In this document: positions 1 to 64,000 of the stretch, one piece after another
Numbering within the stretch: position 1 is the stretch's first letter
Layout of the letters: the number at the start of each line of letters is the position of its first letter
NCBI GenBank assembly: GCA_041666915.1
Contig: JBAYFZ010000001.1
Coordinates: 9,086-73,085, forward strand
Direction: 5' to 3'
Source of the DNA: Minisyncoccota bacterium
Lineage (GTDB): Bacteria > Patescibacteriota > Minisyncoccia > Phycocordibacterales > PALSA-1337
Length of the DNA stretch: 64,000 nucleotides
Position numbers and translations under genes: made by a program
The notes under the pieces: model-generated
The model's database searches: none
Told to the model about the DNA's origin: nothing
The model's input: only the letters and a program-made list of their open reading frames with translations

Positions 1-496
1 CATAGAAGCTTTGCCTATTATAAAAGCTATAGAGAAAGCTGTTGGAAACCCTTCTTCGCTGAAGCTACGAAGGGCAGGAAAATCGAAAGTAAAGATAATT
101 TTCTTTAGCCCATCCGGTGAACAATTTTCTAATGAAATGGCAGAGACGTATAAGAAATATACTGACATTGTCTTTGTCTGCGGACGTTACGAAGGTATAG
201 ATGCTCGAATAAAAGAAGTTTTTCCAATGGTTGATGTTACAGTTGGTCCTTATGTTCTAACTGGTGGGGAATTGCCAGCCATGATAATGATAGATGCTAT
301 TACCAGAAGGATTTCTGGTGTTCTCGGCGACGATCTTTCTATTGAAGAATCTAGAATCGCTAGTAGAGATGTATATACCAGACCAGAGGTTATCGTCTAC
401 AAGAAAAAGAAGTACAAAGTACCAGAAATATTACTCACTGGTGACCACGCCAAGATTGAGGAGTGGAAAAAGAAGGTGAATGAGTCAAAAAGATAA
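1..496 (+). CDS. trmD: tRNA (guanine37-N1)-methyltransferase TrmD, C-terminal part (5' end outside window)
   Basis: Translation carries TrmD/SPOUT motifs 'VCGRYEGIDARI' and 'LTGGELPAMIMIDAITRRI'; reading frame is open to the window edge. Confidence 0.8.
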   Translation, partial: IEALPIIKAIEKAVGNPSSLKLRRAGKSKVKIIFFSPSGEQFSNEMAETYKKYTDIVFVCGRYEGIDARIKEVFPMVDVTVGPYVLTGGELPAMIMIDAITRRISGVLGDDLSIEESRIASRDVYTRPEVIVYKKKKYKVPEILLTGDHAKIEEWKKKVNESKR

Positions 497-559
497 TTAC
501 GAAACAAAAAATAGTTATTGTGAGCTTGTAAAGTTATTTTACGGAGTTAAAATTGTTGG

Positions 560-835
560 GTGAAAACATTTCCATTTTTACATAAAAAACTTGGTAGACC
601 AAGTAAAAAAGTACTTCGTTTTAGAAAGGCGATGGATGACGCCTTTGATGAGAGGATGAGGCATTCCATGAGACGTTTTGGAAGGCATGATTTTATATAT
701 TTTCGGTCTATAAGAAAAGCAACTAGAGAGTTTTTTAATGGCCCTGATGCAATTAGTCTAGCTAATTGGAAAACGTTTCAACCAATGAGTACGCAATATT
801 TCACCTGTCAAAAATTAGATTTATGCGACGATTAA
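560..835 (+). CDS. hypothetical small basic protein (91 aa)
   Basis: ORF in the trmD-rpoB intergenic region; Arg/Lys-rich; no recognisable family. A TTG at 557 is a possible alternative start. Confidence 0.3.
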   Translation: MKTFPFLHKKLGRPSKKVLRFRKAMDDAFDERMRHSMRRFGRHDFIYFRSIRKATREFFNGPDAISLANWKTFQPMSTQYFTCQKLDLCDD

Positions 836-868
836 TAGCTACTATTAGATACCTGTGTACAACTACCT

Positions 869-1060
869 CTTGACAAAAAAGGGGTGTATGCTAGGCTCAC
901 AACAACTTCGCAGATTGTGTTCTGCAGCGCCCTTCCGAAGTTTTAACGAAGGAGGGCCTATAGCGAGGGATTAGAAAGGTCTACCATTAATCCTACAGTG
1001 TATAAAACAAATTAATTGCCCCAATATTATTTACCGTTTTTAATATAAAACGGACTTTTT
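869..1060 (+). promoter_or_regulatory. rpoB leader region: -35-like TTGACA (869-874), imperfect hairpins, and an intrinsic-terminator/attenuator-like hairpin CCGTTTT-N6-AAAACGG plus T-run (1034-1060) about 26 nt before the rpoB ATG
   Basis: Seen in sequence: 'cttgacaaaaaaggggtgtatgctaggct'. Stems 'cccttccg...cgaaggaggg' and 'ggatta...ttaatcc'. Hairpin 'ccgttttTAATATaaaacgg' followed by 'actttttg'. Confidence 0.4.
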
Positions 1061-1086
1061 GCGTCATCTATTATTGTTCATTATTA

Positions 1087-4000
1087 ATGATCGGTTCCAA
1101 ATTAATTTTTATTAAAATGCCCATTACTACTACCTTTAGACCAAAGAAATATTTCTCAAGATATCAGACGCCTCTTACCGTCACTCCGCACATGGTTGAG
1201 TCTCAGCTCAAGTCTTTTGCTGATCTCATGGAAAGTGGATTTGAAAATCTCCTAAAGGAATTTTCTCCTATCACAGACTATGCAAGCAAAAAGTTTGAAC
1301 TTTCCATCGGAGGTATGGAACTCGTTAGACCAAAGTATGACGAACATTTCGCCAAGAATAATAAGATGAACTATGAGGGTCAGATCAAGGTCAAGGTGAC
1401 TTTGAAAAACAAATCCCTAAACGTAGTCAAAGAACAGGAAATGTTTTTGGCTGATTTTCCTCTGATGACCGACCACGGAACTTTCATCGTGAATGGTGTT
1501 GAACGTCTCATCACTCCACAGCTCGCTCATTCATTCGGTATTTTCTTCACTTCAGAAGAAGTAAAAGGCAAGAATTATTTTGGGGCAAAAATAATTCCTG
1601 CTCGCGGTGTTTGGATGGAAATAGAAAGTGATGCAGATAGTACTATATATTGTCGTATTGACCGTAAGCGCAAGTTTCCAGTAACTTCACTTTTGCGTAT
1701 TTTGGGCGCAACTACAAATGAGGCTATCCTTGACCTATTCAAAGATAAGCCAGAAATGAGAAAAGTTATTGAACTGACTTTGGCTAAGGATCATGCCAAG
1801 ACCGTAGATGAATCATACTTAGAAATCCACAAGCGTCTTCGTGATGGTGATCTAGCTACAGTAGATAACGCACGTTCATTTATCCAAGCTTTGCTCGAAC
1901 CAAATCGTTATGATATTTCAAGAGTTGGTCGTTTCCGTTTCAACAAGCGTTTCTCAAAGCCTATGGATGAGAAGTCTCTAGAACGCAAGACTTTGAATCT
2001 TGATGATATCGCTACTACTATTGGTCACATTGTCACTTTGAGTATCACTCCTGATATGCAAGCTGACGATATTGACCACCTAGGTTCACGCCGTGTTCGC
2101 TATGTCGGTGAACTTCTAGAACAGCGTATTCGTCTAGGTCTCACTCAGATGAAGCGTAACATTCAAGACAAGATGTCTACGGTTGAACCTGATGTTACTC
2201 TTCCTATTTCATTTATTTATCCACGTCCATTGCAAGCTCGTATCAAGGAATTCTTTACAACAAACCAACTTTCACAATTCATGTTGCAAGAGAACGTCTT
2301 GGCCGAAGTGGAACATCTCCGTACTTTGACTGCTCTCGGTCCCGGAGGTCTCTCTCGTGAGCGTGCAGGATTCGAAGTTCGCGACGTGCACCCATCTCAC
2401 TACGGTCGTCTCTGTCCTATCCATACTCCAGAAGGTCCAAACATTGGTCTAGTTTTGCGTTTGACAATGTATGCTCGCATCAATGATTTCGGAATGATTG
2501 AAACTCCTTATGCAAAGGTCAAAAACGGAAAAGTTACAAAAGAGATCGTCTACATGAACGCTCTTGAAGAAGAAAACTTCCGTATTGCTCACGCTGCAAC
2601 TCCTTATGACAAAGAAGGAAACATTACAGTTGATGAAGCTGAAGTTCGTATCAATGGCAAACCATTCTTGGCAAAGAAAAATGAAGTTGATTATATTGAC
2701 GTAGCTACAAACCAAGCTTTCTCTATCGCTACTTCTCTCATTCCATTTTTGAACCACGATGATGCAAACCGTGCGCTCATGGGATCAAACATGCAAAAGC
2801 AGGCTACTCCTTGTCTCGTTCCAGAAGCACCTTTCGTCGCTACTGGTATTGAAGCAAAGGCTGTCATTGACTCAGGTCGTGTGGTCGCTGCGCCAGAAGA
2901 TGGTGAGATCACTCATGTTGACGCAAAGAGAGTTGTCTTCAAATCTGCAAAGACAGGCAAGAGTCATGAATACAATCTCGTTCTATTTTCTAGAACAAAC
3001 GGTTTCACCGCTTTCCATCAACGTCCTATCATCAACCTTGGAGATAAGGTTAAGAAAGGAGATATTCTAGTTGATACCTCTACATCAGATCATGGAGAAA
3101 TGGCTCTCGGTCACAATGCTCTAGTAGCCTTCATGTCATGGTCTGGATCAAACTACGAGGATGCCATCATCCTTTCTGAACGTGTTGTAAAGAACAGTAA
3201 GTGGAGTTCTATTCACATTGAGGAATTCGTAGTCAATGTTCGTGACACCAAACTTGGTCCTGAAGTTACAACTTGTGATATCACTAACGTCGGTGAAGCC
3301 AAGCTCAAGAATCTTACAGAAGAGGGTATTGTTCGTATTGGTGCAGAAGTTCGTCCTGGCGATATTCTAGTTGGTAAAATTTCTCCAAAGGGTGAAACTC
3401 AACTTACACCAGAAGAAAGACTTTTACGTTCTATTTTCGGAGAAAAAGCTCGCGATGTGAAGGATACTTCAAAGAGAATGGAAAACGGCAAACGTGGTCG
3501 CGTCATCTCTGTCAAAGTATTTTCTCGTGAGAAGGGAGATAAGCTAGAGTCAGGTATCATCAAGAAGATTTATGTTGAAGTCGCTCAAGTTCGTAATGTT
3601 TCCGTTGGAGACAAGATGGCCGGACGTCACGGTAACAAAGGTGTTATCTCAAAGATTCTTCCAGAAGAGGATATGCCATATATGGAAGATGGAACACCTA
3701 TTGATGTTATCCTTACTCCACTCGGTGTGCCTTCTCGTATGAACCTCGGACAGATCCTAGAATTGCACCTCGGTCTTGCTGCAAATACTCTTGGCTACCA
3801 AGCTATCGTTCCTCCTTTCACAGGAGCAACTGATGCAGAAATCAAAGAAGAGTTGGTCAAAGCAGGATTCGATAAGTCAGGAAAAATGTTGCTACGCGAT
3901 GGTCGCACAGGAGAACATTTCAAACAGCCTGTTGCTGTCGGATACATGTACATCTTGAAACTACATCACATGGTTGAAGACAAGATCCACATGCGTTCTA

Positions 4001-4305
4001 TCGGTCCTTACTCTCTCATTACTCAACAGCCACTAGGAGGTAAAGCTCAAGGTGGAGGTCAGAGATTTGGAGAAATGGAAGTCTGGGCATTGCTCGGTCA
4101 CGGTGCCGCTCATACTTTGCGTGAAATTCTTACAGTTAAGTCAGATGATATCGTCGGTCGTTCACAAACATTCGATGCTATCGTCAAGGGTGAAAAGATG
4201 CGTGTTCCGAATTTACCAGCCTCATTCAATGTGCTTTTGAAGACATTACGTGGATTGGCGCTTAACGTGGAGTTGGTTAATAAGCCTAGAGTAGATGAAG
4301 AATAA
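1087..4305 (+). CDS. rpoB: DNA-directed RNA polymerase subunit beta
   Basis: 1072-aa ORF with diagnostic RpoB blocks ('GMELVRPKYDE', 'NVGLVLRLTMYAR', 'GHNALVAFMSWSGSNYEDAI', 'GDKMAGRHGNKGVISKILP', 'GGQRFGEMEVWAL'). True start may be the internal Met at 1117 ('MPITTTF'). Confidence 0.95.
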   Translation: MIGSKLIFIKMPITTTFRPKKYFSRYQTPLTVTPHMVESQLKSFADLMESGFENLLKEFSPITDYASKKFELSIGGMELVRPKYDEHFAKNNKMNYEGQIKVKVTLKNKSLNVVKEQEMFLADFPLMTDHGTFIVNGVERLITPQLAHSFGIFFTSEEVKGKNYFGAKIIPARGVWMEIESDADSTIYCRIDRKRKFPVTSLLRILGATTNEAILDLFKDKPEMRKVIELTLAKDHAKTVDESYLEIHKRLRDGDLATVDNARSFIQALLEPNRYDISRVGRFRFNKRFSKPMDEKSLERKTLNLDDIATTIGHIVTLSITPDMQADDIDHLGSRRVRYVGELLEQRIRLGLTQMKRNIQDKMSTVEPDVTLPISFIYPRPLQARIKEFFTTNQLSQFMLQENVLAEVEHLRTLTALGPGGLSRERAGFEVRDVHPSHYGRLCPIHTPEGPNIGLVLRLTMYARINDFGMIETPYAKVKNGKVTKEIVYMNALEEENFRIAHAATPYDKEGNITVDEAEVRINGKPFLAKKNEVDYIDVATNQAFSIATSLIPFLNHDDANRALMGSNMQKQATPCLVPEAPFVATGIEAKAVIDSGRVVAAPEDGEITHVDAKRVVFKSAKTGKSHEYNLVLFSRTNGFTAFHQRPIINLGDKVKKGDILVDTSTSDHGEMALGHNALVAFMSWSGSNYEDAIILSERVVKNSKWSSIHIEEFVVNVRDTKLGPEVTTCDITNVGEAKLKNLTEEGIVRIGAEVRPGDILVGKISPKGETQLTPEERLLRSIFGEKARDVKDTSKRMENGKRGRVISVKVFSREKGDKLESGIIKKIYVEVAQVRNVSVGDKMAGRHGNKGVISKILPEEDMPYMEDGTPIDVILTPLGVPSRMNLGQILELHLGLAANTLGYQAIVPPFTGATDAEIKEELVKAGFDKSGKMLLRDGRTGEHFKQPVAVGYMYILKLHHMVEDKIHMRSIGPYSLITQQPLGGKAQGGGQRFGEMEVWALLGHGAAHTLREILTVKSDDIVGRSQTFDAIVKGEKMRVPNLPASFNVLLKTLRGLALNVELVNKPRVDEE

Positions 4306-4331
4306 GAGTAAATGAAAGTGTAAAAATCAAA

Positions 4332-4709
4332 ATGGAAAATGACAAAGAAAAATTTAAAAATGAATTTAAAAAGAGATTGTATAAGTGGGTGCTGAGATTA
4401 GTTAAATTCATTGATAAACTTCCGAAAGATTCAGTCTCCAATGTTATGGGAAAGCAGTTACTTAGAAGTGGTACAAGTATATTGGCAAATTATGTTGAAG
4501 CAAGCTCAGCGAGTTCAAGAAAAGATTTTATTAATTTTTTCACACATTCGCTCAAATCTTCAAATGAGTCAAAGGTTTGGTTAACATTGTTACGTGATAC
4601 GGAGAAGGGAGATGTAAAGGAGTTGCTGTGGTTATTGAAAGAGTTAATTGAGGTTTCGAACATTATAGCTTCCAGCATCATTACGTTAAAGAAGAAAAAA
4701 CAATTATGA
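4332..4709 (+). CDS. four-helix-bundle protein (23S rRNA intervening-sequence protein family, TIGR02436-like)
   Basis: 125-aa ORF with family-typical block 'LLRSGTSILANYVEASSASSRKDFINFFTHSLKSSNES'; sits between rpoB and rpoC. Confidence 0.7.
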   Translation: MENDKEKFKNEFKKRLYKWVLRLVKFIDKLPKDSVSNVMGKQLLRSGTSILANYVEASSASSRKDFINFFTHSLKSSNESKVWLTLLRDTEKGDVKELLWLLKELIEVSNIIASSIITLKKKKQL

Positions 4710-5350
4710 AAACAAATAAGCAAAAAGGTTATGTAATTCCTCTAGTCACCGCTATTGTGGTTATTCTCGTTGTCGGCGTAGTGTATTACTCCACTCAAAG
4801 GAAACAGAGTTATTGTTGGCCATATTGTCCAAATATGACTGATCAAGACAGAGAAATCATTAAGAATCAAATGCGAGAGGCTACATCTACGAATCCGGAT
4901 ACTGCGAGCTGGAAGACATATACTAACCCCGTCTTCGGCTACAGTTTTAAGTACCCTTCTGAATCTGAATTGGCGGATCAAAAATCTTTTGACAATAATG
5001 GTAACCTCATAGTTGTAATTTTTCCACAGCCAAGTCAGGGGGTTGGTGTTCAATTTTCAGTTTCAGTTTCTGACAACACTGCTAATTGTTATAAAAATGA
5101 TTTAAGAGGCACGTCTACCAGAACGGTGACGATTAATGGAAATACTTACCATGTCGGTAGCGGTGGTGATCAAGGTATGGGTGGTGCGATTGGTGAATAC
5201 ACCAACTATGCCATTATAAAGAATAGTGCTTGTTATCAATTAGTCATGGATCTTCAATGGAATCGATCATCTGGAAGGAATTTCGATGAGCAAAAAATAC
5301 AGGATTATCTCAAACAAATCTTATCAACCTTTAAATTTATCAGCCAATAA
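4706..5350 (+). CDS. hypothetical membrane-anchored protein (N-terminal TM helix, extracytoplasmic domain)
   Basis: 214-aa ORF overlapping the upstream gene by 4 nt (ATGA). Hydrophobic stretch 'VIPLVTAIVVILVVGVVYY' after a K-rich N-terminus. No family recognised. Confidence 0.5.
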   Translation: MKTNKQKGYVIPLVTAIVVILVVGVVYYSTQRKQSYCWPYCPNMTDQDREIIKNQMREATSTNPDTASWKTYTNPVFGYSFKYPSESELADQKSFDNNGNLIVVIFPQPSQGVGVQFSVSVSDNTANCYKNDLRGTSTRTVTINGNTYHVGSGGDQGMGGAIGEYTNYAIIKNSACYQLVMDLQWNRSSGRNFDEQKIQDYLKQILSTFKFISQ

Positions 5351-5395
5351 TCTTAACATTTTTAATTTTGATATTTAATCTTTAATTTAATTACC

Positions 5396-8300
5396 ATGCA
5401 ACCAAATATAAATAAAAAGCAAAATGAACCAACACAGTTTGACCTAGTCAAATTGACATTGGCATCACCTGATAAGATCCTTGAATGGTCATATGGTGAG
5501 ATCACCAAACCAGAAACCATCAACTATCGTACACAACGATCTGAAAAGAGCGGTCTCTTTGACGAGCGCATCTTTGGTCCAGACCGAGATTTTGAATGTT
5601 ACTGTGGAAAATATCGCGGTATTCGTTACAAAGGTATTGTTTGCGAAAAGTGTGGAGTTGAAATTACACGCTCAATAGTTCGCCGTGACCGCATGGGACA
5701 TATTGAACTAGCAAGTCCAGTTTCTCATATCTGGTTCCTCCGCAGTGTCCCTTCACGTATTGGTCTTATCTTAGGAATGACTACTTCAGATCTTGAAAAA
5801 GTAGTTTATTTCGCTGGATATATTGTTACCAAAGTTCACGTAGGTGAAAAGGAGAGTTTCCTCAAAGAACTTGATACTGAATACAAGAGTAAAGTTAAGG
5901 CTGCTCAAGATGACAAGACCAAGGAAGCTTTGAAAGAACTCGTAGTCAATGCTCGTAAAGATATTGAAAGTCTCGTAGAAGGTTTTGTTATGGATGAAGC
6001 TACTTATCATAAATTTGCTGTGAAGTATGGCTCTCTATTTGAAGCTGGTATTGGTGCAGAAGTCATATACGAACTTTTGAAGAAGGTTGATTTAGTCAAA
6101 CTCCAAGCAGAATTGATCAAGGTTCATGATGTTGCTGGTACAGCTGATCGTGAAAGACTCTCAAAGCGTTTGTCATTGGTCAAGCAAATGATCAAAGCCA
6201 AGGTTCGTCCAGAATGGATGTTCCTAGTTCGTATTCCAGTCATTCCACCAGGACTCCGTCCAATGGTTGCTCTTGATGGTGGACGTTACGCTACTTCAGA
6301 TGTAAACGATTTGTATCGCCGTGTTATCAACCGCAACAATCGTCTTTTGAAATTGAAAGAGATCAATGCTCCAGAAGTTATTCTCCGCAACGAAAAGCGT
6401 ATTTTGCAAGAAGCTGTAGATGCTCTCATAGATAACTCTATCCGTCACAGTTCTTCTGCTGGTGCTGCCGCAGTTGCTGCTCAGAAGCGAGCTTTGAAAT
6501 CACTCTCAGATAGTTTGAAGTCAAAGAGAGGACTATTTCGTCAGAACCTTCTCGGTAAGCGCGTAGACTATTCTGGTCGTTCAGTTATCGTCGTCGGCCC
6601 AGAGCTCAAACTAGATGAATGTGGTTTGCCAAAACACATGGCCTTGGAATTGTTCCGTCCATTCGTCATCTCAGGACTTTTGAAAAAAGAATTAGCTTAC
6701 AACATTCGTGGTGCAAACAGACTCATTGATGATGGTGCAAAAGAAGTTTGGGAAATTCTAGAAGAAGTTATTAAAGGTAAATACGTACTCTTGAACCGTG
6801 CTCCTACTTTGCACCGTTTAGGTATTCAAGCTTTTAGACCTCAACTTATTGAAGGTAATGCTATCCATGTTCACCCACTCGTATGTACAGCTTTCAACGC
6901 TGACTTCGATGGAGACCAGATGGCCGTACACGTTCCGTTGTCAGATGAGGCTCAGATGGAAGCAAAGATGATCATGGCTTCTGATAGGAACATCTTGAAA
7001 CCAGGTAACAATGACCCTACTGTTGTAGCAAAGATGCTTGATATTGTGCTCGGTTGTTTCTGGGTTACGAAAGTTGTGGCTGGTGCAAATGGTGAAGGTA
7101 AAGCTTTTGAATCTCCTGATTCAGCTATCTTGGCAAATAGTTTTGAAAGTATAGATCTTCGTGCCAAGGTTAAAGTTGTAGCTCCAAATACTCCAAAGTA
7201 TGCAAAATTTGAAGGTAAGATTTTTGAGACTACAGTCGGAAGAATCTTGCTCAACAATATTTTGCCTGATGATTATCCTTTCATCAATGAAGAAGTTGGA
7301 CGCAAATATCTAGGTCAGATTATTGACGACATGATCACTCTCCGTGGAGCTGAGAATGTTGCGCCAATTCTAGATAAGATAAAATCTTTCGGTTTTAGTT
7401 ACGCTACTATTTCTGGTACAACTTGGGGTATTGATGACATCATGGTTCCAGATTCAAAGAAAGCAATCATTGCCAAAGGTAAAGTCCAAGCTGATATTGT
7501 CAGTAAGCAGTTTGATGAAGGTCTTCTTGCAGAAGAAGAAAGAATCAGAAAACATATTGAAATTTGGCAGAGAGCCAAGGGTGAAGTTGAAAAAGCAATT
7601 CCTGCTTCTTTGGACAAGCTCGGTTCTGTCTACGACATGATCACCTCTGGAGCTCGCGGATCCCTATCACAGATCACACAAATGGTTGGTATGAAAGGTC
7701 TTATCTCATCAGTTTCTGGAGAAACTATTGAATTCCCGATCCTATCCTGTTCCAAGGAAGGTCTTACTCCTATTGAATATTTCATTACTACTCACGGTTC
7801 AAGAAAGGGTCTCACAGACACCGCTTTGAACACCGCTAAAGCAGGTTACCTCACACGTAAGCTCTTCGTGGTTGCTCAAGATGTCGTAGTTTCTGAAGAA
7901 GATTGTGGTACAAAAGAATTTATTACTATATACAAGCAGACTGCTTCTGGTATGAATATTCCTCTTTCAAAGAATATTCGCGGACGTAATATTGCTGAAG
8001 ATATCAAGACTGCCGATGGAAAAGTTTTATTTGAAAAGGGACATCTCTTGAATAAGTCGGACGCTCTCAAAGTTGAAGCTGCTGGTATAAATGAAGTCAA
8101 AGTCCGTTCACCACTCTCATGTAAAACTCTACGTGGTGTTTGTTCCAAGTGTTACGGTCTAGACCTAGGTAGGAATACTCCTATCGCTCTAGGTGAAGCT
8201 GTAGGAACTATTGCTGCTCAAGCCATCGGAGAACCTGGTACACAGCTAACAATGCGTACATTCCATGCTGGTGGTACTGCTTCACAAGGTGGAGACATCA

Positions 8301-9073
8301 CATCAGGTCTACCACGCGTTGAAGAAGTTTTTGAAAAGCGTCGTCCAAAGAATCCTGCTGTGGTAGCAACCGTGAACGGTGTAGTTACAGGTATGAAGGA
8401 TGTTGGAAAAGAAAAGATGATCTATGTCATTCCAGATATTGAAGACAAGGGTAAAGGCAAAGCAACTGAAGTTGAATATGTCTTCCCATATCGCCGTACT
8501 ACTATGGTCAAAGCAGGTGATCGTGTAAAGAAGGGTCAACTCTTGACTGATGGTTCTGCTGATATTGACGAGATCTTTGAATACGGTGGAGAAGAGCGTG
8601 CCAAGGATTACGTTATTACTGAAGTTGGTAAGATCTACGAACTTCAGGGAGAAACGGTTTCCCGTAAGCACATTGAACTCATCGTTAAACAGATGTTCAG
8701 TCGTCGTAAGATCATTGATGGTGGAGATACAAACTTCACTGAAGGTATGATCATCGATGATATTCAATTTGCAGAAGAGAATGCGGAAGCCAAAGAAGCT
8801 GGAGGTACTATCGCCAAGGCCGAGAAATTGGTCATGGGTATTACCGAAACTTCTCTATCAAGAAAGAGTTTCTTGTCAGCTGCATCATTCCAGCACACTA
8901 CTCGTGTCCTCATCGCCAACGCGGTCCGTGGTGCTTCAGATGACCTCACAGGCCTCATGGAAAACGTTATCATTGGTCGCTTGGTTCCAGCTGGTTCAGG
9001 TTTCGTTGGATCACCAAAGAAAAAGATGATTGACGCTGTTTCAGCAGGTAGTGAGGAGGTTGAGGGGGAGTAA
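5396..9073 (+). CDS. rpoC: DNA-directed RNA polymerase subunit beta'
   Basis: 1225 aa. Zinc-binding '[20 protein letters not shown]', catalytic '[16 protein letters not shown]', trigger-loop and C-terminal conserved blocks. Confidence 0.95.
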
Positions 9074-9093
9074 TAGGATAATTTAATAAAAAG

Positions 9094-9127
9094 AAAAACC
9101 AACTTCCTGAAAGGGGGTTGGTTTTTT
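9094..9127 (+). terminator. intrinsic terminator after rpoC
   Basis: 'aaaaAACCAACttcctgaaagggGGTTGGTTtttt': stem of about 7 bp followed by a T-run, 20 nt after the rpoC stop. Confidence 0.65.
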
Positions 9128-9143
9128 GATTGAAGATCTATCT

Positions 9144-9413
9144 TTAGATTTTTTGGGGCGGTGTATTGTTAGACTCTCTTTTCCAGCGTCTATACTTTTT
9201 ATAATAGAACATTGTCTCCATTAACGAGGCAAGGGCAACAGATAAGACGGTAGATAAAATAAACATAGAGAAAATCTCTCGAATGGTCAATATTCCTAAC
9301 ATCATACATTCTAGTACATAAGGATGTATGATATTGTGTATCACAATTGCTCCAGAGGTAGATATCAATAGGCAAAATAGCCATGAAATCATTGACTTTA
9401 AATGATTATTCAT
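9144..9413 (-). CDS. hypothetical small membrane protein (89 aa, two predicted TM helices)
   Basis: ORF with two hydrophobic segments ('ISWLFCLLISTSGAIVI', 'FILSTVLSVALASL'); no family recognised. Confidence 0.3.
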   Translation of the reverse strand: MNNHLKSMISWLFCLLISTSGAIVIHNIIHPYVLECMMLGILTIREIFSMFILSTVLSVALASLMETMFYYKKYRRWKRESNNTPPQKI

Positions 9414-9485
9414 AAATTTATCTTTGTTTTTTGTTGTTGAAGATCAGTCAGCTACTTTCTAGATGATACAATACCGATTGTTAAC

Positions 9486-9523
9486 TTGTCAATGTATACA
9501 AACTCCGCCTATAAACCTATAAT
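9486..9523 (+). promoter_or_regulatory. candidate sigma70-type promoter for the Fic gene
   Basis: TTGTCA (9486-9491), 18 nt, TATAAA (9510-9515). A perfect TATAAT also occurs at 9518-9523. Fic ATG is at 9532. Confidence 0.35.
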
Positions 9524-9531
9524 TACCGTTA

Positions 9532-10278
9532 ATGAAACCTGAATTTCTCACAAAAATCGATGCTGTTAAAGCCGAAATCGAAAAGCATGGCGTCCTAGAT
9601 CCGGCATTATTAAAGAATCTTGATGAGTGGTATCGCATAGAATTAACCTACACTTCAAATGCTCTAGAAGGTAACACTTTGACGCGTCAAGAAACCGCAT
9701 TGGTGGTTGAAAAAGATATTAGTATTGATGGTAAGCAACTAAGAGAACTCATTGAAGCGAAGAATCATGGAGAAGCAGTTGAGTTTATTAAAAAATTTGC
9801 CAAGGATCATTCTGGCCTCGGTGATGTCACTTTACCTGCTATTCTTGATATTCATCGTATCATTTTACAAAAGAATGATGACGTGAATGCTGGCAGACTT
9901 CGTAATGTTCCAGTCAGGATTTCTGGTTCAACATCAATAATGCCCAATCCAGCCTCGGTGCCAAAACTCATGGAAGAATTCATTACTTGGTTGAGTAGTA
10001 GTAAAGATCATTCAGCCTCAACCGCTATAGAAGCTCATTATCGTTTTGTCTCCATTCATCCATTTACCGATGGTAATGGTAGAACCGCCCGTCTTCTTCT
10101 TAATCTAATACTTTTACAAAATAATTATCCGCCAGTTATTATTCACCCTGAAGACAGGAGAGTTTACGTAACATCTCTTGAAAAAGCTCAAACAGGCGGA
10201 AGCAAAGATGATTATGAGAATTTTATGTTGGAGGCGGTACTAAAATCGGCAGAGGAGTATTTGAAATCTATTAAATAG
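9532..10278 (+). CDS. fic: Fic family protein (AMPylating/adenylyltransferase fold) with N-terminal inhibitory-helix motif (class II-like)
   Basis: Fic active-site motif 'HPFTDGNGRTARLL' (HxFx(D/E)GNGRxxR). N-terminal 'TSNALEGN' fits the (S/T)xxxE(G/N) inhibitory motif. Confidence 0.85.
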   Translation: MKPEFLTKIDAVKAEIEKHGVLDPALLKNLDEWYRIELTYTSNALEGNTLTRQETALVVEKDISIDGKQLRELIEAKNHGEAVEFIKKFAKDHSGLGDVTLPAILDIHRIILQKNDDVNAGRLRNVPVRISGSTSIMPNPASVPKLMEEFITWLSSSKDHSASTAIEAHYRFVSIHPFTDGNGRTARLLLNLILLQNNYPPVIIHPEDRRVYVTSLEKAQTGGSKDDYENFMLEAVLKSAEEYLKSIK

Positions 10279-10281
10279 TAC

Positions 10282-17638: not shown

Positions 17639-20600
17639 ATGCCTCGAAATCAGAATACTACCGAATTTGATAAGCTTTATGGCTTCTTGAATATACCCCA
17701 AAAAATGGCTGTAGATACCGTAGAAGGTCCGGTAGTTGTTATTGCTGGACCGGGAACAGGAAAGACCACGGTGCTCACTTTGCGTATAGCAAATATTTTG
17801 AAGAAGACCGACACTGCACCAGAAAATATCCTAGCTCTCACTTTTACCGAATCTGGAGCTTATGTTATGCGACGTAAACTTATGGAGATCATTGGTCCAG
17901 ATGCTTACAAGGTAAATATTCATACATTTCATGGTTTTGCAGAAAAGATTATTCAAGAATATCCAGATTATTTTTCTAGGATTATTGGATCAAAGATTAT
18001 TACTGACGCTGAGCAGGTTAAGATTGTGGAAAAACTTATTCAAGCTCGCGATGTGAAAATTTTACGTCCTTTTGGAGATCCTGGATATTATGTTAAGTCG
18101 GTTTTGAATGAAATACATCTATTGAAGAGAGAAAATATTTCTCCTGAAAAATTACTGAAAAGTGTAAAAGAGGACATGAACGACCCATCTAGATTTGTAA
18201 AAGGGGATAAGGAATTGTCGGCCACCGAAATTGAAAAACTGGAAAAGAGAAATGAGAAAAATCTGGAGTTAGCTGGAATATACAAAAAATACGAAGGGGA
18301 ATTGTCTGAACAAAAATATTACGATTTTGACGATATGCTTTTGGAATTGATAAGAGCTATGGAAAAAGAGCCTATGCTCAAACTTTTTCTTCAGGAAGTT
18401 TACCAATATATCTTGGCTGATGAACATCAAGATGCTAACGCTTCCCAAAATAGAATATTGGAATTGTTAGCAGATTTTCATGATTCTCCAAACTTGTTTA
18501 TTGTCGGTGATGATAAACAGGCTATATATAGATTCCAAGGAGCTTCTTTGGAAAACTTTTTGTATTTTTCCAAAAAATATAAAGATGCTGTAGTCATTGA
18601 ACTTACTCATAACTATCGTTCACATCAGGGTATTTTGGATGCTTCACATAGTCTTATTGTGAATAATCCTAGTGTTCATGGGCGTGATTTACCAAAATTA
18701 TTATCCCTACAAGTTGGTAGTAAGCCAATATTCATAGATGAATTTTCTACTAAAAATGATGAGTTAGAATATTTGGCCAACATTATGGAACGTCTGATAA
18801 AAAAAGGTGAGAAGCCAGAAGAGATAGCTATTTTGTATCGTGAGAATAAAGAAGCCAAAGCAGTGGCTGAAGCTTTGAGATTCCATGGCGTAGTTTGTCG
18901 TATTGAATCAGATCACAACATTCTAGATGATGTTGATTCTGCAAAAGTTATTGCCATTTGCCGAGCTATACACGATCCATCCAATAGTGAATTGTTGGGC
19001 AAAGCCCTACTACTTTCCGAACTCGGTTGTAGCCCAGCTTCTGTCTCGGAAATTTTCAATCATGCTAGTCGCGAAAGAATATCATTATATAAAATAATTG
19101 AAGAACTTTTGGCTGGTAAAAAGTGGCCACAACTTAGAGATTTTATCGGCCCTTCTAGGTTAAATGAAATTAAGAGTGCTTATAAAAAGATTACCACTTG
19201 GTCAGGGGAATCTCAGACGATGGCTTTTCCAGATTTCTTGCAGAAATTGATACAAGAAACAAATTTGTTGGCATCAATAGTTTCTGCACCAAATTCGTTG
19301 GAAAGATTGGCTTCGTTGGAAGTTTTATTTGAAAAAGTCGTAAAAGCTTCTTCATCCAAGAAGACATTTTATCTGGCTGACTTTATAGAATATATAGATA
19401 TAGTCAGCAATCACGGTATCATGACCAAGCGCACTTTCACGGATCATGTCGGCGGTGTACGTCTCATGACTGCTCATCGTGCCAAAGGTTTGGAATTCAA
19501 TCATGTTTTTATTGTTAATGCTGTAGATGGAGTTTGGGGCAATCGTACAAGGCGAAATCATTTTTCCGTTCCAGTCATAGAACATGCTCGTGATGTTGGT
19601 AGGATTGAAGATGAGCGTCGTCTATTTTACGTAGCCATGACTCGAGCTCGTGAATCTATAAACATTTCTTATGCGAGGTTTAATGATGAAAAGGAAACTG
19701 TCAGAAGTCAGTTTTTATCTGAAATAGAACCAACTCTTATTTCTTTCAATAAACCAGAAACTTTAAACAGTCCAGATTTTTTTATTCGTAAGATGAAAAC
19801 TCCACATGCTACACCAGCGGTTTCTATACTCAATCCAGACTTCGTCAGATCAAAGTTTTTGTCACAACCTTTTTCTGTTACTCATTTGAATAGCTATCTG
19901 GAATGCCCGTGGCGTTACTTCTTCGTAAATCTTGTCAGGGTGCCACAGGCGCAAAATAAGCATCAAATGTATGGAACAGCTATACACTCGGCTTTAAGGG
20001 CCTTTTTTGAGGCTTATAAGATAGAAAGAGACATGTCCAAGAAGGAATTAGTTGATATTTTCAAGCATTATTTGGATAGACAGCCTATGTCCACAGATGA
20101 TCGTCAGGATTCATTCAAAAAGGGAAAAGAAGCTTTGGAAGGATATTTTTCTACATACAATGGTAGTTGGGATCGTAACTTGCTTACGGAGTATGCTGTT
20201 AAAGCTGTGGAACTTGAATTAAATATTAAAAATCAAAAAGATAAAAATTCTGTAAAAATAAAGTTATATCTTACGGGTAAACTTGATAAGGTTGAACTTC
20301 TTGATGAGAAGAATGTCCTTGTCGTGGATTATAAAACTTCAAAACCTAAGTCTAGGAATGATATAGAAGGTAAGACAAAAACTGCCAATGGTAATTACAA
20401 ACGTCAGTTGGTTTTTTATAGATTACTTCTTGATGAAAGTAAGAAGTTTACTATGAAATATGGGGAGATAGATTTTATAGAACCTAACGAAAGGGGAAAA
20501 TTCAAGAAAGAACGATTTGAAATAACTGATAGAGAAGTTGAGGATATCAAATCTTTGATAGAAAAAACAGCAAAAGATATTGTTAATCTTTCTTTTATAG

Positions 20601-20662
20601 ATTCAAGTTGTGACGATAAGGAGTGTAGTTATTGCAGACTTGGAAGGCTTCTTAAGAGTTAA
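17639..20662 (+). CDS. UvrD/PcrA-family ATP-dependent DNA helicase fused to a C-terminal PD-(D/E)XK (RecB/Cas4-like) nuclease domain with Cys cluster
   Basis: Walker A 'AGPGTGKTTVLTLRI'; helicase motifs ('DEHQDAN', 'NYRSHQGI', 'VRLMTAHRAKGLEFNHVFI', 'YVAMTRARES'). C-terminal 'VVDYKTSKP' nuclease motif and 'CDDKECSYC'. Confidence 0.85.
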   Translation: MPRNQNTTEFDKLYGFLNIPQKMAVDTVEGPVVVIAGPGTGKTTVLTLRIANILKKTDTAPENILALTFTESGAYVMRRKLMEIIGPDAYKVNIHTFHGFAEKIIQEYPDYFSRIIGSKIITDAEQVKIVEKLIQARDVKILRPFGDPGYYVKSVLNEIHLLKRENISPEKLLKSVKEDMNDPSRFVKGDKELSATEIEKLEKRNEKNLELAGIYKKYEGELSEQKYYDFDDMLLELIRAMEKEPMLKLFLQEVYQYILADEHQDANASQNRILELLADFHDSPNLFIVGDDKQAIYRFQGASLENFLYFSKKYKDAVVIELTHNYRSHQGILDASHSLIVNNPSVHGRDLPKLLSLQVGSKPIFIDEFSTKNDELEYLANIMERLIKKGEKPEEIAILYRENKEAKAVAEALRFHGVVCRIESDHNILDDVDSAKVIAICRAIHDPSNSELLGKALLLSELGCSPASVSEIFNHASRERISLYKIIEELLAGKKWPQLRDFIGPSRLNEIKSAYKKITTWSGESQTMAFPDFLQKLIQETNLLASIVSAPNSLERLASLEVLFEKVVKASSSKKTFYLADFIEYIDIVSNHGIMTKRTFTDHVGGVRLMTAHRAKGLEFNHVFIVNAVDGVWGNRTRRNHFSVPVIEHARDVGRIEDERRLFYVAMTRARESINISYARFNDEKETVRSQFLSEIEPTLISFNKPETLNSPDFFIRKMKTPHATPAVSILNPDFVRSKFLSQPFSVTHLNSYLECPWRYFFVNLVRVPQAQNKHQMYGTAIHSALRAFFEAYKIERDMSKKELVDIFKHYLDRQPMSTDDRQDSFKKGKEALEGYFSTYNGSWDRNLLTEYAVKAVELELNIKNQKDKNSVKIKLYLTGKLDKVELLDEKNVLVVDYKTSKPKSRNDIEGKTKTANGNYKRQLVFYRLLLDESKKFTMKYGEIDFIEPNERGKFKKERFEITDREVEDIKSLIEKTAKDIVNLSFIDSSCDDKECSYCRLGRLLKS

Positions 20663-20677
20663 AGAATTTCTAACTGT

Positions 20678-20793
20678 TGTCATTCCCGCGAAGGCGGGAA
20701 TCCAGGATTATTACGAGATAATAGTTTGCTATAATTTATTTGAAAATGGATTTTGTGGTAACATCCTGGATTCCCGCCTTCGCGGGAATGACA
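20678..20793. repeat. MITE-like palindromic element, copy 1 (TIR 'TGTCATTCCCGCGAAGGCGGGAATCC...')
   Basis: About 30-bp terminal inverted repeats, each itself a hairpin TTCCCGC-GAAG-GCGGGAA. Opposite orientation to copies 2 and 3. Confidence 0.8.
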
Positions 20794-20799
20794 CAAAAA

Positions 20800-21618
20800 T
20801 TATTTCAACAGACTATCTATAATTCCCGTTACCATAATCTTTGGCATTGCACCACTCATAACGATCATCTTTTTATCATCAGTGACGTATAGTAGGCTCT
20901 GAGGAATTCTGTATTGGATAAGAGCATTGGATACATATGTAGTTGCGGTAGGATTGATTTTTTCACTAAGAACAAAGAAACTAGTTGGAGTACCAGAGAC
21001 ATTGGCATTTATACCACTCAATTTTTGAGCACTGACTATATCTTTAGCTTTTTGGCTATTGAGACATTCATTGAATGCAATAATATCAAGACCCAAACCT
21101 TTTGCCATGATAGGGAGTTGTTTTTGATCCAAACCTTCTGGAGTTTTGGAGGTTACTGAAGGAGTCAAATCATAGAGCTTCTTTTCATATTCCCAGAATT
21201 TTTCATTTCCTCCCAAGATACCAGCACATTCTATGGCACGTGATTCATTTGCTGCGTTGGGGTGAAGGACATTACCTTCTGCATCTGGAGTGTCTAGAGG
21301 AAAACTTCTATAAATCAAAGCAACCTTACCTTCTGGTCCATATTTGTCCATTATTTCTACCATTGTTTCGTTGAAGATTTTACAGAATGGACATGAAGGA
21401 TCGGAGTATTCAACAATTTTTATTGGAGCGTTTGGATTTCCCAAAATACGGTCGGCGGATGTTATCGGTGCAAGATTTATGGCTGGGGCATTTTCAACTT
21501 TTGCATCTTTTACAATAGTAGAACTTGGTTTGAATACGTATATGAGAGTCATTGCAATGATAGCTCCGGCAATGATGATGGCTCCTGGTATTGTGATGAA
21601 ACTTGGTTTATTTTCCAT
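20800..21618 (-). CDS. DsbA-family thiol:disulfide oxidoreductase, membrane-anchored
   Basis: N-terminal TM helix; thioredoxin-fold active site 'CPFCK'. Confidence 0.8.
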   Translation of the reverse strand: MENKPSFITIPGAIIIAGAIIAMTLIYVFKPSSTIVKDAKVENAPAINLAPITSADRILGNPNAPIKIVEYSDPSCPFCKIFNETMVEIMDKYGPEGKVALIYRSFPLDTPDAEGNVLHPNAANESRAIECAGILGGNEKFWEYEKKLYDLTPSVTSKTPEGLDQKQLPIMAKGLGLDIIAFNECLNSQKAKDIVSAQKLSGINANVSGTPTSFFVLSEKINPTATTYVSNALIQYRIPQSLLYVTDDKKMIVMSGAMPKIMVTGIIDSLLK

Positions 21619-21659
21619 AATTATTTTTTTGTTAGTGGCTTGTAATCATTGTAACATTT

Positions 21660-22235
21660 CTAAAAAGGCAATGTGTAAGTCATGGCACTAGACTCGGGTA
21701 TTTCCCACGTGCTTATATCCAATTTTATTTCTTTTATAGAACCAAGTTCTTTGTATTTCAAAAGTTTATTTGCTACGGCATAGTCATATAATTCTTTGGT
21801 CAATCTGACATCCTCGGTACAGTATGAGATGAGTTTATCTATCTCACCATTTTGCCACCAAGTGATAGCTTCAGAACCATGACCAGTTTTGTTTTTGCCT
21901 AAAGTAGCTTCGCCTACACCATCTAGTTTGAGTCGTCGGCCCAATATCTTTTGTACTTCTTTCATAAGGTCCAGACTTTTTATTTTCGTCAGATCACCAG
22001 GATAGTATTTATTCAAAAGCGGAATATCAAAATGGTCACCGTTCCAAGTGATGAGCATATCGGCTTGTTCTAATATAGGCCAAAGTTTGTTGAAGTCATT
22101 TTCTAAGTAACTTGTATATTGATCGGTAGCTGAATCGTGTATACAAACTACAGAAATATCTAAATCTACTGGGTCGTTTGATCCTACATCTTGGAAAAAG
22201 TTTTTTGTTTCCAAGTCAAAAGTTATTTTGCGCAT
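21660..22235 (-). CDS. RNase H-like 3'-5' exonuclease (PolB-exonuclease-like/DEDD-type) domain protein
   Basis: 'ITFDLETKN' (Exo I-like), 'ITWNGDHFDIPLL' (Exo II-like), 'YCTEDVRLTKELYDY' (Exo III YxxxD). Confidence 0.6.
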   Translation of the reverse strand: MRKITFDLETKNFFQDVGSNDPVDLDISVVCIHDSATDQYTSYLENDFNKLWPILEQADMLITWNGDHFDIPLLNKYYPGDLTKIKSLDLMKEVQKILGRRLKLDGVGEATLGKNKTGHGSEAITWWQNGEIDKLISYCTEDVRLTKELYDYAVANKLLKYKELGSIKEIKLDISTWEIPESSAMTYTLPF

Positions 22236-22304
22236 AGGTTCTATTGTAAAGGTCTACTAGAGATAGTGCAAGGAAAATACTAAAAAACCTGTTTTAGCAG
22301 GCTT

Positions 22305-23621
22305 TTAGTTCTTTTTTAAGATATTTATTATTTCTCCTTCGGTGACGAACTCTTCATTTCCATTTGCCAAAGTTTTTACACATAATTTACCAGTCTTGAT
22401 TTCTTCATCACCAATGCAGATAACTTTTGGAATTCCACGTTTGACTACGTTGCCGATCTGGTCACCGAGTTTTTTGTTTGATAAATCTACTGCAACACGG
22501 ATACCTTGTTCGCGTAGCGTCTGCGCTAATTCTAGAGAATATGGAGTATTTTGTTCGCCAACAATACAAATAGAAACATCGGCAATATCATTTCTCTTTG
22601 GGAGGGTGCCATATGTTTCCATAAGGTCTTTTGCTATCAAATCTCCAGTTCCAAAACCAACGGCTGGCATTTTGTCATTACCGAATAATGCCAAGAGATC
22701 GTCGTAACGGCCACCACCAAAGACTGAGCGTCGGTTTATAGGATTGAGGTCAAATATCTCAAATACGATACCAGTATAATAATCAAAACCACGCATGAGT
22801 GTCTGATCAAAGCGTACATTGGTGATGCCGAGCCTTTCGAGGCCTTCTATGACCTGACGAATCTCCTTTAAACCAACATGTTCTTCTTTTGTTTGGGGTA
22901 ATAGGGAAGTGAATTCTTCAAAATTTTTGGAATTGAGTAGAGTAAGGAATTTTTGGGAAATGACAACAGAGTTGAATATCTCTTCAACCCCAGCCTGAAA
23001 AGCCTCTGGTTTGAGTTTATCTTTTTTGTCTATGAGTTTAGAGACTTTTTGTGACAATGTTTCATCCAAACCAAAAACTTCCTTGGTTATGTAATTCATA
23101 ACCTTGCGATTGTTGAGACGAATTTCAAAATCTGTATCTTTGAGACCATAAGATCTGACGATATCGTAAGCTAGATTGATGATCTCAATCTCGGCGTTTA
23201 TGGATTCTACACCGAAAATATCAGCATTGAGTTGCCAATGTTCACGAGTGCGTCCACGTTGTGGTTGTTCGTATCGGAAAAGGTTTGGAATAGAAAACCA
23301 ACGAATAGGGGATACGAGTTCACGTCTACGCCCAGCTATCATGCGAGCAACGGTAGGTGTCATCTCAGGACGAAGTGTAACCTCACGATCTCCGCGGTCA
23401 GTGAAGGTGTAAGTTTGTTCGTTGACTATTTCTGCGCCGGATTTTGCTCGATAAAGATCGGCAGGTTCCAAAACGGAGGCGCCGTATTCTTCGTAGCCAT
23501 ACTTTTCGCAATTATTTCTCCAGATATTGAAGATTTTATTTTCGGTGGCCATATCGGCTGGATAGAAGTCACGGACACCCTTATATGGGTCAACACCTAG
23601 TTTTTTTACATTTTCTTTCAT
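22305..23621 (-). CDS. hisS: histidine--tRNA ligase
   Basis: Class II motif 2 'RYEQPQRGRTREHWQLNADIFG', 'GGGRYDDL', C-terminal anticodon-binding domain. Confidence 0.9.
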   Translation of the reverse strand: MKENVKKLGVDPYKGVRDFYPADMATENKIFNIWRNNCEKYGYEEYGASVLEPADLYRAKSGAEIVNEQTYTFTDRGDREVTLRPEMTPTVARMIAGRRRELVSPIRWFSIPNLFRYEQPQRGRTREHWQLNADIFGVESINAEIEIINLAYDIVRSYGLKDTDFEIRLNNRKVMNYITKEVFGLDETLSQKVSKLIDKKDKLKPEAFQAGVEEIFNSVVISQKFLTLLNSKNFEEFTSLLPQTKEEHVGLKEIRQVIEGLERLGITNVRFDQTLMRGFDYYTGIVFEIFDLNPINRRSVFGGGRYDDLLALFGNDKMPAVGFGTGDLIAKDLMETYGTLPKRNDIADVSICIVGEQNTPYSLELAQTLREQGIRVAVDLSNKKLGDQIGNVVKRGIPKVICIGDEEIKTGKLCVKTLANGNEEFVTEGEIINILKKN

Positions 23622-23721
23622 GAGGATATTGTAGCATGGAGTGTATAACTGCCAAATAGGGTTTGGGTATATGGTATAATTGTATGAATAATTAATAATG
23701 AATAATTAACTTTTATAAAGT

Positions 23722-26454
23722 ATGAAATTATTTGCTAAGACCAGTATTTTTGTAGTTACATTGATGGTTGGCATATCTCTAGGTTTTTTTCATCAAGTTT
23801 ATGCTCAGGTCGATGGTTCGGTCTGGGGGTATCAGGGGTGGACACCTTACGACCTGCCCAATTTGGAAGAAAATAATACGGAAATCATCCAGAATCAAGG
23901 TAGTGATTTTCAAGATCAGAGCAATACTTTTCCTACAAATTTTTCTAATAATTATTACGGTAATAATTATAGACCTTGTGATAATATGAAAAAGTATTTT
24001 TATTTTGGGGGTCAAGGAAAATTAATCACTGAGCGTTTTGGTATATACGATAACAGGTCTAATATTGAGTGTTACATAACTTTCTTATCTAAGCTTAATC
24101 TTTATAATGGTTTAGATGCAGTTATAGTAAATCCTGGCGGACCGAACATTCCTTTGGTGCCAAATGTTTCTGGGGCAAATTGGAACATTAAGTATGCAAA
24201 TAGAGGAGTCTTTAATGAAATTGTTTTGTTTGAGTTTGTCCTTGATGACTTGGGAAAAGGTCAATCGTCTGAAAGTAGATATTGGTATTTGACCGTAAAG
24301 AATAAATCCACAGATCTTCCTATTGTAGAAAATCTTATAGCGAAAAATGGCAAGATTACAATAAAGGTTGGCCCGCTAACTTTTGATTTATCAATGAAAA
24401 AGTCAGAAACTTGTAAGAAGATTTCTGGTGATGGGCCAAATAAAATTGTATTTTTGAGAGGAAGGACATCCGAACTATCAAGTAGTGATCTTTCAGGTAT
24501 GGCAAATGACTTTATTAATCGTGGATTTAAATCTGTTCAACCTATAAAGAAATATTCAAATCTCCTTTCTTTTTATATAGATGAAGTAGAACTTGATGAT
24601 TTGCCGTATTCTTCTGGAGATCAGTATTCTAATGGACTTGAATATGGTATTAATAGGGCTGTTAGGACCGAATCAAAATGCAATTCAATTGATAAAGGTG
24701 ATACGATATATTTGCTATTTTATAAAGGTAGAACAGCTTCTACGGTTAAAATGATAGCCTACACTGATTTTGATAGTAGGGTTATCAAATTAAATATGGG
24801 ATCGTCTAAAGGGAAAATAACTGAATTTGTGGCAGTACATGAATGGGGACATGCATTTGCTAAGCTTTCTGATGAGTACATCATTTCCAAGGAAGATTAT
24901 TTTGGAGATCTTGCAAAAAATATAGATTCCAAGAATTGTACTACGAAACCATTTGAAGATTATGTAGATTCTGAACATAATATAATGTATGGCTCAGATA
25001 ATAATCTAGGGTGTTCCCACGTGTATCATGAATTGTTTGATGATAATCCAAAAAGTGACAGAGCTTCTGTATTTTACAGGCCATCTCCTGTAAGTATTAT
25101 GGATTTGTATGGTCATCTTTTGACTCCTGGTGCGGGCCAGAGATTTAACGTCATTAGTTGCGGTTATGTCATATCAGCTATGTTAAATGAGCCAATAATG
25201 AAGAAAAATGCACAAAAGCATTGGGCAGAATGTCTTCAGATGGCACAGACAGACGGAAGTGTAAATGCTGATGAAATTCCTGTTAGACGCCCTACCCCAA
25301 CCCCTAGCCAAATCATGCCAGATCCTGATGATTCCAATACTTACATAGTATCTGGTACAGGATTCTCACCTACAGGAAATACGGTTGAACTTACATGGCT
25401 TGGTTCAGTTGCTGTTAAAGAAGAGTCAAATTTATTTGCGGATATTATCAAACAAATCTTCCCAACTTCAATACCGCAAGCCTCGGCTGGTTTCAACGAT
25501 ATCTTTAAGATTTATAACATATTATCTGACGGTATCACTTTGAAGTTTACCGTCCCACCAGAAGCTCCAGCTGGAAAATACTCGGTAAGAACATCGGCAC
25601 TTAATAGTGATTGGAGTACAAATATTCTTAATATAGTTAAGACTGTAGGATCAGCGATTTCTAGAGGTAACGTAAATACTACACCACCACCTTCGGTGCC
25701 TCCAACCACACCTCCTCCTGTTGTGCCGAATACACCAGTCACCAATCAACCTGCAACAGCTTATTCATTATCTGTTTCCAAATACGGTACAGGCCAAGGA
25801 ACTGTAACGGGTGGTTCTATCAATTGTGGATCTTCTTGTTCATTGTCAGATGTGACTCCTAGAACTTCTATCAGTCTTACCGCTATACCAGCTTCTGGTT
25901 CTACATTTTCTGGTTGGAGTGGTGGAGGATGTTCTGGAAATGGGAGTTGTAATGTTACAATAAATACAAACCTTACGGTAACAGCAATATTCATTTCTAA
26001 GTCTAGATCTTCTGATACAAATGATTCTGACTCTGACTCTAATACACCCTCGACAGCCGTTTCTGGTTATTGTTCAACAGAATTTAATTCTTGCGTAAGA
26101 GGCTCTTTTTCTGACAGAGAAGATAGTGAGTTTAGTTACAACTGGTCATGTCTCGGTTCAAATGGCGGGGCTGATTCAAAGTGTTCGTCATCAAAGGTTA
26201 TAGTATCAATGAATACAGTTCCAAAGGTTATTGAAAATAAGCCTATTACTTTTATCCCAAAACCAGCCAATCGAGTTGATCCTAAAGACTATGTTATTCC
26301 AGATCTATCTACGACCACCACTCAAGAATCTATTGATATCAAAGTTCCTAAAGGAGCAGATATAATCAAGTCACTTGTATCTGGAATTATCTTGCAAATA
26401 ATGAATGGTGTAAACAAAACTACAGAAACATTTTCTAACGTCTTTAATTTGTAA
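23722..26454 (+). CDS. secreted zinc metallopeptidase (M64/IgA-peptidase-like 'HEWGHAF...LSDEY') with Pro/Thr linker and InlB-B-repeat-like Cys-containing domains
   Basis: Signal peptide; 'VAVHEWGHAFAKLSDEY'; 'TTPPPSVPPTTPPPVVPNTPV'; 'GTVTGGSINCGSSCS...FSGWSGGGCSGNGSCNVT'. Confidence 0.65.
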   Translation: MKLFAKTSIFVVTLMVGISLGFFHQVYAQVDGSVWGYQGWTPYDLPNLEENNTEIIQNQGSDFQDQSNTFPTNFSNNYYGNNYRPCDNMKKYFYFGGQGKLITERFGIYDNRSNIECYITFLSKLNLYNGLDAVIVNPGGPNIPLVPNVSGANWNIKYANRGVFNEIVLFEFVLDDLGKGQSSESRYWYLTVKNKSTDLPIVENLIAKNGKITIKVGPLTFDLSMKKSETCKKISGDGPNKIVFLRGRTSELSSSDLSGMANDFINRGFKSVQPIKKYSNLLSFYIDEVELDDLPYSSGDQYSNGLEYGINRAVRTESKCNSIDKGDTIYLLFYKGRTASTVKMIAYTDFDSRVIKLNMGSSKGKITEFVAVHEWGHAFAKLSDEYIISKEDYFGDLAKNIDSKNCTTKPFEDYVDSEHNIMYGSDNNLGCSHVYHELFDDNPKSDRASVFYRPSPVSIMDLYGHLLTPGAGQRFNVISCGYVISAMLNEPIMKKNAQKHWAECLQMAQTDGSVNADEIPVRRPTPTPSQIMPDPDDSNTYIVSGTGFSPTGNTVELTWLGSVAVKEESNLFADIIKQIFPTSIPQASAGFNDIFKIYNILSDGITLKFTVPPEAPAGKYSVRTSALNSDWSTNILNIVKTVGSAISRGNVNTTPPPSVPPTTPPPVVPNTPVTNQPATAYSLSVSKYGTGQGTVTGGSINCGSSCSLSDVTPRTSISLTAIPASGSTFSGWSGGGCSGNGSCNVTINTNLTVTAIFISKSRSSDTNDSDSDSNTPSTAVSGYCSTEFNSCVRGSFSDREDSEFSYNWSCLGSNGGADSKCSSSKVIVSMNTVPKVIENKPITFIPKPANRVDPKDYVIPDLSTTTTQESIDIKVPKGADIIKSLVSGIILQIMNGVNKTTETFSNVFNL

Positions 26455-26481
26455 TTGTAAAAAATATGTTAGGATAGATTT

Positions 26482-27459
26482 ATGAAAAGAATAGTCATCA
26501 AGGAAGGTCCAGTAGTCTTTTTGAGGAATGTTGTAATCATGGAGATACTGGCCGTGGTTATCTTTGTGGCTATATCTTACCTAGCCAATTATGAGCAATT
26601 ATTTATTGGAATTGGTTTGGATAAGTATGTTCAGTATCACAATTTCATTATAATTGTATTTTCTTTATTCCAACTATTCTATATACTAGCTTTATTTTTT
26701 GATTGGTATCTCAAGTATTACGAAATCCGTGAAAGAGAAATAGTTCGTCGCTCAGGTTTGTTTTTGAGACGTCAAAGGTCTGTTTCTTTGTTGCACATCG
26801 TTGCCGTAGAAGTAACTCAAGGACCTCTGGATCGTATACTTCGTCATGCAAATTTAATTCTAGAACACGATAATGGCAGAACCACTATCATTCAAAATGT
26901 TGCTGGTTATGAAGAATACGTTGAAGTTATCAAGCAGACTATTGATAATACGATGAAGAAACCGATACATTCTAGAAGTTTGCAGATGTTCCTCAAAGAA
27001 GGTGAAGGTTTGTTTTTAGAATACAAACAGACTTTGCGTTATGATATCCGCAAAAAAAGTGTAAGCAAAGATGTAGAAAGGGCAGTGATAAAAACTATTG
27101 CTGGTTTTATGAATGCTGACGGAGGAACTCTGATAATAGGTGTAGATGATGAAGGTAAGGTTACTGGTCTTAAAAATGATTTTGAAACTTTGGCCAAGAA
27201 AAATAGAGATGGTTTTGAAAATCATTTGAATAATCTTGTAAAGACGATGTTGGGTATAAAATTTGCCAATTATATACACACCCGTTTTGACTATTTCAAC
27301 GACAATGAAGCCTGTCTAGTCTCTGTAGACCCTAGTCATAAGCCGGCTTACATCCACAATTCTGAAGGTAAAGAAGAATTCTTCGTTAGAATGGGAAATT
27401 CCACCCAGCCATTTTCTATGAGTGAAGCTGAGGAATATATGAAAACAAGGTGGAAATAA
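26482..27459 (+). CDS. membrane bPH_2 (YdbT/YdbS-like bacterial PH) domain fused to AlbA_2 (Schlafen-like) domain
   Basis: Two TM helices then 'IREREIVRRSGLFLRRQRSVSLLHIVAVEVTQGPLDRILRHANLIL'. C-terminal 'EGEGLFLEYKQTLRYD...IAGFMNADGGTLIIGVDDEGKVTGL' (AlbA_2 pattern). Confidence 0.55.
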   Translation: MKRIVIKEGPVVFLRNVVIMEILAVVIFVAISYLANYEQLFIGIGLDKYVQYHNFIIIVFSLFQLFYILALFFDWYLKYYEIREREIVRRSGLFLRRQRSVSLLHIVAVEVTQGPLDRILRHANLILEHDNGRTTIIQNVAGYEEYVEVIKQTIDNTMKKPIHSRSLQMFLKEGEGLFLEYKQTLRYDIRKKSVSKDVERAVIKTIAGFMNADGGTLIIGVDDEGKVTGLKNDFETLAKKNRDGFENHLNNLVKTMLGIKFANYIHTRFDYFNDNEACLVSVDPSHKPAYIHNSEGKEEFFVRMGNSTQPFSMSEAEEYMKTRWK

Positions 27460-27488
27460 AAAAGGAGGTTAACCTCCTTTTTTATTTT
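27458..27488. terminator. bidirectional intrinsic terminator (AAGGAGGTT/AACCTCCTT palindrome flanked by A- and T-runs)
   Basis: 'aaaaaaggaggttaacctccttttttatttt' between convergent genes. Confidence 0.7.
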
Positions 27489-29307
27489 ATAAATCTTTTC
27501 TTCTTGCTCTTGCTCGGTCTAATTCTGTGAGAAACTTCTTGCGTAAGCGGATACTCTTTGGAGTTATTTCTAGATATTCATCATCACGCATGAGCTCTAG
27601 ACCACGTTCAATACTGAGGGTATAAGGTGGTACGAGAGTCAAAGCTTCGTCTTTACCAGAAGAACGCATGTTAGAAAGTTGTTTTCCTTTACAAGGATTG
27701 ACTTCTAGGTCGTCACCCTTTGATGTATCACCAATGACCATACCTTCGTAAATCTCCATAGCTGGAATAATGAATAGGCGTCCACGGTCTTGTAGATTCC
27801 AGAGTGAGAAACCAAATGAACGTCCTGACATCATAGACGTCATAGAGCCTGTCTGACGCTTTTCTATATCGCCTACATGAGGTTTGAAGCCAATGACACG
27901 ACTAGACATGATACCTTCACCCTTTGTATCAATAGTAAAAGCGTTGCGATAACCCAAAAGACCACGAGTAGGTATTTCAAAAACCATACGAACTTGATTG
28001 CCGTGATTTTTCATATCAGTCATGATACCTTTTCTTTTTCCGAGAGTCTCAATAATGATGCCAGAATATGTTTCTGGTGTATCAATGATAACTTCTTCAA
28101 ATGGTTCCATGAGTTGACCATTTTCTTCACGAGTGATGACTTTTGGTTGAGAAACTTGGAGTTCATAACCTTCGCGACGCATGTTTTCTATGAGGATAGC
28201 TACGTGAAGTTCTCCGCGTCCATAGACGGTGAATCCTTCTACGGCAGGATCTGTAGAAGTAAAATCAACTTTTAATCCTACGTTTGTCTCTAGTTCTAAC
28301 TGTAGTCTTTCGCGAATCTGACGACCCGTGACGAATGTACCTTCTCTTCCTGCAAAAGGGGAATTGTTAACTAAAAATTGTAGAGAAATGGTTGGTTCAT
28401 CAACCGTGATAGCTGTCATGGCAGGGGTGTTTTCATTATCTACGATAGTTTCTCCGATATAAATATCTGGCATACCTGCGACTGTGACGATGTCGCCTGA
28501 TTCGGCGGTTTCAGTCTCGGTACGTTGTTTACCATTGAATGTAAAAAGCTTTGTGATCTTGCCAGTGAATGATTTGCCTTTGATATCTTTGACCCAAACA
28601 TTTTGACCATTCTTTATTTTACCAGTATAGATACGACAAACAGCCAATCTTCCAAGGAAATTGTCATAACCCAAGTTGAAAACTTGAGCAGTTAGAGGTT
28701 CAACAGCTGAACTGTCTTTGTTTTCTAGAGATTTTTTATTTGCAGGTGGAACATGTTCCAAAATAGTATCTAAAAGTGGAGTAAGGTCTTTGGAATCGTC
28801 GGTAAGAGCCTTCTTTGCTACTCCTGTGCGACCAATAGCGTAAATAGTAGGGAAATCTATTTGTTCATCATTTGCACCGAGTTCCATGAATAATTCTAAA
28901 ACTTCATCATGAGCACGTGCAGGGTTGGCGGCAGGCTTGTCTATTTTATTGATGATAACTATAGGTTTGATACCTAGTTCCAAAGATTTCTTCAAGACGA
29001 AACGTGTCTGTGGCATAGGACCTTCTTGTGCATCAACTACGAGTAAAACCGTATCAATAGAACGAAGTACGCGTTCAACCTCGGATCCGAAGTCGGCGTG
29101 TCCGGGAGTATCAACGATATTGATCTTGGTACCTTTGTAGTTTATGGAAGTATTCTTTGCGTAAATAGTAATACCGCGCTCTTGTTCTAGGGCATTGGAG
29201 TCCATGGTACCTTCGTCACCGTGACCACATTGGGTCATGATGGCATCGGTAAGAGTGGTCTTACCGTGGTCTACGTGGGCGATAATAGCTATATTTCTGA
29301 TTTCCAT
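27487..29307 (-). CDS. typA: translational GTPase TypA/BipA
   Basis: '[18 protein letters not shown]', '[14 protein letters not shown]', 'NKIDKP'; 606 aa BipA architecture. Confidence 0.95.
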
Positions 29308-29403
29308 GTGGTTTTAATTGGGTTTTCCGTCGAAGGATTAAAAAGAGAGCCGACGGCTCGTCCCATAAGTAAAGCATAAAAAGTAAGTAAAAGTCAAATT
29401 TTT

Positions 29404-29431
29404 AAAAACCCCGTCACATGTGACGGGGTTT
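29404..29431. terminator. perfect palindromic hairpin CCCCGTCACA|TGTGACGGGG flanked by A5/T3 (bidirectional terminator)
   Basis: Seen in sequence upstream of typA. Confidence 0.6.
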
Positions 29432-29447
29432 GAACGAAAAATATTAC

Positions 29448-29642
29448 TTAAGCACACGCGAGCATCGGTGCCCTTGTTGACCTCTTACTAGTACGTGCGA
29501 GCGGTCCATTACGCTCTTCCTCCAAAGCGGCGCAAGCTACCGAGACTGCAACAAGACTCGGTTTTTTGCCCCGACGGTTTTTCCAGGCGTTAAGTGTGGA
29601 TTCCAGATCCAACCGATAATTTCTTTCAGCTTTTCTTGCCAT
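29448..29642 (-). other. ambiguous GC-rich element: either a 64-aa Arg/Lys/Ala-rich small protein or a structured ncRNA (identity unresolved)
   Basis: Stretch 29432-29575 is visibly much GC-richer than its surroundings. It is bounded by hairpin 29404-29431 and a CCGAG..CTCGG+T6 hairpin at 29550-29578. The minus ORF 'MARKAERNYRLDLESTLNAWKNRRGKKPSL...' matches no family I recognise. Confidence 0.25.
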
Positions 29643-29924
29643 ATTATCTTTTTCGTTGATTTTATTTTTTGATCTCCTATTGCATTCCTATTCCATATAT
29701 AGGTTGTAACAAGAAACCTCCGCGAATAATAGTACAACATTATAAAAAGTTTGCAAGGGAGTGGTAATGTGCACAAACATATGGCGGTTTTCTTCAACCA
29801 ATCGGATCTGTCAGGATGTAGGCGACATCTCGCCAAAAAATCTTCATCACTTCTTCATAACTTTTTTATTGTTTCTTTAACCTTTCTTAATCAGGATTTT
29901 AACTCGTTTTGGTATCATCTTTTT

Positions 29925-31073
29925 ATGAATGAAAAACAAATAGATGAAAATCTGAATAACAAGATCAATATTATTAAATTCCCAGTAGATCCGACTACAG
30001 CCGTAGAAGCGATAGATCAGCTTTTGACTTACGCTGTTCATCTGAACGCTTCGGATGTGCATTGTGATCCTAGAGAAAAAGGTATCTTTATTAGGTTTAG
30101 GGTTGATGGACAGATAAGTGATGTCGGTATTTTGCCAAGACGTCTGTTAGAAGAATTTATCGCTAGGCTCAAGATCCTTTCTGGAGCTCGTACAGATTTA
30201 CATATTACTCCACAAGATGGGCGTTGGAAGACTGTTATAGGTGGGTCAGATTACAATATTAGAATTTCGTTCATGCCTACATATCATGGTGAAAATGCTG
30301 TCATGCGTCTTTTGCCGACCAGAGTTGATGGAGATATTTCTTTTGCCAAGCTTGGTTTTACTCCAGACCATGTGAGGTCTATCGGTAATGCTTTGGAAAG
30401 AAAACACGGACTCATTCTTGTCACTGGCCCGACTGGTTCTGGAAAGACTACGACTCTCCATACTTGTTTATCTATGAAAGCAAGAGAACCGTTATCTATC
30501 ATTACTTTAGAAGATCCTGTTGAGTACGAGATTGCAGGTGTTCGTCAGATCCATATTCGTCATTCTCATGGAGTTAATTTCGCTACTGGTTTGCGGTCTG
30601 CTTTAAGACAAGATCCAGATGTCATAATGGTTGGCGAAATTCGTGATAGTGAAACTGCAAAAGTCGCCATTCACACTTCTCTCACAGGTCATTTGGTTCT
30701 CTCTACCTTGCATACCAATTCTGCTTTAGAAGCTATTCCACGTTTGGTTGATATGGGTGTAGACCATTATTTACTAGCTTCTACGTTGAAGTTAGTCGTA
30801 GCTCAACGTCTTGTTCGATCTATGTGCCACGAGTGCAATTCTCAAGGCTGTGAGTCGTGTCGTTATACAGGATATTCTGGCAGATCTGTCATAGCAGAAG
30901 CCTGTGAGATAGATGAAGGTATGAGTGAGCTTATTTCTGCCAAGGAGCCAGTCTCTGCTTATTTGGACTATGCCATGACAAAAGGTTTTAGACCTATCAG
31001 AGAAGATGGTTTGGAAAAGATTGAATGGGGTATTACCACCAAGGAGGAAGTTCTAAATGTCTTGCATACATAA
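29925..31073 (+). CDS. pilB: type IV pilus assembly ATPase, PilB/GspE family (short form with C-terminal tetracysteine motif)
   Basis: Walker A 'VTGPTGSGKTTTLHTCLS', 'DPDVIMVGEIRD', His box, 'CHEC...CESC'. Start set at Met 29925; the upstream ORF extension looks non-coding. Confidence 0.85.
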   Translation: MNEKQIDENLNNKINIIKFPVDPTTAVEAIDQLLTYAVHLNASDVHCDPREKGIFIRFRVDGQISDVGILPRRLLEEFIARLKILSGARTDLHITPQDGRWKTVIGGSDYNIRISFMPTYHGENAVMRLLPTRVDGDISFAKLGFTPDHVRSIGNALERKHGLILVTGPTGSGKTTTLHTCLSMKAREPLSIITLEDPVEYEIAGVRQIHIRHSHGVNFATGLRSALRQDPDVIMVGEIRDSETAKVAIHTSLTGHLVLSTLHTNSALEAIPRLVDMGVDHYLLASTLKLVVAQRLVRSMCHECNSQGCESCRYTGYSGRSVIAEACEIDEGMSELISAKEPVSAYLDYAMTKGFRPIREDGLEKIEWGITTKEEVLNVLHT

Positions 31074-32148
31074 TTGCCGGAATAATCTTATGCTAAAAAT
31101 TAAATTAAAAAATAAAAAATGGAAGCGTCGCGACATTATAATGTTGCTGGAGAGGCTGGAGATGTATCTTTCTTCTGGTCTGGAAATAAACAAAGCTCTG
31201 CAAATATCAGAAGAAGGATTATTGCCAAAGCAAAAGATAAGTATTCAGAAACTAAGATTATCTGTAGAATCTGGCAACTCTCTTTTTTCTGGTCTCGAAA
31301 AGTTCGTTCATATTTCCAAGACTACTTCGGGTCTTATTGAACATGGTGAATTATCCGGTTCTTTATCAAAGTCGTTGTTGACCGCTAGATTATTATTGGA
31401 AAAAGAAGATGAACTATTCAAAAAATGTACTTCAGCCATGGTTTATCCTGTAGTCATAGGGATATTTGCGGGATTATTAACTATAGGTCTTGTACGTGGG
31501 GTTATGTCGCAGATTATTCCAATGCTGAAAAGTCTGCATGTGCAGTTGCCTTTGGTTACAAAGATTGTCATTTATTTTTCGGAGATTTTAACTAAATACG
31601 GACTGCATCTTTTTGTTGGAACTATTATAGCTCTTATTATCTCGAGAATAATTCTGAGGAAGTATCTAGTTATTCGGAAGTTTTTTCAATTGTTAATTAT
31701 AAAGATACCTATTGTTGGTAGACTTTTTTATAACTATTATTTAGCCGTTTTTCTACATTCTTGTGGAGCTCTTGTAGAGTCTGGTTTATCGGTCAAAGAA
31801 GCTTATTCGGGTACAGCTAATACAATTCAACTCATACCACTAAATCAATTTTTACACGATCAGATTATCAAAATATCTCGCGGGCTCTCTTTGGGAACTG
31901 TTATTGTCCATAAGGATATCCCTTCTTATATAACGGCACTCCTTAACGCCGGGGAAGCTTCTGGTACTTTGGGACTCTCAATAATTCGAGCTGGAAATAT
32001 TTTGGATAGGGAAATAGATCATTCATTGAAAAGGTTAACTGCTCTCATAGAACCTATCATGATGGTCGGTATGGGTTGTATTGTCGGAGCTATAGCTCTT
32101 TCTATAATGATGCCAATTTATAATATTTCAGGTGCTCTGCAAAAATAA
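31057..32148 (+). CDS. pilC: type IV pilus assembly platform protein, PilC/GspF family (T2SSF domain)
   Basis: Polytopic membrane protein with T2SSF-like cytoplasmic segments. Start ambiguous (Met at 31057, 31090 or 31141). Confidence 0.7.
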   Translation: MSCIHNCRNNLMLKIKLKNKKWKRRDIIMLLERLEMYLSSGLEINKALQISEEGLLPKQKISIQKLRLSVESGNSLFSGLEKFVHISKTTSGLIEHGELSGSLSKSLLTARLLLEKEDELFKKCTSAMVYPVVIGIFAGLLTIGLVRGVMSQIIPMLKSLHVQLPLVTKIVIYFSEILTKYGLHLFVGTIIALIISRIILRKYLVIRKFFQLLIIKIPIVGRLFYNYYLAVFLHSCGALVESGLSVKEAYSGTANTIQLIPLNQFLHDQIIKISRGLSLGTVIVHKDIPSYITALLNAGEASGTLGLSIIRAGNILDREIDHSLKRLTALIEPIMMVGMGCIVGAIALSIMMPIYNISGALQK

Positions 32149-32162
32149 TTATTACCAATAAA

Positions 32163-33581
32163 ATGTATCCAGATTTGAAGAAAAAAAAGTTGTGTCGATT
32201 AGGAAATTTTAAACGTGACAGAATTAGCGGAATGATTCTGATTGATATTCTTTTGGCTTTTTCTTTGTCAGCAATATTCATTGTAATAATTGGACAATCA
32301 TCCATTTCATCAAGACAAATATTTGAAAGAGCAAAAGATCGGAGCGTCCTATTAGGTCTGTACGATTCAGGACTTGGGACTATTAAAACCGGTTTACATG
32401 GCAATGATTTAATAGAGAAAAATATAGAGATGGCTTCATCTTCTGGCAAGTTATCTTTTATTGAAATTATCAAAAATTCAGATGCTAATCTAACTGAATT
32501 TGTCGGAACACCTTTATGTTCAGTTGATTATTCTAATGAGAATGTGGCTGGTTCTTATGAGTATTTCAGTAATCAAATAGCCGTAAATACTCCGATAGTT
32601 TCAATCACCCCTATAACTTTGCCGATCAATCCGACCATGCCTTTGACAGATCTTGAAGTTAGAAATGGTACGGCCTACATTTCAGCAGACTCTTCAATAG
32701 CTTCAGACCCCGATTTATTTATTGTAAACATTGGTAATATTTCCAATCCGGCAATTATTTCAAGTATAAACACTGGTCCAGGTTTAGTCTCAATCAGTTT
32801 GGCTGGTGATAGAATATTTGGTGCAGCTCCTAGCACGGCTTCAGAATTACATATTATTCGTTTGAATGGGTTGGCGAATCCTGTTTTAGAAAAGAAATTC
32901 AAATTACCTTTACCTTTTGCAACGGCCACTCCAGCTTTGGCTAGTTCTATTTTTTATAAAAATAATAAAGTTTATCTTGGCACAGAAAAATGGAGTGGTG
33001 AGGAGTTTAATATTATAGATGTTTCGGATGTTATCAATCCTGTTAAGATTGGTGGTCTGGAGATTGGAAGTAAGGTCAATGATATTTATGTTGATGGCAA
33101 TATTGCTTATGTAGCTAGTTCAGATCAGTTTCAACTGAGAGTTGTTGATATTAAAAATCCTAATAATCCTACGGTTTTGAATACTTTTAGTCCTTCTGGT
33201 TGGCAAAGGCAAGAAGGTAAGACTATTTCATTATTTGAACAAAGTTTGAATTTTGGACGCACTTCAGGTGGTTTCAATTTTATTAGTGATCATGAAGCTT
33301 TTTCGTGGTTAGCCAATTCTTCAACAACTTTGGATAATCCGTTTTCAATAGATGTACCAAGCGGTGTTTATGGAATAGTTAGGGACAGAGATAGAATCTA
33401 TTTGGCGACTAGGCAAGTTGATAGAGAATTACAGATATTTGATACGCAGTTGTCAGCTTCTACTTCGTCTGCTTATTCATTACCAATACAACCGCAGGCT
33501 ATGACTTGCGATGGAGATCATTTGTATATCTTGGCTCATACAGCACCGGTTATTTATAAGATAAGTTTAAATAAATTATGA
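32163..33581 (+). CDS. large pilin-like protein: prepilin-type N-terminus plus LVIVD-repeat (beta-propeller) domain
   Basis: Class-III signal 'KRDRISG|MILIDILLAFSLSAIFIVII' (D at +5). Repeats such as 'LFIVNIGNISNP', 'FNIIDVSDVINP', 'LRVVDIKNPNNP'. Confidence 0.65.
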   Translation: MYPDLKKKKLCRLGNFKRDRISGMILIDILLAFSLSAIFIVIIGQSSISSRQIFERAKDRSVLLGLYDSGLGTIKTGLHGNDLIEKNIEMASSSGKLSFIEIIKNSDANLTEFVGTPLCSVDYSNENVAGSYEYFSNQIAVNTPIVSITPITLPINPTMPLTDLEVRNGTAYISADSSIASDPDLFIVNIGNISNPAIISSINTGPGLVSISLAGDRIFGAAPSTASELHIIRLNGLANPVLEKKFKLPLPFATATPALASSIFYKNNKVYLGTEKWSGEEFNIIDVSDVINPVKIGGLEIGSKVNDIYVDGNIAYVASSDQFQLRVVDIKNPNNPTVLNTFSPSGWQRQEGKTISLFEQSLNFGRTSGGFNFISDHEAFSWLANSSTTLDNPFSIDVPSGVYGIVRDRDRIYLATRQVDRELQIFDTQLSASTSSAYSLPIQPQAMTCDGDHLYILAHTAPVIYKISLNKL

Positions 33582-33733
33582 TTAAAAGTAGAGCTTATAA
33601 TATAGGTATGACTCTTATTGAAGTAATAATTTACACGGTTCTCTTGTCTTTTTTGATGGCTGGTTTTATTCAATATGCTTATGCTGTAAATATAAATAAC
33701 ATTCAATTAATTAATGAAATTCAAGACCAATGA
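33578..33733 (+). CDS. type IV pilin/pseudopilin (51 aa; below the ORF-track cutoff)
   Basis: Hand translation: 'MIKSRAYNIG|MTLIEVIIYTVLLSFLMAGFIQYAYAV...' with canonical G/MTLIE prepilin-peptidase motif. ATGA overlap with the upstream gene. Confidence 0.6.
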   Translation: MIKSRAYNIGMTLIEVIIYTVLLSFLMAGFIQYAYAVNINNIQLINEIQDQ

Positions 33734-34100
33734 TAAAAAAGGTTTTGTTGCTCTTATTGCCGTGGTCCTATTAGCAACAGGAACACTGACTTTTTCTTTG
33801 GTCGCAATGTCTTCAGCTATTGCTTATGCGGATAGTATTAGTAGGAGGGAACTCCGAATCCAGACACAGATGAATGCGCAAGCTTGTCTGGATACGGTTA
33901 CTCTGATGGTTGTAAAAGATTATTTTATTTCAGGGAATGTTGAAGTTAAAAAGTTTGGCTGTACGGCGGAAATACTGAATGATTTTGAGGGTAACATTTC
34001 TTTTAATGTTAAGGCTAATTTGGGCGAGATTGTGGTTGAAGGGAATGGGGTACTAAAAATTACCGATAATTCGGTGGAGGTTGTTTCTGAGGGGGTGTAA
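33714..34100 (+). CDS. pseudopilin-like protein (prepilin-type hydrophobic N-terminus without Glu5)
   Basis: 'KKGFVALIAVVLLATGTLTFSLVAM' then a beta-rich domain; follows the pilin gene. Confidence 0.45.
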   Translation: MKFKTNDKKGFVALIAVVLLATGTLTFSLVAMSSAIAYADSISRRELRIQTQMNAQACLDTVTLMVVKDYFISGNVEVKKFGCTAEILNDFEGNISFNVKANLGEIVVEGNGVLKITDNSVEVVSEGV

Positions 34101-34247
34101 GCCATTCCAACGAATTAGTAGACATACCTTGACCTCTGTGTTCTGATATGTTATACCGTACACAGAGAATAAATTAGGTTCTTGGAGCCATATGTTGGGC
34201 TCTGAAAAAATCCGACAAGTTCATTCAAATAGAAAGTAAAAAAGACC

Positions 34248-34559
34248 ATGAAAACGTTATTTCTTGCAGTCATGTTGTTTGTTTGCTCTGGTTACATTAG
34301 TAGTGCAGAAACTATTTTTCTTCATTGTGGGAAGGATAAGGAAACTAGGAAGATGGCTGATGGAAACTATTATGCCTCAGGTTTCAATGAAGGTGAATAT
34401 GGAGCGAGGTTACTATCAGATTGGGAGCGTGCTAATCCAACAAAGAAAATTATCTGCATCACTGTCAACACTATCAACGGTGGTCCGGGTAGTTTCACAG
34501 GGTTTTGGATTACTTATAAGCTGAAGAAACCACAAGTGACAGTTCAAAAGCAAAAGTAG
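34248..34559 (+). CDS. hypothetical small secreted protein (signal peptide)
   Basis: 'MKTLFLAVMLFVCSGYISSAETI' signal-like N-terminus. Confidence 0.4.
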   Translation: MKTLFLAVMLFVCSGYISSAETIFLHCGKDKETRKMADGNYYASGFNEGEYGARLLSDWERANPTKKIICITVNTINGGPGSFTGFWITYKLKKPQVTVQKQK

Positions 34560-34610
34560 ATTTAGAAGACTTCACCCCGCGCTTGTGTAAAAACAGGTGC
34601 GGGCTTTTCT

Positions 34611-35543
34611 TTACCTCGCTTTTAAATACGAATAGATATCTTCAATAGCTTTGACAGCGTCACCAGCAGCAATGTTGTTTTGATGATAGAGACCATCGGT
34701 ACAGTCGCCAGCAGACCAGATACCAGGAACAGCGGTTTGTTGGTTTTTGGCATCTACAGGAATACGATTGAATGAGTCTAACTTGATAGTATTTTTTGCA
34801 AAGTCGGTATTTGGTAGAGAACCGATCTCGACGAAGATTCCAGTAGTTTTTATTTTAATATCTTTCTTCGTCTTCATATCAGTGTAAATCATAGATGTCA
34901 CAAATTTGTCACCAATAACTTCTTTTGGTACCGCCATAGTGAGGACTTTGACCTTTGGATTTTTACTCACTATTTCTATAGTACCCGGATCGGCTTTGAA
35001 TTTCTCACTACGATTCATGATAGTTACACTTTTGCAATAAGCCATGAGTTGAGCGGCACTTTCAAAAGCCGCATTACCACCACCGATGACTACGACATCT
35101 TGGTCAGAATACATAGGTCCATCGCAAGTGGCACAATAGGTGAGGCCTTTGTGTTCATATTTATCGGCGCCTAGAATATCTAGCTTTCTTCGGTGACTGC
35201 CAGATGCTATGAGGATAGTTTTTGCTGAATATTCGTTTTTTTCTGTTTTTACGATTAGACTTTGAGGAGGTTGAATATTTGCAGAAATATCAATACAACC
35301 TTCACCTTCTTTGATATCAATGATTTCTTTTGCATAAGCCTTTACGTGATTTTCTAAATTCTTGGAAAGGTCTGTACCAGAAATAGCTACTGAACCTATC
35401 CAGTTTTCTATTTTTTCAGAAACAGAACTTTGACCAAGCCAGTCTTTTGTAATAATGACAGTATGAAGTCTCTTTCTGGCTGCATAAACAGCGGCGGCTG
35501 CTCCGGCTGGTCCTCCACCAATAATTGCTAAGTCGTAGATCAT
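34611..35543 (-). CDS. trxB: thioredoxin-disulfide reductase
   Basis: FAD motif 'DLAIIGGGPAGAAAA', redox 'CATCDG', NADPH motif 'VVVIGGGNAA'. Confidence 0.9.
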   Translation of the reverse strand: MIYDLAIIGGGPAGAAAAVYAARKRLHTVIITKDWLGQSSVSEKIENWIGSVAISGTDLSKNLENHVKAYAKEIIDIKEGEGCIDISANIQPPQSLIVKTEKNEYSAKTILIASGSHRRKLDILGADKYEHKGLTYCATCDGPMYSDQDVVVIGGGNAAFESAAQLMAYCKSVTIMNRSEKFKADPGTIEIVSKNPKVKVLTMAVPKEVIGDKFVTSMIYTDMKTKKDIKIKTTGIFVEIGSLPNTDFAKNTIKLDSFNRIPVDAKNQQTAVPGIWSAGDCTDGLYHQNNIAAGDAVKAIEDIYSYLKAR

Positions 35544-35575
35544 AGTGGGATTATTCTAACATAAAAAATCGTTTA

Positions 35576-35608
35576 CGGAAGCCTCGCTTCCGGAGGTGAA
35601 GCCTCCGG
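35576..35608. terminator. two overlapping 7-bp hairpins (CGGAAGC-ctc-GCTTCCG and CCGGAGG-tgaag-CCTCCGG); likely terminator for the minus-strand metalloprotease gene
   Basis: Seen in sequence; the minus-strand read is followed by a U-run after about 8 nt. Confidence 0.4.
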
Positions 35609-35610
35609 GA

Positions 35611-36585
35611 TTACTTTATCTCACAAACATTTTTCAGTGCGGTAATGTCGTCTGTGGTTAGAGTAAGATTTGAATCCATATTATAGGCGTACATTATAGC
35701 TTTTGAATCTGCTACATGATCCAATCCCAAAGCGTGGCCAAATTCATGAGCCAAGACACGAATTAGTTTGTTGTAATCTTTGTATTGATAAATATTTATT
35801 ATTTGACCAGTTTCATCGCTCACGTATTCTCCTTCTTGAAATTCTGGGCCGTTGGAAGTACTGATGGTGTTATAAGTACTGACATTTTGGTTTATTTCTT
35901 TATTCAAAGAATTCAAACTATTGGCTGTATAGTTGAGTTGATTTATCGTATCATTCAACCTTTTGTTCGCATCATTGATGTTAGTTGCTTCCAAATTGAG
36001 AGAAGCTTTTGTTTTTTGTAACTTGGAGAATTCTTCTTTTGTAGCACCTCCGCGACTGTTCCAATACGCTACAGCTTTTTCATAAGCCGTTTTATTGGCT
36101 TCGTATGTATTTATGAGTATCTGAATAGCACTCTTTTGACTATTATATGAATTTTGCAGAGAAGTGTATTTGGCTTTTAGATCACTATATGAGCTTTTAC
36201 TATTATCTATAGTTGATCCGATAGTGTTCATCTGCACCGTAGCTTCTTGGCGATTGTCAAAAATCAGATTTATTTTGAGGTCGTCTATATCGTTGGTTTT
36301 ATCGTCAGAATATTTGAATAACTCTCTACCAAGTGCTGAATTCCAGATACTTACCGCTTTATTCATATTTGTTATGAATTGTGATCGTGTCTGACCAAAT
36401 TTTTCATCAAAATCTCCAATGTAATATGTTATTGGTATAGTACAAGGCTTGTCCCACCCAATAGATAAGCGGATATTCTGGTAAGCGCGTTTGTAATTGT
36501 CACGATTGTAATAGACGACACCGCCTAGAGTAGCGATGACTAGTAAAAAGAATAGAAATTTTACAATTTTATTCAAAATATTCAT
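35611..36585 (-). CDS. membrane-anchored metzincin (matrixin/M10-like) zinc metalloprotease with coiled-coil insert
   Basis: 'VLAHEFGHALGLDHV' (HExxHxxGxxH) and Met-turn 'AIMYAY'. Start set at Met 36585; the 17 upstream ORF-track codons are the translated repeat element. Confidence 0.7.
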   Translation of the reverse strand: MNILNKIVKFLFFLLVIATLGGVVYYNRDNYKRAYQNIRLSIGWDKPCTIPITYYIGDFDEKFGQTRSQFITNMNKAVSIWNSALGRELFKYSDDKTNDIDDLKINLIFDNRQEATVQMNTIGSTIDNSKSSYSDLKAKYTSLQNSYNSQKSAIQILINTYEANKTAYEKAVAYWNSRGGATKEEFSKLQKTKASLNLEATNINDANKRLNDTINQLNYTANSLNSLNKEINQNVSTYNTISTSNGPEFQEGEYVSDETGQIINIYQYKDYNKLIRVLAHEFGHALGLDHVADSKAIMYAYNMDSNLTLTTDDITALKNVCEIK

Positions 36586-36597
36586 TAATGTTCTTTC

Positions 36598-36693
36598 TGT
36601 GTCATTCCCGCGAAGGCGGGAATCCACGGTTACCACAAGATATAGATTGTTGATTTGTAATAATCCTGGATTCCCGCCTTCGCGGGAATGACG
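36598..36693. repeat. MITE-like palindromic element, copy 2
   Basis: Same TIRs as copy 1 ('tgtcattcccgcgaaggcgggaatcc...ggattcccgccttcgcgggaatgac'). About 85% identical to copy 3. Confidence 0.8.
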
Positions 36694-36702
36694 CAGGGTC
36701 TA

Positions 36703-37914
36703 TTACTTCAACCTAGATCTCCTCAAGAAAGCTGGTATTGCACCCCAATCATCATCTTCATCTTTGTTTTCTTTCGTAACCTCAATCTTTTTTGATTCAG
36801 TTTTCTCTACTAAGACAGGTTCTTTTCTTGGATCAAGTGGGGAATTGAATATTTTTCCTTTTTCTTGAGTACGTTTCATTATACTTGAAAGAGAAGATTC
36901 GGCTGGTGTTGAAGAGAGGACGTTGGAATGTTGAGCTGGTTTTTGTGCTAATGGTGCTGTTTCTGGAAAACCTGTAGCAATGACAGTTATCTTGATCTCA
37001 TTTTTCTTGAGCTTATCGTCGCGAACTGTACCGAAGATGATTTTGGCTTCAGGGTCAATGGACTCGGTAATAACTTTTGCAGCATCTTGGATTTCAAACA
37101 TTGTAAGATCTTCACCACCAGCGATAGAGAATAGGACACCTTTGGCTCCAGCGATGGAAACATCCAGAAGAGGGGAATTGATGGCAGCTTTGGCAGCTTC
37201 TATGGCGCGGTTTTCACCAGAGGCATTACCTATACCCATGAGAGCAGAACCAGCATTTTCCATGACAGTACGAATATCGGCGAAGTCTATATTGATGAGT
37301 CCGGGTGTAGTGATGAGGTCGGAGATACCTTCAACTGCTTGGCGCAAGATTTCATCACACATGTTAAAAGCGTTTTTGACGGTTGTCTCTTTGCCTATAG
37401 CAGATAGGAGGCGGTCGTTTGGAATAACAATGATAGCATCAACTTCTTTGCGAAGATCTTCAAGGGCAGCTTCAGCAATACGAGAACGTTGACGACCTTC
37501 AAAATAGAAAGGTTTTGTAACTACGGCAACCGTGAGGCAACCGAGTTCTTTTGCTGTTCTTGCAACGATAGGACTGGCACCACTACCAGTACCTCCACCT
37601 AGACCACAAGTAACAAAAACCATGTCAGCACCTTTGACTGTTTCTTGGACATCATCTTTTGTTTCCTCTACAGCACGACGGCCAAGGTCAGAATTCATAC
37701 CGGTACCTAGACCGCGAGTTAGATTTTTACCAATGTTGATGCGCTTTTTTGCTAGAGAACGATGGAGGTCTTGAGAATCTGTGTTGATGGCAATAAAATC
37801 TACGCCTCTGACTTTGGAAGCGATCATGTGGTTTACTGCATTGCCACCGGAGCCACCTACTCCAAGGACTTTAATTCTGGCAAATGCTTCAATATCGGGA
37901 GTTATGTTTGGCAT
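36703..37914 (-). CDS. ftsZ: cell division protein FtsZ
   Basis: 'GVGGSGGNAVNHM', tubulin signature 'GGGTGSGASPIVA', C-terminal conserved tail. Confidence 0.95.
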   Translation of the reverse strand: MPNITPDIEAFARIKVLGVGGSGGNAVNHMIASKVRGVDFIAINTDSQDLHRSLAKKRINIGKNLTRGLGTGMNSDLGRRAVEETKDDVQETVKGADMVFVTCGLGGGTGSGASPIVARTAKELGCLTVAVVTKPFYFEGRQRSRIAEAALEDLRKEVDAIIVIPNDRLLSAIGKETTVKNAFNMCDEILRQAVEGISDLITTPGLINIDFADIRTVMENAGSALMGIGNASGENRAIEAAKAAINSPLLDVSIAGAKGVLFSIAGGEDLTMFEIQDAAKVITESIDPEAKIIFGTVRDDKLKKNEIKITVIATGFPETAPLAQKPAQHSNVLSSTPAESSLSSIMKRTQEKGKIFNSPLDPRKEPVLVEKTESKKIEVTKENKDEDDDWGAIPAFLRRSRLK

Positions 37915-38157
37915 GATTTTTTCTTTTAATCTTAAATGAATTCTGGATTATTCCGAAGCGGTAGGCTCTGGGTTGTCCTTAGGTTGTATATTACCACAGG
38001 AGTTTCAAGATACAAGTAAAGAGGGCTTAGTAGAGCCGTATTAAGACATGACAAGTAGGAACCGTCAAAAGGATTGACTGATATGTCAAATTGTGTCAGA
38101 CTTTACAATAAATAGAATAGAAATAGGACATTAATAAAAGAAAGGAGAAGTTCGTTT

Positions 38158-38412
38158 ATGGCTAGATCATACCTAGTTGCTTTTAAGAGTGGTGAAATGA
38201 GATCTTACCGCGGCGTTGAGGCTGAAAGAGTGGATGTTAGCTTAGGGGGTCTTTCAGAAGAGTTAGTCATTCGGGAAATCGCTCTTGCGGTTGCTCAAAA
38301 AATAGGTGTTCCTGTCGAAACTGTAGTCATCAAGGATTATATCCCTGATTACGATGGTAATGCTGCCGGATTGAGAAGAGCTCTGATACGTGCTCATATG
38401 ATGCGTACTTAA
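38158..38412 (+). CDS. hypothetical small protein (84 aa)
   Basis: Good RBS 'aaaggagaagttcgtttATG'; followed by an intrinsic terminator; no family recognised. Confidence 0.4.
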   Translation: MARSYLVAFKSGEMRSYRGVEAERVDVSLGGLSEELVIREIALAVAQKIGVPVETVVIKDYIPDYDGNAAGLRRALIRAHMMRT

Positions 38413-38431
38413 AAAAAGTCATTTAAATTCA

Positions 38432-38467
38432 CCCCGCAATTTCCAAAAGGAGATTGCGGGATTTTTG
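38432..38467 (+). terminator. intrinsic terminator (CCCGCAAT-N12-ATTGCGGG plus ATTTTTG)
   Basis: Seen in sequence immediately after the 38158-38412 ORF. Confidence 0.7.
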
Positions 38468-38518
38468 ATGGTGGCGATTATCTTTACGGCGGTAGTACGT
38501 TTTTCTTTAAAGATTAGT

Positions 38519-38590
38519 GACCCCCTCCCCCCGGGGGAGGGGGTGTTTCCGTATTCGTTTGATTGATACCCCCTAGGGGGGAGGGGGTAT
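38519..38590. repeat. pair of G/C-tract palindromes (CCCCCTCCCCCCGGGGGAGGGGG and ATACCCCCT-AGGGGGG-AGGGGGTAT); four G5-6 runs on the plus strand
   Basis: Seen in sequence; exceptional G/C homopolymer tracts in an AT-rich genome. Confidence 0.6.
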
Positions 38591-38660
38591 CAAAGAGGTA
38601 TTACAAATAAGAAATGTTAATCGGGCGGGTATTCTTTTTCGTAATAGTAAGTACTAATTG

Positions 38661-38689
38661 AAAAGTGACGGATTTTTCGTCACTTTTTT
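38661..38689 (+). terminator. perfect hairpin AAAAGTGACG-gattttt-CGTCACTTTT followed by T-run
   Basis: Seen in sequence; could terminate a plus-strand RNA that includes the G/C palindromes. Confidence 0.55.
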
Positions 38690-38849
38690 GTAAGTGAGAA
38701 AAAGAGATATCTTAGATGTTTAGCTATGTTTAATGGTCATCAAAAAAACGCTTTGTCCAACCACGTTCATCTGACCGTATCCATCCAACGGTCGACGATA
38801 TTCTGTAACTATCTTAGTAGTCTTATCCTACACAAAGCTTACACAAAAT

Positions 38850-39419
38850 CTATGCAAACAAAAAAACTAGTATTGCTATCATTGTAATGAAAGTCTCAGC
38901 ATAGAAGGTCACTGACGTTAAGTATTCACTCTTCACATATTTCCAATAATAATTGAAACCACCAACTGTACCATTTGGTTTTGGACCTTCAATCTTTGTC
39001 TTTATGAGACAAAAGCTCTTATTAGAAAACGGCCATAACCAACGAATACCTGATTCTATAGAATCCAAAATAAAATGGGTCCATGTGCCGGCGAGGATCA
39101 GTAATCCCACAAAAGATATGAATGATGAATTAAAAATAAAACCAAAGATAGCGATTAACGCACTAATTCCTAACCAAAAAATAGGTGTGTGAGTTATATG
39201 TTCGCGATGAGAGTGAACTTTTGAATGTTTATGATTACGATTTTCTAAATAAAACCACGCAAGATCCAAATCCGGCAATTCACCAGCCAAAGTTCCAATT
39301 ATAAAAAGTACCGAAAGTTCGGTGGGTGAAAATGATGAAAAACCAGCTGTACTTGAAGACAGTGCCAATATTCCATATGTAGCCAAGTATCCGCCTGCAA
39401 GATGTCCGGGGAGAACCAT
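38850..39419 (-). CDS. membrane-bound metal-dependent hydrolase, YdjM/DUF457 family
   Basis: Polytopic; N-terminal 'LPGHLAGGYL' and His-rich loops 'HKHSKVHSHREHITH'. Confidence 0.55.
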   Translation of the reverse strand: MVLPGHLAGGYLATYGILALSSSTAGFSSFSPTELSVLFIIGTLAGELPDLDLAWFYLENRNHKHSKVHSHREHITHTPIFWLGISALIAIFGFIFNSSFISFVGLLILAGTWTHFILDSIESGIRWLWPFSNKSFCLIKTKIEGPKPNGTVGGFNYYWKYVKSEYLTSVTFYAETFITMIAILVFLFA

Positions 39420-39493
39420 ATTAGTTTTGTTTTTCAGACACCCTTACCATTAGCCGGCTGGTGTATGGTGGGGCATCTGGAGTAAGTTTAATA

Positions 39494-40693
39494 TTAAGGT
39501 AAGTACTGTCTTATTAAAAGTTTAACTTTTTTCCAAACGTTTCTTATGGCGACTTTGGTATTGTCTATCTCAGGACTTTCTTCGGTATGAAGGCCCCAGA
39601 GACATAGACCGTAAGCCACTGCCCAAGTAGCATCTTTGAATGAAGATTTGGAATCAAGGTGACCAATGGAACCAATACGTGAAGGCAATTTCAAAGAGAC
39701 TTTGGCTAATGTATCTATGGTATTTAGACCAGAACCTCCACCAGTAATGATGATACCAGCAGGAAGTAAACCATTTCTACCAATCTTCTTTAGGTGGGCC
39801 TCAATAAGTTCAAAAATATCAGAAAGGCGAGCAGCGATGATTTCCTCTAGTTTCTTTTTTGGATATGAACTGCCTGTGATGACGCCGATCTTGATTTGCT
39901 CAGCTTCTTCTAGTGGAACTTTGAGACCGAGGGCAATGTCATTTGTTATATCTGTAGAGCCGATAGGAAAGACTTCTAAAGATGTTGGAATATTATTTTC
40001 AAAGACGGCGATAGAGACGGTCTCGGCTCCGATATTTGCCAATACACAGCCTGCGATCTTTTGTGATTTGGTAAGAGTAACAAAACCTGCTGCTAAAGGT
40101 GCAGCCATGACATCTTCTACTTCTACACCAGTTTCATTGACTGCAGAGATGAGATCAGTAACATGATGGTCAAGACAAGTTATGAAGAGAGTTTTCTGTT
40201 CTATTTTATTACCCTTCATACCTTCGGGTGAACCTAGGGAAGGGAATCCATCTATTTTATATTGCAAAGGAATATCGTAAATGATTCTACGATTGGCTAT
40301 ATCTGCACGAGGAATATCTTTTTCACATTGTTCGTGAAGATTTTTGAGATCAAGACTAGTTATCTCTGCATCGGCACGAGATGTCATGACGAAACTGTTG
40401 ACGGTCGTACCAGCTAGACCTATTCCAGAAATACCTATAAAAGCTTTTTTGATTTTTAGATCAGCTTTTTCTTCGGCTATAGCTATAGCTTTTTCGATAC
40501 TGTTGGCAACATCGCGAACATTGGTTACGTAACCGTGTCTAAGTCCGCGAGATTCGGCCATGCCAGAAGCGATGATTTTTGGCATGCCTTTTTCGTTACG
40601 ATCTTTGACACTAGCGATAACAACCTTCACGTAGTAAGTTCCTATATCTATTCCGGTTATTATATTTCTGGACATAATTAGAAAGATGTTCAA
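39494..40693 (-). CDS. ftsA: cell division protein FtsA
   Basis: Actin-fold 'ITGIDIGTYYVKVVIASV', '...IITGGGSGL', SHS2 insert. Start is probably the Met at 40672. Confidence 0.85.
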   Translation of the reverse strand: MNIFLIMSRNIITGIDIGTYYVKVVIASVKDRNEKGMPKIIASGMAESRGLRHGYVTNVRDVANSIEKAIAIAEEKADLKIKKAFIGISGIGLAGTTVNSFVMTSRADAEITSLDLKNLHEQCEKDIPRADIANRRIIYDIPLQYKIDGFPSLGSPEGMKGNKIEQKTLFITCLDHHVTDLISAVNETGVEVEDVMAAPLAAGFVTLTKSQKIAGCVLANIGAETVSIAVFENNIPTSLEVFPIGSTDITNDIALGLKVPLEEAEQIKIGVITGSSYPKKKLEEIIAARLSDIFELIEAHLKKIGRNGLLPAGIIITGGGSGLNTIDTLAKVSLKLPSRIGSIGHLDSKSSFKDATWAVAYGLCLWGLHTEESPEIDNTKVAIRNVWKKVKLLIRQYLP

Positions 40694-40719
40694 ATTGCGT
40701 CCAAATAACTCAAGTCTTT

Positions 40720-41103
40720 TTAGACTTTAAATTGTTTGCGCAAATCAACCTCTATGTCTTCCATTGTACTACTATGGTCGTATCCTTTCAAATGAACACA
40801 ACCGTGGATAAAGAGAAAAGCTAAGAAATTTTCAAAAGTCCTTTCAAATTTTACCGCTTCTTTTTTCGTTTCGGCTAAAGAGATATAGATTTCTCCTTCA
40901 TTATCTGAAATAGGGAAACTCAGGATATCGGTAGGATATTCTTTGTCACGATATATGGTATTGAGTTTCTCTATCTGCTTTGAAGTAGTGATAATCAGAT
41001 TTAAAGAGTATTTTTTACCCAAAGAAGCTTCCTTTATTGCTTGAAAAGGAAGCTTTGGAAGCTCAGATGTAGTTTCGTTTATGATTGAAAAAGTCTTAGA
41101 CAC
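40720..41103 (-). CDS. ybeY: rRNA maturation endoribonuclease YbeY
   Basis: Metal-binding motif 'HGCVHLKGYDH'. Confidence 0.85.
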   Translation of the reverse strand: MSKTFSIINETTSELPKLPFQAIKEASLGKKYSLNLIITTSKQIEKLNTIYRDKEYPTDILSFPISDNEGEIYISLAETKKEAVKFERTFENFLAFLFIHGCVHLKGYDHSSTMEDIEVDLRKQFKV

Positions 41104-41108
41104 AACCT

Positions 41109-41363
41109 TTACTTTTTCTTGGCACCTCTCTCTGCTTTGACTGGAGCTTTGCCTAGTTTGATGAGTTCGGCCATGTTCTCACGGCGCTTCATGAGAGTAA
41201 GAGCGCGTTGTTTGACTTTGTATTTTGATTGGACACGAGTGCTAGAACGGAGGCTTCTAACGCGAGGAATAATACCGGAACCTTGTACTTTACGGGTAAA
41301 ACGGCGAATAACACCCATGGCGTTCTCACCAGCATTCTTTGTTACTTCAACATTTATCATGGA
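41109..41363 (-). CDS. rpsU: probable 30S ribosomal protein bS21
   Basis: 'MINVEVTKNAGENAMGVIRRFTRKVQGSGIIPRVRS...' fits the S21 pattern (VxVxxNExxExALRRFKRxxxxxGIL) with a K/R-rich tail. Start chosen at the internal Met. Confidence 0.55.
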   Translation of the reverse strand, partial: SMINVEVTKNAGENAMGVIRRFTRKVQGSGIIPRVRSLRSSTRVQSKYKVKQRALTLMKRRENMAELIKLGKAPVKAERGAKKK

Positions 41364-41400
41364 AAAAGAATAGCATGAAGAAGAAAATAGCGCAAATTCC

Positions 41401-42663
41401 TTACTTCTTATTATGTTTAGCCTCAATACTTTTCATGTATTTTGGCAATTCTTCCAAAGAGATAATATCTTGAGAATGGGTATCATTTTTACGTACGATA
41501 GCTGTTCGTTCTACGGCTTCTTTTTTGCCAACCACAATGACGTAAGGAGTGTTGTATTTTTCTACAGATGATACTTGGGCACCAAGTCTATCTTTGGCCA
41601 ACGATAGATATAGAGGGATCTTGACTTGACGAAGACTTTCAATGATTTCAAGGGAAATAAGTTTTGATTGAAGACCAAGCTGGACGAAAGAAGCGATAGG
41701 TTTTTTGGTTTTTGTTATAGGTTTGCGTAGACCGTTTTTGCTCTCTTTGATGAGAAGGGATATGCCAACTCCTGGGATGTCTCGCTTCATAGCTAGACGT
41801 TTTGCTAGATTGTTGTAACGCATACCGACAGCCAAGATATGATCACTCTTTGTTGTCTTGTCATTGTTGAGGATTGTGAAGATCGTCTCGGTCCAATATT
41901 TGCGATTACCCAAAAGACCGTTGTTTACTGTGTAAGGTATTTTCAAAGCTTCAAAAAATTCTAAGATTTCTTCCAAATGTTGACGACCACTTTCTGAAAG
42001 GAAATCCATCGCACGTGGAGCTTTGCTATTTAATTCCTGACAATCTTTGTCGTGGCAAGCTAGAAGTTCAAAAGCATCTTTCTTGAAAAGCTCACGACTA
42101 TTGGTGGACATCTCATTTATGTGTTTGCGGTAGTAAGCAGTAAGTTCTCTAGAGAAACGACCGAGGGAGTCACGGTCTCCTATAGAATTTATTTCTACGG
42201 TAGTAGAAGTATAACCTTCTTCGGCTAGCATCATTCTGGCTGTCTGGATGAGAGTTGCCTCTGCAATAGGTCCAGAAGGTCCTAGGATTTCTAGATCAGC
42301 GTATCTGTGTGCACCAGAACCTCTGCAAGAATCTTTGAAATAAAGCATTACTGGTTGAGGGGCAGAATGCATGTTTAGCTCGTGGTATGTACGAATAAGA
42401 GCTATTTTTTCTTCTACGTGTAAAGGTAACCTTTTATGATTTTCAGTTTCATCGTCTATGTAGTCATTACCAATGATATCTTTTACAGCATCAAGATCAG
42501 CTTTGCCTATTGAAGGACTTTTTATAGGTGTAAATCCGTAGTACACAGCAACTTCTCCAATCTTATCTAAATGGTCATGAGCAATAAATTTTGAGCCACT
42601 TGATTCATTTTTTTTATTTTTGTTCATGTTTTTGTCTGTTAATTGATTATTGATTATATTCAC
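41401..42663 (-). CDS. HisRS-like class II aaRS paralog with degenerate motif 2 (HisZ-like) and C-terminal anticodon-binding-type domain
   Basis: 'LYFKDSCRGSGAHRYADLEILGPSGPIAEATLI' aligns to HisRS motif 2 ('[27 protein letters not shown]') but lacks the Arg residues. C-terminus 'YVIVVGKKEAVERTAIVRKNDTHSQ'. Confidence 0.5.
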   Translation of the reverse strand: MNIINNQLTDKNMNKNKKNESSGSKFIAHDHLDKIGEVAVYYGFTPIKSPSIGKADLDAVKDIIGNDYIDDETENHKRLPLHVEEKIALIRTYHELNMHSAPQPVMLYFKDSCRGSGAHRYADLEILGPSGPIAEATLIQTARMMLAEEGYTSTTVEINSIGDRDSLGRFSRELTAYYRKHINEMSTNSRELFKKDAFELLACHDKDCQELNSKAPRAMDFLSESGRQHLEEILEFFEALKIPYTVNNGLLGNRKYWTETIFTILNNDKTTKSDHILAVGMRYNNLAKRLAMKRDIPGVGISLLIKESKNGLRKPITKTKKPIASFVQLGLQSKLISLEIIESLRQVKIPLYLSLAKDRLGAQVSSVEKYNTPYVIVVGKKEAVERTAIVRKNDTHSQDIISLEELPKYMKSIEAKHNKK

Positions 42664-43285
42664 CAGGTAATATTGACATAGTAGTTATTGGTAAAAGCCT
42701 AACAATAGGTCTACCTACTATGTAATGTTTATCTAGAGGTCCCCACAATCTAGAATCTGAACTCTCTGCGCGATTGTCTCCCATGACGAAATATTCCGTA
42801 GGTCCGAGATTTGTGTGGAATGTGTCGTATGAGCGGTGAATGCTTTTTACATAAGGTTCTTTCAAAACTGTTTGATTGTTTGGAATTGTAGAAGTTGAAG
42901 AAGGGTTGCTTATTGTGATAGTCCCATCTTTTATATCTAGAGTTTCTCCAGGTAAACCAATGATACGTTTGATGTAATAAGTACTTGGATTGTTGGGATA
43001 TTCAAAGACAATCACATCTCCACGCGATGGCGCTTCAAGACGATATGTTAGACGATCAACAATGAGAAATTGTCCCGTAGCGAAAGTTGGGTCCATAGAA
43101 GCACCGTTTACAATGAAAGGTTCCGCAATAAAGAAACGGATCGGAAGAGATATGAGTAGGGCAATGACTATAACTTGTATCCACTCGCGAACATCGTCCC
43201 AAAATGTCTTTTTAATGATAACGACTGGAGTATTAGTGGTAGAAAGATTGTCTGAAGGCTCCATGATTAGGCCATTATAGTACAA
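42647..43285 (-). CDS. lepB: signal peptidase I
   Basis: 'VNGASMDPTF' (catalytic Ser box), 'YIKRIIGLPGETL' (Lys box), 'GDNRAESSDSR'. Confidence 0.85.
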   Translation of the reverse strand: MYYNGLIMEPSDNLSTTNTPVVIIKKTFWDDVREWIQVIVIALLISLPIRFFIAEPFIVNGASMDPTFATGQFLIVDRLTYRLEAPSRGDVIVFEYPNNPSTYYIKRIIGLPGETLDIKDGTITISNPSSTSTIPNNQTVLKEPYVKSIHRSYDTFHTNLGPTEYFVMGDNRAESSDSRLWGPLDKHYIVGRPIVRLLPITTMSILPGEYNQ

Positions 43286-43332
43286 AAAACGGTTTTACAC
43301 AAATCGTCTTTTATTCTATACTGTTTTGTATT

Positions 43333-43926
43333 ATGCCTTACATTATTGCAGGTCTAGGGAATCCAGGAGAAGAATATGAGAATACACGACATAATACAGG
43401 TCGTATGATTCTTGATTTTGTTGTAAAAGAATATGGTGATGAATTTGAATTTAATAAAAAGCTAAATTCAAAAGTTTGTCAGGCGAAAATCGGAAAAGAA
43501 AAAGCTACACTAATTGCTCCAGAAACTTTTATGAATCTTTCTGGTAAAGCTATTGCTCCACTTGTAAAAAGTGTCAAAGCGGCAGAAAAATTGATCGTTA
43601 TTTATGATGATTTTAGTTTACCTTTGGGTCGTATGAGGATTTCGTATAACAGGAGTTCTGGTGGACACAATGGCTTGGAGTCCATCATCAAAGCTGTGAA
43701 GACAGAAGCTTTTTTGCGTATTCGTATCGGTACTGCTCCAGAAAATGCAAAAGGTAATGCTAAACTCATAAACGGCGAAGATAAAATTGAAAAATTTATT
43801 CTTGGAAAATTCAAAGATGATGAATTGAAAGAATTGAAAGCTGTAGGGAAGAGAGTTACCGAAGCGGTTCTTACAATAATCAAAGAGGGAAGGGAAAAGG
43901 CTATGAGTGTTTACAATGGGATGTAA
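43333..43926 (+). CDS. pth: peptidyl-tRNA hydrolase
   Basis: 'IIAGLGNPGEEYENTRHNTG', 'GGHNGLESI'. Confidence 0.9.
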   Translation: MPYIIAGLGNPGEEYENTRHNTGRMILDFVVKEYGDEFEFNKKLNSKVCQAKIGKEKATLIAPETFMNLSGKAIAPLVKSVKAAEKLIVIYDDFSLPLGRMRISYNRSSGGHNGLESIIKAVKTEAFLRIRIGTAPENAKGNAKLINGEDKIEKFILGKFKDDELKELKAVGKRVTEAVLTIIKEGREKAMSVYNGM

Positions 43927-43984
43927 CAAAAAACAGCATTGCCTAAAAGGTATGCTGTTTTGAATTCGGCATTAACGCCTCCTA

Positions 43985-44230
43985 TTAGTCTGCCACACAA
44001 GCGTGAGCCGTGTCGCATCCTCGACTGAAAACTAATCCACAACGTGGGCATGTTTTCGGATCATCTTCCTTTTTTACAGGAATTTCCGTCTCATTACCAA
44101 GAGTGTGTTTTTGTGAATAATCGCCAAACAATCCTCCGTCTTCATCAGCCAACATCCTCGCCATAAGGATTTGGCTGTTGAAACTTTTTGACATAAGATT
44201 CCTTTCTCCAGTCCGATGAAATATTAGCAT
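43985..44230 (-). CDS. small zinc-ribbon protein (81 aa), paralog A of the pair flanking the pyr island
   Basis: C-terminus 'KTCPRCGLVFSRGCDTAHACVAD*'; homologous to ORF 48202-48447. Alternative start Met at 44194. Confidence 0.45.
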   Translation of the reverse strand: MLIFHRTGERNLMSKSFNSQILMARMLADEDGGLFGDYSQKHTLGNETEIPVKKEDDPKTCPRCGLVFSRGCDTAHACVAD

Positions 44231-44395
44231 TATCTTTGATAGTGTTCAATATTTAATTGTTGGTGTAGCTTGATTGACTACCAAATAATTTTGTTGTAGG
44301 GTCTTAAAAGAATCGATAAATCGATAAAGCCAAAAGCACGGCTCAGTGTGCTCATTTGAACATTAAAATAAATCAACAGACTGGAGAACTTTCTA

Positions 44396-45265
44396 ATGAT
44401 AACTCTTTCAAACGGTCACGCGTTCAACTATATGGTTGCAAGCGGGGCTCTCGCCTTTGATGGTAAAGGCTGGCTTTGGGAACGACCACTGGTGTGGCTC
44501 GGTCTCATTAAACCTGAACTCTTCACTGTAGTGATCAAATCTTTGACTCGTAATCCGCGTCAAGGAAATCTTCGATGGTGGAAACCTTGGGCTTGCGTTC
44601 GTCTGATCCCTGGTGGTTCGGTCAATAAAGTAGGACTTACAAATCCCGGTATTGAATGGTGGTGTAGGGAAGTTGGTCCTAATATTGATTTTCAAAAGTT
44701 TCCGACAGCCGGATCAATTTTCGGTGATGAAAGAGAACTTGTGGAAATGGCAGAGATGCTCAATCGCTTCGATCTTGTTGCGCTTGAAGTCAACGTCTCA
44801 TGTCCAAACACTGGTCATGCTATGGAAATGGTAGAAATGGTTGTGAACAGTGTGAAGGCAGTCAAACGTGTTTCGCGTCATCCCGTCATTGTCAAAGTCT
44901 CGGCTGATCAGGACTATCTCACTATTGTACGTGGACTTGTTGGAATTGTGGAAGCAGTTTCACTCAATAGCGTACCTTGGAAGACAGTTTTTACTAACGG
45001 CGAGCAAACACCTTTGTGGAAGCTCGAGAAACAAGTCGGTGGTGGAGGCGGAGGCGTCTCTGGCAAACCGGCACAGAAGTACAACTGGCCAGCAGTCGAA
45101 GCTCTTGCAAAACAAGGATCGCTCCCAGTGATCGGTCCAAGTGTCATGGAATTTGAAGATATGGAAAAACTCCGGAGACTCGGCGCGAAAGCGATCGGCT
45201 TCGGTGCAATTCATTTACGGACTCCATGGAAGCCAACAGCAATCGTCAGAAAGGAAGACTTATGA
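44396..45265 (+). CDS. pyrD: dihydroorotate dehydrogenase (class 1 PyrD-type catalytic subunit)
   Basis: 'VGLTNPG', 'LEVNVSCPNT', 'GGGGGVSGKP', 'VIGPSVME' family blocks. Confidence 0.8.
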   Translation: MITLSNGHAFNYMVASGALAFDGKGWLWERPLVWLGLIKPELFTVVIKSLTRNPRQGNLRWWKPWACVRLIPGGSVNKVGLTNPGIEWWCREVGPNIDFQKFPTAGSIFGDERELVEMAEMLNRFDLVALEVNVSCPNTGHAMEMVEMVVNSVKAVKRVSRHPVIVKVSADQDYLTIVRGLVGIVEAVSLNSVPWKTVFTNGEQTPLWKLEKQVGGGGGGVSGKPAQKYNWPAVEALAKQGSLPVIGPSVMEFEDMEKLRRLGAKAIGFGAIHLRTPWKPTAIVRKEDL

Positions 45266-46359
45266 AAGAGAACTCAGTAACAATACCTCGGTGGTTTGAT
45301 CGCCACCTCCACATCCGCGATGGTGAGATGATGAAAATGGTCCTTCCGTCTACGCTTAAACAGCGTGCAACGGGAGCGATTATCATGCCGAATCTAACAA
45401 GTCCAATCTCTACGATTGAGAAAGCGAAAGCCTATCGAAAACGTATTGATGAGGTTAGAAGTGGTTATTTTATGAATCGCATTCCATTCATTGGTAATGG
45501 TGAAAATCAATTCATGCCGTGTATGACTTGTTATCTCACGGACGATACAAGTCCAGAAGAAGTCGTACGTGGATTCAAAGATGGTGTCTGGCGAGCAGTG
45601 AAACTCTATATGGCCAATCAAAAAGGTCAAGGTGGAACTACTGGTTCAGCACATGGTGTGAGGAATCTTCTTGGTCGCTATCCAGTGTTTGAAGCAATGG
45701 AGAAATATAAAATTCCATTGCTCGGACACTTTGAAGCGGTTGAAGAAAATGTTGACGAATTTGATCGCGAGATCGTTTCCGTTGATCGTGATCTCAAGCC
45801 CATCCTCAGGTCCTTTCCAGGATTGCCGGTGGTCTTTGAACATATCACTGACGGACGTGCAGCCGAATTCGTTTCATTAGCTCCGGCACTTGGCTATGAA
45901 GAAGTATATGCCACCGTGACGGCTCATCACCTCATGATCAATCGTAATGCGATGTTTTGGGGTGGTATGAATCCCGGTCACTATTGCAAGCCTGTACCGA
46001 AGCGTGAAATACATCGGCAACGCATTCGTGAATATGTAACTTCGGGTCATCCTCGTTTTGGAGCAGGAACAGATTCCGCCCCTCATGATGAAAGCGTTAA
46101 GTCTCGTTGCTACGGTTGCGCGGCTGGCATATTCACTGCCTCATCGGCCGTCGAGCTTTATGCGACCGTCTTTGACGAAGAAAACGCACTTGAACATCTC
46201 GGTCCGTTTCTTTCTGAAAACTTCCTTGGAATTTATGGTATGGAAGTGAGTTCGGAGACGATGACGATTGAACGTACTGCTCTGATGGTTCCAAAGAAAG
46301 TTGGTTCTGTTCAGGTTTTCACAGGAGGTACGGAACTTCCTTGGAAACTCGTTGGTTAA
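45262..46359 (+). CDS. pyrC: dihydroorotase (E. coli-type, class II)
   Basis: Colinear with E. coli PyrC: 'FDRHLHIRDG', 'MPNL', 'TCYLTD', 'VFEHIT', 'YCKPVPKREIHRQ', 'GTDSAPH', 'CYGCAAGIFTA'. ATGA overlap with pyrD stop. Confidence 0.9.
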   Translation: MKENSVTIPRWFDRHLHIRDGEMMKMVLPSTLKQRATGAIIMPNLTSPISTIEKAKAYRKRIDEVRSGYFMNRIPFIGNGENQFMPCMTCYLTDDTSPEEVVRGFKDGVWRAVKLYMANQKGQGGTTGSAHGVRNLLGRYPVFEAMEKYKIPLLGHFEAVEENVDEFDREIVSVDRDLKPILRSFPGLPVVFEHITDGRAAEFVSLAPALGYEEVYATVTAHHLMINRNAMFWGGMNPGHYCKPVPKREIHRQRIREYVTSGHPRFGAGTDSAPHDESVKSRCYGCAAGIFTASSAVELYATVFDEENALEHLGPFLSENFLGIYGMEVSSETMTIERTALMVPKKVGSVQVFTGGTELPWKLVG

Positions 46360-46373
46360 GATTAAAAACAACT

Positions 46374-46411
46374 CAGCCCTGACACTTAATTGTTGTCGGG
46401 GCTGATTTTTT
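46374..46411 (+). terminator. intrinsic terminator after pyrC
   Basis: 'CAGCCCTGACActtaattgtTGTCGGGGCTGattttttg'. Confidence 0.7.
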
Positions 46412-46531
46412 GTTGTCGGCTTTACTATTTACAGATTTTAAGCTAATGTTCATTTAGAGTTAACTTAGTTGACACAGGTCAAGGCGCTACCTTAAAGCGT
46501 CAATTTTGAACATTAAAAAAAGAGAATAGTT

Positions 46532-47293
46532 ATGAAGCCAATTATGAAGCCAATCAATCCATATCCAGGAGAAAGTCTCATGGAACTTGGGAAACGTTGC
46601 GATGCAGTATATATCCGCCCAAAAGTTGGTTCTGAGCGTAAGGGACCTTTGGTTGCCTACGCAGGAAAAGATAGCAAAGGACGGAATCTCGTCGGAAATA
46701 TTTACTTCAACTTCCGGCGGATTGAATCTCATCTGAAAGTCGTCGAGATGTTTGCCGAAGTTGCCTGTCAGAAACTTCGCGATCAAAACCTGCTCGACAC
46801 GTTCGACACTGTCTGTGGAATTCCGCAAGGTGGGCGAACATTTGGTCAGGAGCTAGCACGTATTGCTGGTAAACGGTTTGTGTATGCAGACAAGAAACCG
46901 AAACCGACAGAAGCGGGTAAGAAACAGGAATATACGTGGGACCTCTCGCAGTTTGATTTCGAGAAAGGTGAACGCATCGCCATCGCGGAAGACGTTTTTA
47001 ACAACTTCCAAAATACCGATAACACCTTGGCCGAGGTCGCTGCTACTGGAGCGGAGATTGTACTCCTTGTTGGAGCACTCAATCGTTCTCCTGTTTACGA
47101 AATGTCCTACATGCCAAAAAGTGGTTTGTTCGCTGGAAAAGATCTGCCTGTTGTTGCTTCTATTCGTGAAGCGTATCCCGAATACGAACAGGATGATCCT
47201 GCGGTTGCGAACGATATCGCTGCTGGGAGACTCGAACTGGAAGTGAAGAAAAACTGGGCGCGTCTCTGCGCAGTAATGGAACAGTATTCTTAG
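46532..47293 (+). CDS. pyrE: divergent type-I phosphoribosyltransferase, probable orotate phosphoribosyltransferase
   Basis: PRTase-like core 'DTVCGIPQGG' and PRPP-loop-like 'ERIAIAEDVFNNFQNT'. Position between pyrC and pyrF. Confidence 0.55.
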   Translation: MKPIMKPINPYPGESLMELGKRCDAVYIRPKVGSERKGPLVAYAGKDSKGRNLVGNIYFNFRRIESHLKVVEMFAEVACQKLRDQNLLDTFDTVCGIPQGGRTFGQELARIAGKRFVYADKKPKPTEAGKKQEYTWDLSQFDFEKGERIAIAEDVFNNFQNTDNTLAEVAATGAEIVLLVGALNRSPVYEMSYMPKSGLFAGKDLPVVASIREAYPEYEQDDPAVANDIAAGRLELEVKKNWARLCAVMEQYS

Positions 47294-47322
47294 ACCAAAA
47301 GAAAAAAAGAAAGGAAAATAGT

Positions 47323-48072
47323 ATGCAAAAAATATTGACACCGGCGGAACGGTTGATCGTTGCTGCTGATTTCAAACCGGGACAGCCTTGGGAAAAATTC
47401 TACGGCAGAGTGGGGGTTCGATCACAGGTTCTTGCGTTAGCCAACAGTCTCAAAGGAACCGGGGTCTACCTCAAGGTAAACTCTGCTCTACGAGCTTGTG
47501 GTTACGATTTGATCAGTGAGATTCAATCATGTGGTTTGCGAGTCTTCGCTGACCTAAAGCTCTACGATATCGGTGAGACTCTGTCTACAGATGGAATCTT
47601 ATTGAAGGAAGCGAAGCCAGAATTGCTTACTACTGTCTGTTCGGCAGGAGTTCTAGCGATGCAAGCACTCAAGAAAGAATTACCTGATACGGAAGTGCTC
47701 GGTGTAACAGTTCTCACGAGTCTCAATGGGGCAGATGTGCAGAAAATCTATTCCAGCGACATTGGTGCTACAGTCTTAATGTTAGCTAAACATGCCCTGG
47801 TTGCAGGTATTGACGGTTGGATTTGTTCTCCAAAGGAAGCATCAACACTTCGGACATTAAGTGATCGTATGAGCATCAACACTCCTGGAATTCGGCCGAC
47901 ATGGGCTATCGTCCCTGGTGATGATCAGAATCCGGAACGGATTATGACTCCTGCAAAAGCCATTAAGGCTGGTGCGGATCGTATCGTCATCGGTAGACCG
48001 ATTGTTAAGGCTGAAAAACCATACGACGCGGTCATGCGGACAATTGATGAAATCGCTTCGGCTGTGACGTAG
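47323..48072 (+). CDS. pyrF: orotidine 5'-phosphate decarboxylase
   Basis: 'LIVAADF', 'VYLKVNS', 'VFADLKLYDIGET' (DxKxxDI), 'IVIGRPI'. Confidence 0.85.
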   Translation: MQKILTPAERLIVAADFKPGQPWEKFYGRVGVRSQVLALANSLKGTGVYLKVNSALRACGYDLISEIQSCGLRVFADLKLYDIGETLSTDGILLKEAKPELLTTVCSAGVLAMQALKKELPDTEVLGVTVLTSLNGADVQKIYSSDIGATVLMLAKHALVAGIDGWICSPKEASTLRTLSDRMSINTPGIRPTWAIVPGDDQNPERIMTPAKAIKAGADRIVIGRPIVKAEKPYDAVMRTIDEIASAVT

Positions 48073-48201
48073 TCAACATGGAAAGTTCTTATCAACAATT
48101 AGCTCGCTCACTTCGGTGGCGGGCTAATTTTTTATATAAATTTTTAAATAAAAAAAGAGCGCCACCTTATGATGACGCCGTTTTGAGTAATGTGAAGCAT
48201 A

Positions 48202-48447
48202 TCAGTCTGCTTGGCAAATATGTTCCATCATCAATTCTCGTGGCACTTTCTTGCCACACACATCACATGTTACAGATGAGCAATCTTCTTCTGGAACCGT
48301 GCTGGGCATTAGGAGACATTGCGAAGGAAAAGGATCTTCGAGAAATCTCACGTCTCCTGCAATTGGTCTGCCTATTCTGACTGCGGATGTACAACTCTCT
48401 AGAACTGTTGGCATAGGAACCTTTCTGCTAAAGATTTTCACCACCAT
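48202..48447 (-). CDS. small zinc-ribbon protein (81 aa), paralog B
   Basis: C-terminus 'VTCDVCGKKVPRELMMEHICQAD*' parallels paralog A ('EED..TC..CG...H.C.AD'). Preferred over the overlapping plus-strand ORF 48078-48380. Confidence 0.45.
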   Translation of the reverse strand: MVVKIFSRKVPMPTVLESCTSAVRIGRPIAGDVRFLEDPFPSQCLLMPSTVPEEDCSSVTCDVCGKKVPRELMMEHICQAD

Positions 48448-48524
48448 TTAAAAAATACCATATTTTTAAAATATTAACAATCAAAAAACCCTTCGACAAG
48501 CTCAGGGTTTTTTGAGAGTGATAA

Positions 48525-49814
48525 TTATTTCTTTTCTCCTGAATAAGCTAATGCCATCTTTTGTTCCTTAGGATCAAACAAGGTTATCTTGAAGTCATAA
48601 GTCTTACCCAATTCTAGAGATTTCTTGAGTTTTTCTTCAGAACCAAATTCTGAGACATGGACTAGACCGGCGACACCTTCTTCTATAGAAGCTAATGCAC
48701 CATGTTTGTTGAATTTGATAATAACTCCAGAGACAGACATATCTTTCTTGTATTTCTTTGCAGCTTCGGTCCAAGGGTTGGTCTTCAATTGTTTGAGTGA
48801 TAGGGAAATCTTGCCATCCTTGATCTCAATAATCTTGGCTTTGACTTTCTGGCCAACCTTTACAAAGTTGCGTGGATCATCAACAAGTCCCCAATCAATC
48901 TCGGAAATATGAATGAGTCCTTCCAAACCTTCTTCAAGTTTGACGAATACTCCGAAATCAACGATACCTGTGATAGTACCTTCAACATCGTCACCGATCT
49001 CATACTTACTGACGATTTTCTCTTTTTCTTTTGATTCAGAACCTTTCTCTGAGAAGATGAGCTTACCTTCTTTTGGATCAGCAGTGATGATAGCGACTTG
49101 CAAGCGTGTGCCAATGAGTTTCTTGAGCTCATCTAGAATCTTGTCCTTGTCACCATCAGAAATGCGAGGGTAATGATCGGTCTTGAGCTGTGAAGCTGGT
49201 AGGAAACCGAGGATGCCTTGCCATTCAATGAGAAGTCCACCTTTGTTGGCTTCTTTGACTGGAAGGTCAAGAACTTTCTTTTCTCTGATAGCAATCTCTG
49301 CTTCATTCCAAATGAGAGCTTGGCGAGCTTCCTTGAGAGAAAGTTCGTAATAGCCTTCTTTGTGAGCTGTATCAACGATCTTTGCGGCGATAACATCACC
49401 AACGTTTATTTTTTTGATAACGTCACGAGCAATGATAAATTCACGACCGTATATGATACCGGTTCCGAATGGTGCTAGATCTACGTAGACTGAAGATTTT
49501 TCAACTGCGATAACAGAACCTTCCACCAAATCACCGATGATTGGAGGGTTTTTCATTGTCTCGGACAATTTGCCCATGACACTGGACTTCTGTTCCTCGG
49601 TCAATTCCATATCACCCTTATTCTTTTTTACCTCACCAACTTCTTTTTTGTCTGTTGATGTAGAGTTTTTGGCTGACTTTTTTGGAGATGCAACCTTGGT
49701 CTCTTTTGTTGCCTCTTCGGTTTTTGCTGTTACTACTGTCTTTGTTTCTGGATCCACTACGGTCTCTGACTTGTCTTTATGACCAGTCAAAGTCTCTTTT
49801 AATTTTTTGAACAT
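48525..49814 (-). CDS. rpsA: 30S ribosomal protein S1 (four S1 domains, K/T/E-rich N-terminal extension)
   Basis: Repeated S1 OB-fold blocks ('GDLVEGSVIAV', 'GDVIAAKIVD', 'GTRLQVAIIT', 'GDDVEGTITGIVDFGVFVKL', 'GVIIKFNKHGALASI'). Confidence 0.85.
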   Translation of the reverse strand: MFKKLKETLTGHKDKSETVVDPETKTVVTAKTEEATKETKVASPKKSAKNSTSTDKKEVGEVKKNKGDMELTEEQKSSVMGKLSETMKNPPIIGDLVEGSVIAVEKSSVYVDLAPFGTGIIYGREFIIARDVIKKINVGDVIAAKIVDTAHKEGYYELSLKEARQALIWNEAEIAIREKKVLDLPVKEANKGGLLIEWQGILGFLPASQLKTDHYPRISDGDKDKILDELKKLIGTRLQVAIITADPKEGKLIFSEKGSESKEKEKIVSKYEIGDDVEGTITGIVDFGVFVKLEEGLEGLIHISEIDWGLVDDPRNFVKVGQKVKAKIIEIKDGKISLSLKQLKTNPWTEAAKKYKKDMSVSGVIIKFNKHGALASIEEGVAGLVHVSEFGSEEKLKKSLELGKTYDFKITLFDPKEQKMALAYSGEKK

Positions 49815-49996
49815 TTTTGTATGTCTCCGCTCCGCTTTTTAAACTATTAATATTATTGCGGGATAACGCGAGACTATTAAAATACGGCCAATGCCGTGTC
49901 GCTAGAATCTAGCATTTAATAGGGGTTTTTACAAGGTCTATCGCCAGCTGGCGAATGAGAGTAGACCTTGAAGTCGCATTGTGATAAATTGTAAAC

Positions 49997-50617
49997 ATGA
50001 TTATCACTTATTTAGGAGGAGCATTTGTAAAAGTCCAATTCGGAGATACGGTCCTTGCTTTCAATCCAGTTTCAAAAGATTCAGAGATGAAAACTGCCAA
50101 GTTTGGTGCAGACATCGTCCTTTCTAGTCTCAATCATCCAGATATGAATGGTTTGGATCAAGTATCATTTGGCGACAAGAAAGCTTTTTCTATTACTGGT
50201 CCAGGGGAATACGAAGTCAAAGATGTTTTTATAAAAGGTCTTAGTTCAGAATCTGGTTATGGTGGAGAAAAGCGCATAAACACTGTTTACAGCGTTTCCT
50301 TGGAAGGTATGAACATCTGTTTTTTGGGAGCAGTCAATACTCCAGAATTACCAAAGGAAGCTGACGAAGCTATAGATGGTGTTGATATATTATTTGTTCC
50401 AATAGGTGGTAATGGGGTACTTGGTCCGTCAGATGCTTATAAGCTAGCGGTATCTCTGGAACCAAAGATCATTATTCCAATATTACATGATGCCGTTTCT
50501 TTGAAATCTTTTCTCAAGGAGGCAGGTGAAAATCCAAAGCCAGAAACAAAGATCACTTTGAAGAAAAAAGATCTAGAAGAGAAGGAGGCCGAAGTTGTTG
50601 TCCTTGAAAAGGAATAG
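49997..50617 (+). CDS. MBL-fold metal-dependent hydrolase (UPF0173-like)
   Basis: 'MIITYLGGAFVKVQFGDTVLAFNP', 'SLNHPD', 'VDILFVPIGG'. Confidence 0.65.
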   Translation: MIITYLGGAFVKVQFGDTVLAFNPVSKDSEMKTAKFGADIVLSSLNHPDMNGLDQVSFGDKKAFSITGPGEYEVKDVFIKGLSSESGYGGEKRINTVYSVSLEGMNICFLGAVNTPELPKEADEAIDGVDILFVPIGGNGVLGPSDAYKLAVSLEPKIIIPILHDAVSLKSFLKEAGENPKPETKITLKKKDLEEKEAEVVVLEKE

Positions 50618-50658
50618 TTGATTGTTGTTCTATTTGGTATAATAACTCTATTGTTAGA

Positions 50659-50982
50659 GTGGCTTCGTTAGGGATTTTTCATTATAAAATGTCTTTACAA
50701 GATCATATAGAAAATCTAAGAGCTAAACCTGAACATATTCGTAAGCGATATTCTTTTTCTATCTCTCTAGGTGTTACAGCTATCATTTTTGCATTTTGGA
50801 TAAGTTCATTTGGTGGTCATTCCAATGATGTCGTCGCTACAGCTGTAAATAAGATTGAGACACCAGGACGATCTATGATTGCCAGTGTAGGCTCATTCTT
50901 TGTTGATATTAGAGATATTGTATTTGGTCCAAAGAAAGTCAATTATACTTCTACCGTAGAGGTCAAACCGGGGAGGAAGTAA
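50659..50982 (+). CDS. hypothetical membrane protein
   Basis: Single TM 'ISLGVTAIIFAFWISSF'; start possibly at Met 50689. Confidence 0.35.
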   Translation: MASLGIFHYKMSLQDHIENLRAKPEHIRKRYSFSISLGVTAIIFAFWISSFGGHSNDVVATAVNKIETPGRSMIASVGSFFVDIRDIVFGPKKVNYTSTVEVKPGRK

Positions 50983-51056
50983 TACCCGTCAAACTCTATA
51001 ATCACTTGGAAAAAATACTTTTTTCTGCTAAACTGAAGATTCAGAACTCATAAAAC

Positions 51057-53540
51057 ATGTCCAGAAAACCAGGTGAATCAAAATCTAATCAAGCTGAAGT
51101 TGATGCTCGAAACGGTGCCGGTATAGTAGAACGTAGCATTACAACCGAAATGCGCGAGTCTTATCTAGACTACGCGATGTCAGTCATCACTGCTCGTGCT
51201 CTTCCTGATGTACGTGATGGTTTGAAACCTGTACATCGTCGTATTTTGTATACAATGCATGAGCTCAACCTCTCTCCAGGAGGTAAGACCAGAAAGTCTG
51301 CAAAGATCGTTGGAGACGTAACAGGTAACTATCACCCTCACGGCGACGTTGCTGTTTACGAATCTCTCGTCAACCTCATCCAACCTTTTCGTATGCGCTA
51401 TCCACTAGGTATTGGTCAAGGTAACTTCGGTTCTCTAGATGGTGATCCAGCTGCTGCTCCACGTTATACCGAGGCAAAGATGTCCCGTATCTCATCAGAA
51501 CTTCTCAAGGATATAGACAAGGATACTGTTGATTTTCGTCCAAACTATGAAGGTACACGTACAGAGCCTATCGTTCTTCCTTCTTCTGTTCCAAACCTTC
51601 TTTTGAATGGAACACTCGGTATTGCTGTCGGTATGGCCACCAACATTCCTCCTCACAATTTGCGTGAAGTCGTTGACGCAACAGCTTATTTGCTAGAAAA
51701 CAAAGATGCTACTACAGAAGACCTTACACAATTCATAAAAGGTCCAGATTTTCCAACTGGAGCTATCATGTATGGTCAAAAAGATATTCTTCATACTTAC
51801 ACTACTGGTCGTGGTGGTATTACTGTGCGTGGTGAAGCTGAGATCATTGAAGATAAAAAAGGCCAATTCCAGATTGTTATCACTTCTATACCTTATCGTG
51901 TCAATAAAGCAGATTTGATAACTAGGATTGCCGATTTAGTTCGTGAAAAAATAGTAGAGGGCGTTCGTGCTCTACGCGATGAGTCGACCGAAGATGTTCG
52001 TATTGTTATTGATCTCAAGCAAGGTTCTTATCCAGAAAAGATTCTCAATCAACTTTACAAACATACTCAACTTGAAGACGCTTTCCATGTAAATACCGTT
52101 GCTCTAGTAGATGGTGTACCACATACACTTTCCTTGAAGTCTATTCTAGAAGAATTCGTCAAACATCGCATTATAGTTATTCGTCGTCGCACTCAGTTTG
52201 ACCTTACCAAAGCCGAAGAACGTGAACATATCTTGCTAGGTTTGAAGAAAGCTCTAGATCATATTGATGAGATCATTACTCTTATCCGTGCTTCAAAGGA
52301 TGTAGCAGAAGCTCATGCCGGCCTCATGAAGAAGTTCAAGTTTAGTCCGTTACAGGCTACAGCTATTCTAGAAATGAGATTGCAAAAGTTGGCTGGACTA
52401 GAGCGTAAGAAAGTCCTAGATGAATTGGCTGAAGTTCAAGATTTGATAGCTAGACTCAAAGAGATTCTGGGTAGTGAAAAGAAAGTCCGAGCTCTCATCA
52501 AAGCTGAACTTATGGAGATCAAAGAAAAGTATGGCGACGATCGTCGTACTAAAATAGTCAAACATGGTGTGAAAGATTTCAATCCCGAAGATCTCATAGC
52601 TGATGAAGAGTCCGTACTTGTTCTTACAAAGGGTGGCTACATCAAACGTACCAATCCAGATGAGTATCGCAAACAGAAGCGTGGTGGTATCGGTGTTGTA
52701 GATCTAGATACAAAAGAAGAGGACTTTATTTCTCACCTTATTTTCGCTTCAACTCATAACGATCTACTATTCTTTACTGACAAAGGCAAAGCTTATCAGA
52801 TCAAGATGTACGATATTCCAGAAGGAAAGCGTGCTACCAAAGGCAAGTCTGTCATGAACTTCCTTTCACTTTCCGATGGTGAAAAAGTTACTTCCATATT
52901 GCCAATGCCAAAGGACAAGAAGACTGCAGAAGGCTTGGCTTTGATGATGGTTACAAAGAGTGGTACAGGCAAAAAATCTTCCGCTAAACATTTCCACGAT
53001 GTTCGTCGTTCTGGCCTTATTGCTATTACGCTGGAAGCTGGTGATGAACTTATTTCTGTATCCTTTGTTTCCAAGAATGATGAGATTGTCCTTGCTACAA
53101 AAGATGGTCAGTCTATCCGTTTCAAAGAAAGCGATGTTAGGGAAATGGGTAGAAACGCTACTGGTGTACGCGTCATCAAACTTGATGAAAAAGTTGATGC
53201 AGTCATCTCTGCCGACGTTGTTTCCAAAGATGCCAAAAATCCAGCCCTGTTCGTAATGGGCGCAAATGGTTATGGTAAAAAGACCAAACTTTCTGAATAC
53301 AAAACTCAAAATCGTGGTGGTTCTGGAATATTGACTATGAATGTCACTTCCAAGACTGGTCCACTCATGGCCGCTAAGGTTGTCACTGATGATGTTGAAG
53401 AGATTGTAGCTATGTCCAAGAAGAGTCAGGTTATACGCGTTGATCTGAAAGAGATTCCTACACTCGGTCGTTCCACTCAAGGTGTCAGGGTTATGAAGCT
53501 CAGGGAAGGGGATTCATTGGCAAGTTTGATTTGTCTGTAA
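51057..53540 (+). CDS. gyrA: DNA gyrase subunit A
   Basis: '[26 protein letters not shown]', active-site 'YHPHGD', C-terminal beta-pinwheel repeats. Confidence 0.95.
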
Positions 53541-53570
53541 ATTTTCGGGTAGAATTTTTAGTGTAAACAC

Positions 53571-53596
53571 AAAACCCGCCTTGTAAGCGGGTTTTG
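53571..53596 (+). terminator. intrinsic terminator after gyrA (AAACCCGC-cttgtaa-GCGGGTTTT)
   Basis: Seen in sequence. Confidence 0.7.
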
Positions 53597-53664
53597 GCTA
53601 GGATTTTGCGGGTTCTAATTCTCTGAACCCTACCTCATCAGTAATGGAAGTATATAGCTATTGA

Positions 53665-54111
53665 TTACATTGTGCAAAATCTTTCTTTGACGAATACTGG
53701 ACTATTTCCACTTTGAGTAAGTAGAGCTGCGTTTTCACAGAAATTATTATTAAATTTGTCACCTATTAGATAAGTATTGAATTCCTTCTGACTTACAACA
53801 TCTAATACGTTTTCATTTTTTACTTGATATGTATGTTTACCGTAACAATTATTTGCATCTTGTGCATAAATAGAAGCATTATTTCTAATTCGGTCAATAA
53901 TATTCCAATCATCGAAAGATTGACTTCCATCACTATGTTTTCTTGTATCTCCATAAGAAATCAGATTTGATTTGAGGATGTAGAATTTTATACCTTGACT
54001 ATCGAGGGCACAGCTTAAATTTGGCCCCAAAAAATAATATTTAGCACTGATTATTACTAATATAATAATCACTATTGAAATAACAAATGAGCGTGTCTTA
54101 CGGGTTTTCAT
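53665..54111 (-). CDS. hypothetical membrane-anchored protein (148 aa)
   Basis: N-terminal TM 'FVISIVIIILVIISA'; Cys-containing extracytoplasmic domain; no family recognised. Confidence 0.4.
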   Translation of the reverse strand: MKTRKTRSFVISIVIIILVIISAKYYFLGPNLSCALDSQGIKFYILKSNLISYGDTRKHSDGSQSFDDWNIIDRIRNNASIYAQDANNCYGKHTYQVKNENVLDVVSQKEFNTYLIGDKFNNNFCENAALLTQSGNSPVFVKERFCTM

Positions 54112-54235
54112 ATATATAAATTATACCATGAAAAATTTAAGGGAGTAGTGCGAGTTAAACCCATCAAATCCTCAGCCAAATTTGTCCCCACTGCCTTTAG
54201 TATGCTTTTACGGGTTTATATCCTATAATTAACCC

Positions 54236-54754
54236 ATGTTTTCCGATCCAGCATCAAATCTTTCTAAATTGGGATTAAACGATGGTATGAAAGTAGTTGA
54301 CTTGGGCGCAGGCTCTGGTTTTTACACTATAGAAGCCGCAAAGAGAGTTGGTGGCAGTGGCAGAGTCTATGCCGTAGACGTTATCAAGGAACTTCTAGAA
54401 AGGATTCGTTCACACGGCGCTTCTCAGGGACTCCGTAATATAGAGGTAGTTTGGGGTAATGCCGAGAAGATCGGTGGTACCAAACTTCGCGAAGCTACGG
54501 CTGACAGGGTGATTGTTTCCAATATTCTTTTTCAAGTAGAAAAACTTGATGAATTTGTTCTTGAAGTAAAACGTATTTTGAAGCCAGGAGGGAAGGTTCT
54601 TGTAGTAGATTGGAGTGAACTCTCTGCTCTTAGTCCAAAAACGCTTGTACCAGCAATGAAAGCTCAAATGCTTTTTGAAAAAGCCGGTTTCAAAATAGAT
54701 CAGTCATTTGATGCGGGTGACCACCATTACGGTTTAGTTCTTATTCGTCAATAA
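54236..54754 (+). CDS. class I SAM-dependent methyltransferase
   Basis: Motif I 'VVDLGAGSGFYT'; motif post-I 'VYAVDV'; 'ILKPGGKVLVVDW'. Confidence 0.65.
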   Translation: MFSDPASNLSKLGLNDGMKVVDLGAGSGFYTIEAAKRVGGSGRVYAVDVIKELLERIRSHGASQGLRNIEVVWGNAEKIGGTKLREATADRVIVSNILFQVEKLDEFVLEVKRILKPGGKVLVVDWSELSALSPKTLVPAMKAQMLFEKAGFKIDQSFDAGDHHYGLVLIRQ

Positions 54755-54763
54755 ACAAAAAGT

Positions 54764-56077
54764 ATGAAAACGAGCAAATTTCAAATAATAACACTAGCAA
54801 TCTTCGTTGTAGCAATCATAGCCGGCGCAGCTTCCTTCGCTTTGTACAAAGGTAGCTCTGGAAGTGCAACTTTACCAGATGTCTCAATATGGGGGACTTT
54901 TCCAGCAGATATTTTCAATAAGTATGTCTCCAATATAAACAACACTTTAGCTTCACCTCTCAAGGTCAATTATATTCAGTATAAGCTAGAAGATTTTTCC
55001 AAGAATTTTGTCAATGCTTTGGCTTTGGGTCAAGGTCCAGATGCCGTACTTATTCCGTCAGAAATGTTATTGTCAGAATTCAATAAATTGATCCATGTAC
55101 CTTATACGGTTTTGCCAAAAGATACATTTTTCAATTCATATATTGATGAAGCTAGGATATATTTATCTGATAATGGAGTCCAAGCTATACCTTTTAGTGT
55201 AGATCCTATTGTTATGTATTGGAACCGCGACAATTTTAATTCTGCAGGCATTGCTACGTATCCAAAATATTGGGATGAATTTACCGGTTCTAGTTTGAAG
55301 CCAGGTTTGGCTCAAAAATTGACCAGTAAAGATCAGAACGGAAATATTAGAAAGTCAGCGATAGCAATGGGAGATTTTTCCAATATTACCAACGCTCGCG
55401 AGGTGATGGGGTCTTTGTTATTACAGAGTGGTAACCCTGTAACTATGATTGGAAATGGGGGTGTCGTATCTACTATCAGTACATCTTATTCTGCTAGTCC
55501 TATCCCAGCTTTTAGATTTTTCAGCCAATTTGCAGATCCTTCCAATGCAAACTATTCATGGAATAAAGGTATGGTAAATGATAAGTCGGCATTTCTGTCA
55601 GGAGTGCTTTCTACATATTTTAGTTTTGCTTCAGAGTTAAGTAGTATTAAAGCCAAAAATCCCAATCTTAATTTTGATGTAGCTCCAATACCACAGTTGA
55701 GGACTGGTGGTCAGAAATCTGGATATGCAAAGATGTATGGATTTTCTCTTGTTAGAGCTTCCACAAAACTAGATGCTGTCTTCCAAGTTATTTCTACTTT
55801 GACAACGGCCAACAACTTGAAAGATTTGTCGCAAACCATGTATTTACCATCAGTAAGAAGGGATGTCATAGCTATAGGTTCTACGGATCCATATATAACG
55901 ATATTCAATCAAGCGGTTCTCGTTTCAAAGACATGGATTGATGTTGATGCAAGTAAGTCCGGTCAGATTTTTAGTAATTTGGTTCAAGCTGTGACGAGCG
56001 GACAAAAGAATATAGATCAGGCTGTTCGTGATGCTGGGGATCAATATAATGTTGTGTTGAAACAAGCGGGGCAGTAG
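54764..56077 (+). CDS. extracellular solute-binding protein (ABC-type, SBP family 1-like), membrane/lipid-anchored
   Basis: N-terminal TM/anchor, overall length and 'solute-binding' layout. Confidence 0.45.
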   Translation: MKTSKFQIITLAIFVVAIIAGAASFALYKGSSGSATLPDVSIWGTFPADIFNKYVSNINNTLASPLKVNYIQYKLEDFSKNFVNALALGQGPDAVLIPSEMLLSEFNKLIHVPYTVLPKDTFFNSYIDEARIYLSDNGVQAIPFSVDPIVMYWNRDNFNSAGIATYPKYWDEFTGSSLKPGLAQKLTSKDQNGNIRKSAIAMGDFSNITNAREVMGSLLLQSGNPVTMIGNGGVVSTISTSYSASPIPAFRFFSQFADPSNANYSWNKGMVNDKSAFLSGVLSTYFSFASELSSIKAKNPNLNFDVAPIPQLRTGGQKSGYAKMYGFSLVRASTKLDAVFQVISTLTTANNLKDLSQTMYLPSVRRDVIAIGSTDPYITIFNQAVLVSKTWIDVDASKSGQIFSNLVQAVTSGQKNIDQAVRDAGDQYNVVLKQAGQ

Positions 56078-56156
56078 GGGCTAACTTTTGTCTTATCTTT
56101 ATAAAAATATGAATTCAAAGTGCAAAGTGCAAAGTGCAAAGTTTAAGACAATAATT

Positions 56157-56585
56157 ATGTTGTTTGTTTTTTCTGTAATTTTGTTTACACCTTTTGTTCA
56201 AGCACAAACTATTAAACCAGAACCTGTAGATGTGAACAGTTCTTCTTTTAGATTACTCATTTGTGATGGCCCAGTTCTTCCAGCTGGTGTAACTCCTCCA
56301 AAAGCAAACTATGTTCCTTGTGACTTCAAAGGGTTGATGATGCAGATTCAACATTTTATAAATATTGCTATGGTTGGAGGTGTTATCATTGCTATCTTAG
56401 GTATGACTTATGCTGGTATTCTGTATATCTCTGGTAACCCTGCTAAGATAAAAGAAGCTCACGATATATTTCCAAGTATTCTGATAGGATTTATAGTAAT
56501 GTTATCAGCATGGTTTATCGTCTATCAGGTTATAAATTGGTTGACTGGTGGTAATACTTTGAGTGTTCTTCTTGGTAATCCATAA
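56157..56585 (+). CDS. VirB2/TrbC-like (T4SS-pilin-type) small membrane protein, paralog 1 of 6
   Basis: Signal peptide 'MLFVFSVILFTPFVQAQT', then TM1 'AMVGGVIIAILGMTYAGILYI', loop 'SGNPAKIKEAHD', TM2 'ILIGFIVMLSAWFIVYQV'. ORF is open from TTG 56088. Confidence 0.55.
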   Translation: MLFVFSVILFTPFVQAQTIKPEPVDVNSSSFRLLICDGPVLPAGVTPPKANYVPCDFKGLMMQIQHFINIAMVGGVIIAILGMTYAGILYISGNPAKIKEAHDIFPSILIGFIVMLSAWFIVYQVINWLTGGNTLSVLLGNP

Positions 56586-56589
56586 AATT

Positions 56590-64000: not shown

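Follow-up and report, generated by a model that had tools for sequence, protein, structure and literature searches.

Head-to-head NTS/SRM hairpin doublets in a Paceibacterota genome look like gene-less miniatures of an ssn cassette

Results

Three hairpin doublets and a neighbouring ssn gene

The 64 000 nt stretch of DNA analysed here (the window) comes from a Candidatus Paceibacterota (Patescibacteria) MAG and contains three palindromic elements of 94–116 bp, all of them intergenic. Judged by their sequence, these elements are head-to-head doublets of a known and widespread hairpin, NTS/SRM, and an ssn-type gene is encoded on the same contig, about 6 kb beyond the window on its right side. 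The doublets look like gene-less miniatures of the cassette that contains this gene. We consider it probable (roughly 80%) that they are such miniatures, that they spread in the past and continue to turn over, and that they are recognised by the resident Ssn protein.

Every element carries at its ends two inverted copies of an exact 25-mer, GTCATTCCCGCGAAGGCGGGAATCC, which is present six times in the window and was absent from all of 100 dinucleotide-preserving shuffles; beyond those six copies, the window holds no further match to it, even when up to three mismatches are allowed. In all three elements the tags are outermost, the arms are identical and the distance between them is 38–60 nt (Table 1). 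The initial annotation described three elements of about 96–116 bp with perfect terminal inverted repeats of 26–35 bp. The three elements are real and their inverted repeats perfect, but the repeats measure 31, 26 and 27 nt in copies 1, 2 and 3 respectively, and copy 2, which had been placed 2 nt too far out (at 36598), is only 94 bp long. Copy 1 is indeed inverted relative to the other two, and its left arm and subterminal sequence are matched at 39 of 39 positions by complementary bases in the right arm of copy 3; the identity of copies 2 and 3, put at about 85%, came to 88.5%. The centres of the elements, which had been regarded as variable, sort into two types of conserved spacer.

Table 1. 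Hairpin doublets of the window and their arms, in window coordinates.
Feature	Position	Strand	Description
Doublet 1, long type	20678..20793	+	116 bp; head-to-head NTS/SRM hairpins, 60 nt spacer; same orientation as the ssn cassette
Doublet 1, left arm	20678..20705	+	TGTCATTCCCGCGAAGGCGGGAATCCAG; TGTC tag, 8 bp stem, GAAG loop, CCA tail; exact match to SRM pattern; 1 mismatch to NTS consensus
Doublet 1, right arm	20766..20793	-	NTS on minus strand; SRM match; 1 mismatch to NTS
Doublet 2, short type	36600..36693	-	94 bp; inverted relative to the ssn cassette; ftsZ stop/M10 protease start
Doublet 2, plus-strand arm	36600..36627	+	TGTC...CCAC; SRM match; 2 mismatches to NTS
Doublet 2, minus-strand arm	36666..36693	-	CGTCATTCCCGCGAAGGCGGGAATCCAG; SRM match; perfect match to NTS consensus
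Doublet 3, short type	61999..62094	-	96 bp; inverted relative to the ssn cassette; divergent tRNA-Lys/rpmF
Doublet 3, plus-strand arm	61999..62026	+	TGTC...CCAT; SRM match; 2 mismatches to NTS
Doublet 3, minus-strand arm	62067..62094	-	SRM match; 1 mismatch to NTS; holds spurious ATG 62089

When folded as single-stranded DNA, an arm is predicted to form a hairpin with an 8 bp stem, ATTCCCGC/GCGGGAAT, closed by a GAAG loop; the loop had been called correctly, the stem as 7 bp. The predicted energy of a single arm (doublet 1, left) was −8.9 kcal/mol, a value equalled by none of 200 shuffles. For the whole of doublet 1 a single long hairpin is predicted (−42.2 kcal/mol, z = −12), with corresponding values of −37 to −38 kcal/mol for the long hairpin of doublet 2 and −38.6 to −39.3 kcal/mol for doublet 3.

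The arms belong to the NTS/SRM family

The published SRM pattern, HGTCWYN(0-2)YYVSBRHN(0-5)WNVSBRGN(0-2)RNCYNB, matches all six arms exactly and, in a scan of the window, matched nothing else. Against the Neisseria NTS consensus, CGTCATTCCCGCGMAVGCGGGAATCYRG, one arm is perfect, three have a single mismatch and two have two mismatches; the published NTS search tolerated one mismatch (pattern and consensus from PMC11893778). The GTC 5′ of the stem and the C directly 3′ of it are present in every arm, while the tag is TGTC instead of CGTC in four of the six, and the final G of the NTS consensus is replaced by C or T in two. The dRS3 core, ATTCCC-N8-GGGAAT, is likewise found in 6/6 arms. The arms also fit the description of CGTC-1 repeats: a CGTC tag or its TGTC variant, an 8 bp stem starting with AT, a 4 nt loop and a CCA tail, arranged as head-to-head homodimers with conserved spacers inside the range of 20–100 bp.

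The same 25 nt hairpin is identical in more than a dozen major bacterial lineages, and 57 of the 111 exact hairpins sampled from GTDB genomes had a head-to-head partner within 150 nt. The NTS/SRM hairpin also goes by the names of dRS3 core, CGTC-1 ‘REP’ and, in Rickettsia, RPE-6; Di Nocera et al. (2013, PMC3733652) had already equated CGTC-1 with RPE-6. The initial annotation offered a choice between a mobile element and a REP-like repeat. Both labels pointed the right way, given the known REP-like dimers, the shifting placement and the cassette ends described below, but the pan-bacterial motif had gone unrecognised. Literature searches with the peptide and DNA strings of the arms gave no match.

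An ssn gene flanked by the same hairpins

Beyond the window, at window-equivalent coordinates 69957–70337, the contig carries a cassette of the form hairpin–ssn–inverted hairpin. In the coordinates of that locus (L244), exact hairpins at 17470–17494 (plus strand) and 17826–17850 (minus strand) flank a 96-amino-acid ORF at 17523–17813, whose product begins MNKVYYVYILANDKNGTLYIGVT. Residues 5–78 of the 96 match the GIY-YIG domain PF01541 (1e-18). The whole protein also aligns end to end, at 122 bits, with a profile that we built from the hairpin-flanked GIY-YIG genes of IMG/VR viral contigs. Its residues Y8, Y19 and E66 are spaced as are Y6, Y17 and E64 of SsnA, the residues that were mutated in that enzyme, and its sole relative by sequence in the PDB is the UPF0213 protein BH0048 (E = 5e-4). 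On these alignments, the predicted product of the gene is an Ssn-type GIY-YIG nuclease.

In 1.94 Mb of hairpin-bearing loci, taken from viral contigs and from many phyla, 10 of 11 Ssn-type ORFs are flanked on either side by a hairpin no more than 150 nt away; the contig end cuts one side of the eleventh, and hairpins are present on its readable side. A homologous ssn cassette in another locus (L257) is 77.6% identical in DNA sequence and lies in a different gene context.

The likeness of the doublets to the cassette extends past the hairpins. At the left end the two align through CCAGGAT(T)ATTAC.A.A, and at the right end through GTGGTAA..(A)TCCTGG, so that doublets and cassette have in common 10–20 nt of asymmetric subterminal sequence, with a spacer of 40–60 nt in the place of the gene. 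The initial annotation had suggested a transposase partner, for example TnpB of the IS200/IS605 family; among the genes of the 73 kb examined there is no RAYT, Y1 transposase (TnpA), TnpB (OrfB) or other transposase, and the gene associated with these hairpins is the Ssn-type one.

Placement of the doublets differs between close relatives

Placement in related genomes was compared, as the initial annotation had proposed, and is not fixed: even close relatives with the same order of genes differ in where doublets lie. The pattern that the annotation had named as a refutation, just three copies in conserved positions, is not what we see. The ftsZ/M10 junction lacks the hairpin in relatives whose FtsZ proteins are 92% (L246), 87% (L247/L248), 87% (L249) and 85% (L250) identical to that of the window; a scan of a 631 nt insert in L250 against Rfam gave no match. 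The DsbA/helicase junction is without a hairpin in L264, L265 and L266. Conversely, doublets are present in L246 and L265 at junctions that have none in the window, and in L246 a doublet lies in frame within ydjM, adding about 55 residues to it.

Both spacer types recur in the metagenome Ga0172379, at 93–98% identity with the spacer included, in unrelated flanks; a blastn comparison of these loci with the window found no shared flanking sequence. Copy 1 matches copies in Ga0172379 at 93–98% identity over its full length, spacer included; copy 2 is 93.6% identical to the doublet of L253, and copy 3 is 94.8% identical to that of L260. In 11 doublets and cassettes searched for a target-site duplication, none was recognised, the flanks sharing only a loose TGT...ACA symmetry. 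Intergenic sequence has diverged too far among the relatives for a precise empty/filled junction to be drawn.

Junctions and neighbouring ORFs

All three copies lie at the gene boundaries to which they had been assigned. Copy 1 is between two convergent genes, those for a helicase (stop at 20662) and a DsbA-like protein (stop at 20800), 16 nt from the first stop codon and 7 nt from the second. Copy 2 separates the ftsZ stop (36703) from the start of the M10 protease gene, and copy 3 lies between tRNA-Lys (61865–61939, minus strand) and rpmF.

The spurious ORF extensions attributed to all three elements are found at two of them. For the protease ORF, a GTG start and the start chosen by the gene caller are both inside copy 2. 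The rpmF ORF begins at the ATG at 62089, inside copy 3, and its match to L32 starts only at ORF residue 22; the true start of rpmF is likely to be the in-frame ATG at 62143. Copy 1, by contrast, overlaps neither neighbouring ORF.

An Rfam scan of the whole window at gathering thresholds returned two tRNAs only, with no match to the elements, and the translated arms matched no NCBIfam model. Intrinsic terminators were considered and rejected, since none of the three copies has a terminator-like site ending in a T tail.

Discussion

Ssn proteins are small single-domain GIY-YIG nucleases that bind the hairpin and cut a few nucleotides 5′ of the tag; they act exclusively on single-stranded DNA and in a single orientation (Chenal et al., 2025, PMC11893778). 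The arms described here would, as single-stranded DNA, fold into the same kind of structure, with the (C/T)GTC tag before the 8 bp stem and GAAG loop and CCA after it. The folded arm would then be a substrate for the resident Ssn, which we infer from sequence likeness to cut these arms a few nucleotides 5′ of the tag. Recognition of the doublets would be expected whenever the DNA becomes single-stranded, during replication, DNA uptake or repair. In the reading that we favour, the doublets would have spread in the intergenic DNA of the host lineage, where they would still be turning over, and would stand beside the ssn cassette much as REPINs stand beside a RAYT gene. Cutting by Ssn may also be what mobilises them. 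GIY-YIG nucleases, Ssn among them, hydrolyse DNA and are not known to join or transfer strands; a mechanism of transposition for the doublets is therefore missing. Our copy counts cover about 73 of the 450 kb of the contig.

It is conceivable, although we think it rather doubtful, that the hairpin–ssn–hairpin cassette of Paceibacteria actively propagates itself, with the doublets as its non-autonomous miniatures. Ssn would then cut 5′ of each outward-facing tag, one cut per strand, and the unit would be released or copied. The role published for Ssn and NTS in Neisseria is the restriction of transforming single-stranded DNA, not mobility, and a likeness to insertion sequences was raised by Chenal et al. 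as a hypothesis only (PMC11893778). If true, a self-propagating cassette would amount to a REPIN-like system driven by a GIY-YIG nuclease and not by an HUH transposase, and would explain why the 25 nt hairpin is identical across so many lineages.

The doublets might instead be domesticated cis-acting sites, not now mobile, that mark incoming or exposed single strands for cutting by Ssn and thereby tune transformation and recombination. This possibility, too, we think rather doubtful. It draws support from N. meningitidis, where deletion of ssnA raises transformation by NTS-bearing DNA about fivefold and mutation of the NTS abolishes the effect (PMC11893778). Hairpins and an ssn gene occur together in the window genome, which also encodes T2SSE, T2SSF and pilins, that is, genes of the type II/IV secretion and pilus type. 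Paceibacteria depend on DNA uptake, and Ssn-based control could matter to them. The sites are, however, not kept between relatives of the same gene order, and the presence of near-identical doublets, spacer included, in unrelated contexts points to copying rather than retention; nor do the elements cluster near particular genes in the 73 kb read. A role as cis-acting sites is compatible with the doublets being cassette miniatures, and the two are not exclusive.

We find it improbable that the elements work at the level of RNA, terminating or stabilising transcripts as REP-like stem-loops or changing the expression of neighbouring genes, with Ssn irrelevant to their maintenance. SsnA is inactive on RNA, and hairpins with an altered stem but the same structure lose SsnA activity; moreover, RNA structure alone would not hold 25 nt identical across more than a dozen lineages. 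The position of copy 1, between convergent genes and near their stops, is typical of a CGTC-1 REP (PMC3733652) and is consistent with an RNA function, as are the very stable hairpins predicted for the whole elements and the outer end ATGACA, which gives weak outward −35-like matches upstream of both the protease gene and rpmF. Copy 3, however, is flanked by divergent genes, a setting in which a terminator would serve no obvious purpose, and the elements have no Rfam match.

Despite a REPIN-like build, with two inverted hairpins, a conserved 5′ tetranucleotide and a single long fold, it is very improbable that an enzyme of the IS200/IS605 type (RAYT, TnpA or TnpB) drives the elements as REPINs or MITEs, given that the tag is (C/T)GTC and not GTAG, that no such enzyme is encoded among the genes of the 73 kb examined, that Di Nocera et al. 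saw a RAYT flanked by CGTC repeats in no species (PMC3733652) and that the gene flanked by these hairpins encodes a GIY-YIG nuclease. With respect to the definition of a MITE, the perfect inverted repeats of 26–31 nt are present, and the parent-like cassette encodes a nuclease not known to transpose.

Among the closest known systems is that of Chenal et al. (2025, PMC11893778), which has the same hairpin sequence and the same hairpin–ssn–inverted hairpin cassette; SsnA is a single-domain GIY-YIG protein of 94 amino acids, compared with 96 here, and the spacing of its catalytic residues matches. The host in our case belongs to the Paceibacteria (CPR), whereas the homologues in that paper are mainly in Pseudomonadati, and gene-less doublets that share the subterminal sequence of the cassette, which we found here, are not described there. 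In comparison with that system, copy density is low and the doublets are isolated rather than in large clusters, and Ssn activity is here ascribed by homology.

The CGTC-1 repeats (PMC3733652) resemble our elements in tag variant, stem, loop and tail, in their dimers and spacers, in their position near the 3′ ends of genes and in giving rise to spurious short ORFs. That survey recorded the family from five phyla and named no dedicated enzyme; here a partner gene is adjacent, and the host phylum is absent from the list. For the dRS3/NIME repeats (Bentley et al., 2007, PMC1797815), the likeness lies in the 20 bp core shared by all six arms. The published unit, an RS element of about 50–150 bp between inverted repeats, fits copy 1, with 68 nt between cores; copies 2 and 3 (46 and 48 nt between cores) are just under that size and within the range of 19–214 bp that the same paper gives for RS elements. 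In the 73 kb read there are isolated units only, without the long arrays of Neisseria, in which many dRS3 repeats alternate with different RS elements; the loop is GAAG as against mostly GCAG, and we saw no connection with phage integration.

With the REPIN–RAYT system (Bertels and Rainey, 2011, PMC3116915) the doublets have in common that inverted hairpins and spacer fold into one long hairpin, and that the repeat units, which are non-coding, are related to a single-copy gene with the repeats on both its sides. They differ from it in the tag, CGTC as against GTAG, and in the enzyme, a hydrolytic GIY-YIG nuclease as against an HUH tyrosine transposase. REP sequences also differ from lineage to lineage, whereas the hairpin sequence studied here is common across phyla. 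Finally, RPE-6 of Rickettsia is of the same hairpin family. In-frame insertion into genes is a hallmark of RPEs, and the doublet within ydjM of L246 is in frame. All three copies of the window are, however, intergenic, and their translated arms are without an NCBIfam match.

The main value of these observations is for correct annotation: hairpins of this family yield false ORF starts, as they do here for the protease gene and rpmF, as well as short fake proteins (with motifs such as VIPAKAGIQ, SFPRRRES or DSRLRGND) and assembly breaks. The observations add a CPR lineage of tiny genome size to the range of the Ssn/NTS pair, and do not constitute a new kind of system. They also offer comparative evidence that each doublet, together with its spacer, behaves as a unit that is copied and is related to the ssn cassette, in the form of junctions without the hairpin in relatives, cassettes in differing contexts and colinear subterminal ends. 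This bears on a question left by the papers of 2013 and 2025, namely what spreads the CGTC/NTS repeats.

Three inverted hairpin doublets in the window

Inverted copies of an exact 25-mer, GTCATTCCCGCGAAGGCGGGAATCC, bound each of the three elements in the window, which we call doublets (two inverted hairpin arms and a spacer). When the window was searched with up to three mismatches to the 25-mer, only these six arms were returned, and no match arose in 100 dinucleotide-preserving shuffles. The perfect inverted repeats measure 31, 26 and 27 nt in copies 1, 2 and 3 respectively; the spacer is of a long type in copy 1 and a short type in copies 2 and 3, which are 88.5% identical. As single-stranded DNA, a single arm is predicted to form a stem of 8 bp capped by a GAAG loop (-8.9 kcal/mol), and whole elements could form one long hairpin (-37 to -42 kcal/mol, z-scores -11 to -14). 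The initial annotation had described a real feature, and largely accurately: the inverted-repeat pairs and alignments bear out the inversion of copy 1 relative to copies 2 and 3, but the arm stem, given there as 7 bp, has 8 bp in the predicted fold. It also held that every copy creates spurious ORF extensions; copies 2 and 3 do extend an adjoining ORF, whereas copy 1 reaches neither neighbour.

Coordinates and settings of the doublets and of the ssn cassette (hairpin, ssn, inverted hairpin) on the same contig; L244 is the rightward extension of the contig
Feature	Position	Length	Setting
Copy 1	20678-20793	116 bp	convergent UvrD/PcrA-type helicase with PD-(D/E)XK nuclease domain / DsbA-like thioredoxin
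Copy 2	36600-36693	94 bp	ftsZ stop / M10 metalloprotease gene start
Copy 3	61999-62094	96 bp	divergent tRNA-Lys / rpmF
Cassette hairpins, exact	L244 17470-17494 (+), 17826-17850 (-)		flank the 96-aa ORF
Ssn-type ORF	L244 17523-17813	96 aa	

All three copies are intergenic. The outer element end (GGAATGACA) carries a weak, outward-facing -35-like hexamer, ATGACA, followed by a -10-like hexamer (36577-36605, minus strand; 62089-62118, plus strand); these pairs, which precede the M10 protease gene and rpmF, are consensus matches only, at 9/12 positions. In other assemblies, two short contigs of this strain start or stop right inside an arm (L003 at its end, 1903-1927; L245 at its start, 1-25), assembly breaks that a multi-copy repeat would lead one to expect. 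The G+C content of the window is 39%. Its FtsZ, which is encoded on the 450,810-bp metagenomic contig k141_1421082 (ENA ERZ27249449) and is attributed by NCBI to a Candidatus Paceibacterota bacterium, has its closest relatives in Paceibacteria and Taylorbacteria MAGs.

The window holds other repeats. A 114-nt direct repeat, 93% identical between its copies (16068-16181 and 17470-17583), lies either side of a sigma-70 gene (16251-17480); each copy is an AT-rich palindrome, forming a second family unrelated to the hairpins. The copies of a 58-nt inverted repeat (15387-15444 and 29862-29919; 90% complementary) stand 14.4 kb apart, and may represent a leader or promoter that two genes have in common. 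A palindrome with zero spacer and 31-nt arms, 87% complementary, occupies the 3' end of a NusB-NUDIX fusion gene (63383-63444), and short AGTGCAAAG-type repeats (56114-56157, 61752-61795, 61832-61859) lie close to tRNA-Leu and a pilin cluster of six small tandem paralogues with the T4SS_pilin domain (PF18895; 56088-58541). Also present are a 23S_rRNA_IVP family gene (PF05635; 4332-4709) between rpoB and rpoC, and toxin-type genes of the Fic (9532-10278) and PemK (11303-11629) kinds.

The arms match a hairpin recognized by Ssn nucleases

The Neisseria Transformation Sequence (NTS), CGTCATTCCCGCGMAVGCGGGAATCYRG, includes the whole 20-bp dRS3 repeat ATTCCC-N8-GGGAAT. The 94-aa GIY-YIG protein SsnA binds NTS exclusively in single-stranded form and in a single orientation, cuts a few nucleotides upstream of it and is inactive on RNA; mutation of Y6, Y17 and E64 abolishes cutting (Chenal et al. 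2025, PMC11893778). The Ssn family (CDD cd10448) is widespread, its genes are typically laid out as NTS-ssnA-NTS, and in N. meningitidis SsnA reduces transformation by NTS-bearing DNA (PMC11893778). The same hairpins had earlier been classed as CGTC-tagged REPs: hairpins of the CGTC-1 family have stems of 8 bp, loops of 4 nt, a frequent TGTC variant of the tag and a CCA tail, and the family occurs mainly as head-to-head homodimers with conserved 20-100-bp spacers, was equated with dRS3 of Neisseria and RPE-6 of Rickettsia conorii, and has no dedicated transposase reported (Di Nocera et al. 2013, PMC3733652). NIMEs are 50-150-bp units flanked by dRS3 repeats (Bentley et al. 2007, PMC1797815).

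The published degenerate pattern of the Ssn-related motif (SRM) is matched exactly by all six arms and nowhere else in the window, and the NTS consensus by the same arms with 0 to 2 mismatches. Judged by this match, the arms are the motif whose recognition by Ssn nucleases is known biochemically, and the elements are assigned to a described family (CGTC-1 REP / dRS3 / NTS-SRM) with a described partner, Ssn.

An ssn cassette on the same contig

Extension of the contig to the right (L244 position = window position - 52,487) brought in, ~6 kb past the window and downstream of mreC, a cognate-looking ssn gene with the same arms on both sides; from hairpin to hairpin the unit covers window-equivalent 69957-70337. 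The cassette inverted repeat, GTCATTCCCGCGAAGGCGGGAATCCAGGATATTACC, is perfect over 35 nt. The 96-aa product matches PF01541 GIY-YIG (1e-18), aligns full-length, at 122 bits, to a profile of hairpin-flanked GIY-YIG genes from viral contigs, and has Y8, Y19 and E66 with the spacing of SsnA Y6, Y17 and E64; these three features argue for a protein of Ssn type. Its only sequence relative in the PDB is a UPF0213 protein (E = 5e-4).

Such an arrangement recurs elsewhere. A profile built from GIY-YIG ORFs seen adjoining hairpins matched 11 GIY-YIG ORFs across the fetched loci (1.94 Mb). For ten of these, hairpins lie no more than 150 nt away on each side; the eleventh, cut by a contig end, has hairpins on its readable side. 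The forward hairpin usually lies some tens of nucleotides 5' of the start codon and the inverted hairpin right after the stop codon. When ten units were aligned, the outside DNA was unrelated, and the hairpins were better conserved than the gene.

Past the hairpin, the asymmetric subterminal sequences of the cassette recur in the window doublets: CCAGGAT(T)ATTAC.A.A on the ssn-upstream side and GTGGTAA..(A)TCCTGG on the downstream side, where in the cassette it abuts the stop codon. Copy 1 is forward relative to the cassette, and copies 2 and 3 are reversed. On this alignment the doublets are colinear with the cassette ends. Doublet plus spacer reads as a copied unit, a miniature derived from the ssn cassette, and the comparative evidence for this is new though modest.

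Sites differ between relatives, and the hairpin is widespread

In the relatives L246, L247/L248, L249 and L250, ftsZ is still followed by the M10 protease gene and then by a thioredoxin-reductase-like gene; their FtsZ is 92% (L246), 87% (L247/L248 and L249) and 85% (L250) identical. None has a hairpin at the ftsZ/M10 protease junction, where the intergenic gaps in L247/L248 and L249 are 43 and 14 nt. L250 has a 631-nt insert between ftsZ and the next gene (11309-11939), with direct repeats of ~50 nt at its ends and no Rfam match at E <= 0.01. The DsbA/helicase junction likewise lacks the hairpin in L264, L265 and L266; at this site of window doublet 1, L264 carries a different palindromic element (TGCAGGTGAGTGACAGATGTGTGAC…; 10904-11003). 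Conversely, L246 has a doublet downstream of the protease gene, a place empty in the window, and in L265 variant doublets occupy two further junctions (6911-6974 and 10136-10221), both empty in the window; the variant arm, GTCATCCCCGCGAAGGCGGGGATCC, shows a compensatory stem change, T-to-C / A-to-G. A further NTS doublet in L246 (348-495) lies in frame within ydjM (151-885) and adds ~55 residues (…SFPRRRESS…LRGND…), an in-frame insertion in the style of Rickettsia palindromic elements. A small GTCGCCGGAAGTGGCGAC hairpin splits the right arm of this doublet.

When JGI metagenomes were scanned with a family-specific subterminal 20-mer, at least 11 loci emerged, mostly from sample Ga0172379. Among them are doublets with the long and with the short spacer type, which match the window copies at 93-98% identity with the spacer counted in; the flanks of these doublets gave no alignment to the window. 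One of these loci, L257, carries a homologous ssn cassette (DNA 77.6% and protein 78% identical) between hydrolase-like and RNase J-like genes, rather than downstream of mreC. Sites turn over between relatives. The initial annotation had reasoned that few copies in fixed places would speak for a structural motif; because placement differs among relatives, with doublets in unrelated flanks, that picture does not apply.

Collection scans, whose counts are lower bounds, placed the exact 25-mer at at least 120 loci in IMG/VR and at least 120 in GTDB species genomes. The GTDB matches listed, which are only a sample of lineages, fall in Bacteroidota, Alpha-, Beta-, Gamma- and Deltaproteobacteria, Planctomycetota, Chloroflexota, Nitrospirales, Gemmatimonadota, Acidobacteriota, Zixibacteria, Campylobacterota, Patescibacteria and one Rickettsia endosymbiont. 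Among the genome matches listed, 57 of 111 exact hairpins are paired with an inverted copy no more than 150 nt away, tags outward (median spacer 38 nt), and the doublet form of the window is therefore the usual one. At the IMG/VR loci listed, the DNA around the hairpins is alike in neither sequence nor composition, and conservation reaches only about one base past the hairpin at its 5' end (C) and two bases at its 3' end (AG). Five unrelated viral contigs (L005, L006, L009, L041 and L052) carry a partial copy of the hairpin's 5' half (ccGTCATTCCCGc) ~20 nt upstream of the full hairpin.

Possible roles of the hairpin/ssn pair

We tentatively consider a GIY-YIG-driven, REPIN-like mobile system, to which we give a probability of about 0.3. 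In single-stranded DNA each doublet strand would offer one forward hairpin at its 5' side, and Ssn would cut just outside both unit ends, on opposite strands; copying might then follow from these cuts through repair, through template switching or through ligation of an unknown kind. GIY-YIG enzymes hydrolyse DNA, and we know of none that joins strands. No target-site duplication was found at the doublets and cassettes (n = 11).

By analogy with Neisseria, a domesticated role, in which the system would limit uptake or recombination of hairpin-bearing ssDNA, is compatible with these observations and does not exclude mobility. Action at the RNA level alone is less likely, despite the stable predicted folds, because no T-tailed, terminator-like site was found at any copy, Rfam gave no match, SsnA does not act on RNA (PMC11893778), and structure alone would be insufficient to keep 25 nt identical over so many lineages. 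The IS200/IS605-type partner first suggested, like any RAYT, TnpA or TnpB partner, finds no support, since such domains are lacking from the genes in the ~73 kb analysed (of a 450-kb contig).

Paceibacteria are a new, if modest, addition to the hosts of this pairing of hairpin and nuclease gene.

Follow-up and report, generated by a model that had tools for sequence, protein, structure and literature searches.

The locus studied here raises the question of what a protein that joins a membrane hairpin and a bacterial PH domain to a Schlafen-type AlbA_2 domain might do in the Patescibacteria, and whether it belongs to phage defense at all. The window, a stretch of 64,000 nucleotides from a Minisyncoccota bacterium, holds one such gene.

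Gene model and domain architecture

The reading frame (Table 1) is a genuine gene that did not arise by chance, since both of its Pfam domains are common to 120 of the 120 best database homologs, at similar lengths (306 to 337 aa) and with a conserved N terminus. Residues K7, E8, G9, P10, F13, and R15 are at least 90% conserved in the homolog alignment, and this settles the position of the start codon. An upstream ORF of 910 aa ends just 27 nt before the gene. The three peptides on which the original prediction was built all lie within the 325-aa frame (REIVRR...HANL at aa 85 to 125, LFLEYKQTLRYD at aa 177 to 188, and IAGFMNADGGTLIIGVDDEG at aa 206 to 225), and its domain call, two TM helices followed by bPH_2 and then AlbA_2, proves correct by Pfam, hydropathy, AlphaFold2, and Foldseek. 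Both Pfam matches exceed their gathering scores: bPH_2 (PF03703) covers aa 80 to 134 (E=1.4e-9, 38.5 bits versus 22), and SLFN_AlbA_2 (PF04326) covers aa 175 to 311 (E=9.5e-18, 65.3 bits versus 25.3, profile positions 1 to 117 of 118). An NCBIfam profile search of the 325-aa protein returned nothing relevant. The AlphaFold2 monomer (mean pLDDT 84.9, pTM 0.67; silent on assemblies) places helices at aa 10 to 34 and 52 to 77, a seven-strand sheet with a C-terminal helix at aa 79 to 158, and an alpha/beta domain at aa 173 to 325, with a further short strand predicted at aa 4 to 7.

Table 1. Positions, within the window, of the Schlafen-type gene and its features
Feature	Coordinates	Strand	Basis or remarks
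TM-hairpin / bPH_2 / SLFN_AlbA_2 gene	26482..27459	+	Complete, ATG to stop, 325 aa plus stop
AGGA, RBS-like motif	26471..26474	+	7 nt before ATG; read from sequence
Basic N-terminal segment, predicted cytoplasmic, aa 1-16, motif IKEGPxVFLRN	26482..26529	+	Conservation, charge count
Predicted TM helix 1, ~aa 17-37, with conserved intramembrane M20-E21	26530..26592	+	Hydropathy, conservation
Short loop, predicted external, aa 38-53	26593..26640	+	Mean column conservation 0.52
Predicted TM helix 2, ~aa 54-77, with conserved Q64, F72, W75	26641..26712	+	Hydropathy, conservation
Bacterial PH domain bPH_2, aa 78-158, seven strands plus C-terminal helix	26713..26955	+	Pfam, model, Foldseek
Linker, poorly conserved, aa 159-172	26956..26997	+	Conservation; pLDDT dips to 72-74
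Schlafen-type AlbA_2 domain, aa 173-325	26998..27456	+	Pfam, Foldseek, profile matches
Nuclease motif E175-GLFL-E180-Y-K182, form E(x)4(D/E)xK	27004..27027	+	Conservation, SLFN alignment
Schlafen-box-like core IAGFMNADGGTLIIGVDD, aa 207-223, ending in third catalytic acid D223	27100..27150	+	Conservation, SLFN14 alignment
Palindrome AAAAAAGGAGGTTAACCTCCTTTTTT	27458..27483	.	Between convergent stops of the Schlafen-type gene and typA; read from sequence

The palindrome downstream looks like a bidirectional intrinsic terminator. It is not in the output of a consensus promoter/terminator scan, which overall did no better than on shuffled sequence.

Catalytic signature of the AlbA_2 domain

In a Foldseek search against the PDB, the C-terminal part of the protein matches, with probability 1.0, 3lmm, SAMD9 (7ksp/9o0d), and SLFN13, SLFN11, SLFN14, SLFN5, and SLFN12, with 5yd0, 7zel, and 9nyy among the structures hit, the best of all being 3lmm (E=1.1e-5). 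Profile matches of the domain name SLFN14, SLFN13, SLFN11, and 2kyy. The two-layer alpha+beta fold is present in the model, with a pLDDT of 88 to 93 over most of aa 171 to 290 and of 75 to 85 at the C terminus.

Four residues, E175, E180, K182, and D223, are invariant among 121 close homologs. Across 57 distant full-length homologs (26 to 48% identity), E175, K182, and D223 are found in all 57 and E180 in 56, and D188, N211, G214-G215, D233, D243, and N306 are likewise kept. In SLFN14 and SLFN13, the catalytic E...EFK is the counterpart of E175/E180/K182 in the alignment, and GVDD that of D223. A SAFAN-like Schlafen box is found in AGFMNADGGTLIIGVDD, which holds the invariant residues F209, N211, G214, G215, G220, and D223, and the core of this region aligns to SAFANTQGGYVLIGVDD of SLFN14. 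The E(x)4(D/E)xK nuclease motif has been defined previously (PMC13462974; bioRxiv 10.64898/2026.05.29.728809). Mutating it in CbCash (E17/D22/K24) abolishes tRNA cleavage (PMC13462974), as does mutation of D32 in RzAgo (bioRxiv 10.64898/2026.05.29.728809), and D45N abolishes the toxicity of Avs9 (PMC12680541). A complete and invariant Schlafen catalytic signature points to a nuclease effector rather than to the passive nucleic acid sensor or binder that had first been suggested. Conservation of the motif is general throughout PF04326, also in many members whose annotation mentions nothing but DNA or RNA binding, and it therefore falls short of proving catalysis.

The same AlbA_2 clade (40 to 49% identity over aa 165 to 325) also stands C-terminal to REC, PDT+ACT, SBP_bac_3, and CBS domains, as well as to TIR_2, nSTAND, GmrSD_N, and FtsH_ext domains. 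One clade behind so many inputs is the pattern expected of an output domain with interchangeable inputs.

Membrane hairpin and PH domain

Hydrophobic 19-residue windows peak at aa 17 to 35 and 55 to 73 (Kyte-Doolittle means of 2.69 and 2.65), and, counting lysines plus arginines, the N-terminal segment has 4, the 16-residue loop has 1, and the stretch directly behind the second TM helix has 8. By the positive-inside rule, this distribution predicts an N-in/C-in topology with both soluble domains in the cytoplasm, in which case the AlbA_2 domain would face the cytoplasm and have no contact with extracellular nucleic acid. The suggestion that the protein senses or binds nucleic acid at the envelope needs changing on this point, the K+R counts placing the AlbA_2 domain on the cytoplasmic side.

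Conservation within the hairpin is concentrated in the membrane. Mean column conservation is 0.52 in the external loop and 0.51 in the 14-residue linker, versus 0.64 to 0.83 elsewhere. E21 is invariant in the close family and is E, Q, or D in 52 of 57 distant homologs, among which W75 is kept in all 57, F72 in 49, and Q or E at position 64 in 45. A short, variable loop combined with conserved E21, Q64, F72, and W75 fits intramembrane sensing and not an extracellular receptor. The membrane/PH module seems more likely than the AlbA_2 domain to be the sensor.

The middle part of the protein matches, in Foldseek against the PDB, the PH domains of GRK2, Rtt106, and TAPP1 and the bacterial structure 3b77, and the PHROG "membrane-flanked domain" phrog_3707 matches aa 55 to 158. 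With two N-terminal TM helices (predicted topology) ahead of the PH fold, the arrangement is YdbS/YdbT-like, and family members carry the JGI annotation "membrane protein YdbS with pleckstrin-like domain." Oligomeric rings are known only for soluble bacterial PH domains (PHb); for related membrane families, among them DUF304 (as bPH_2 was formerly called), the prediction is an intracellular domain that follows two TM helices (PMC2817789).

Genomic neighborhood and inheritance

The gene holds a fixed position between hisS/truB and typA. Both in the window and across 104 loci, its flanks consist of hisS, truB, pth, typA, pilBC, and a gene resembling RNase H. In 41 to 44 of the 104 loci the next gene upstream, on the same strand, is truB; the median distance between them is 20 nt, four pairs overlap by 4 nt, and the two genes look co-transcribed; pth takes the immediate upstream position in 10 loci. 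truB is still in place where the Schlafen-type gene is absent, and therefore the two are not obligate partners. This tRNA-centered neighborhood counts in favor of the tRNA endonuclease proposed below, yet it may reflect no more than a small genome dense in housekeeping genes. As for tRNAs themselves, Rfam and ARAGORN find only two in the window, distant from the gene at 61.6 to 61.9 kb. A conserved partner, antitoxin, or immunity gene can be rejected, as clustering of every ORF within 2.5 kb of the gene in the 104 loci returns nothing but housekeeping genes and shadow ORFs on the antisense strand.

Family members are uniformly about 324 aa long and occur mostly in Paceibacteria. We scored presence and absence through loci collected with TypA, at the conserved locus only, for which 28 relatives were suitable. 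Six carry the gene there and 22 do not, and parsimony on the TypA tree requires at least 14 presence/absence changes (losses or gains); we therefore reject the idea of a universal core gene of the clade. Distances between copies of the gene correlate with those of HisS and TypA as well as HisS and TypA correlate with each other, and its divergence rate of 0.39 falls between those of HisS (0.32 to 0.34) and PilB (0.43). Because its distances track HisS and TypA, the evidence favors vertical descent with repeated loss. A phage origin is also rejected: IMG/VR viral contigs contain no full-length member and only five AlbA_2-only matches at 35 to 49% identity.

The phage-defense framing of the original prediction fares poorly against this housekeeping context (hisS, truB, pth, typA), the lack of a partner, and the apparently vertical inheritance. 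Neighborhood conservation, which had been named along with Pfam assignment as a way to check the fusion, yields 104 loci flanked by housekeeping genes and no conserved defense partner.

Comparison with known Schlafen and PH domain proteins

Prokaryotic Schlafen nucleases have been characterized only in 2025 and 2026. Among them, CbCash likewise consists of a single-lobe Schlafen/AlbA_2 domain of about 160 aa with E-x4-(D/E)-x-K that is joined to a single small sensor domain, for a total length of about 300 aa. Its activity is gated by a transition from an inactive dodecamer to a filament, and it cleaves tRNA in the T-loop just 5' of U55 (PMC13462974). In CbCash, however, the Schlafen domain is N-terminal and is paired with a soluble Csx15 sensor that binds cA4 from type III CRISPR, whereas here the domain is C-terminal, its partner is a TM hairpin plus bPH_2, and the context is one of housekeeping genes, with no CRISPR or cyclic-nucleotide genes near the gene.

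Mammalian SLFN11/12/13/14 and the AlbA_2 tRNase domain of SAMD9/9L share the fold (Foldseek probability of 1.0), and their catalytic E, E, K, and D align, yet identity is only 14 to 19% and none of these mammalian proteins is known to be membrane-integral. In mammals, the Schlafen core is a two-lobe pseudo-dimer within one chain that also carries helicase or other C-terminal domains, whereas the present protein has one lobe. The AlbA_2 domain is also shared with Schlatpase/COG2865 proteins (AlbA_2 plus GHKL ATPase, with or without HTH, e.g., DIP2311, 3lmm) and with SLFN-pAgo, but here Pfam finds no GHKL ATPase, HTH, or Argonaute domain. A GHKL domain is carried by 58.6% of prokaryotic SLFN proteins (bioRxiv 10.64898/2026.05.29.728809), and the protein thus falls in the GHKL-less minority.

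On the membrane side, YdbS and YdbT, known from the Bacillus sigma-W regulon and as accessory genes of leaderless bacteriocin clusters, show the same two-helix hairpin followed by a cytoplasmic bPH_2. YdbS has one PH domain and YdbT three, and neither is known to have an enzymatic domain. The phenotype known for this type of protein is that cells resist or handle membrane-active peptides (PMC8657885, PMC3498285). A YdbS/YdbT-type bPH_2 membrane module linked to a putative nuclease is new. The fusion could not be placed in a described system at the outset, and we likewise find no described system or paper; a literature search for Schlafen together with Patescibacteria returned nothing.

Proposed mechanism

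We propose, as the most likely of the explanations considered, that the protein is a membrane-gated, oligomerization-controlled tRNA endonuclease, a reading that we consider about evenly balanced between right and wrong. Nuclease activity, the tRNA substrate, control by oligomerization, and the nature of the signal are all elements that we infer. The protein would be a cytoplasm-facing, membrane-anchored, Schlafen-type metal-dependent endoribonuclease, with tRNA the most probable substrate of its AlbA_2 domain. Prokaryotic Schlafen domains with a single lobe work only as dimers, tetramers, or filaments (PMC13462974; bioRxiv 10.64898/2026.05.29.728809). With one AlbA_2 lobe per chain, the present protein would be active only when at least two lobes meet to form the horseshoe-shaped substrate cleft, as in other prokaryotic Schlafen nucleases, and the N-terminal module, namely the TM hairpin with its conserved buried Glu/Gln pair and the putatively ring-forming PH domain, would control their assembly. 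The hairpin/PH module would thereby serve as sensor and the AlbA_2 domain as effector. The signal may arise within the membrane or on its cytoplasmic surface, in the form of damage, energization, lipid state, or a membrane-active agent, and the response would be a throttling of translation.

In its boldest form, which we think unlikely, the proposal would make this the first Schlafen nuclease switched by the membrane itself. A buried carboxylate in the hairpin and a PH ring would read the integrity or energization of the membrane and assemble a tRNase to slow translation in its own cell. In Paceibacteria, inheritance and transcription together with truB would then date from before the split of the lineages. 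TruB converts U55 to pseudouridine, and CbCash cuts directly 5' of that base; cleavage might accordingly depend on whether position 55 of the tRNA carries pseudouridine. Such a Schlafen, vertically inherited and linked to truB, would serve stress or quality control and not defense.

Alternative explanations

A first alternative, to which we give a minor share of the probability, is an anti-phage abortive-infection effector, in which phage attack at the membrane (injection, holins, superinfection) would act through the hairpin/PH module to trigger tRNA destruction. All experimentally characterized prokaryotic Schlafen nucleases, Cash, SLFN-pAgo, and Avs9, act in defense (PMC13462974, bioRxiv 10.64898/2026.05.29.728809, PMC12680541), and close relatives of the AlbA_2 domain are fused to TIR_2, nSTAND, GmrSD_N, HSDR_N, and BrxL domains. 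The gene is dispensable, judging by its presence in 6 of the 28 TypA-ascertained relatives, and other relatives have RhuM or HicAB toxin-antitoxin pairs in the slot; that the gene is kept only patchily at so variable a site leaves room for a stress or defense role. The only PADLOC match of the protein, a weak one, is to the SLFN part of the pAgo model (E=6e-5, profile positions 45 to 167 of 1121). Against this, no defense genes flank the gene in the window, where the neighbors' PADLOC matches are generic and were rejected: GajB is matched by the UvrD-type helicase domain within an AddA-like helicase-nuclease, whose gene also belongs to the syntenic set, and MzaA by the sigma-70 factor RpoD. 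Neither a defense island nor a conserved CRISPR, RM, or BREX link occurs in the window or the 104 loci, and of the sensor or partner domains of known Schlafen defense systems such as Cash, SLFN-pAgo/Schlatpase, Avs9, and SLFN-APAZ (Csx15/CARF-like, GHKL ATPase, Argonaute, STAND NTPase), Pfam reports none in the protein, its two matches being bPH_2 and AlbA_2. The housekeeping flanks, the absence of full-length members from IMG/VR viral contigs, and a divergence that tracks HisS and TypA also speak against abortive infection, the last unlike SLFN-pAgo, whose distribution is reported as horizontally transferred.

A second alternative, close to the idea of the original prediction, is a noncatalytic tether that would hold DNA or RNA at the inner membrane face, such as pilus-imported DNA or particular RNAs. 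The AlbA_2 domain of SAMD9 binds DNA and was also crystallized as a DNA-binding domain (7ksp), some family members are named DNA- or RNA-binding proteins in their source annotations, and pilB and pilC are about 2 to 4 kb distant, both in the window and at no fewer than 31 related loci. Pure binding, however, would not call for a full set of catalytic acids that is invariant even at 26% identity. A connection with type IV pili or DNA import is itself rejected: typA intervenes on the opposite strand, and the pilB-typA arrangement persists unchanged in relatives without the gene, which therefore does not co-occur with the pilus genes. These points make a tether decidedly improbable.

The least probable of the three is a housekeeping endoribonuclease, anchored in the membrane, that would take the part in RNA processing or decay filled elsewhere by RNase Y or RNase E, or else an enzyme of tRNA quality control acting alongside TruB. 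Bacteria repeatedly anchor their main decay RNase in the membrane, and the place among housekeeping genes, the apparent co-transcription with truB, and apparently vertical inheritance at a housekeeping-like rate would suit it, but absence from the conserved locus in 22 of 28 relatives, with its at least 14 changes, is hard to reconcile with an essential role unless copies lie elsewhere.

Significance and distant members

The membrane-gated tRNA endonuclease that we prefer would add to Schlafen nucleases a new class of input, an integral-membrane hairpin with a bacterial PH domain. The three published cases are soluble anti-phage effectors with cyclic-nucleotide, guide-RNA/target-DNA, or STAND triggers. 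The evolutionary mode suggested here is also different, being fixed in position, vertical, truB-linked, and repeatedly lost, in ultra-small episymbiotic bacteria. Patescibacteria are expected to be scarce among complete RefSeq genomes, the set covered by the published survey of prokaryotic Schlafens. If the mechanism is true, it would provide the first function for the bPH_2 membrane module as a signal transducer and a direct route from membrane state to tRNA cleavage; in the boldest form of the proposal, a vertically inherited Schlafen serving stress or quality control would contrast with the published view of bacterial AlbA_2 domains as primarily immune effectors. Should the protein be inactive or a mere binder, it would be one more uncharacterized domain fusion.

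Three distant members of the family lie beside envelope redox/metal genes, an envelope-stress context that speaks, anecdotally, for the proposed mechanism; their neighbors include DsbD_TM (twice), a copper-resistance cluster, cytochrome bd with CydDC-like ABC transporters, and DUF308/DUF1269. A fourth distant member, P0287, is without such neighbors, and at one distant locus an HsdR gene is found about 7 kb away.

Architecture, fold, and membrane topology

The ATG-started ORF encodes a 325-aa product and contains all of the peptides quoted in the original prediction, which had read it as a membrane bPH_2 domain fused to an AlbA_2/Schlafen-like domain. That reading is correct and the gene is real: Pfam-A, hydropathy, AlphaFold2, and Foldseek agree, every testable sequence and fold property assigns the protein to PF04326 (Schlafen-type AlbA_2) and PF03703 (bPH_2), and both Pfam matches are significant. 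The AlphaFold2 model, for which 57 family members served as alignment input (pTM 0.67, mean pLDDT 84.9), displays helices at residues 10-34 and at 52-77; residues 79-158 form a sheet of seven strands followed by a C-terminal helix, and residues 173-325 an alpha/beta domain. When searched against the PDB with Foldseek, the middle domain retrieved PH domains, the bacterial PH protein 3b77 among them, and the C-terminal domain retrieved DIP2311 (3lmm), the SAMD9 DNA-binding/tRNase domain (7ksp, 9o0d), and SLFN13, SLFN11, SLFN14, SLFN5, and SLFN12. The palindrome behind the gene looks like a bidirectional terminator and is absent from the output of a consensus terminator scan.

Features of the gene, its product, and related loci (nt in the window unless stated)
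Feature	Position	Strand	Basis or remark
rpoD (housekeeping sigma-70)	16251-17480	+	Pfam; PADLOC "MzaA," E=1e-59
AddA-like UvrD/PD-(D/E)XK helicase-nuclease	17639-20662	+	Pfam; PADLOC "GajB," E=3e-81
910-aa ORF	23722-26454	+	ends 27 nt 5' of the gene
AGGA motif	7 nt 5' of the gene's ATG		sequence
bPH_2-AlbA_2 gene	26482-27459	+	
Perfect 26-nt palindrome AAAAAAGGAGGTTAACCTCCTTTTTT	27458-27483		between convergent stop codons of the gene and typA
Two membrane-spanning stretches	~aa 17-37 and 54-77		hydropathy
bPH_2 (PF03703)	aa 80-134		Pfam-A E=1.4e-9, 38.5 bits vs gathering score 22
SLFN_AlbA_2 (PF04326)	aa 175-311		Pfam-A E=9.5e-18, 65.3 bits vs gathering score 25.3
Redox/metal neighbors of distant homologs	L088 7114-7878; L089 6407-7987, 8972-13416; L091 5027-6922, 8152-13356		positions in each locus
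HicB (UPF0150) + HicA pairs, typA-truB/hisS interval of gene-less relatives	L097 9701-10157; L114 ~7018-7266		positions in each locus
RhuM-family gene directly upstream, gene-bearing relative	L003 6365-7306		position in locus

Lys/Arg residues number four in the N-terminal 18 residues, one in the 17 inter-helix residues (aa 38-54), and eight in the 33 residues that follow TM2. The positive-inside rule predicts an N-in/C-in orientation, which would place both the PH and AlbA_2 domains in the cytoplasm, and a nuclease domain at the outer envelope, as first envisaged, is not borne out by this predicted topology. Phobius predictions for related membrane PH families agree with a cytoplasmic PH domain (PMC2817789). 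A role in binding extracellular ligands is unlikely, given an external loop that is short and ranks among the segments with the lowest conservation (mean, 0.52). Within the hairpin, E21 is E/Q/D in 52 of 57 distant full-length homologs and Q64 is Q/E in 45, and F72 and W75 are also conserved (W75 in 57/57), which argues that the hairpin is more than a passive anchor.

Distribution of the family

A word-indexed search recovered 367 homologs, of which the best 120 all contain both domains (306-337 aa, with a length of 324 or 325 aa in 95; 52-87% identity) and derive from sources named Paceibacterota, Patescibacteria, or Pacebacteria. Relatives are encoded by at least 106 GTDB species representatives, whose informative record titles comprise Paceibacterota/Paceibacteria and the candidate groups Taylorbacteria, Nomurabacteria, Vogelbacteria, and Parcubacteria. 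When 1.84 billion cluster representatives were scanned exhaustively with HMMER, 6498 matched at E<=1e-3; dozens of these are full-length clusters with the same domain layout (26-48% identity), Harrisonbacteria and one Anaerolineae MAG among them. One family member lies on a 5.7-kb contig (JBEBJM010000040.1) from a MAG labelled "Nitrospira sp.," probably a binning error. In addition, dozens of CAY*/CAZ* records titled "uncultured Candidatus Saccharibacteria" share a syntenic locus with Paceibacterota- or Taylorbacteria-labelled genomes, and these titles may therefore be unreliable.

A housekeeping neighborhood

The gene order in the window is dnaG, rpoD, the AddA-like gene, a DsbA-like gene, an RNase H-like gene, hisS (-), the 910-aa ORF, the gene, typA (-), and pilB and pilC (+), with trxB-like and ftsZ genes further downstream. 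Among 87 related loci, tblastn placed a convergent TypA downstream of the gene in 55 and HisS upstream of it in 46; the RNase H-like gene was present in 42 and PilB in 33. Clustering of every flanking ORF from 104 loci yielded housekeeping families only, with no conserved partner, antitoxin, or defense gene. TruB lies immediately 5' on the same strand in 41-44 of the 104 (median gap, 20 nt; <100 nt in 38/41, with a 4-nt overlap in four), and Pth takes its place directly upstream in 10. The order hisS-truB-gene is retained at the distant member P0290, which is 31% identical to another distant member, P0130.

PADLOC matches on window neighbors were generic; the identities "MzaA" and "GajB" were rejected in favor of the Pfam assignments, as model cross-hits on core genes. 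No full-length relative was found in IMG/VR. The phage-defense framing of the original prediction does not hold for this neighborhood, which is housekeeping in the window and the 104 loci alike. Described Schlafen systems have a defense-island context that the gene lacks, and we regard a dedicated anti-phage Abi effector as unlikely.

A complete Schlafen catalytic signature

By published definition, a Schlafen nuclease combines an E(x)4(D/E)xK motif and the "SAFAN" Schlafen box with a Gly/hydrophobic core that bears one more acidic residue (PMC13462974; bioRxiv 10.64898/2026.05.29.728809; PMC12680541). tRNA cleavage or toxicity is lost upon mutation of E17/D22/K24 in the CRISPR-associated Schlafen CbCash (PMC13462974), of D32 in the SLFN-pAgo RzAgo (bioRxiv 10.64898/2026.05.29.728809), and in Avs9 D45N (PMC12680541). 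The window protein carries E175-GLFL-E180-Y-K182 and IAGFMNADGGTLIIGVDD, terminating in D223. All four residues are invariant across 121 close homologs, and among the 57 distant ones (26-48% identity) E175, K182, and D223 are each found in 57 and E180 in 56; D188, N211, G214/G215, D233, D243, and N306 are conserved as strongly. In the family profile alignment the four positions fall over E...EFK and GVDD of SLFN14 and SLFN13, and the SLFN14 E211A mutant is the title of PDB entries 9jr9 and 9uie. With the full signature conserved, the AlbA_2 domain would more likely be an effector than the sensor originally proposed, and a noncatalytic nucleic-acid tether, which would keep the binding role of that proposal, is improbable.

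A probably dispensable gene in a variable slot

A core-gene reading based on synteny was rejected once loci were gathered via TypA instead of via the gene. In such a sample (TypA >=72% identical, >=3.5 kb of downstream sequence; n=28), the gene is present in only six, and many loci read hisS-truB-(small ORF)-typA, with a space too small for it. With absence scored per locus as the gene missing at typA, parsimony on a neighbor-joining TypA tree of 87 taxa requires presence or absence of the gene to change at least 14 times. Pairwise protein distances correlate with the TypA distances (Spearman 0.45, Pearson 0.57) and the HisS distances (0.53, 0.71) as well as HisS and TypA correlate with each other (0.46, 0.54), and the protein's mean divergence is 0.39, against 0.32-0.34 for HisS and 0.43 for PilB. 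The most economical interpretation is an ancient gene, passed on vertically and subject to purifying selection, yet dispensable and repeatedly lost. A housekeeping RNase would suit the flanking genes and the vertical descent at a housekeeping-like rate, but with 22 of the 28 loci lacking the gene we consider this role improbable, marginally more so than the tether.

Other occupants of the slot, seen in relatives, are HicA/HicB pairs, a class IV aminotransferase, an APH-type kinase, DUF456, and RhuM; given the HicA/HicB and RhuM cargo, the typA-truB/hisS interval behaves as a small accessory-cargo hot spot. The 910-aa ORF has a hydrophobic N terminus, a Pro/Thr-rich stretch, a HExxH zincin-like motif (VAVHEWGHAF), and one InlB B-repeat (Flg_new_2, E=2.5e-7). 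This ORF was detected in 0/87 related loci (tblastn), so it is an insertion into the hisS-typA slot specific to this lineage.

Proposed mechanism and relation to described systems

We see an even chance that the gene product is a membrane-gated Schlafen-type RNase. By analogy with Schlafen, SAMD9, Cash, and RzAgo, the AlbA_2 domain would be a divalent-metal endoribonuclease with tRNA as its most probable substrate, and its single lobe would pair with a second to form the substrate cleft. Since such a cleft needs two lobes, one per chain, control would be by oligomerization. The hairpin/PH module may set the oligomeric state upon a signal at or within the membrane, a proposal we base on the conserved intramembrane polar residues and on bacterial PH structures, which form oligomeric rings (PMC2817789). 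Proteins of the YdbS/YdbT type are part of the sigma-W envelope-stress regulon and act in bacteriocin handling (PMC3498285, PMC8657885), a context that weakly favors this mechanism. Three of four distant loci examined adjoin DsbD_TM genes (twice), a copper-resistance cluster (HMA, cupredoxin, P-type ATPase, DUF305), or cytochrome bd (with DUF1269/DUF308 and CydDC-like transporters), a setting that may point to redox or metal stress of the envelope; the fourth has no such neighbors. The operon partners truB and pth point weakly to tRNA. TruB modifies U55 of tRNA. CbCash cleaves just 5' of U55 (PMC13462974), and to connect this site with the TruB-modified base for our protein is speculation.

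The gene product lacks the Csx15/CARF, GHKL ATPase, Argonaute, or STAND domain of described Schlafen systems and, by domains and context, falls outside every one of them, just as the original prediction could not place the fusion. As in Cash and RzAgo, assembly would probably gate tRNA cleavage, but the input differs and is undescribed. The literature searched makes no mention of a bPH_2-AlbA_2 membrane fusion; the Cash survey analyzed 926 of 4913 Schlafen homologs, only those near defense systems, and lists neither a membrane nor a PH architecture (PMC13462974). A membrane/PH input class is new for a Schlafen-type domain, in an active field, and every functional role given here is an inference.

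The AlbA_2 module in other proteins

The C-terminal 160 residues resemble (40-49% identity) the C termini of numerous proteins whose N-terminal domains differ: receiver, prephenate dehydratase+ACT, SBP_bac_3, CBS, TIR_2, nSTAND NTPases, GmrSD_N, HSDR_N, and BrxL. REC-AlbA_2 proteins of ~290 aa occur in Acidobacteria and cyanobacteria. In all 83 such fusions E, E, K, N, G135, G140, G149, and D153 do not vary, and at least 90% keep the GVDD aspartate (D143). This is how an output domain plugged behind interchangeable inputs would appear. Fusions to amino-acid- or ligand-binding domains or to receiver domains (among proteins P0163-P0269 and P0291-P0392) suggest Schlafen-type nucleases under metabolite or two-component signals, outside defense; the metabolite-type fusions comprise prephenate dehydratase+ACT (n=5), SBP_bac_3 (n=4), and CBS (n=1). 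Finally, a second membrane-linked architecture in Patescibacteria, FtsH_ext (PF06480) plus AlbA_2 (~316 aa; P0361, P0389), carries the NCBI name "AlbA family DNA-binding domain-containing protein."

Follow-up and report, generated by a model that had tools for sequence, protein, structure and literature searches.

REP/BIME elements, known e.g. in E. coli and Pseudomonas, are GC-rich palindromes of ~20-40 nt that lie outside genes, often between convergent genes, where they are paired across a short spacer; they carry a conserved, GTAG-like 5' head tetranucleotide, are associated with RAYT-type transposases and number hundreds per genome. When transcribed, REPs become 3' hairpins that stabilize the upstream mRNA or attenuate read-through. 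Elements of the MITE type are recognized by terminal inverted repeats, a target-site duplication with a clean empty site, multiple copies and an autonomous partner. The Correia elements of Neisseria and the RPE-type elements of Rickettsia are intergenic and consist of inverted repeats that run end to end over ~70-120 nt. In another domain of life, the GC clusters of yeast mitochondria, i.e., short GC-rich palindromic islands scattered between the genes of a very AT-rich genome, are regarded as mobile or selfish.

The locus considered here lies between ftsA and ftsZ of a Paceibacterota genome, in a stretch of 64 kb of a ~450-kb contig that was analysed as a whole and is referred to below as the window. 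Two palindromes composed of G and C homopolymer runs are found upstream of ftsZ. Our preferred reading, held with moderate confidence, is that they form a 69-bp hairpin doublet of the REP/BIME or MITE type (a GC-rich palindrome present twice, with an AT-rich spacer in between) within a lineage-specific indel of 373 bp, and that this doublet most probably represents neutral or selfish DNA and not a part of ftsZ control.

Gene Order and Control of ftsZ

The features of the region are as follows (coordinates in the window, strand, identity).

36703-37914, minus strand: ftsZ, 403 aa (Pfam Tubulin and FtsZ_C)
37916-38019, minus strand: conserved putative ftsZ promoter and 5'UTR (function assigned from consensus match and conservation)
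Reverse complement of 37988-37996, minus strand: putative ftsZ extended -10 element, TGGTAATAT
Reverse complement of 38010-38015, minus strand: putative ftsZ -35 element, TTGTAT
38074-38089, no strand: TTGAC-N6-GTCAA inverted repeat, the candidate operator of the earlier note (read directly)
38158-38412, plus strand: ORF84, orphan protein-coding gene
38413-38849: non-coding DNA between ORF84 and the YdjM gene, 437 nt
38433-38466, plus strand: intrinsic terminator of ORF84, 12-bp stem (38433-38460) followed by ATTTTT (terminator scan)
38473-38845, no strand: lineage-specific block of 373 bp, present in this genome and missing in the relative L007 (BLAST against L007)
38520-38588, no strand: GC-rich core, 69 bp, 65% GC, which can be read as a single inverted-repeat element with 18-nt arms of 89% complementarity
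38520-38544, no strand: GC palindrome 1, ACCCCCTCCCCC-C-GGGGGAGGGGGT, perfect arms (12/12)
38563-38593, no strand: GC palindrome 2, TTGATACCCCCT-AGGGGGG-AGGGGGTATCAA, perfect arms (12/12) and a 7-nt G-rich loop
38661-38692, plus strand: likely terminator, composed of the second hairpin, AAAAGTGACG-N7-CGTCACTTTT (38661-38687, perfect 10-nt arms), and a T6 run (38684-38689)
38850-39419, minus strand: gene of a YdjM-family membrane protein, ancestral member of the cluster (Pfam PF04307, E = 2.9e-19; synteny)
39494-40681, minus strand: ftsA (Pfam FtsA and SHS2_FTSA)

An earlier note on this DNA had described ftsA and ftsZ as separated by inserted genes, among them the YdjM-like gene. YdjM is not an inserted gene; lineage-specific are only ORF84 and the 373-bp block. 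The order ybeY-ftsA-YdjM-ftsZ is kept in 7 of the 7 related Patescibacteria lineages examined, and YdjM is found between ftsA and ftsZ also in a lineage of 65% GC, i.e., the gene occupies the same position in every relative examined. The apparent split is the usual gene order of this clade. The main value of the present work lies in corrections, of this point as well as of two others given below, the promoter that ftsZ has for itself and the dispensable nature of the block with the palindromes.

ORF84, which is opposite in strand to ftsZ and YdjM as previously described, is a lineage-restricted orphan gene under purifying selection: a search of 5.8 billion clusters and 1.8 billion representatives returned, besides itself, just one homologue (78% identical), and dN/dS against L007, the closest relative, is 0.31. 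The AF2 model (pLDDT 76) predicts a beta-beta-alpha-beta-alpha fold that gave no significant Foldseek match in the PDB (best E 0.055, TM below 0.5), and the sequence has no Pfam match. The terminator that had been placed near 38432-38467 was picked up by a terminator scan; it folds at -21.5 kcal/mol (z -5.3) and is kept in L007 with a compensatory G-C to A-T change.

On the opposite strand, ftsZ appears to have a conserved promoter of its own, TTGTAT-N16-TGgTAATAT, located ~70 nt upstream of the ATG and ~500 bp from the GC palindromes. The segment 37916-38019 is the sole part of the spacer kept in distant relatives (77-78% identity to lineages L145, L147 and L148); L145 and L148 have this same promoter sequence, L272 the version TTGTGT...TGtTAATAT. 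Because ftsZ has this promoter of its own at such a distance, the GC palindromes are most likely no part of its control.

The inverted repeat that had been reported as TTGAC-N5-GTCAA at 38079-38093, and suggested as an operator of ftsZ, is found at 38074-38089 with a spacer of 6 nt, not 5. Nothing supports a role in the control of ftsZ: the repeat is situated ~60 nt upstream of the -35 element, outside the segment conserved in the clade, and has decayed to TTGAC/ATCAA in L007. The candidate was rejected on these grounds.

Structure and Reliability of the GC-Rich Element

The G/C-run palindromes pointed out earlier are real, and they lie between two hairpin terminators. As RNA, palindromes 1 and 2 would form hairpins of -25.1 and -20.1 kcal/mol, respectively. 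The 18-nt arms of the 69-bp core span 38520-38537 and 38571-38588, and on the plus strand a nested long-hairpin fold of the core (-47.9 kcal/mol) is approximately equal in stability to two separate hairpins. The view that these tracts are outliers in composition also held up: of the runs of at least five nucleotides that the 64 kb contains, 4 of the 19 G runs and 3 of the 5 C runs are packed into 68 nt at this locus, GGGGGAGGGGG (at most one mismatch) occurs three times in the window, all here, against 0.12 expected, and the GC content of the core is 65%, where the remainder of the block has 35% and the whole window 39%.

The perfect hairpin that had been noticed near 38661-38689 is also present, and its six-T run (38684-38689) starts within the 3' arm. 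It folds at -14.3 kcal/mol on the plus and -11.8 kcal/mol on the minus strand (z -4.2 and -5.3) and, given the A-rich 5' side, is possibly a bidirectional terminator; the element (38661-38692) was not flagged by a simple terminator scan and is absent from L007. The U-tract of an intrinsic terminator is found at this hairpin and at 38433-38466 and is lacking at both GC palindromes, which are followed on their 3' sides by GTTTCCG (plus) and CACTAAT (minus) for palindrome 1 and by AGAGGTA (plus) and TCAAACG (minus) for palindrome 2.

Where they cover the region, the assemblies from ENA, JGI and Logan show 100% identity. The ENA contig k141_1421082 (450 kb) and the JGI contig Ga0376277_0075592 both span the locus, and the Logan contigs (SRR6484324) cover both palindromes and leave 38593-38661 uncovered. 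Two breaks in the Logan contigs, one within palindrome 2 (38592) and one at the second hairpin (38662), show that assemblers have trouble with these repeats, as would be the case if poly-G artefacts or a chimeric palindrome had been introduced. However, three assemblies from different assemblers match base for base, by which an artefact is effectively refuted already and its probability is negligible. Exact look-ups of FtsZ, YdjM and ORF84 gave no strain variants beyond these identical assemblies.

The 373-bp Block and Its Absence from the Closest Relative

The succession of ftsZ, ORF84, its terminator and YdjM is also found in L007, with 84% identity from ftsZ through the ORF84 terminator. 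BLAST homology to the window ends at 38472 and restarts at the YdjM stop codon, and the spacer between ORF84 and YdjM is only 62 nt in L007, without G/C tracts; what is missing from this empty site is the whole 373 bp, including both palindromes and the second terminator, not merely the 69-bp core. The G/C palindromes thus belong to a dispensable, lineage-specific block. The earlier note had named relatives of the same arrangement but without G/C tracts as the first half of what would count against its proposals, and L007 is such a relative. Among these proposals (a small structured RNA, a G4/i-motif regulatory element or the scar of a foreign insertion), the scar fits best, L007 being without the block. 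The indel may have arisen by gain of the block in this genome or by its loss from L007, and the more distant relatives do not polarise it because they lack ORF84. A search for further close relatives, using a 21-mer of the conserved ftsZ promoter in metagenome contigs, gave only two loci, which belong to more distant organisms and have no ORF84.

All six frames of the block are stop-rich, with unconvincing ORFs of 22-53 aa, a consensus scan of the block found no promoter, and the gap contains no tRNA or tmRNA. No DNA like the block was found elsewhere in the window or in phage and plasmid collections, and an exact search of viral contigs with the core of palindrome 2 gave one unrelated match with dissimilar flanks. 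Neither the 69-bp core nor the 373-bp block is flanked by a target-site duplication, and the latter has no convincing terminal inverted repeats as a whole.

Comparison with Known Repeats and with Repeats in Other Genomes

The doublet resembles the REP/BIME elements in that it consists of short, GC-rich, intergenic palindromes, paired across a short spacer, both of which have 12-nt perfect arms. It differs in copy number, as a GGGGGAGGGGG scan and BLAST with the block found one locus in 64 kb of the ~450-kb contig, so that within this stretch the doublet lacks the multicopy status that is a hallmark of REPs and MITEs. It differs also in that the arms are G/C homopolymer runs, in that no GTAG-type head is present (TTAGTG and GATTGAT directly precede ACCCCC at the two flanks) and in that no Y1_Tnp, RAYT-like or other transposase Pfam domain was detected in the window ORFs of at least 100 aa. 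Of the properties of MITEs, the locus has the terminal inverted repeats, formed by the 69-bp core; it lacks the target-site duplication with a clean empty site, and it is a single copy without a transposase in the window that could serve as an autonomous partner. The likeness to the yeast mitochondrial GC clusters is an analogy only, the sequence families being different.

At least eight other long inverted-repeat elements are found between genes of the window, and two families of these are multicopy: family A with three copies, of which one directly adjoins the 3' end of ftsZ, and family B with two. Family A is built like the GC doublet, its AT-rich middle lying between terminal repeats that each contain a GC-rich hairpin, and the doublet is like families A and B and the Correia and RPE-type elements in its layout, an intergenic inverted repeat that runs end to end (~70-120 nt). 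In contrast to the three copies of family A with their ~30-nt terminal repeats (TGTCATTCCCGCGAAGGCGGGAATCC), the doublet is single-copy with 18-nt arms, and it differs from all of these elements in being embedded in the 373-bp indel without a target-site duplication.

As a side observation that could deserve pursuit, ultra-small Paceibacterota genomes, with a coding density of ~85%, still have numerous intergenic long-hairpin elements, some of which contain hairpins common to several phyla and viral contigs.

The hairpin motif C5TC5-loop-G5AG5 is widespread: the genome contigs that contain it number more than 120 and belong to many phyla, and it is also present in 16 viral contigs. It is multicopy in several genomes, e.g., of Gemmataceae, Gemmatimonadota and Rokubacteria, and in Alloprevotella and Scytonematopsis it makes up the terminal repeats of ~150-nt MITE-like elements; a literature search for either hairpin sequence gave no description in bacteria. 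The repeats of these taxa and of Anaerolineae share with the window copy the identical 11-nt arms, the frequent arrangement in doublets, tandem or inverted, at a distance of 43-55 nt, and an intergenic, MITE-like setting. They differ in their loops, which are mostly 3-8 nt, and in their hosts, which are mostly GC-rich. Furthermore, 39% of the copies in other phyla have, on exactly one side, a third G-rich arm that completes a canonical four-run G4 motif (background 0.7%), an arm that is missing in the window copy. The likeness across phyla may reflect convergence of low-complexity sequence, some chance matches being expected in high-GC genomes.

Origin and Possible Function

According to the reading that we prefer, the doublet is one of the many intergenic inverted-repeat elements of this genome, and its DNA would be neutral or selfish, either acquired or made locally. 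Transcription that reads into it from ORF84 (plus strand) or from ftsA-YdjM (minus strand) would yield RNA hairpins of -20 to -25 kcal/mol, which, together with the terminator at 38661-38692, would passively hinder read-through and 3'-to-5' decay; such a barrier at an RNA 3' end or to read-through is the sole likely effect of the doublet. Its mobile or neutral nature, as well as the direction of the indel and any effect at the RNA level, is what we infer; directly observed are the anatomy of the locus, the indel, the synteny, the conserved promoter sequence, the many other inverted-repeat elements and the occurrence of the hairpin motif in numerous taxa.

A one-off origin without any mobile identity, in which a fragment was captured during repair or recombination, or in which template switching and G/C slippage generated the repeat, would fit the single copy in the window, the contrast between the 65% GC core and its 35% GC flanks, and the missing target-site duplication, block-terminal repeats and nearby transposase. 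Palindrome 2 furthermore reads approximately as palindrome 1 minus a 7-nt CCCCCCT, as expected for slippage. We nevertheless consider this origin improbable, as no donor was found in phage, plasmid and viral collections, many genomes have structured repeat families with the same 11-nt arms, and the architecture of the doublet is that of family A of the same genome. The same recurrence could be taken further, to an undescribed, cross-phylum family of small mobile elements with terminal repeats that switch between hairpin and G4; in that case, the reduced, AT-rich CPR genome would have received its copy near ftsZ only recently, as a rare event and possibly by horizontal transfer from the community, and this copy would act as a strand-specific structural barrier between convergent units. 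This idea is quite improbable, and if true it would define a new class of bacterial repeats. In the window itself, a G4/i-motif switch, in which the four G5-6 runs of the plus strand and the matching C runs of the minus strand would abandon their hairpin or duplex pairing for a G4 or i-motif that modulates transcription or replication, is very unlikely. The G4 prediction that the earlier note had suggested gives G4Hunter scores of 1.5-1.9 at the locus, with the maximum of the window, 1.92, at 38571-38604. In the ViennaRNA G4 model, each tract may form a two-tetrad G4 and the minimum of the plus-strand RNA is a fold of this type (-51.8 kcal/mol, compared to -47.9 kcal/mol for Watson-Crick pairs only), and each G5AG5 tract on its own scores -18. 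G4 formation by the element may be physically possible; the G6 run at 38576-38581 is unpaired in the fold of hairpin 2, and the third G-rich arm of the copies in other phyla also points in this direction. However, model energies for two-tetrad G4s are generous, and every other G tract is separated by only 1-7 nt from a perfectly complementary C tract of its own strand, such that the palindrome hairpins, as well as the duplex, compete directly. The runs are arranged as G5-A-G5-N32-G6-A-G5, where the 32-nt central loop required for a four-run G4 lies outside the canonical definition (four runs of G>=3 with N1-7 loops), and the element is missing in L007.

This absence from L007 also weighs against a small RNA gene or structured 3'UTR, i.e., a plus-strand RNA of ~230 nt extending from the ORF84 terminator (or its read-through) to 38661-38692 with the GC hairpins as its core, which is highly unlikely. 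Both flanking terminators are on the plus strand, the core has two nearly isoenergetic plus-strand folds and the intergenic region folds better than its shuffles (z -5.5); however, the minus strand folds equally well (z -6.9), which is what palindromic DNA, and not a strand-specific RNA, would be expected to show. In addition, no promoter-like site is present in 38467-38520, there are no homologues for covariation, and Rfam gave only two tRNAs at the gathering threshold in the whole window; with E values up to 10, the best matches in 37900-38900 reached 24 bits or less against thresholds of at least 37, i.e., noise. Unlikely, but less so, is a selected insulator or processing module that blocks antisense transcription from ftsA-YdjM into ORF84 and the ftsZ promoter as well as read-through from ORF84 into YdjM, or serves as an RNase III-type processing site. 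The shared hairpin of L007 has a U-tract on the plus strand only, and YdjM there is therefore without an obvious terminator; the block adds a hairpin flanked by A- and T-rich DNA. Moreover, this window, L145, L148 and L272 independently have very stable, long spacer hairpins that are unrelated in sequence, and recurrence of long hairpins in the same spacer of four lineages could instead reflect a selected structure. On the other side stand four other lineages whose spacers are 18-103 nt long and free of hairpins, the closest relative without the block and GC palindromes without U-tracts; because long inverted repeats occur in many other spacers of the window, no special explanation is needed for this one.

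Across eight lineages, the spacer between YdjM and ftsZ measures 18, 92, 103, 266, 289, 477, ~550 and 935 nt. The hairpins found in it fold at -52.4 kcal/mol in L145 (z -7.5), -68.7 kcal/mol in L148 (z -8.2) and -92.9 kcal/mol in L272 (z -12.3), the last being the sole long inverted repeat in 6.5 kb. That this spacer is repeatedly hairpin-bearing in different lineages is a side result that could be worth pursuit.

Gene order and the variable spacer

The window belongs to a 450-kb metagenomic contig from a Candidatus Paceibacterota bacterium (Patescibacteria/CPR). The genes around ftsZ and the hairpins between ORF84 (an 84-aa orphan gene) and the YdjM-family gene are (window positions; folding energies in kcal/mol):

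35611-36636, - strand, M10-family peptidase gene
36703-37914, - strand, ftsZ
38158-38412, + strand, ORF84 (NCBI locus tag of the protein, WCS89_00225)
38433-38460 plus ATTTTT, terminator 1 (3' terminator of ORF84), found by a terminator scan; fold -21.5
38520-38544, palindrome 1, perfect 12-nt arms; fold -25.1
38563-38593, palindrome 2, perfect 12-nt arms; fold -20.1
38661-38687, second terminator-like hairpin, perfect 10-nt arms; a T6 run starts within the 3' arm
38850-39419, - strand, YdjM-family membrane protein gene
39494-40681, - strand, ftsA
40720-41103, - strand, ybeY

YdjM homologues from six other Patescibacteria lineages (43-52% identity) are all found in a ybeY-ftsA-YdjM-ftsZ cluster, an order that extends to a lineage of 65% GC, and the partial contig of the closest relative, L007, has the same YdjM-ftsZ neighborhood. 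YdjM is thus an ancestral member of the cluster and not, as an earlier note had it, an insertion that splits ftsA from ftsZ; ftsA-YdjM-ftsZ is the normal gene order of the clade. In the window and in loci L144, L145, L148, L272 and L273 of relatives, the YdjM-family (PF04307) gene always sits between ftsA and ftsZ, and this invariable position suggests a tie of YdjM to cell division in these Patescibacteria. The element that varies among lineages is the YdjM-ftsZ spacer (18, 92, 103, 266, 289, 477, ~550 (L007) and 935 nt (window)), of which only window positions 37916-38019 are conserved.

This conserved segment (- strand) is 77-78% identical across relatives, although their YdjM proteins are merely ~50% identical. 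It contains TTGTAT-N16-TGgTAATAT followed by a ~65-nt leader, and L145, L148 and L272 show this motif as well; consensus match and conservation suggest that it is ftsZ's own extended -10 promoter. In L007 the ftsZ promoter/5'UTR is almost identical, and better conserved than the ORF84 coding sequence. The inverted repeat previously suggested as an operator does exist, but its location and spacing had been misplaced: it reads TTGAC-N6-GTCAA at 38074-38089, outside the conserved segment, and is not kept in L007. The palindromes also fall outside the conserved control region of ftsZ.

Two large protein searches gave a single homologue of ORF84, 78% identical and encoded on L007, a 1-kb Logan contig. 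The dN/dS ratio between the two is 0.31, as compared to 0.05 for YdjM, which together with the single homologue indicates a real but young, fast-evolving gene. A Pfam search of ORF84 identified no domain, and its moderately confident predicted structure (pLDDT 76, beta-beta-alpha-beta-alpha) has no significant neighbor in the PDB. Terminator 1 is kept in L007 with one compensatory exchange of G-C to A-T, which supports its assignment as a terminator.

The G/C palindromes

The palindromes are confirmed and their composition is extreme; both they and the flanking hairpin terminators are present as described in the earlier note. Four of the 19 G runs and three of the five C runs (at least 5 nt each) in the 64 kb fall within the same 68 nt, a clustering far above chance that bears out the description of these tracts as outliers. 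All three matches in the window to the 11-mer GGGGGAGGGGG are at this locus (0.12 expected), and the G4Hunter check, proposed earlier and now run, gave 1.92 at the palindrome region, the maximum of the window. An assembly artefact is excluded as the origin, since the ENA, JGI and Logan assemblies agree base for base. Logan contigs end exactly at the palindromes; assemblers typically break at inverted repeats.

The + strand RNA can fold either as two separate hairpins (total -45.2 kcal/mol) or as one nested long hairpin of nearly equal energy (-47.9), and the - strand favors the two-hairpin fold (-44.1). Formation of a G4 in single-stranded nucleic acid at the G5AG5 tracts is conceivable, as the ViennaRNA G-quadruplex model allows a two-tetrad G4 in each tract (-18) and yields a G4-containing fold as the + strand minimum (-51.8); its two-tetrad energies are, however, optimistic. 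Also against it, a four-run G4 would require a 32-nt central loop, and all G runs but one can pair with a perfectly complementary C run in cis.

A 373-bp block absent from the closest relative

The synteny comparison showed that L007 shares ftsZ, ORF84, the divergent region between them and terminator 1 with the window, but lacks the palindromes. Homology with the window stops at 38472 and restarts at the YdjM stop codon, which in L007 lies just 62 nt from the ORF84 stop; positions 38473-38845 (373 bp) are therefore an indel. ORF84 and all that adjoins it are missing from more distant relatives, so that the indel may be either an insertion in the window genome or a loss in L007.

Besides both palindromes, the block contains the second terminator-like hairpin, and it has an AT-rich tail. 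Its 69-bp core (38520-38588) has a GC content of 65%, the remainder 35%. Searches of the block gave no convincing ORF, no promoter-like site, no Rfam match, no second copy within the window, no similar DNA among phage or plasmid collections and no terminal repeats of the block as a whole.

Inverted repeats in the window and its relatives

The spacer that hosts the block is hypervariable, and palindromic elements are abundant between the genes of this genome; an inverted-repeat scan of the 64 kb found at least eight further long elements, nearly all of them intergenic. The repeat families, and the long hairpins in the YdjM-ftsZ spacers of relatives (positions of each locus), are:

20678-20793, 36597-36696 and 61999-62094, family A, three MITE-like copies with terminal inverted repeats of ~30 nt (TGTCATTCCCGCGAAGGCGGGAATCC...)
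16070-16179 and 17472-17581, family B, two copies of an AT-rich inverted-repeat element of ~110 nt
L272, 3614-3774, -92.9 kcal/mol, z -12.3
L145, 6563-6681, -52.4 kcal/mol, z -7.5
L148, 1541-1718, -68.7 kcal/mol, z -8.2

Family A resembles the palindrome doublet in design, as each terminal repeat contains a GC-rich hairpin and the center is AT-rich; one copy (36597-36696) sits directly 3' of the ftsZ stop. At least 120 viral contigs of IMG/VR match the 20-nt hairpin of this family exactly. The hairpins of L272, L145 and L148 are very stable, unrelated in sequence and located just 5' of the conserved ftsZ promoter. The spacer thus either tolerates the landing of such elements or, with lower probability, is a site where strong structure is useful.

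The pattern CCCCCTCCCCC-N0-8-GGGGGAGGGGG matched at least 120 loci in one-genome-per-species contigs and 16 viral contigs. Many of the matches listed clearly belong to within-genome repeat families, in Gemmataceae, Gemmatimonadota, Rokubacteria, Longimicrobium and Anaerolineae, and doublets spaced 43-55 nt are frequent; in the lower-GC hosts Alloprevotella and Scytonematopsis, ~150-nt MITE-like elements have the hairpins as their terminal repeats. A third G-rich arm accompanies 54 of the 138 hairpins listed from other phyla (39%; background, 0.7%), on exactly one side and never both, so that a canonical four-run G4 motif overlaps the hairpin, whereas the window copy lacks this arm. Common descent of the hairpins is not established because the motif is of low complexity and many hosts are GC-rich. 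Neither the C5TC5-loop-G5AG5 hairpin nor that of family A is described in the searchable literature.

The explanation that fits the palindromes best is a hairpin doublet of REP/BIME-like or MITE-like type on a dispensable, lineage-specific block. The doublet differs from strictly defined REP/MITE elements in its single copy in the 64 kb, and searches found neither a target-site duplication at the block nor a transposase nearby; it is therefore classed as working like such elements, and is probably a further member of this broad kind. Between the ORF84 and ftsA-YdjM units, which converge, it could plausibly serve as a passive barrier at RNA 3' ends or to read-through.

Additional observations

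The family A copy after ftsZ gives the adjoining peptidase ORF a spurious N-terminal extension (…DSRLRGND…), and the family B copies lie on either side of a sigma-70 (rpoD-like) gene (16251-17480). Single long inverted repeats, with perfect arms of 18-22 nt or with 31-nt arms, are found at 15221-15342, 61757-61859 (between tRNA-Leu and tRNA-Lys) and 63383-63444. Perfect zero-loop palindromes with A-tract/T-tract flanks at 27454-27487 (AAATAAAAAAGGAGGTT/AACCTCC...; between convergent genes) and 29406-29431 (AAACCCCGTCACA/TGTGACGGGGTTT; between divergent ORFs) look like bidirectional terminators. The L148 spacer also holds four tandem 16-nt repeats.

In addition to a regular histidyl-tRNA synthetase gene (22305-23621), there is a degenerate HisRS-like gene (41401-42663) with an anticodon-binding domain and merely a weak catalytic-core match; it adjoins the ybeY-ftsA cluster, a position kept in relatives. 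Two genes (4332-5350) part rpoB (1087-4305) from rpoC (5396-9073), namely a 23S_rRNA_IVP family gene (4332-4709) and a 214-aa ORF of unknown function (4706-5350). A Fic/DOC-family gene (9532-10278) and a MazF/PemK-type toxin gene (11303-11629) lie between rpoC and dnaG, and five small genes in a row (56088-58233) carry a T4SS_pilin domain.

Follow-up and report, generated by a model that had tools for sequence, protein, structure and literature searches.

The pyr island of this Minisyncoccota bacterium is best explained as two self-contained expression modules which are part of a pool of pyr cassettes laterally shared among Paceibacteria-type CPR bacteria; as a whole, this reading is given a probability of about 0.7. 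The first module would be made of a promoter, a structured leader, pyrD, pyrC and a terminator, and the second of a promoter, a structured leader, an OPRT-like phosphoribosyltransferase (PRTase) gene, pyrF and a terminator. Where the CPR host itself has about 50-55% GC, the pyr genes match the genome around them, and in AT-rich hosts they form sharply bounded GC-rich islands, the present copy probably being a partly ameliorated member of the pool, located in a neighborhood that holds pyr genes in relatives. All positions refer to the window, i.e. the entire stretch of 64,000 nucleotides that was analyzed (Table 1).

Layout and composition of the island

The preliminary description had placed the island between pth and rpsA, with pyrD-like, pyrC, PRTase and pyrF genes in one direction, an ATGA overlap and a strong terminator 3' of pyrC. 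All of this is borne out: the four genes follow each other in this order on the + strand, the ATG of pyrC starts at 45262 and the TGA of pyrD ends at 45265, and the fold of the terminator was equalled in stability by 0/200 shuffles. The promoter-like sites, which may function as such, were read from the sequence. A counterpart box, TTTAC(T/A)-17-TA(A/G)(G/T)GT, precedes the leaders of other loci at equal distance, and the box of the PRTase-pyrF unit is kept upstream of the PRTase leaders in L004, L012, L013 and L021. The site of the pyrD-pyrC unit was not listed by a consensus promoter scan.

The two orphan ORFs zfA and zfB, paralogs with 28% identity, are positioned immediately outside the left and right ends of the cassette homology, respectively. 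The former, annotated by NCBI as hypothetical protein WCS89_00265, displays a C-terminal C-x2-C-x11-H-x-C followed by AD; the latter gives a weak zf_UBZ match (18 bits, cut-off 25.6) and has its own terminator at 48179-48158 on the - strand. No zfA homolog other than the two copies of the window was retrieved among 5.8 billion proteins, and zfA is absent from the related pyr loci. Neither integrase, mobility genes, tRNA gene nor flanking or terminal repeats were detected at the island, and a phage carrier for the cassette was looked for without success.

Table 1. Features of the pyr island and its borders (window coordinates)
Feature	Position	Strand	Remarks
pth	43333-43926		left neighbor of island
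zfA, orphan 81-aa ORF	43985..44230	-	ORF list; gene call on ENA contig
Promoter-like site, pyrD-pyrC unit	44274..44302	+	TTGACT, 17-nt spacer, TAGGGT
pyrD leader RNA	44303..44370	+	covariance-model match, 74.8 bits, E 1.3e-17
pyrD leader hairpin P0	44312-44316 with 44321-44325	+	
pyrD leader pseudoknot stem S1	44328-44331 with 44340-44343	+	
pyrD leader stem S2	44335-44339 with 44348-44352	+	
pyrD leader conserved GAACAUUAAAA	44358-44368	+	
pyrD-like gene, divergent class-1 dihydroorotate dehydrogenase, 289 aa	44396..45265	+	Pfam DHO_dh
pyrC, class II (homodimeric type) dihydroorotase, 365 aa	45262..46359	+	TIGR00856
Intrinsic terminator after pyrC	46373..46411	+	-23.4 kcal/mol, z -6.14, then UUUUUU
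Promoter-like site, PRTase-pyrF unit	46421..46449	+	TTTACT, 17-nt spacer, TAATGT
PRTase leader RNA	46450..46520	+	covariance-model match, 54.3 bits, E 8.6e-12
PRTase leader P0	46459-46463 with 46469-46473	+	
PRTase leader S1	46476-46479 with 46489-46492	+	
PRTase leader S2	46483-46487 with 46497-46501	+	
PRTase leader GAACAUUAAAA	46508-46518	+	
Type-A PRTase, 253 aa	46532..47293	+	weak family matches, AF2 fold, operon slot
pyrF, OMP decarboxylase, 249 aa	47323..48072	+	Pfam OMPdecase, TIGR01740
Intrinsic terminator after pyrF	48099..48133	+	-24.1 kcal/mol, z -6.41, then U-run
zfB, orphan 81-aa ORF, zfA paralog	48202..48447	-	ORF list; gene call
rpsA	48525-49814		right neighbor of island

The higher GC content and shifted codon usage noticed by eye at about 43.9-48.5 kb hold upon computation. 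Composition is not uniform in sliding windows: GC amounts to 0.450 in 43930-48450 versus 0.385 in the remainder, and the cassette proper (44309-48145) reaches 45.8% versus 38.4% outside, the highest value attained by any 3837-nt window and 4.1 sd above the non-overlapping ones. The GC3 of the four pyr genes (0.38-0.445) lies above that of the background genes (0.314 +/- 0.049), each pyr gene exceeding 46 to 50 of the 50. Their synonymous codon usage is strongly deviant (chi-square 516, 41 degrees of freedom), the deviation per codon being 0.447, whereas randomly drawn sets of background genes give 0.054 +/- 0.024 (maximum 0.238).

Encoded enzymes and pathway

The pyrD product is a class-1 dihydroorotate dehydrogenase (DHOD) at the level of family and fold, and would presumably act as one. 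It scores 65.4 bits against Pfam DHO_dh (cut-off 27) and stays far under every NCBIfam cut-off (85 bits, equivalog cut-offs of 269 or more). The best 50 PDB matches to its AF2 model (pLDDT 96.4) are all DHODs, headed by the PyrD subunit of L. lactis DHOD-B (TM 0.76, 24% identity). The start MITLSNGH is kept in all relatives; the catalytic NVSCPN and the residues aligned to the conserved Lys/Asn positions of DHOD are kept across 67 members of a small family (158 clusters at E <= 1e-30 among 1.84 billion representatives). No PyrK partner was found near the gene. PyrC exceeds the curated cut-off of the class II model TIGR00856 (pyrC_dimer; 300.6 bits, cut-off 292.95), its best solved relatives being those of Burkholderia (4lfy), Yersinia (6cty) and E. 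coli (1j79). PyrF matches Pfam OMPdecase with 110.5 bits and TIGR01740 with 108.3 (cut-off 92.3), and the motifs DLKLYD (D-x-K-x-x-D) and GRPI are seen in its sequence.

Together with the PRTase, these proteins would catalyze the final four reactions of the de novo pathway, from carbamoyl-aspartate through dihydroorotate, orotate and OMP to UMP. The absence of pyrB and carAB from the window was verified by TBLASTN, which retrieved no PyrB, PyrI, CarA or CarB homolog in the 64 kb, and pyrB/carAB are likewise absent from 25/26 related loci. The pyr genes might accordingly serve to process carbamoyl-aspartate, dihydroorotate or orotate imported from a host, or to degrade orotate in reverse, as could also be suggested by the described dependence of CPR bacteria on hosts for nucleotides (PMC11665869) and by the glutamine synthetase and ammonium transporter genes following pyrD-pyrC in Kaiserbacteria CP064968. 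Such a role is considered unlikely: pyrB adjoins pyrC in the exceptional locus L020, the PRTase and pyrF end of the operon is meaningful only towards UMP, a near-complete de novo pathway was reported in a Parcubacterium (PMC5220378), and absence from 64 kb says little when the largest contig of the genome measures 450 kb. The same report also argues against an acquisition special to this genome.

Leader RNA and type-A phosphoribosyltransferase

The two leaders are built alike: downstream of a promoter-like site, each comprises a hairpin followed by an H-type pseudoknot and by a near-invariant GAACAUUGAAA. An exact TGAACATTAAAA is found only twice in the whole window. The stems differ between the two leaders in a compensatory manner, AGGT/ACCT versus AGCC/GGCT in S1 and GGCGC/GCGTC versus AGCAC/GTGCT in S2. 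RNAalifold applied to an unbiased MAFFT alignment recovers S2 with at least three of the five predicted pairs compensatory, a fourth arising artefactually from the way the pyrD-type rows are aligned. Covariation was counted on a curated alignment of 26 sequences and 14 base pairs, in which 94.2% of the cells pair (slid controls, 21-33%) and 12 of the 14 pairs display changes on both sides with pairing kept (61 cells), values reached in 0/500 shuffles. Searched against 749 kb, the covariance model yields 29 matches at E < 1e-7; each of them immediately precedes pyr genes, and the 15 non-CPR loci contain none. No family of Rfam 15 matches the leader even at E <= 10; it is a new RNA element, covarying and exclusively associated with pyr genes. 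In five loci the GAACAUUGAAA motif occurs without the pseudoknot. As regards an expression platform, neither a terminator nor an obvious SD-sequestering pairing was recognized. Both modules are probably controlled through this conserved 5'-UTR element (hairpin, pseudoknot and motif), which would respond to a metabolite of the pyrimidine pathway or to a protein.

The PRTase had been called divergent, and its family matches are weak (Pribosyltran 18 bits, cut-off 26.3; pyrE_Therm 30, cut-off 150). The protein, termed type A, is started by NCBI at M5 (249 aa) and has 308 homologs, of which the best 120 share 72-82% identity and, when named, belong to Patescibacteria. It carries a remodeled PRPP loop, EDVFNNFQNTDNT, and the canonical TTG phosphate loop is missing. 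The folds nearest to its AF2 model (pLDDT 74) are OPRTases, then APRTs. Relative to E. coli OPRT, YFNF replaces YFFN, and a lysine-rich loop and the acidic pair E-D are kept. Three kinds of protein occupy the slot across loci, namely type A, the canonical type B and a PyrF-PyrE fusion, and the slot and leader of type A are those of canonical OPRT genes in other CPR loci. Type A is viewed as a CPR-specific, OPRT-like protein which would function as an OPRT.

PyrR, a PRTase homolog, is encoded in pyr operons. Type A could therefore be a PyrR-like regulator, i.e. an RNA binder of PRTase fold recognizing the conserved leader, and the lost TTG loop, the failure of the OPRT models and the presence of a leader in front of the type-A gene itself all point that way. 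We regard this as improbable. Type A and canonical OPRT exclude each other in a single operon slot, the leader is also found in loci whose only OPRT is canonical or a PyrF-PyrE fusion, the motifs retained and the nearest folds are those of OPRTs, and the Rfam PyrR-site model gave no match.

Distribution and origin of the cassette

The closest relatives of all four pyr proteins are Patescibacteria (60-92% identity). Among the best 120 PyrC homologs (66-79% identity), all named organisms belong to this group, as Kaiserbacteria, Paceibacterota or Staskawiczbacteria. A scan of species-representative genomes with PyrC revealed a gap between CPR matches (60-79%) and non-CPR matches (at most 47%), the best of the latter originating from Alphaproteobacteria, cyanobacteria and Pseudomonadales. 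About 25 CPR loci contain the pyrD-pyrC pair, and many of these have no other pyr genes. The pyr genes are at least 0.04 richer in GC than their flanks in 20/26 CPR loci, by up to +0.20, and in 0/26 do they fall below them by more than 0.002. In the GC-rich Kaiserbacteria host L008 both match (0.547 versus 0.541), and elsewhere the edges are sharp, as in L005, where GC passes from 0.33 to 0.55 and back to 0.37.

The pyrD-pyrC segment (2.0-2.1 kb) is 90.6-90.9% identical at the DNA level among L005, L007 and L008, and 86-90% identical between these and L010 (about 89% for L008), while the flanks of the four loci have GC contents of 0.35, 0.375, 0.54 and 0.33, respectively, and nothing beyond the segment aligns. 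Divergence of the hosts was judged from flank GC, from their status as separate species-representative genomes and from a few flank genes that they share. Genes common to other locus pairs outside the cassette are few and mostly share 40-66% protein identity, with the exceptions of L020-L031 (up to 91%) and of the syntenic L001-L012. The GC excess of the 20 loci, combined with about 90% DNA identity across hosts of 33-54% GC, indicates that the cassette is exchanged within the CPR.

L012 is a syntenic relative of the window, with all four pyr genes in the hisS-lepB/pth-rpsA neighborhood and the island on the other side of pth. The flanking genes of the two share 60-80% protein identity and a synonymous third-position identity of about 0.50, versus 0.60-0.65 for pyrD, pyrC and PRTase. 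The L012 island is nearer to those of L013, L007 and L008 (84-87.5% DNA identity) than to that of the window (75.5%). In L049, a distant relative whose hisS is 40% identical, the pyr genes lie in the same neighborhood. Long residence with allelic replacement fits this shared neighborhood as well as fresh insertion does. The window copy, with a GC3 of 0.41, stands between its host (0.31) and fresh copies (about 0.6), and fully ameliorated copies exist in L020 (0.28) and L024 (0.31).

Horizontal origin is the best explanation of the compositional anomaly, and this part of the earlier claim stands. Since GC-rich copies of the island are present in many CPR genomes, its origin probably lies with CPR relatives and not with E. 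coli-like bacteria as had been implied. The PyrC gap, the number of CPR loci and the syntenic L012 argue for transfer within the CPR, and the same evidence against an acquisition special to this genome. We infer the direction and timing: transfer would be recurrent across CPR bacteria and, the copy being partly ameliorated, not recent here. Uptake might proceed through natural transformation and recombination; natural competence is documented in Patescibacteria, natural plasmids are not known (PMC11665869), and a PilB-type ATPase gene is present in the window.

A different account dispenses with transfer and supposes vertical inheritance, with a gene-specific force (for instance selection acting on the mRNA or on codon usage, or else repair biased towards GC) holding the GC of the pyr genes high and their evolution slow in AT-rich CPR bacteria. 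The neighborhood common to the window, L012 and L049, the recurrence of the GC excess in so many lineages and the strong protein conservation (up to 92% identity for PyrD) could be understood in this manner. It nevertheless appears doubtful, as the cassette is about 90% DNA-identical across hosts 20 GC points apart and at unrelated genomic positions, and the pyr gene set is modular and variable. The copies with GC3 of 0.28-0.31 show that high GC is not required, and the highly expressed rpoB, rpoC, rpsA and gyrA of the window are devoid of such bias.

The notion that a gammaproteobacterial, E. coli-like bacterium had recently donated the island was suggested by the class II type of PyrC, by the GC of the island and by the description of PyrC as strikingly E. 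coli-like. PyrC is colinear with the E. coli protein over its full length and the quoted blocks all align (HLH, KLY, H-x-E, FEHIT and GTDSAPH are aligned), but identity is limited to 42%, which appears ordinary for class II dihydroorotases, and the closest relatives of PyrC and PyrD are Patescibacteria rather than proteobacteria. Such a donor, already contradicted by the CPR relatives of all four proteins, is very improbable: CPR homologs of PyrC reach 79%, within the related loci, PyrD, PRTase and PyrF likewise have their closest relatives in CPR bacteria, the families of PyrD and PRTase are CPR-dominated and far from the canonical proteobacterial enzymes, and at the DNA level the cassette shares 75-81% identity with CPR cassettes. 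A chimeric assembly or contaminating fragment, conceivable for a metagenome assembly with an abrupt composition change, is hardly credible given that the junctions are independently assembled in the ENA, Logan and NCBI records of the organism, that the pattern is repeated in more than 20 independent MAGs, chromosome-level assemblies among them, and that flanking synteny with L012 is continuous.

Comparison with known systems

As in horizontally acquired islands, the pyr cassette displays a sharp GC and codon discontinuity and identical-type DNA in unrelated hosts at unrelated sites, and its copies form a series from unameliorated to fully ameliorated. Unlike typical islands, it lacks an integrase, a tRNA target and direct repeats, what it carries is a biosynthetic operon of housekeeping type, supplied with a promoter, leader and terminator of its own, and the same neighborhood is reused in relatives.

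The metal and substrate residues of class II dihydroorotases (HxH, carboxylated Lys, His, His, Asp) are aligned in the island PyrC, which differs from the E. coli protein by five additional residues (NQKGQ) in the flexible loop and by its membership in a CPR-only clade of 60-79% identity. With class 1 DHODs (the L. lactis DHOD-B PyrD subunit and the fumarate-dependent class 1A), the island PyrD shares the FMN TIM-barrel fold (TM 0.72-0.77), the catalytic Cys in N-x-S-C-P-N and the Lys and Asn aligned to conserved FMN- and substrate-binding positions; identity is only 19-24%, a WWKPWAC insertion is present and G-P-S-V replaces G-M-G-G-V. Type A has the type I PRTase fold in common with OPRT (PyrE; TIGR01367/TIGR00336), its nearest structures, and resembles the OPRTs of other CPR genomes in its position between pyrC and pyrF and in its leader. 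With solved OPRTs it shares 15-19% identity. It scores below all family cut-offs, reads E-D-V-F-N-N-F-Q-N-T-D-N-T in the PRPP loop instead of D-D-V-x-T-(T/A)-G-x-T and has named homologs in Patescibacteria only.

Like the H-type pseudoknot riboswitches (preQ1-I/II, SAM-II, guanidine-III), the leader is a short 5'-UTR element with two interleaved, covarying helices, an A-rich loop 1 and a strict association with a single pathway. Compared with these and with known pyr leaders (the PyrR attenuator RF00515 and the pyrG leader), it possesses an additional 5' hairpin and, as a feature of its own, a near-invariant single-stranded tandem, UUGAA-CA-UUGAA, which persists where the pseudoknot is missing.

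Composition and layout of the pyr island

The preliminary description had proposed that pyrD, pyrC, a phosphoribosyltransferase (PRTase) gene and pyrF form an island of higher GC content, and this observation was confirmed by computation. The interval from 43930 to 48450 displays 45.0% GC, compared with 38.5% in the remaining window. The segment homologous to other genomes reaches 45.8%, a value 4.1 standard deviations above non-overlapping windows and the maximum among all windows of equal length. The GC3 of the four pyr genes ranges from 0.38 to 0.445, against 0.314 +/- 0.049 for 50 background genes, and the suspected shift in codon usage amounts to a synonymous deviation about eight times that of random sets of background genes. 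The proposed order of the genes holds, pyrD and pyrC do overlap by ATGA, a strong terminator does follow pyrC, and folding revealed a second terminator 3' of pyrF. Both terminators have bulge-interrupted stems; they were overlooked by a consensus scan and confirmed by folding. The four genes are indeed located between pth and rpsA, among ordinary CPR housekeeping genes (rpoB, rpoC, dnaG, ftsZ, ftsA, hisS, lepB, pth, rpsA and gyrA), and a tblastn search of the 64 kb returned no homolog of PyrB, PyrI, CarA or CarB, as had been claimed for pyrB and carAB. Atypical composition combined with sharp boundaries was found in the window and in related loci.

A second compositional outlier of the window is an ORF of 395 aa (GC 0.475, GC3 0.43) located about 250 nt from the tRNA-Leu and tRNA-Lys genes. 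It contains no Pfam domain at E <=1e-5 and may be another acquired gene. Further downstream, a single ORF joins an N-terminal NusB domain to a C-terminal NUDIX hydrolase domain. The coordinates of all features are collected in the table.

Coordinates of the features described in the window and in the loci compared with it (L numbers)
Locus	Position	Strand	Feature
Window	29751-31073	+	PilB/T2SSE-type ATPase
Window	43985-44230	-	81-aa ORF bracketing the cassette
Window	44303-44370		leader upstream of pyrD
Window	44309-48145	+	pyr island, segment homologous to other genomes
Window	46450-46520		leader upstream of the PRTase gene
Window	46532-46555		tandem 12-nt duplication opening the PRTase gene
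Window	48202-48447	-	81-aa ORF bracketing the cassette
Window	near 56.1 kb		weak T4SS-pilin-like gene
Window	60212-61399	-	395-aa ORF
Window	61652-61734		tRNA-Leu
Window	61865-61939		tRNA-Lys
Window	62488-63411	+	NusB-NUDIX ORF
L003	11335-14218		pyrD-pyrC, glutamine synthetase, ammonium transporter
L005	7939		pyrD leader with GAACAUUGAAA only
L006	6037-7471		leader and PyrF-PyrE fusion
L007	11000-18500		GC-rich region 3' of the pyrD-pyrC island
L010	~9102		pyrD leader with GAACAUUGAAA only
L015	550		pyrD leader with GAACAUUGAAA only
L018	~9057		pyrD leader with GAACAUUGAAA only
L020	11364-12164		carbamoyltransferase gene 3' of pyrC
L021	150		pyrD leader with GAACAUUGAAA only

Distribution and origin of the cassette

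Comparable islands recur elsewhere in the CPR: in 20 of the 26 CPR loci the GC content of the pyr genes is 4 to 20 points above that of the flanks, and in none does it fall under the flank GC by more than 0.002. The steps are sharp, the GC content passing from 0.33 to 0.55 and then to 0.37 in L005, and from 0.30 to 0.53 and then to 0.34 in L010; in GC-rich hosts (for example Kaiserbacteria GW2011_GWA2_52_12 and L049) the pyr genes match their surroundings. A pyrD-pyrC segment of 2.0-2.1 kb, spanning from about 40-170 nt 5' of the start to about 60 nt past the stop, shares 90.6-90.9% DNA identity among L005, L007 and L008 and 86-90% with L010. The flanks of L005, L007, L008 and L010 have GC contents of 0.35, 0.375, 0.54 and 0.33, respectively, and these loci show no alignment outside the segment. 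The same DNA is therefore present in compositionally unlike hosts (0.33-0.54 GC), as judged from DNA comparison of the loci themselves. The few other genes common to loci outside the cassette mostly display 40-66% protein identity, the exceptions being the L020-L031 pair and the syntenic L001-L012 pair. The GC3 of the pyr copies runs from about 0.6-0.7 down to 0.28-0.31 (L020 and L024), a spectrum expected from amelioration, in which the copy of the window is intermediate (0.41); this copy forms a long branch in both trees. In L007, the GC content stays at 0.42-0.50 for a further 7.5 kb 3' of the pyrD-pyrC island, against about 0.30 for the host, which suggests that a larger composite region was acquired there.

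The best 120 PyrC homologs are 66-79% identical to the protein of the window and every named one belongs to the CPR. With one genome per species, CPR matches show 60-79% identity and the next tier, composed of Alphaproteobacteria, cyanobacteria and Pseudomonadales, does not exceed 47%; a recent proteobacterial donor is excluded by this gap. CPR-type copies also occur on a few short contigs assigned to Lentisphaerae, Peregrinibacteria or Gammaproteobacteria, probably through mistakes in binning or labelling. The pyrD-pyrC pair is conserved in about 25 CPR loci, with PyrD proteins up to 92% identical to that of the window. The horizontal acquisition initially suggested is supported by composition and by shared DNA, but as an exchange within the CPR that is not recent in the genome of the window.

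The locus L012 (identical to L047) is syntenic with the window over the whole locus and carries the four pyr genes between lepB and pth, on the other side of pth from their place in the window (pth-rpsA). The flanking proteins of the two loci are 60-80% identical with a synonymous third-position identity near 0.50, this value being 0.60-0.65 for pyrD, pyrC and the PRTase gene. The island of L012 is nearer to those of L013, L007 and L008 (84-87.5% DNA identity) than to that of the window (75.5%). The far more distant L049 (HisS 40%, LepB 44% identical) contains leader-pyrE-pyrF between lepB and pth. Since the same neighbourhood holds pyr genes in the window, L012 and L049, these genes are long-standing residents of the hisS-lepB/pth-rpsA neighbourhood, apparently with replacement or re-insertion of the copies once the lineages had diverged.

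Signs of mobility were sought around the island. The neighbourhood contains no flanking repeat family and no integrase domain, there is no tRNA target at the island (the sole tRNAs of the window are located at 61.6-61.9 kb) and a search of IMG/VR yielded no phage with the cassette or the leader. Flanking repeats were rejected as insertion scars, being short and at chance level apart from the 17-nt TTTGAACATTAAAA, which is part of the leader. Two 81-aa ORFs in the same orientation, both called as genes, bracket the cassette just outside the homology and share a C-terminal C-x2-C-x11-H-x-C-x-A-D; their GC content (0.43-0.45) is above background. They were discarded as a mobility clue, being weak paralogs (28% identity, about 45% DNA similarity) with no homolog besides themselves in 5.8 billion proteins, and Campbell-type integration through them is speculative. 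Natural transformation followed by recombination would be a plausible route of entry for the cassette, as Patescibacteria are documented to be naturally competent and are not known to carry plasmids (PMC11665869). The PilB/T2SSE-type ATPase and the weak pilin-like gene of the window fit a DNA-uptake or pilus apparatus, which could mediate the proposed gene exchange.

The cassette is modular. The pyrD-pyrC unit often stands alone, and the downstream slot is occupied by pyrF and a CPR-specific OPRT-like PRTase (type A) in the window, L004, L012, L013 and L021, by a canonical OPRT with a TTGG loop in L005, L023, L049 and L051, and by a PyrF-PyrE fusion in L006. This bacterial fusion of 451 aa follows a copy of the leader and consists of an N-terminal OMP decarboxylase and a C-terminal canonical OPRT, resembling a UMP synthase with the domain order PyrF-PyrE. 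A tblastn search with the E. coli proteins found no pyrB or carAB in the window and related loci save in L020, the only locus compared with a pyrB 3' of pyrC. The gene there encodes an aspartate/ornithine carbamoyltransferase 41% identical to E. coli PyrB and directly follows pyrC; the pyr genes of L020 are fully ameliorated (GC3 0.28). In L003 (Kaiserbacteria CP064968.1), genes for glutamine synthetase and an ammonium transporter take the place of PRTase and pyrF 3' of pyrD-pyrC, an order that may be coincidental or may indicate a link to nitrogen handling.

Enzymes encoded by the cassette

The true start of PyrC is M13 of the long ORF, giving a 365-aa form. The resemblance to the E. coli enzyme pointed out in the preliminary description holds for colinearity, class and motifs: PyrC passes the TIGR00856 class II cut-off (300.6 vs 292.95 bits, profile positions 2-340 of 341), and HLH, (V/A)KLY, the H of HGE/HFE, FEHIT and GTDSAPH are all matched in the alignment. 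The binuclear-zinc-binding and catalytic roles of the aligned residues (HxH, carboxylated Lys, His, His and Asp) are presumed to be those of the E. coli structure 1j79. The identity is just 42%, however, and the label means class II only; the closest solved structure is a Burkholderia enzyme.

The pyrD product is, as judged from its domain, active-site residues and modelled fold, a predicted dihydroorotate dehydrogenase (DHOD). It scores 65.4 bits with Pfam DHO_dh (cut-off 27), and its FMN TIM-barrel model (pLDDT 96.4) finds DHODs as all 50 of its 50 best PDB matches. The class-1 catalytic cysteine C136 (N-x-S-C-P-N) is invariant in 67 family members, and K48, N58, N77, N83, N133, N138, K167 and N191, the Lys and Asn residues that match FMN- and substrate-binding positions of known DHODs (alignment to 1ep1), reach 90% conservation or more among them. 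Its scores lie far under all curated NCBIfam equivalog thresholds (PRK07259 85.4 vs 269, NF041011 72.5 vs 330, TIGR01037 69.6 vs 270 bits), and it constitutes a distinct DHOD subfamily. The family is small, with 158 clusters at E <=1e-30 among 1.84 billion representatives; one of ten distant clusters bears a name, Nealsonbacteria.

The type-A PRTase also remains under the family cut-offs (pyrE_Therm 30.2 vs 150, pyrE 19.2 vs 106.8, Pribosyltran 18 vs 26.3 bits). Its PRPP loop, remodelled to EDVFNNFQNTDNT, reads AEDVFNNFQNTDNT in place of the canonical D-D-x-x-T-(T/A)-G-x-T. The model has a type I PRTase fold whose nearest folds are OPRTases (Foldseek top matches 4ohc, 4paw and 2aee, with a probability of 1.0 and a TM of merely about 0.5). 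The 308 detectable homologs form a tight cluster in which the named ones are Patescibacteria, and the gene adjoins pyrF in the window, L004, L012, L021, L054 and L056. Type A and canonical OPRT swap in one operon slot under one leader; mainly because of this interchangeability, the type-A PRTase is predicted to be the orotate phosphoribosyltransferase of the CPR pyr pathway. The gene of the window opens with a tandem 12-nt duplication, ATGAAGCCAATT ATGAAGCCAATC, encoding MKPI-MKPI; homologs carry a single MKPI and the NCBI start call corresponds to the second ATG. PyrF is a regular OMP decarboxylase displaying DLKLYD (the D-x-K-x-x-D active-site motif) and GRPI; it scores 110.5 bits with OMPdecase and 108.3 vs 92.3 with TIGR01740, and is under the PRK00230 cut-off (156 vs 193).

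A structured leader upstream of the pyr operons

Alignment of the upstream regions revealed a conserved 5' leader, whose tail is the 17-nt repeat preceding pyrD and the PRTase gene. A sigma-70-like promoter is followed by AGAG, a 5-bp hairpin P0 and an H-type pseudoknot composed of S1 (4 bp, AGCC/GGCT), loop 1 (AAA), S2 (5 bp, AGCAC/GUGCU) and loop 3 (about 4 nt). After 4-10 nt comes the near-invariant GAACAUUGAAA, a tandem UUGAA-CA-UUGAA, and then the ribosome-binding site. The stems of the two copies of the window differ by compensatory changes. S2 was recovered by RNAalifold on an unbiased MAFFT alignment with at least 3 of the 5 predicted pairs compensatory, a fourth such pair being an alignment artefact in the pyrD-type rows. 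MAFFT misplaces the 3' strand of S1 between pyrD-type and PRTase-type leaders, and fixed-register segments were therefore taken by hand for pair counts. In 26 distinct leaders, 94.2% of the cells pair and 12 of the 14 pairs change on both sides (61 cells), counts that hand registration biases toward the structure. None of 500 shuffles was as good, and slid partners gave 21-33% pairing.

A covariance model built from the MAFFT alignment yielded 29 matches in 749 kb (E <1e-7), including some outside the training set (L020, L017, L014 and second copies in L048, L023 and L006). All 29 immediately precede pyrD, pyrC, type-A PRTase, canonical OPRT or the PyrF-PyrE fusion; no match occurred in 15 non-CPR loci and the window contains no further copy. 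The leader combines a 5'-UTR structure showing compensatory changes with an association to the genes of one pathway. With Rfam 15, no family reached its gathering score in the window and neither leader was matched at E <=10 beyond noise, the PyrR site RF00515 included.

Such a leader could act as a pathway-metabolite riboswitch or be recognised by a regulatory protein. No terminator or SD-sequestering hairpin is evident as an expression platform, and inspection by eye of GAACAUUGAAA against the SD, the start of the coding region and the P0 loop showed no consistent pairing. Five pyrD leaders lack hairpin and pseudoknot but retain GAACAUUGAAA, which there follows the -10 box immediately; the function of the motif, or selection on it, thus seems not to depend on the pseudoknot, and the motif may be the core element to which the pseudoknot was added as a sensor. 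A further reading is that of a new class of metabolite riboswitch, responding for example to UMP, UTP, orotate or PRPP, which would travel with CPR cassettes exchanged by transformation and provide otherwise auxotrophic ultra-small cells with a plug-in, self-regulated UMP pathway. It is a tentative proposal, with a probability of about 0.3.

Significance and comparison with known systems

In the usual description, CPR/Patescibacteria cannot synthesize nucleotides. A large CPR group nevertheless carries genes for the final four steps leading to UMP, and these pyr genes behave like a common module passed laterally between genomes, which shows up as a GC-rich island where the host is AT-rich. Since standard annotation models overlook the lineage-specific DHOD and OPRT-like PRTase, pathway surveys will undercount these two enzymes. 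We know of no validated pyrimidine-nucleotide riboswitch, and the pseudoknotted leader represents a compact, directly testable candidate regulatory RNA. Gene regulation in CPR/Patescibacteria is almost unexplored, and there is a demand for native inducible elements in genetic work (PMC11665869). Pyrimidine synthesis genes of Parcubacteria have already been published (PMC5220378). No description of the pyr cassette or of the leader was found in the literature library searched; to our knowledge, the recurrence of GC-rich, self-contained pyr cassettes, the DHOD and OPRT-like families specific to the lineage and the pseudoknotted pyr leader are new.

The DHOD can also be compared with the known classes. 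The class 1B enzyme is a PyrD-PyrK heterotetramer, and the cassette of the window differs in having no adjacent pyrK. The annotated neighbourhoods contain no gene for this FAD/[2Fe-2S] subunit adjoining pyrD, and a motif search for CGxGxC(G/A)xC returned no ORF in the window or in the fetched loci. The DHOD of the window may work alone, by a class-1A-like mechanism.
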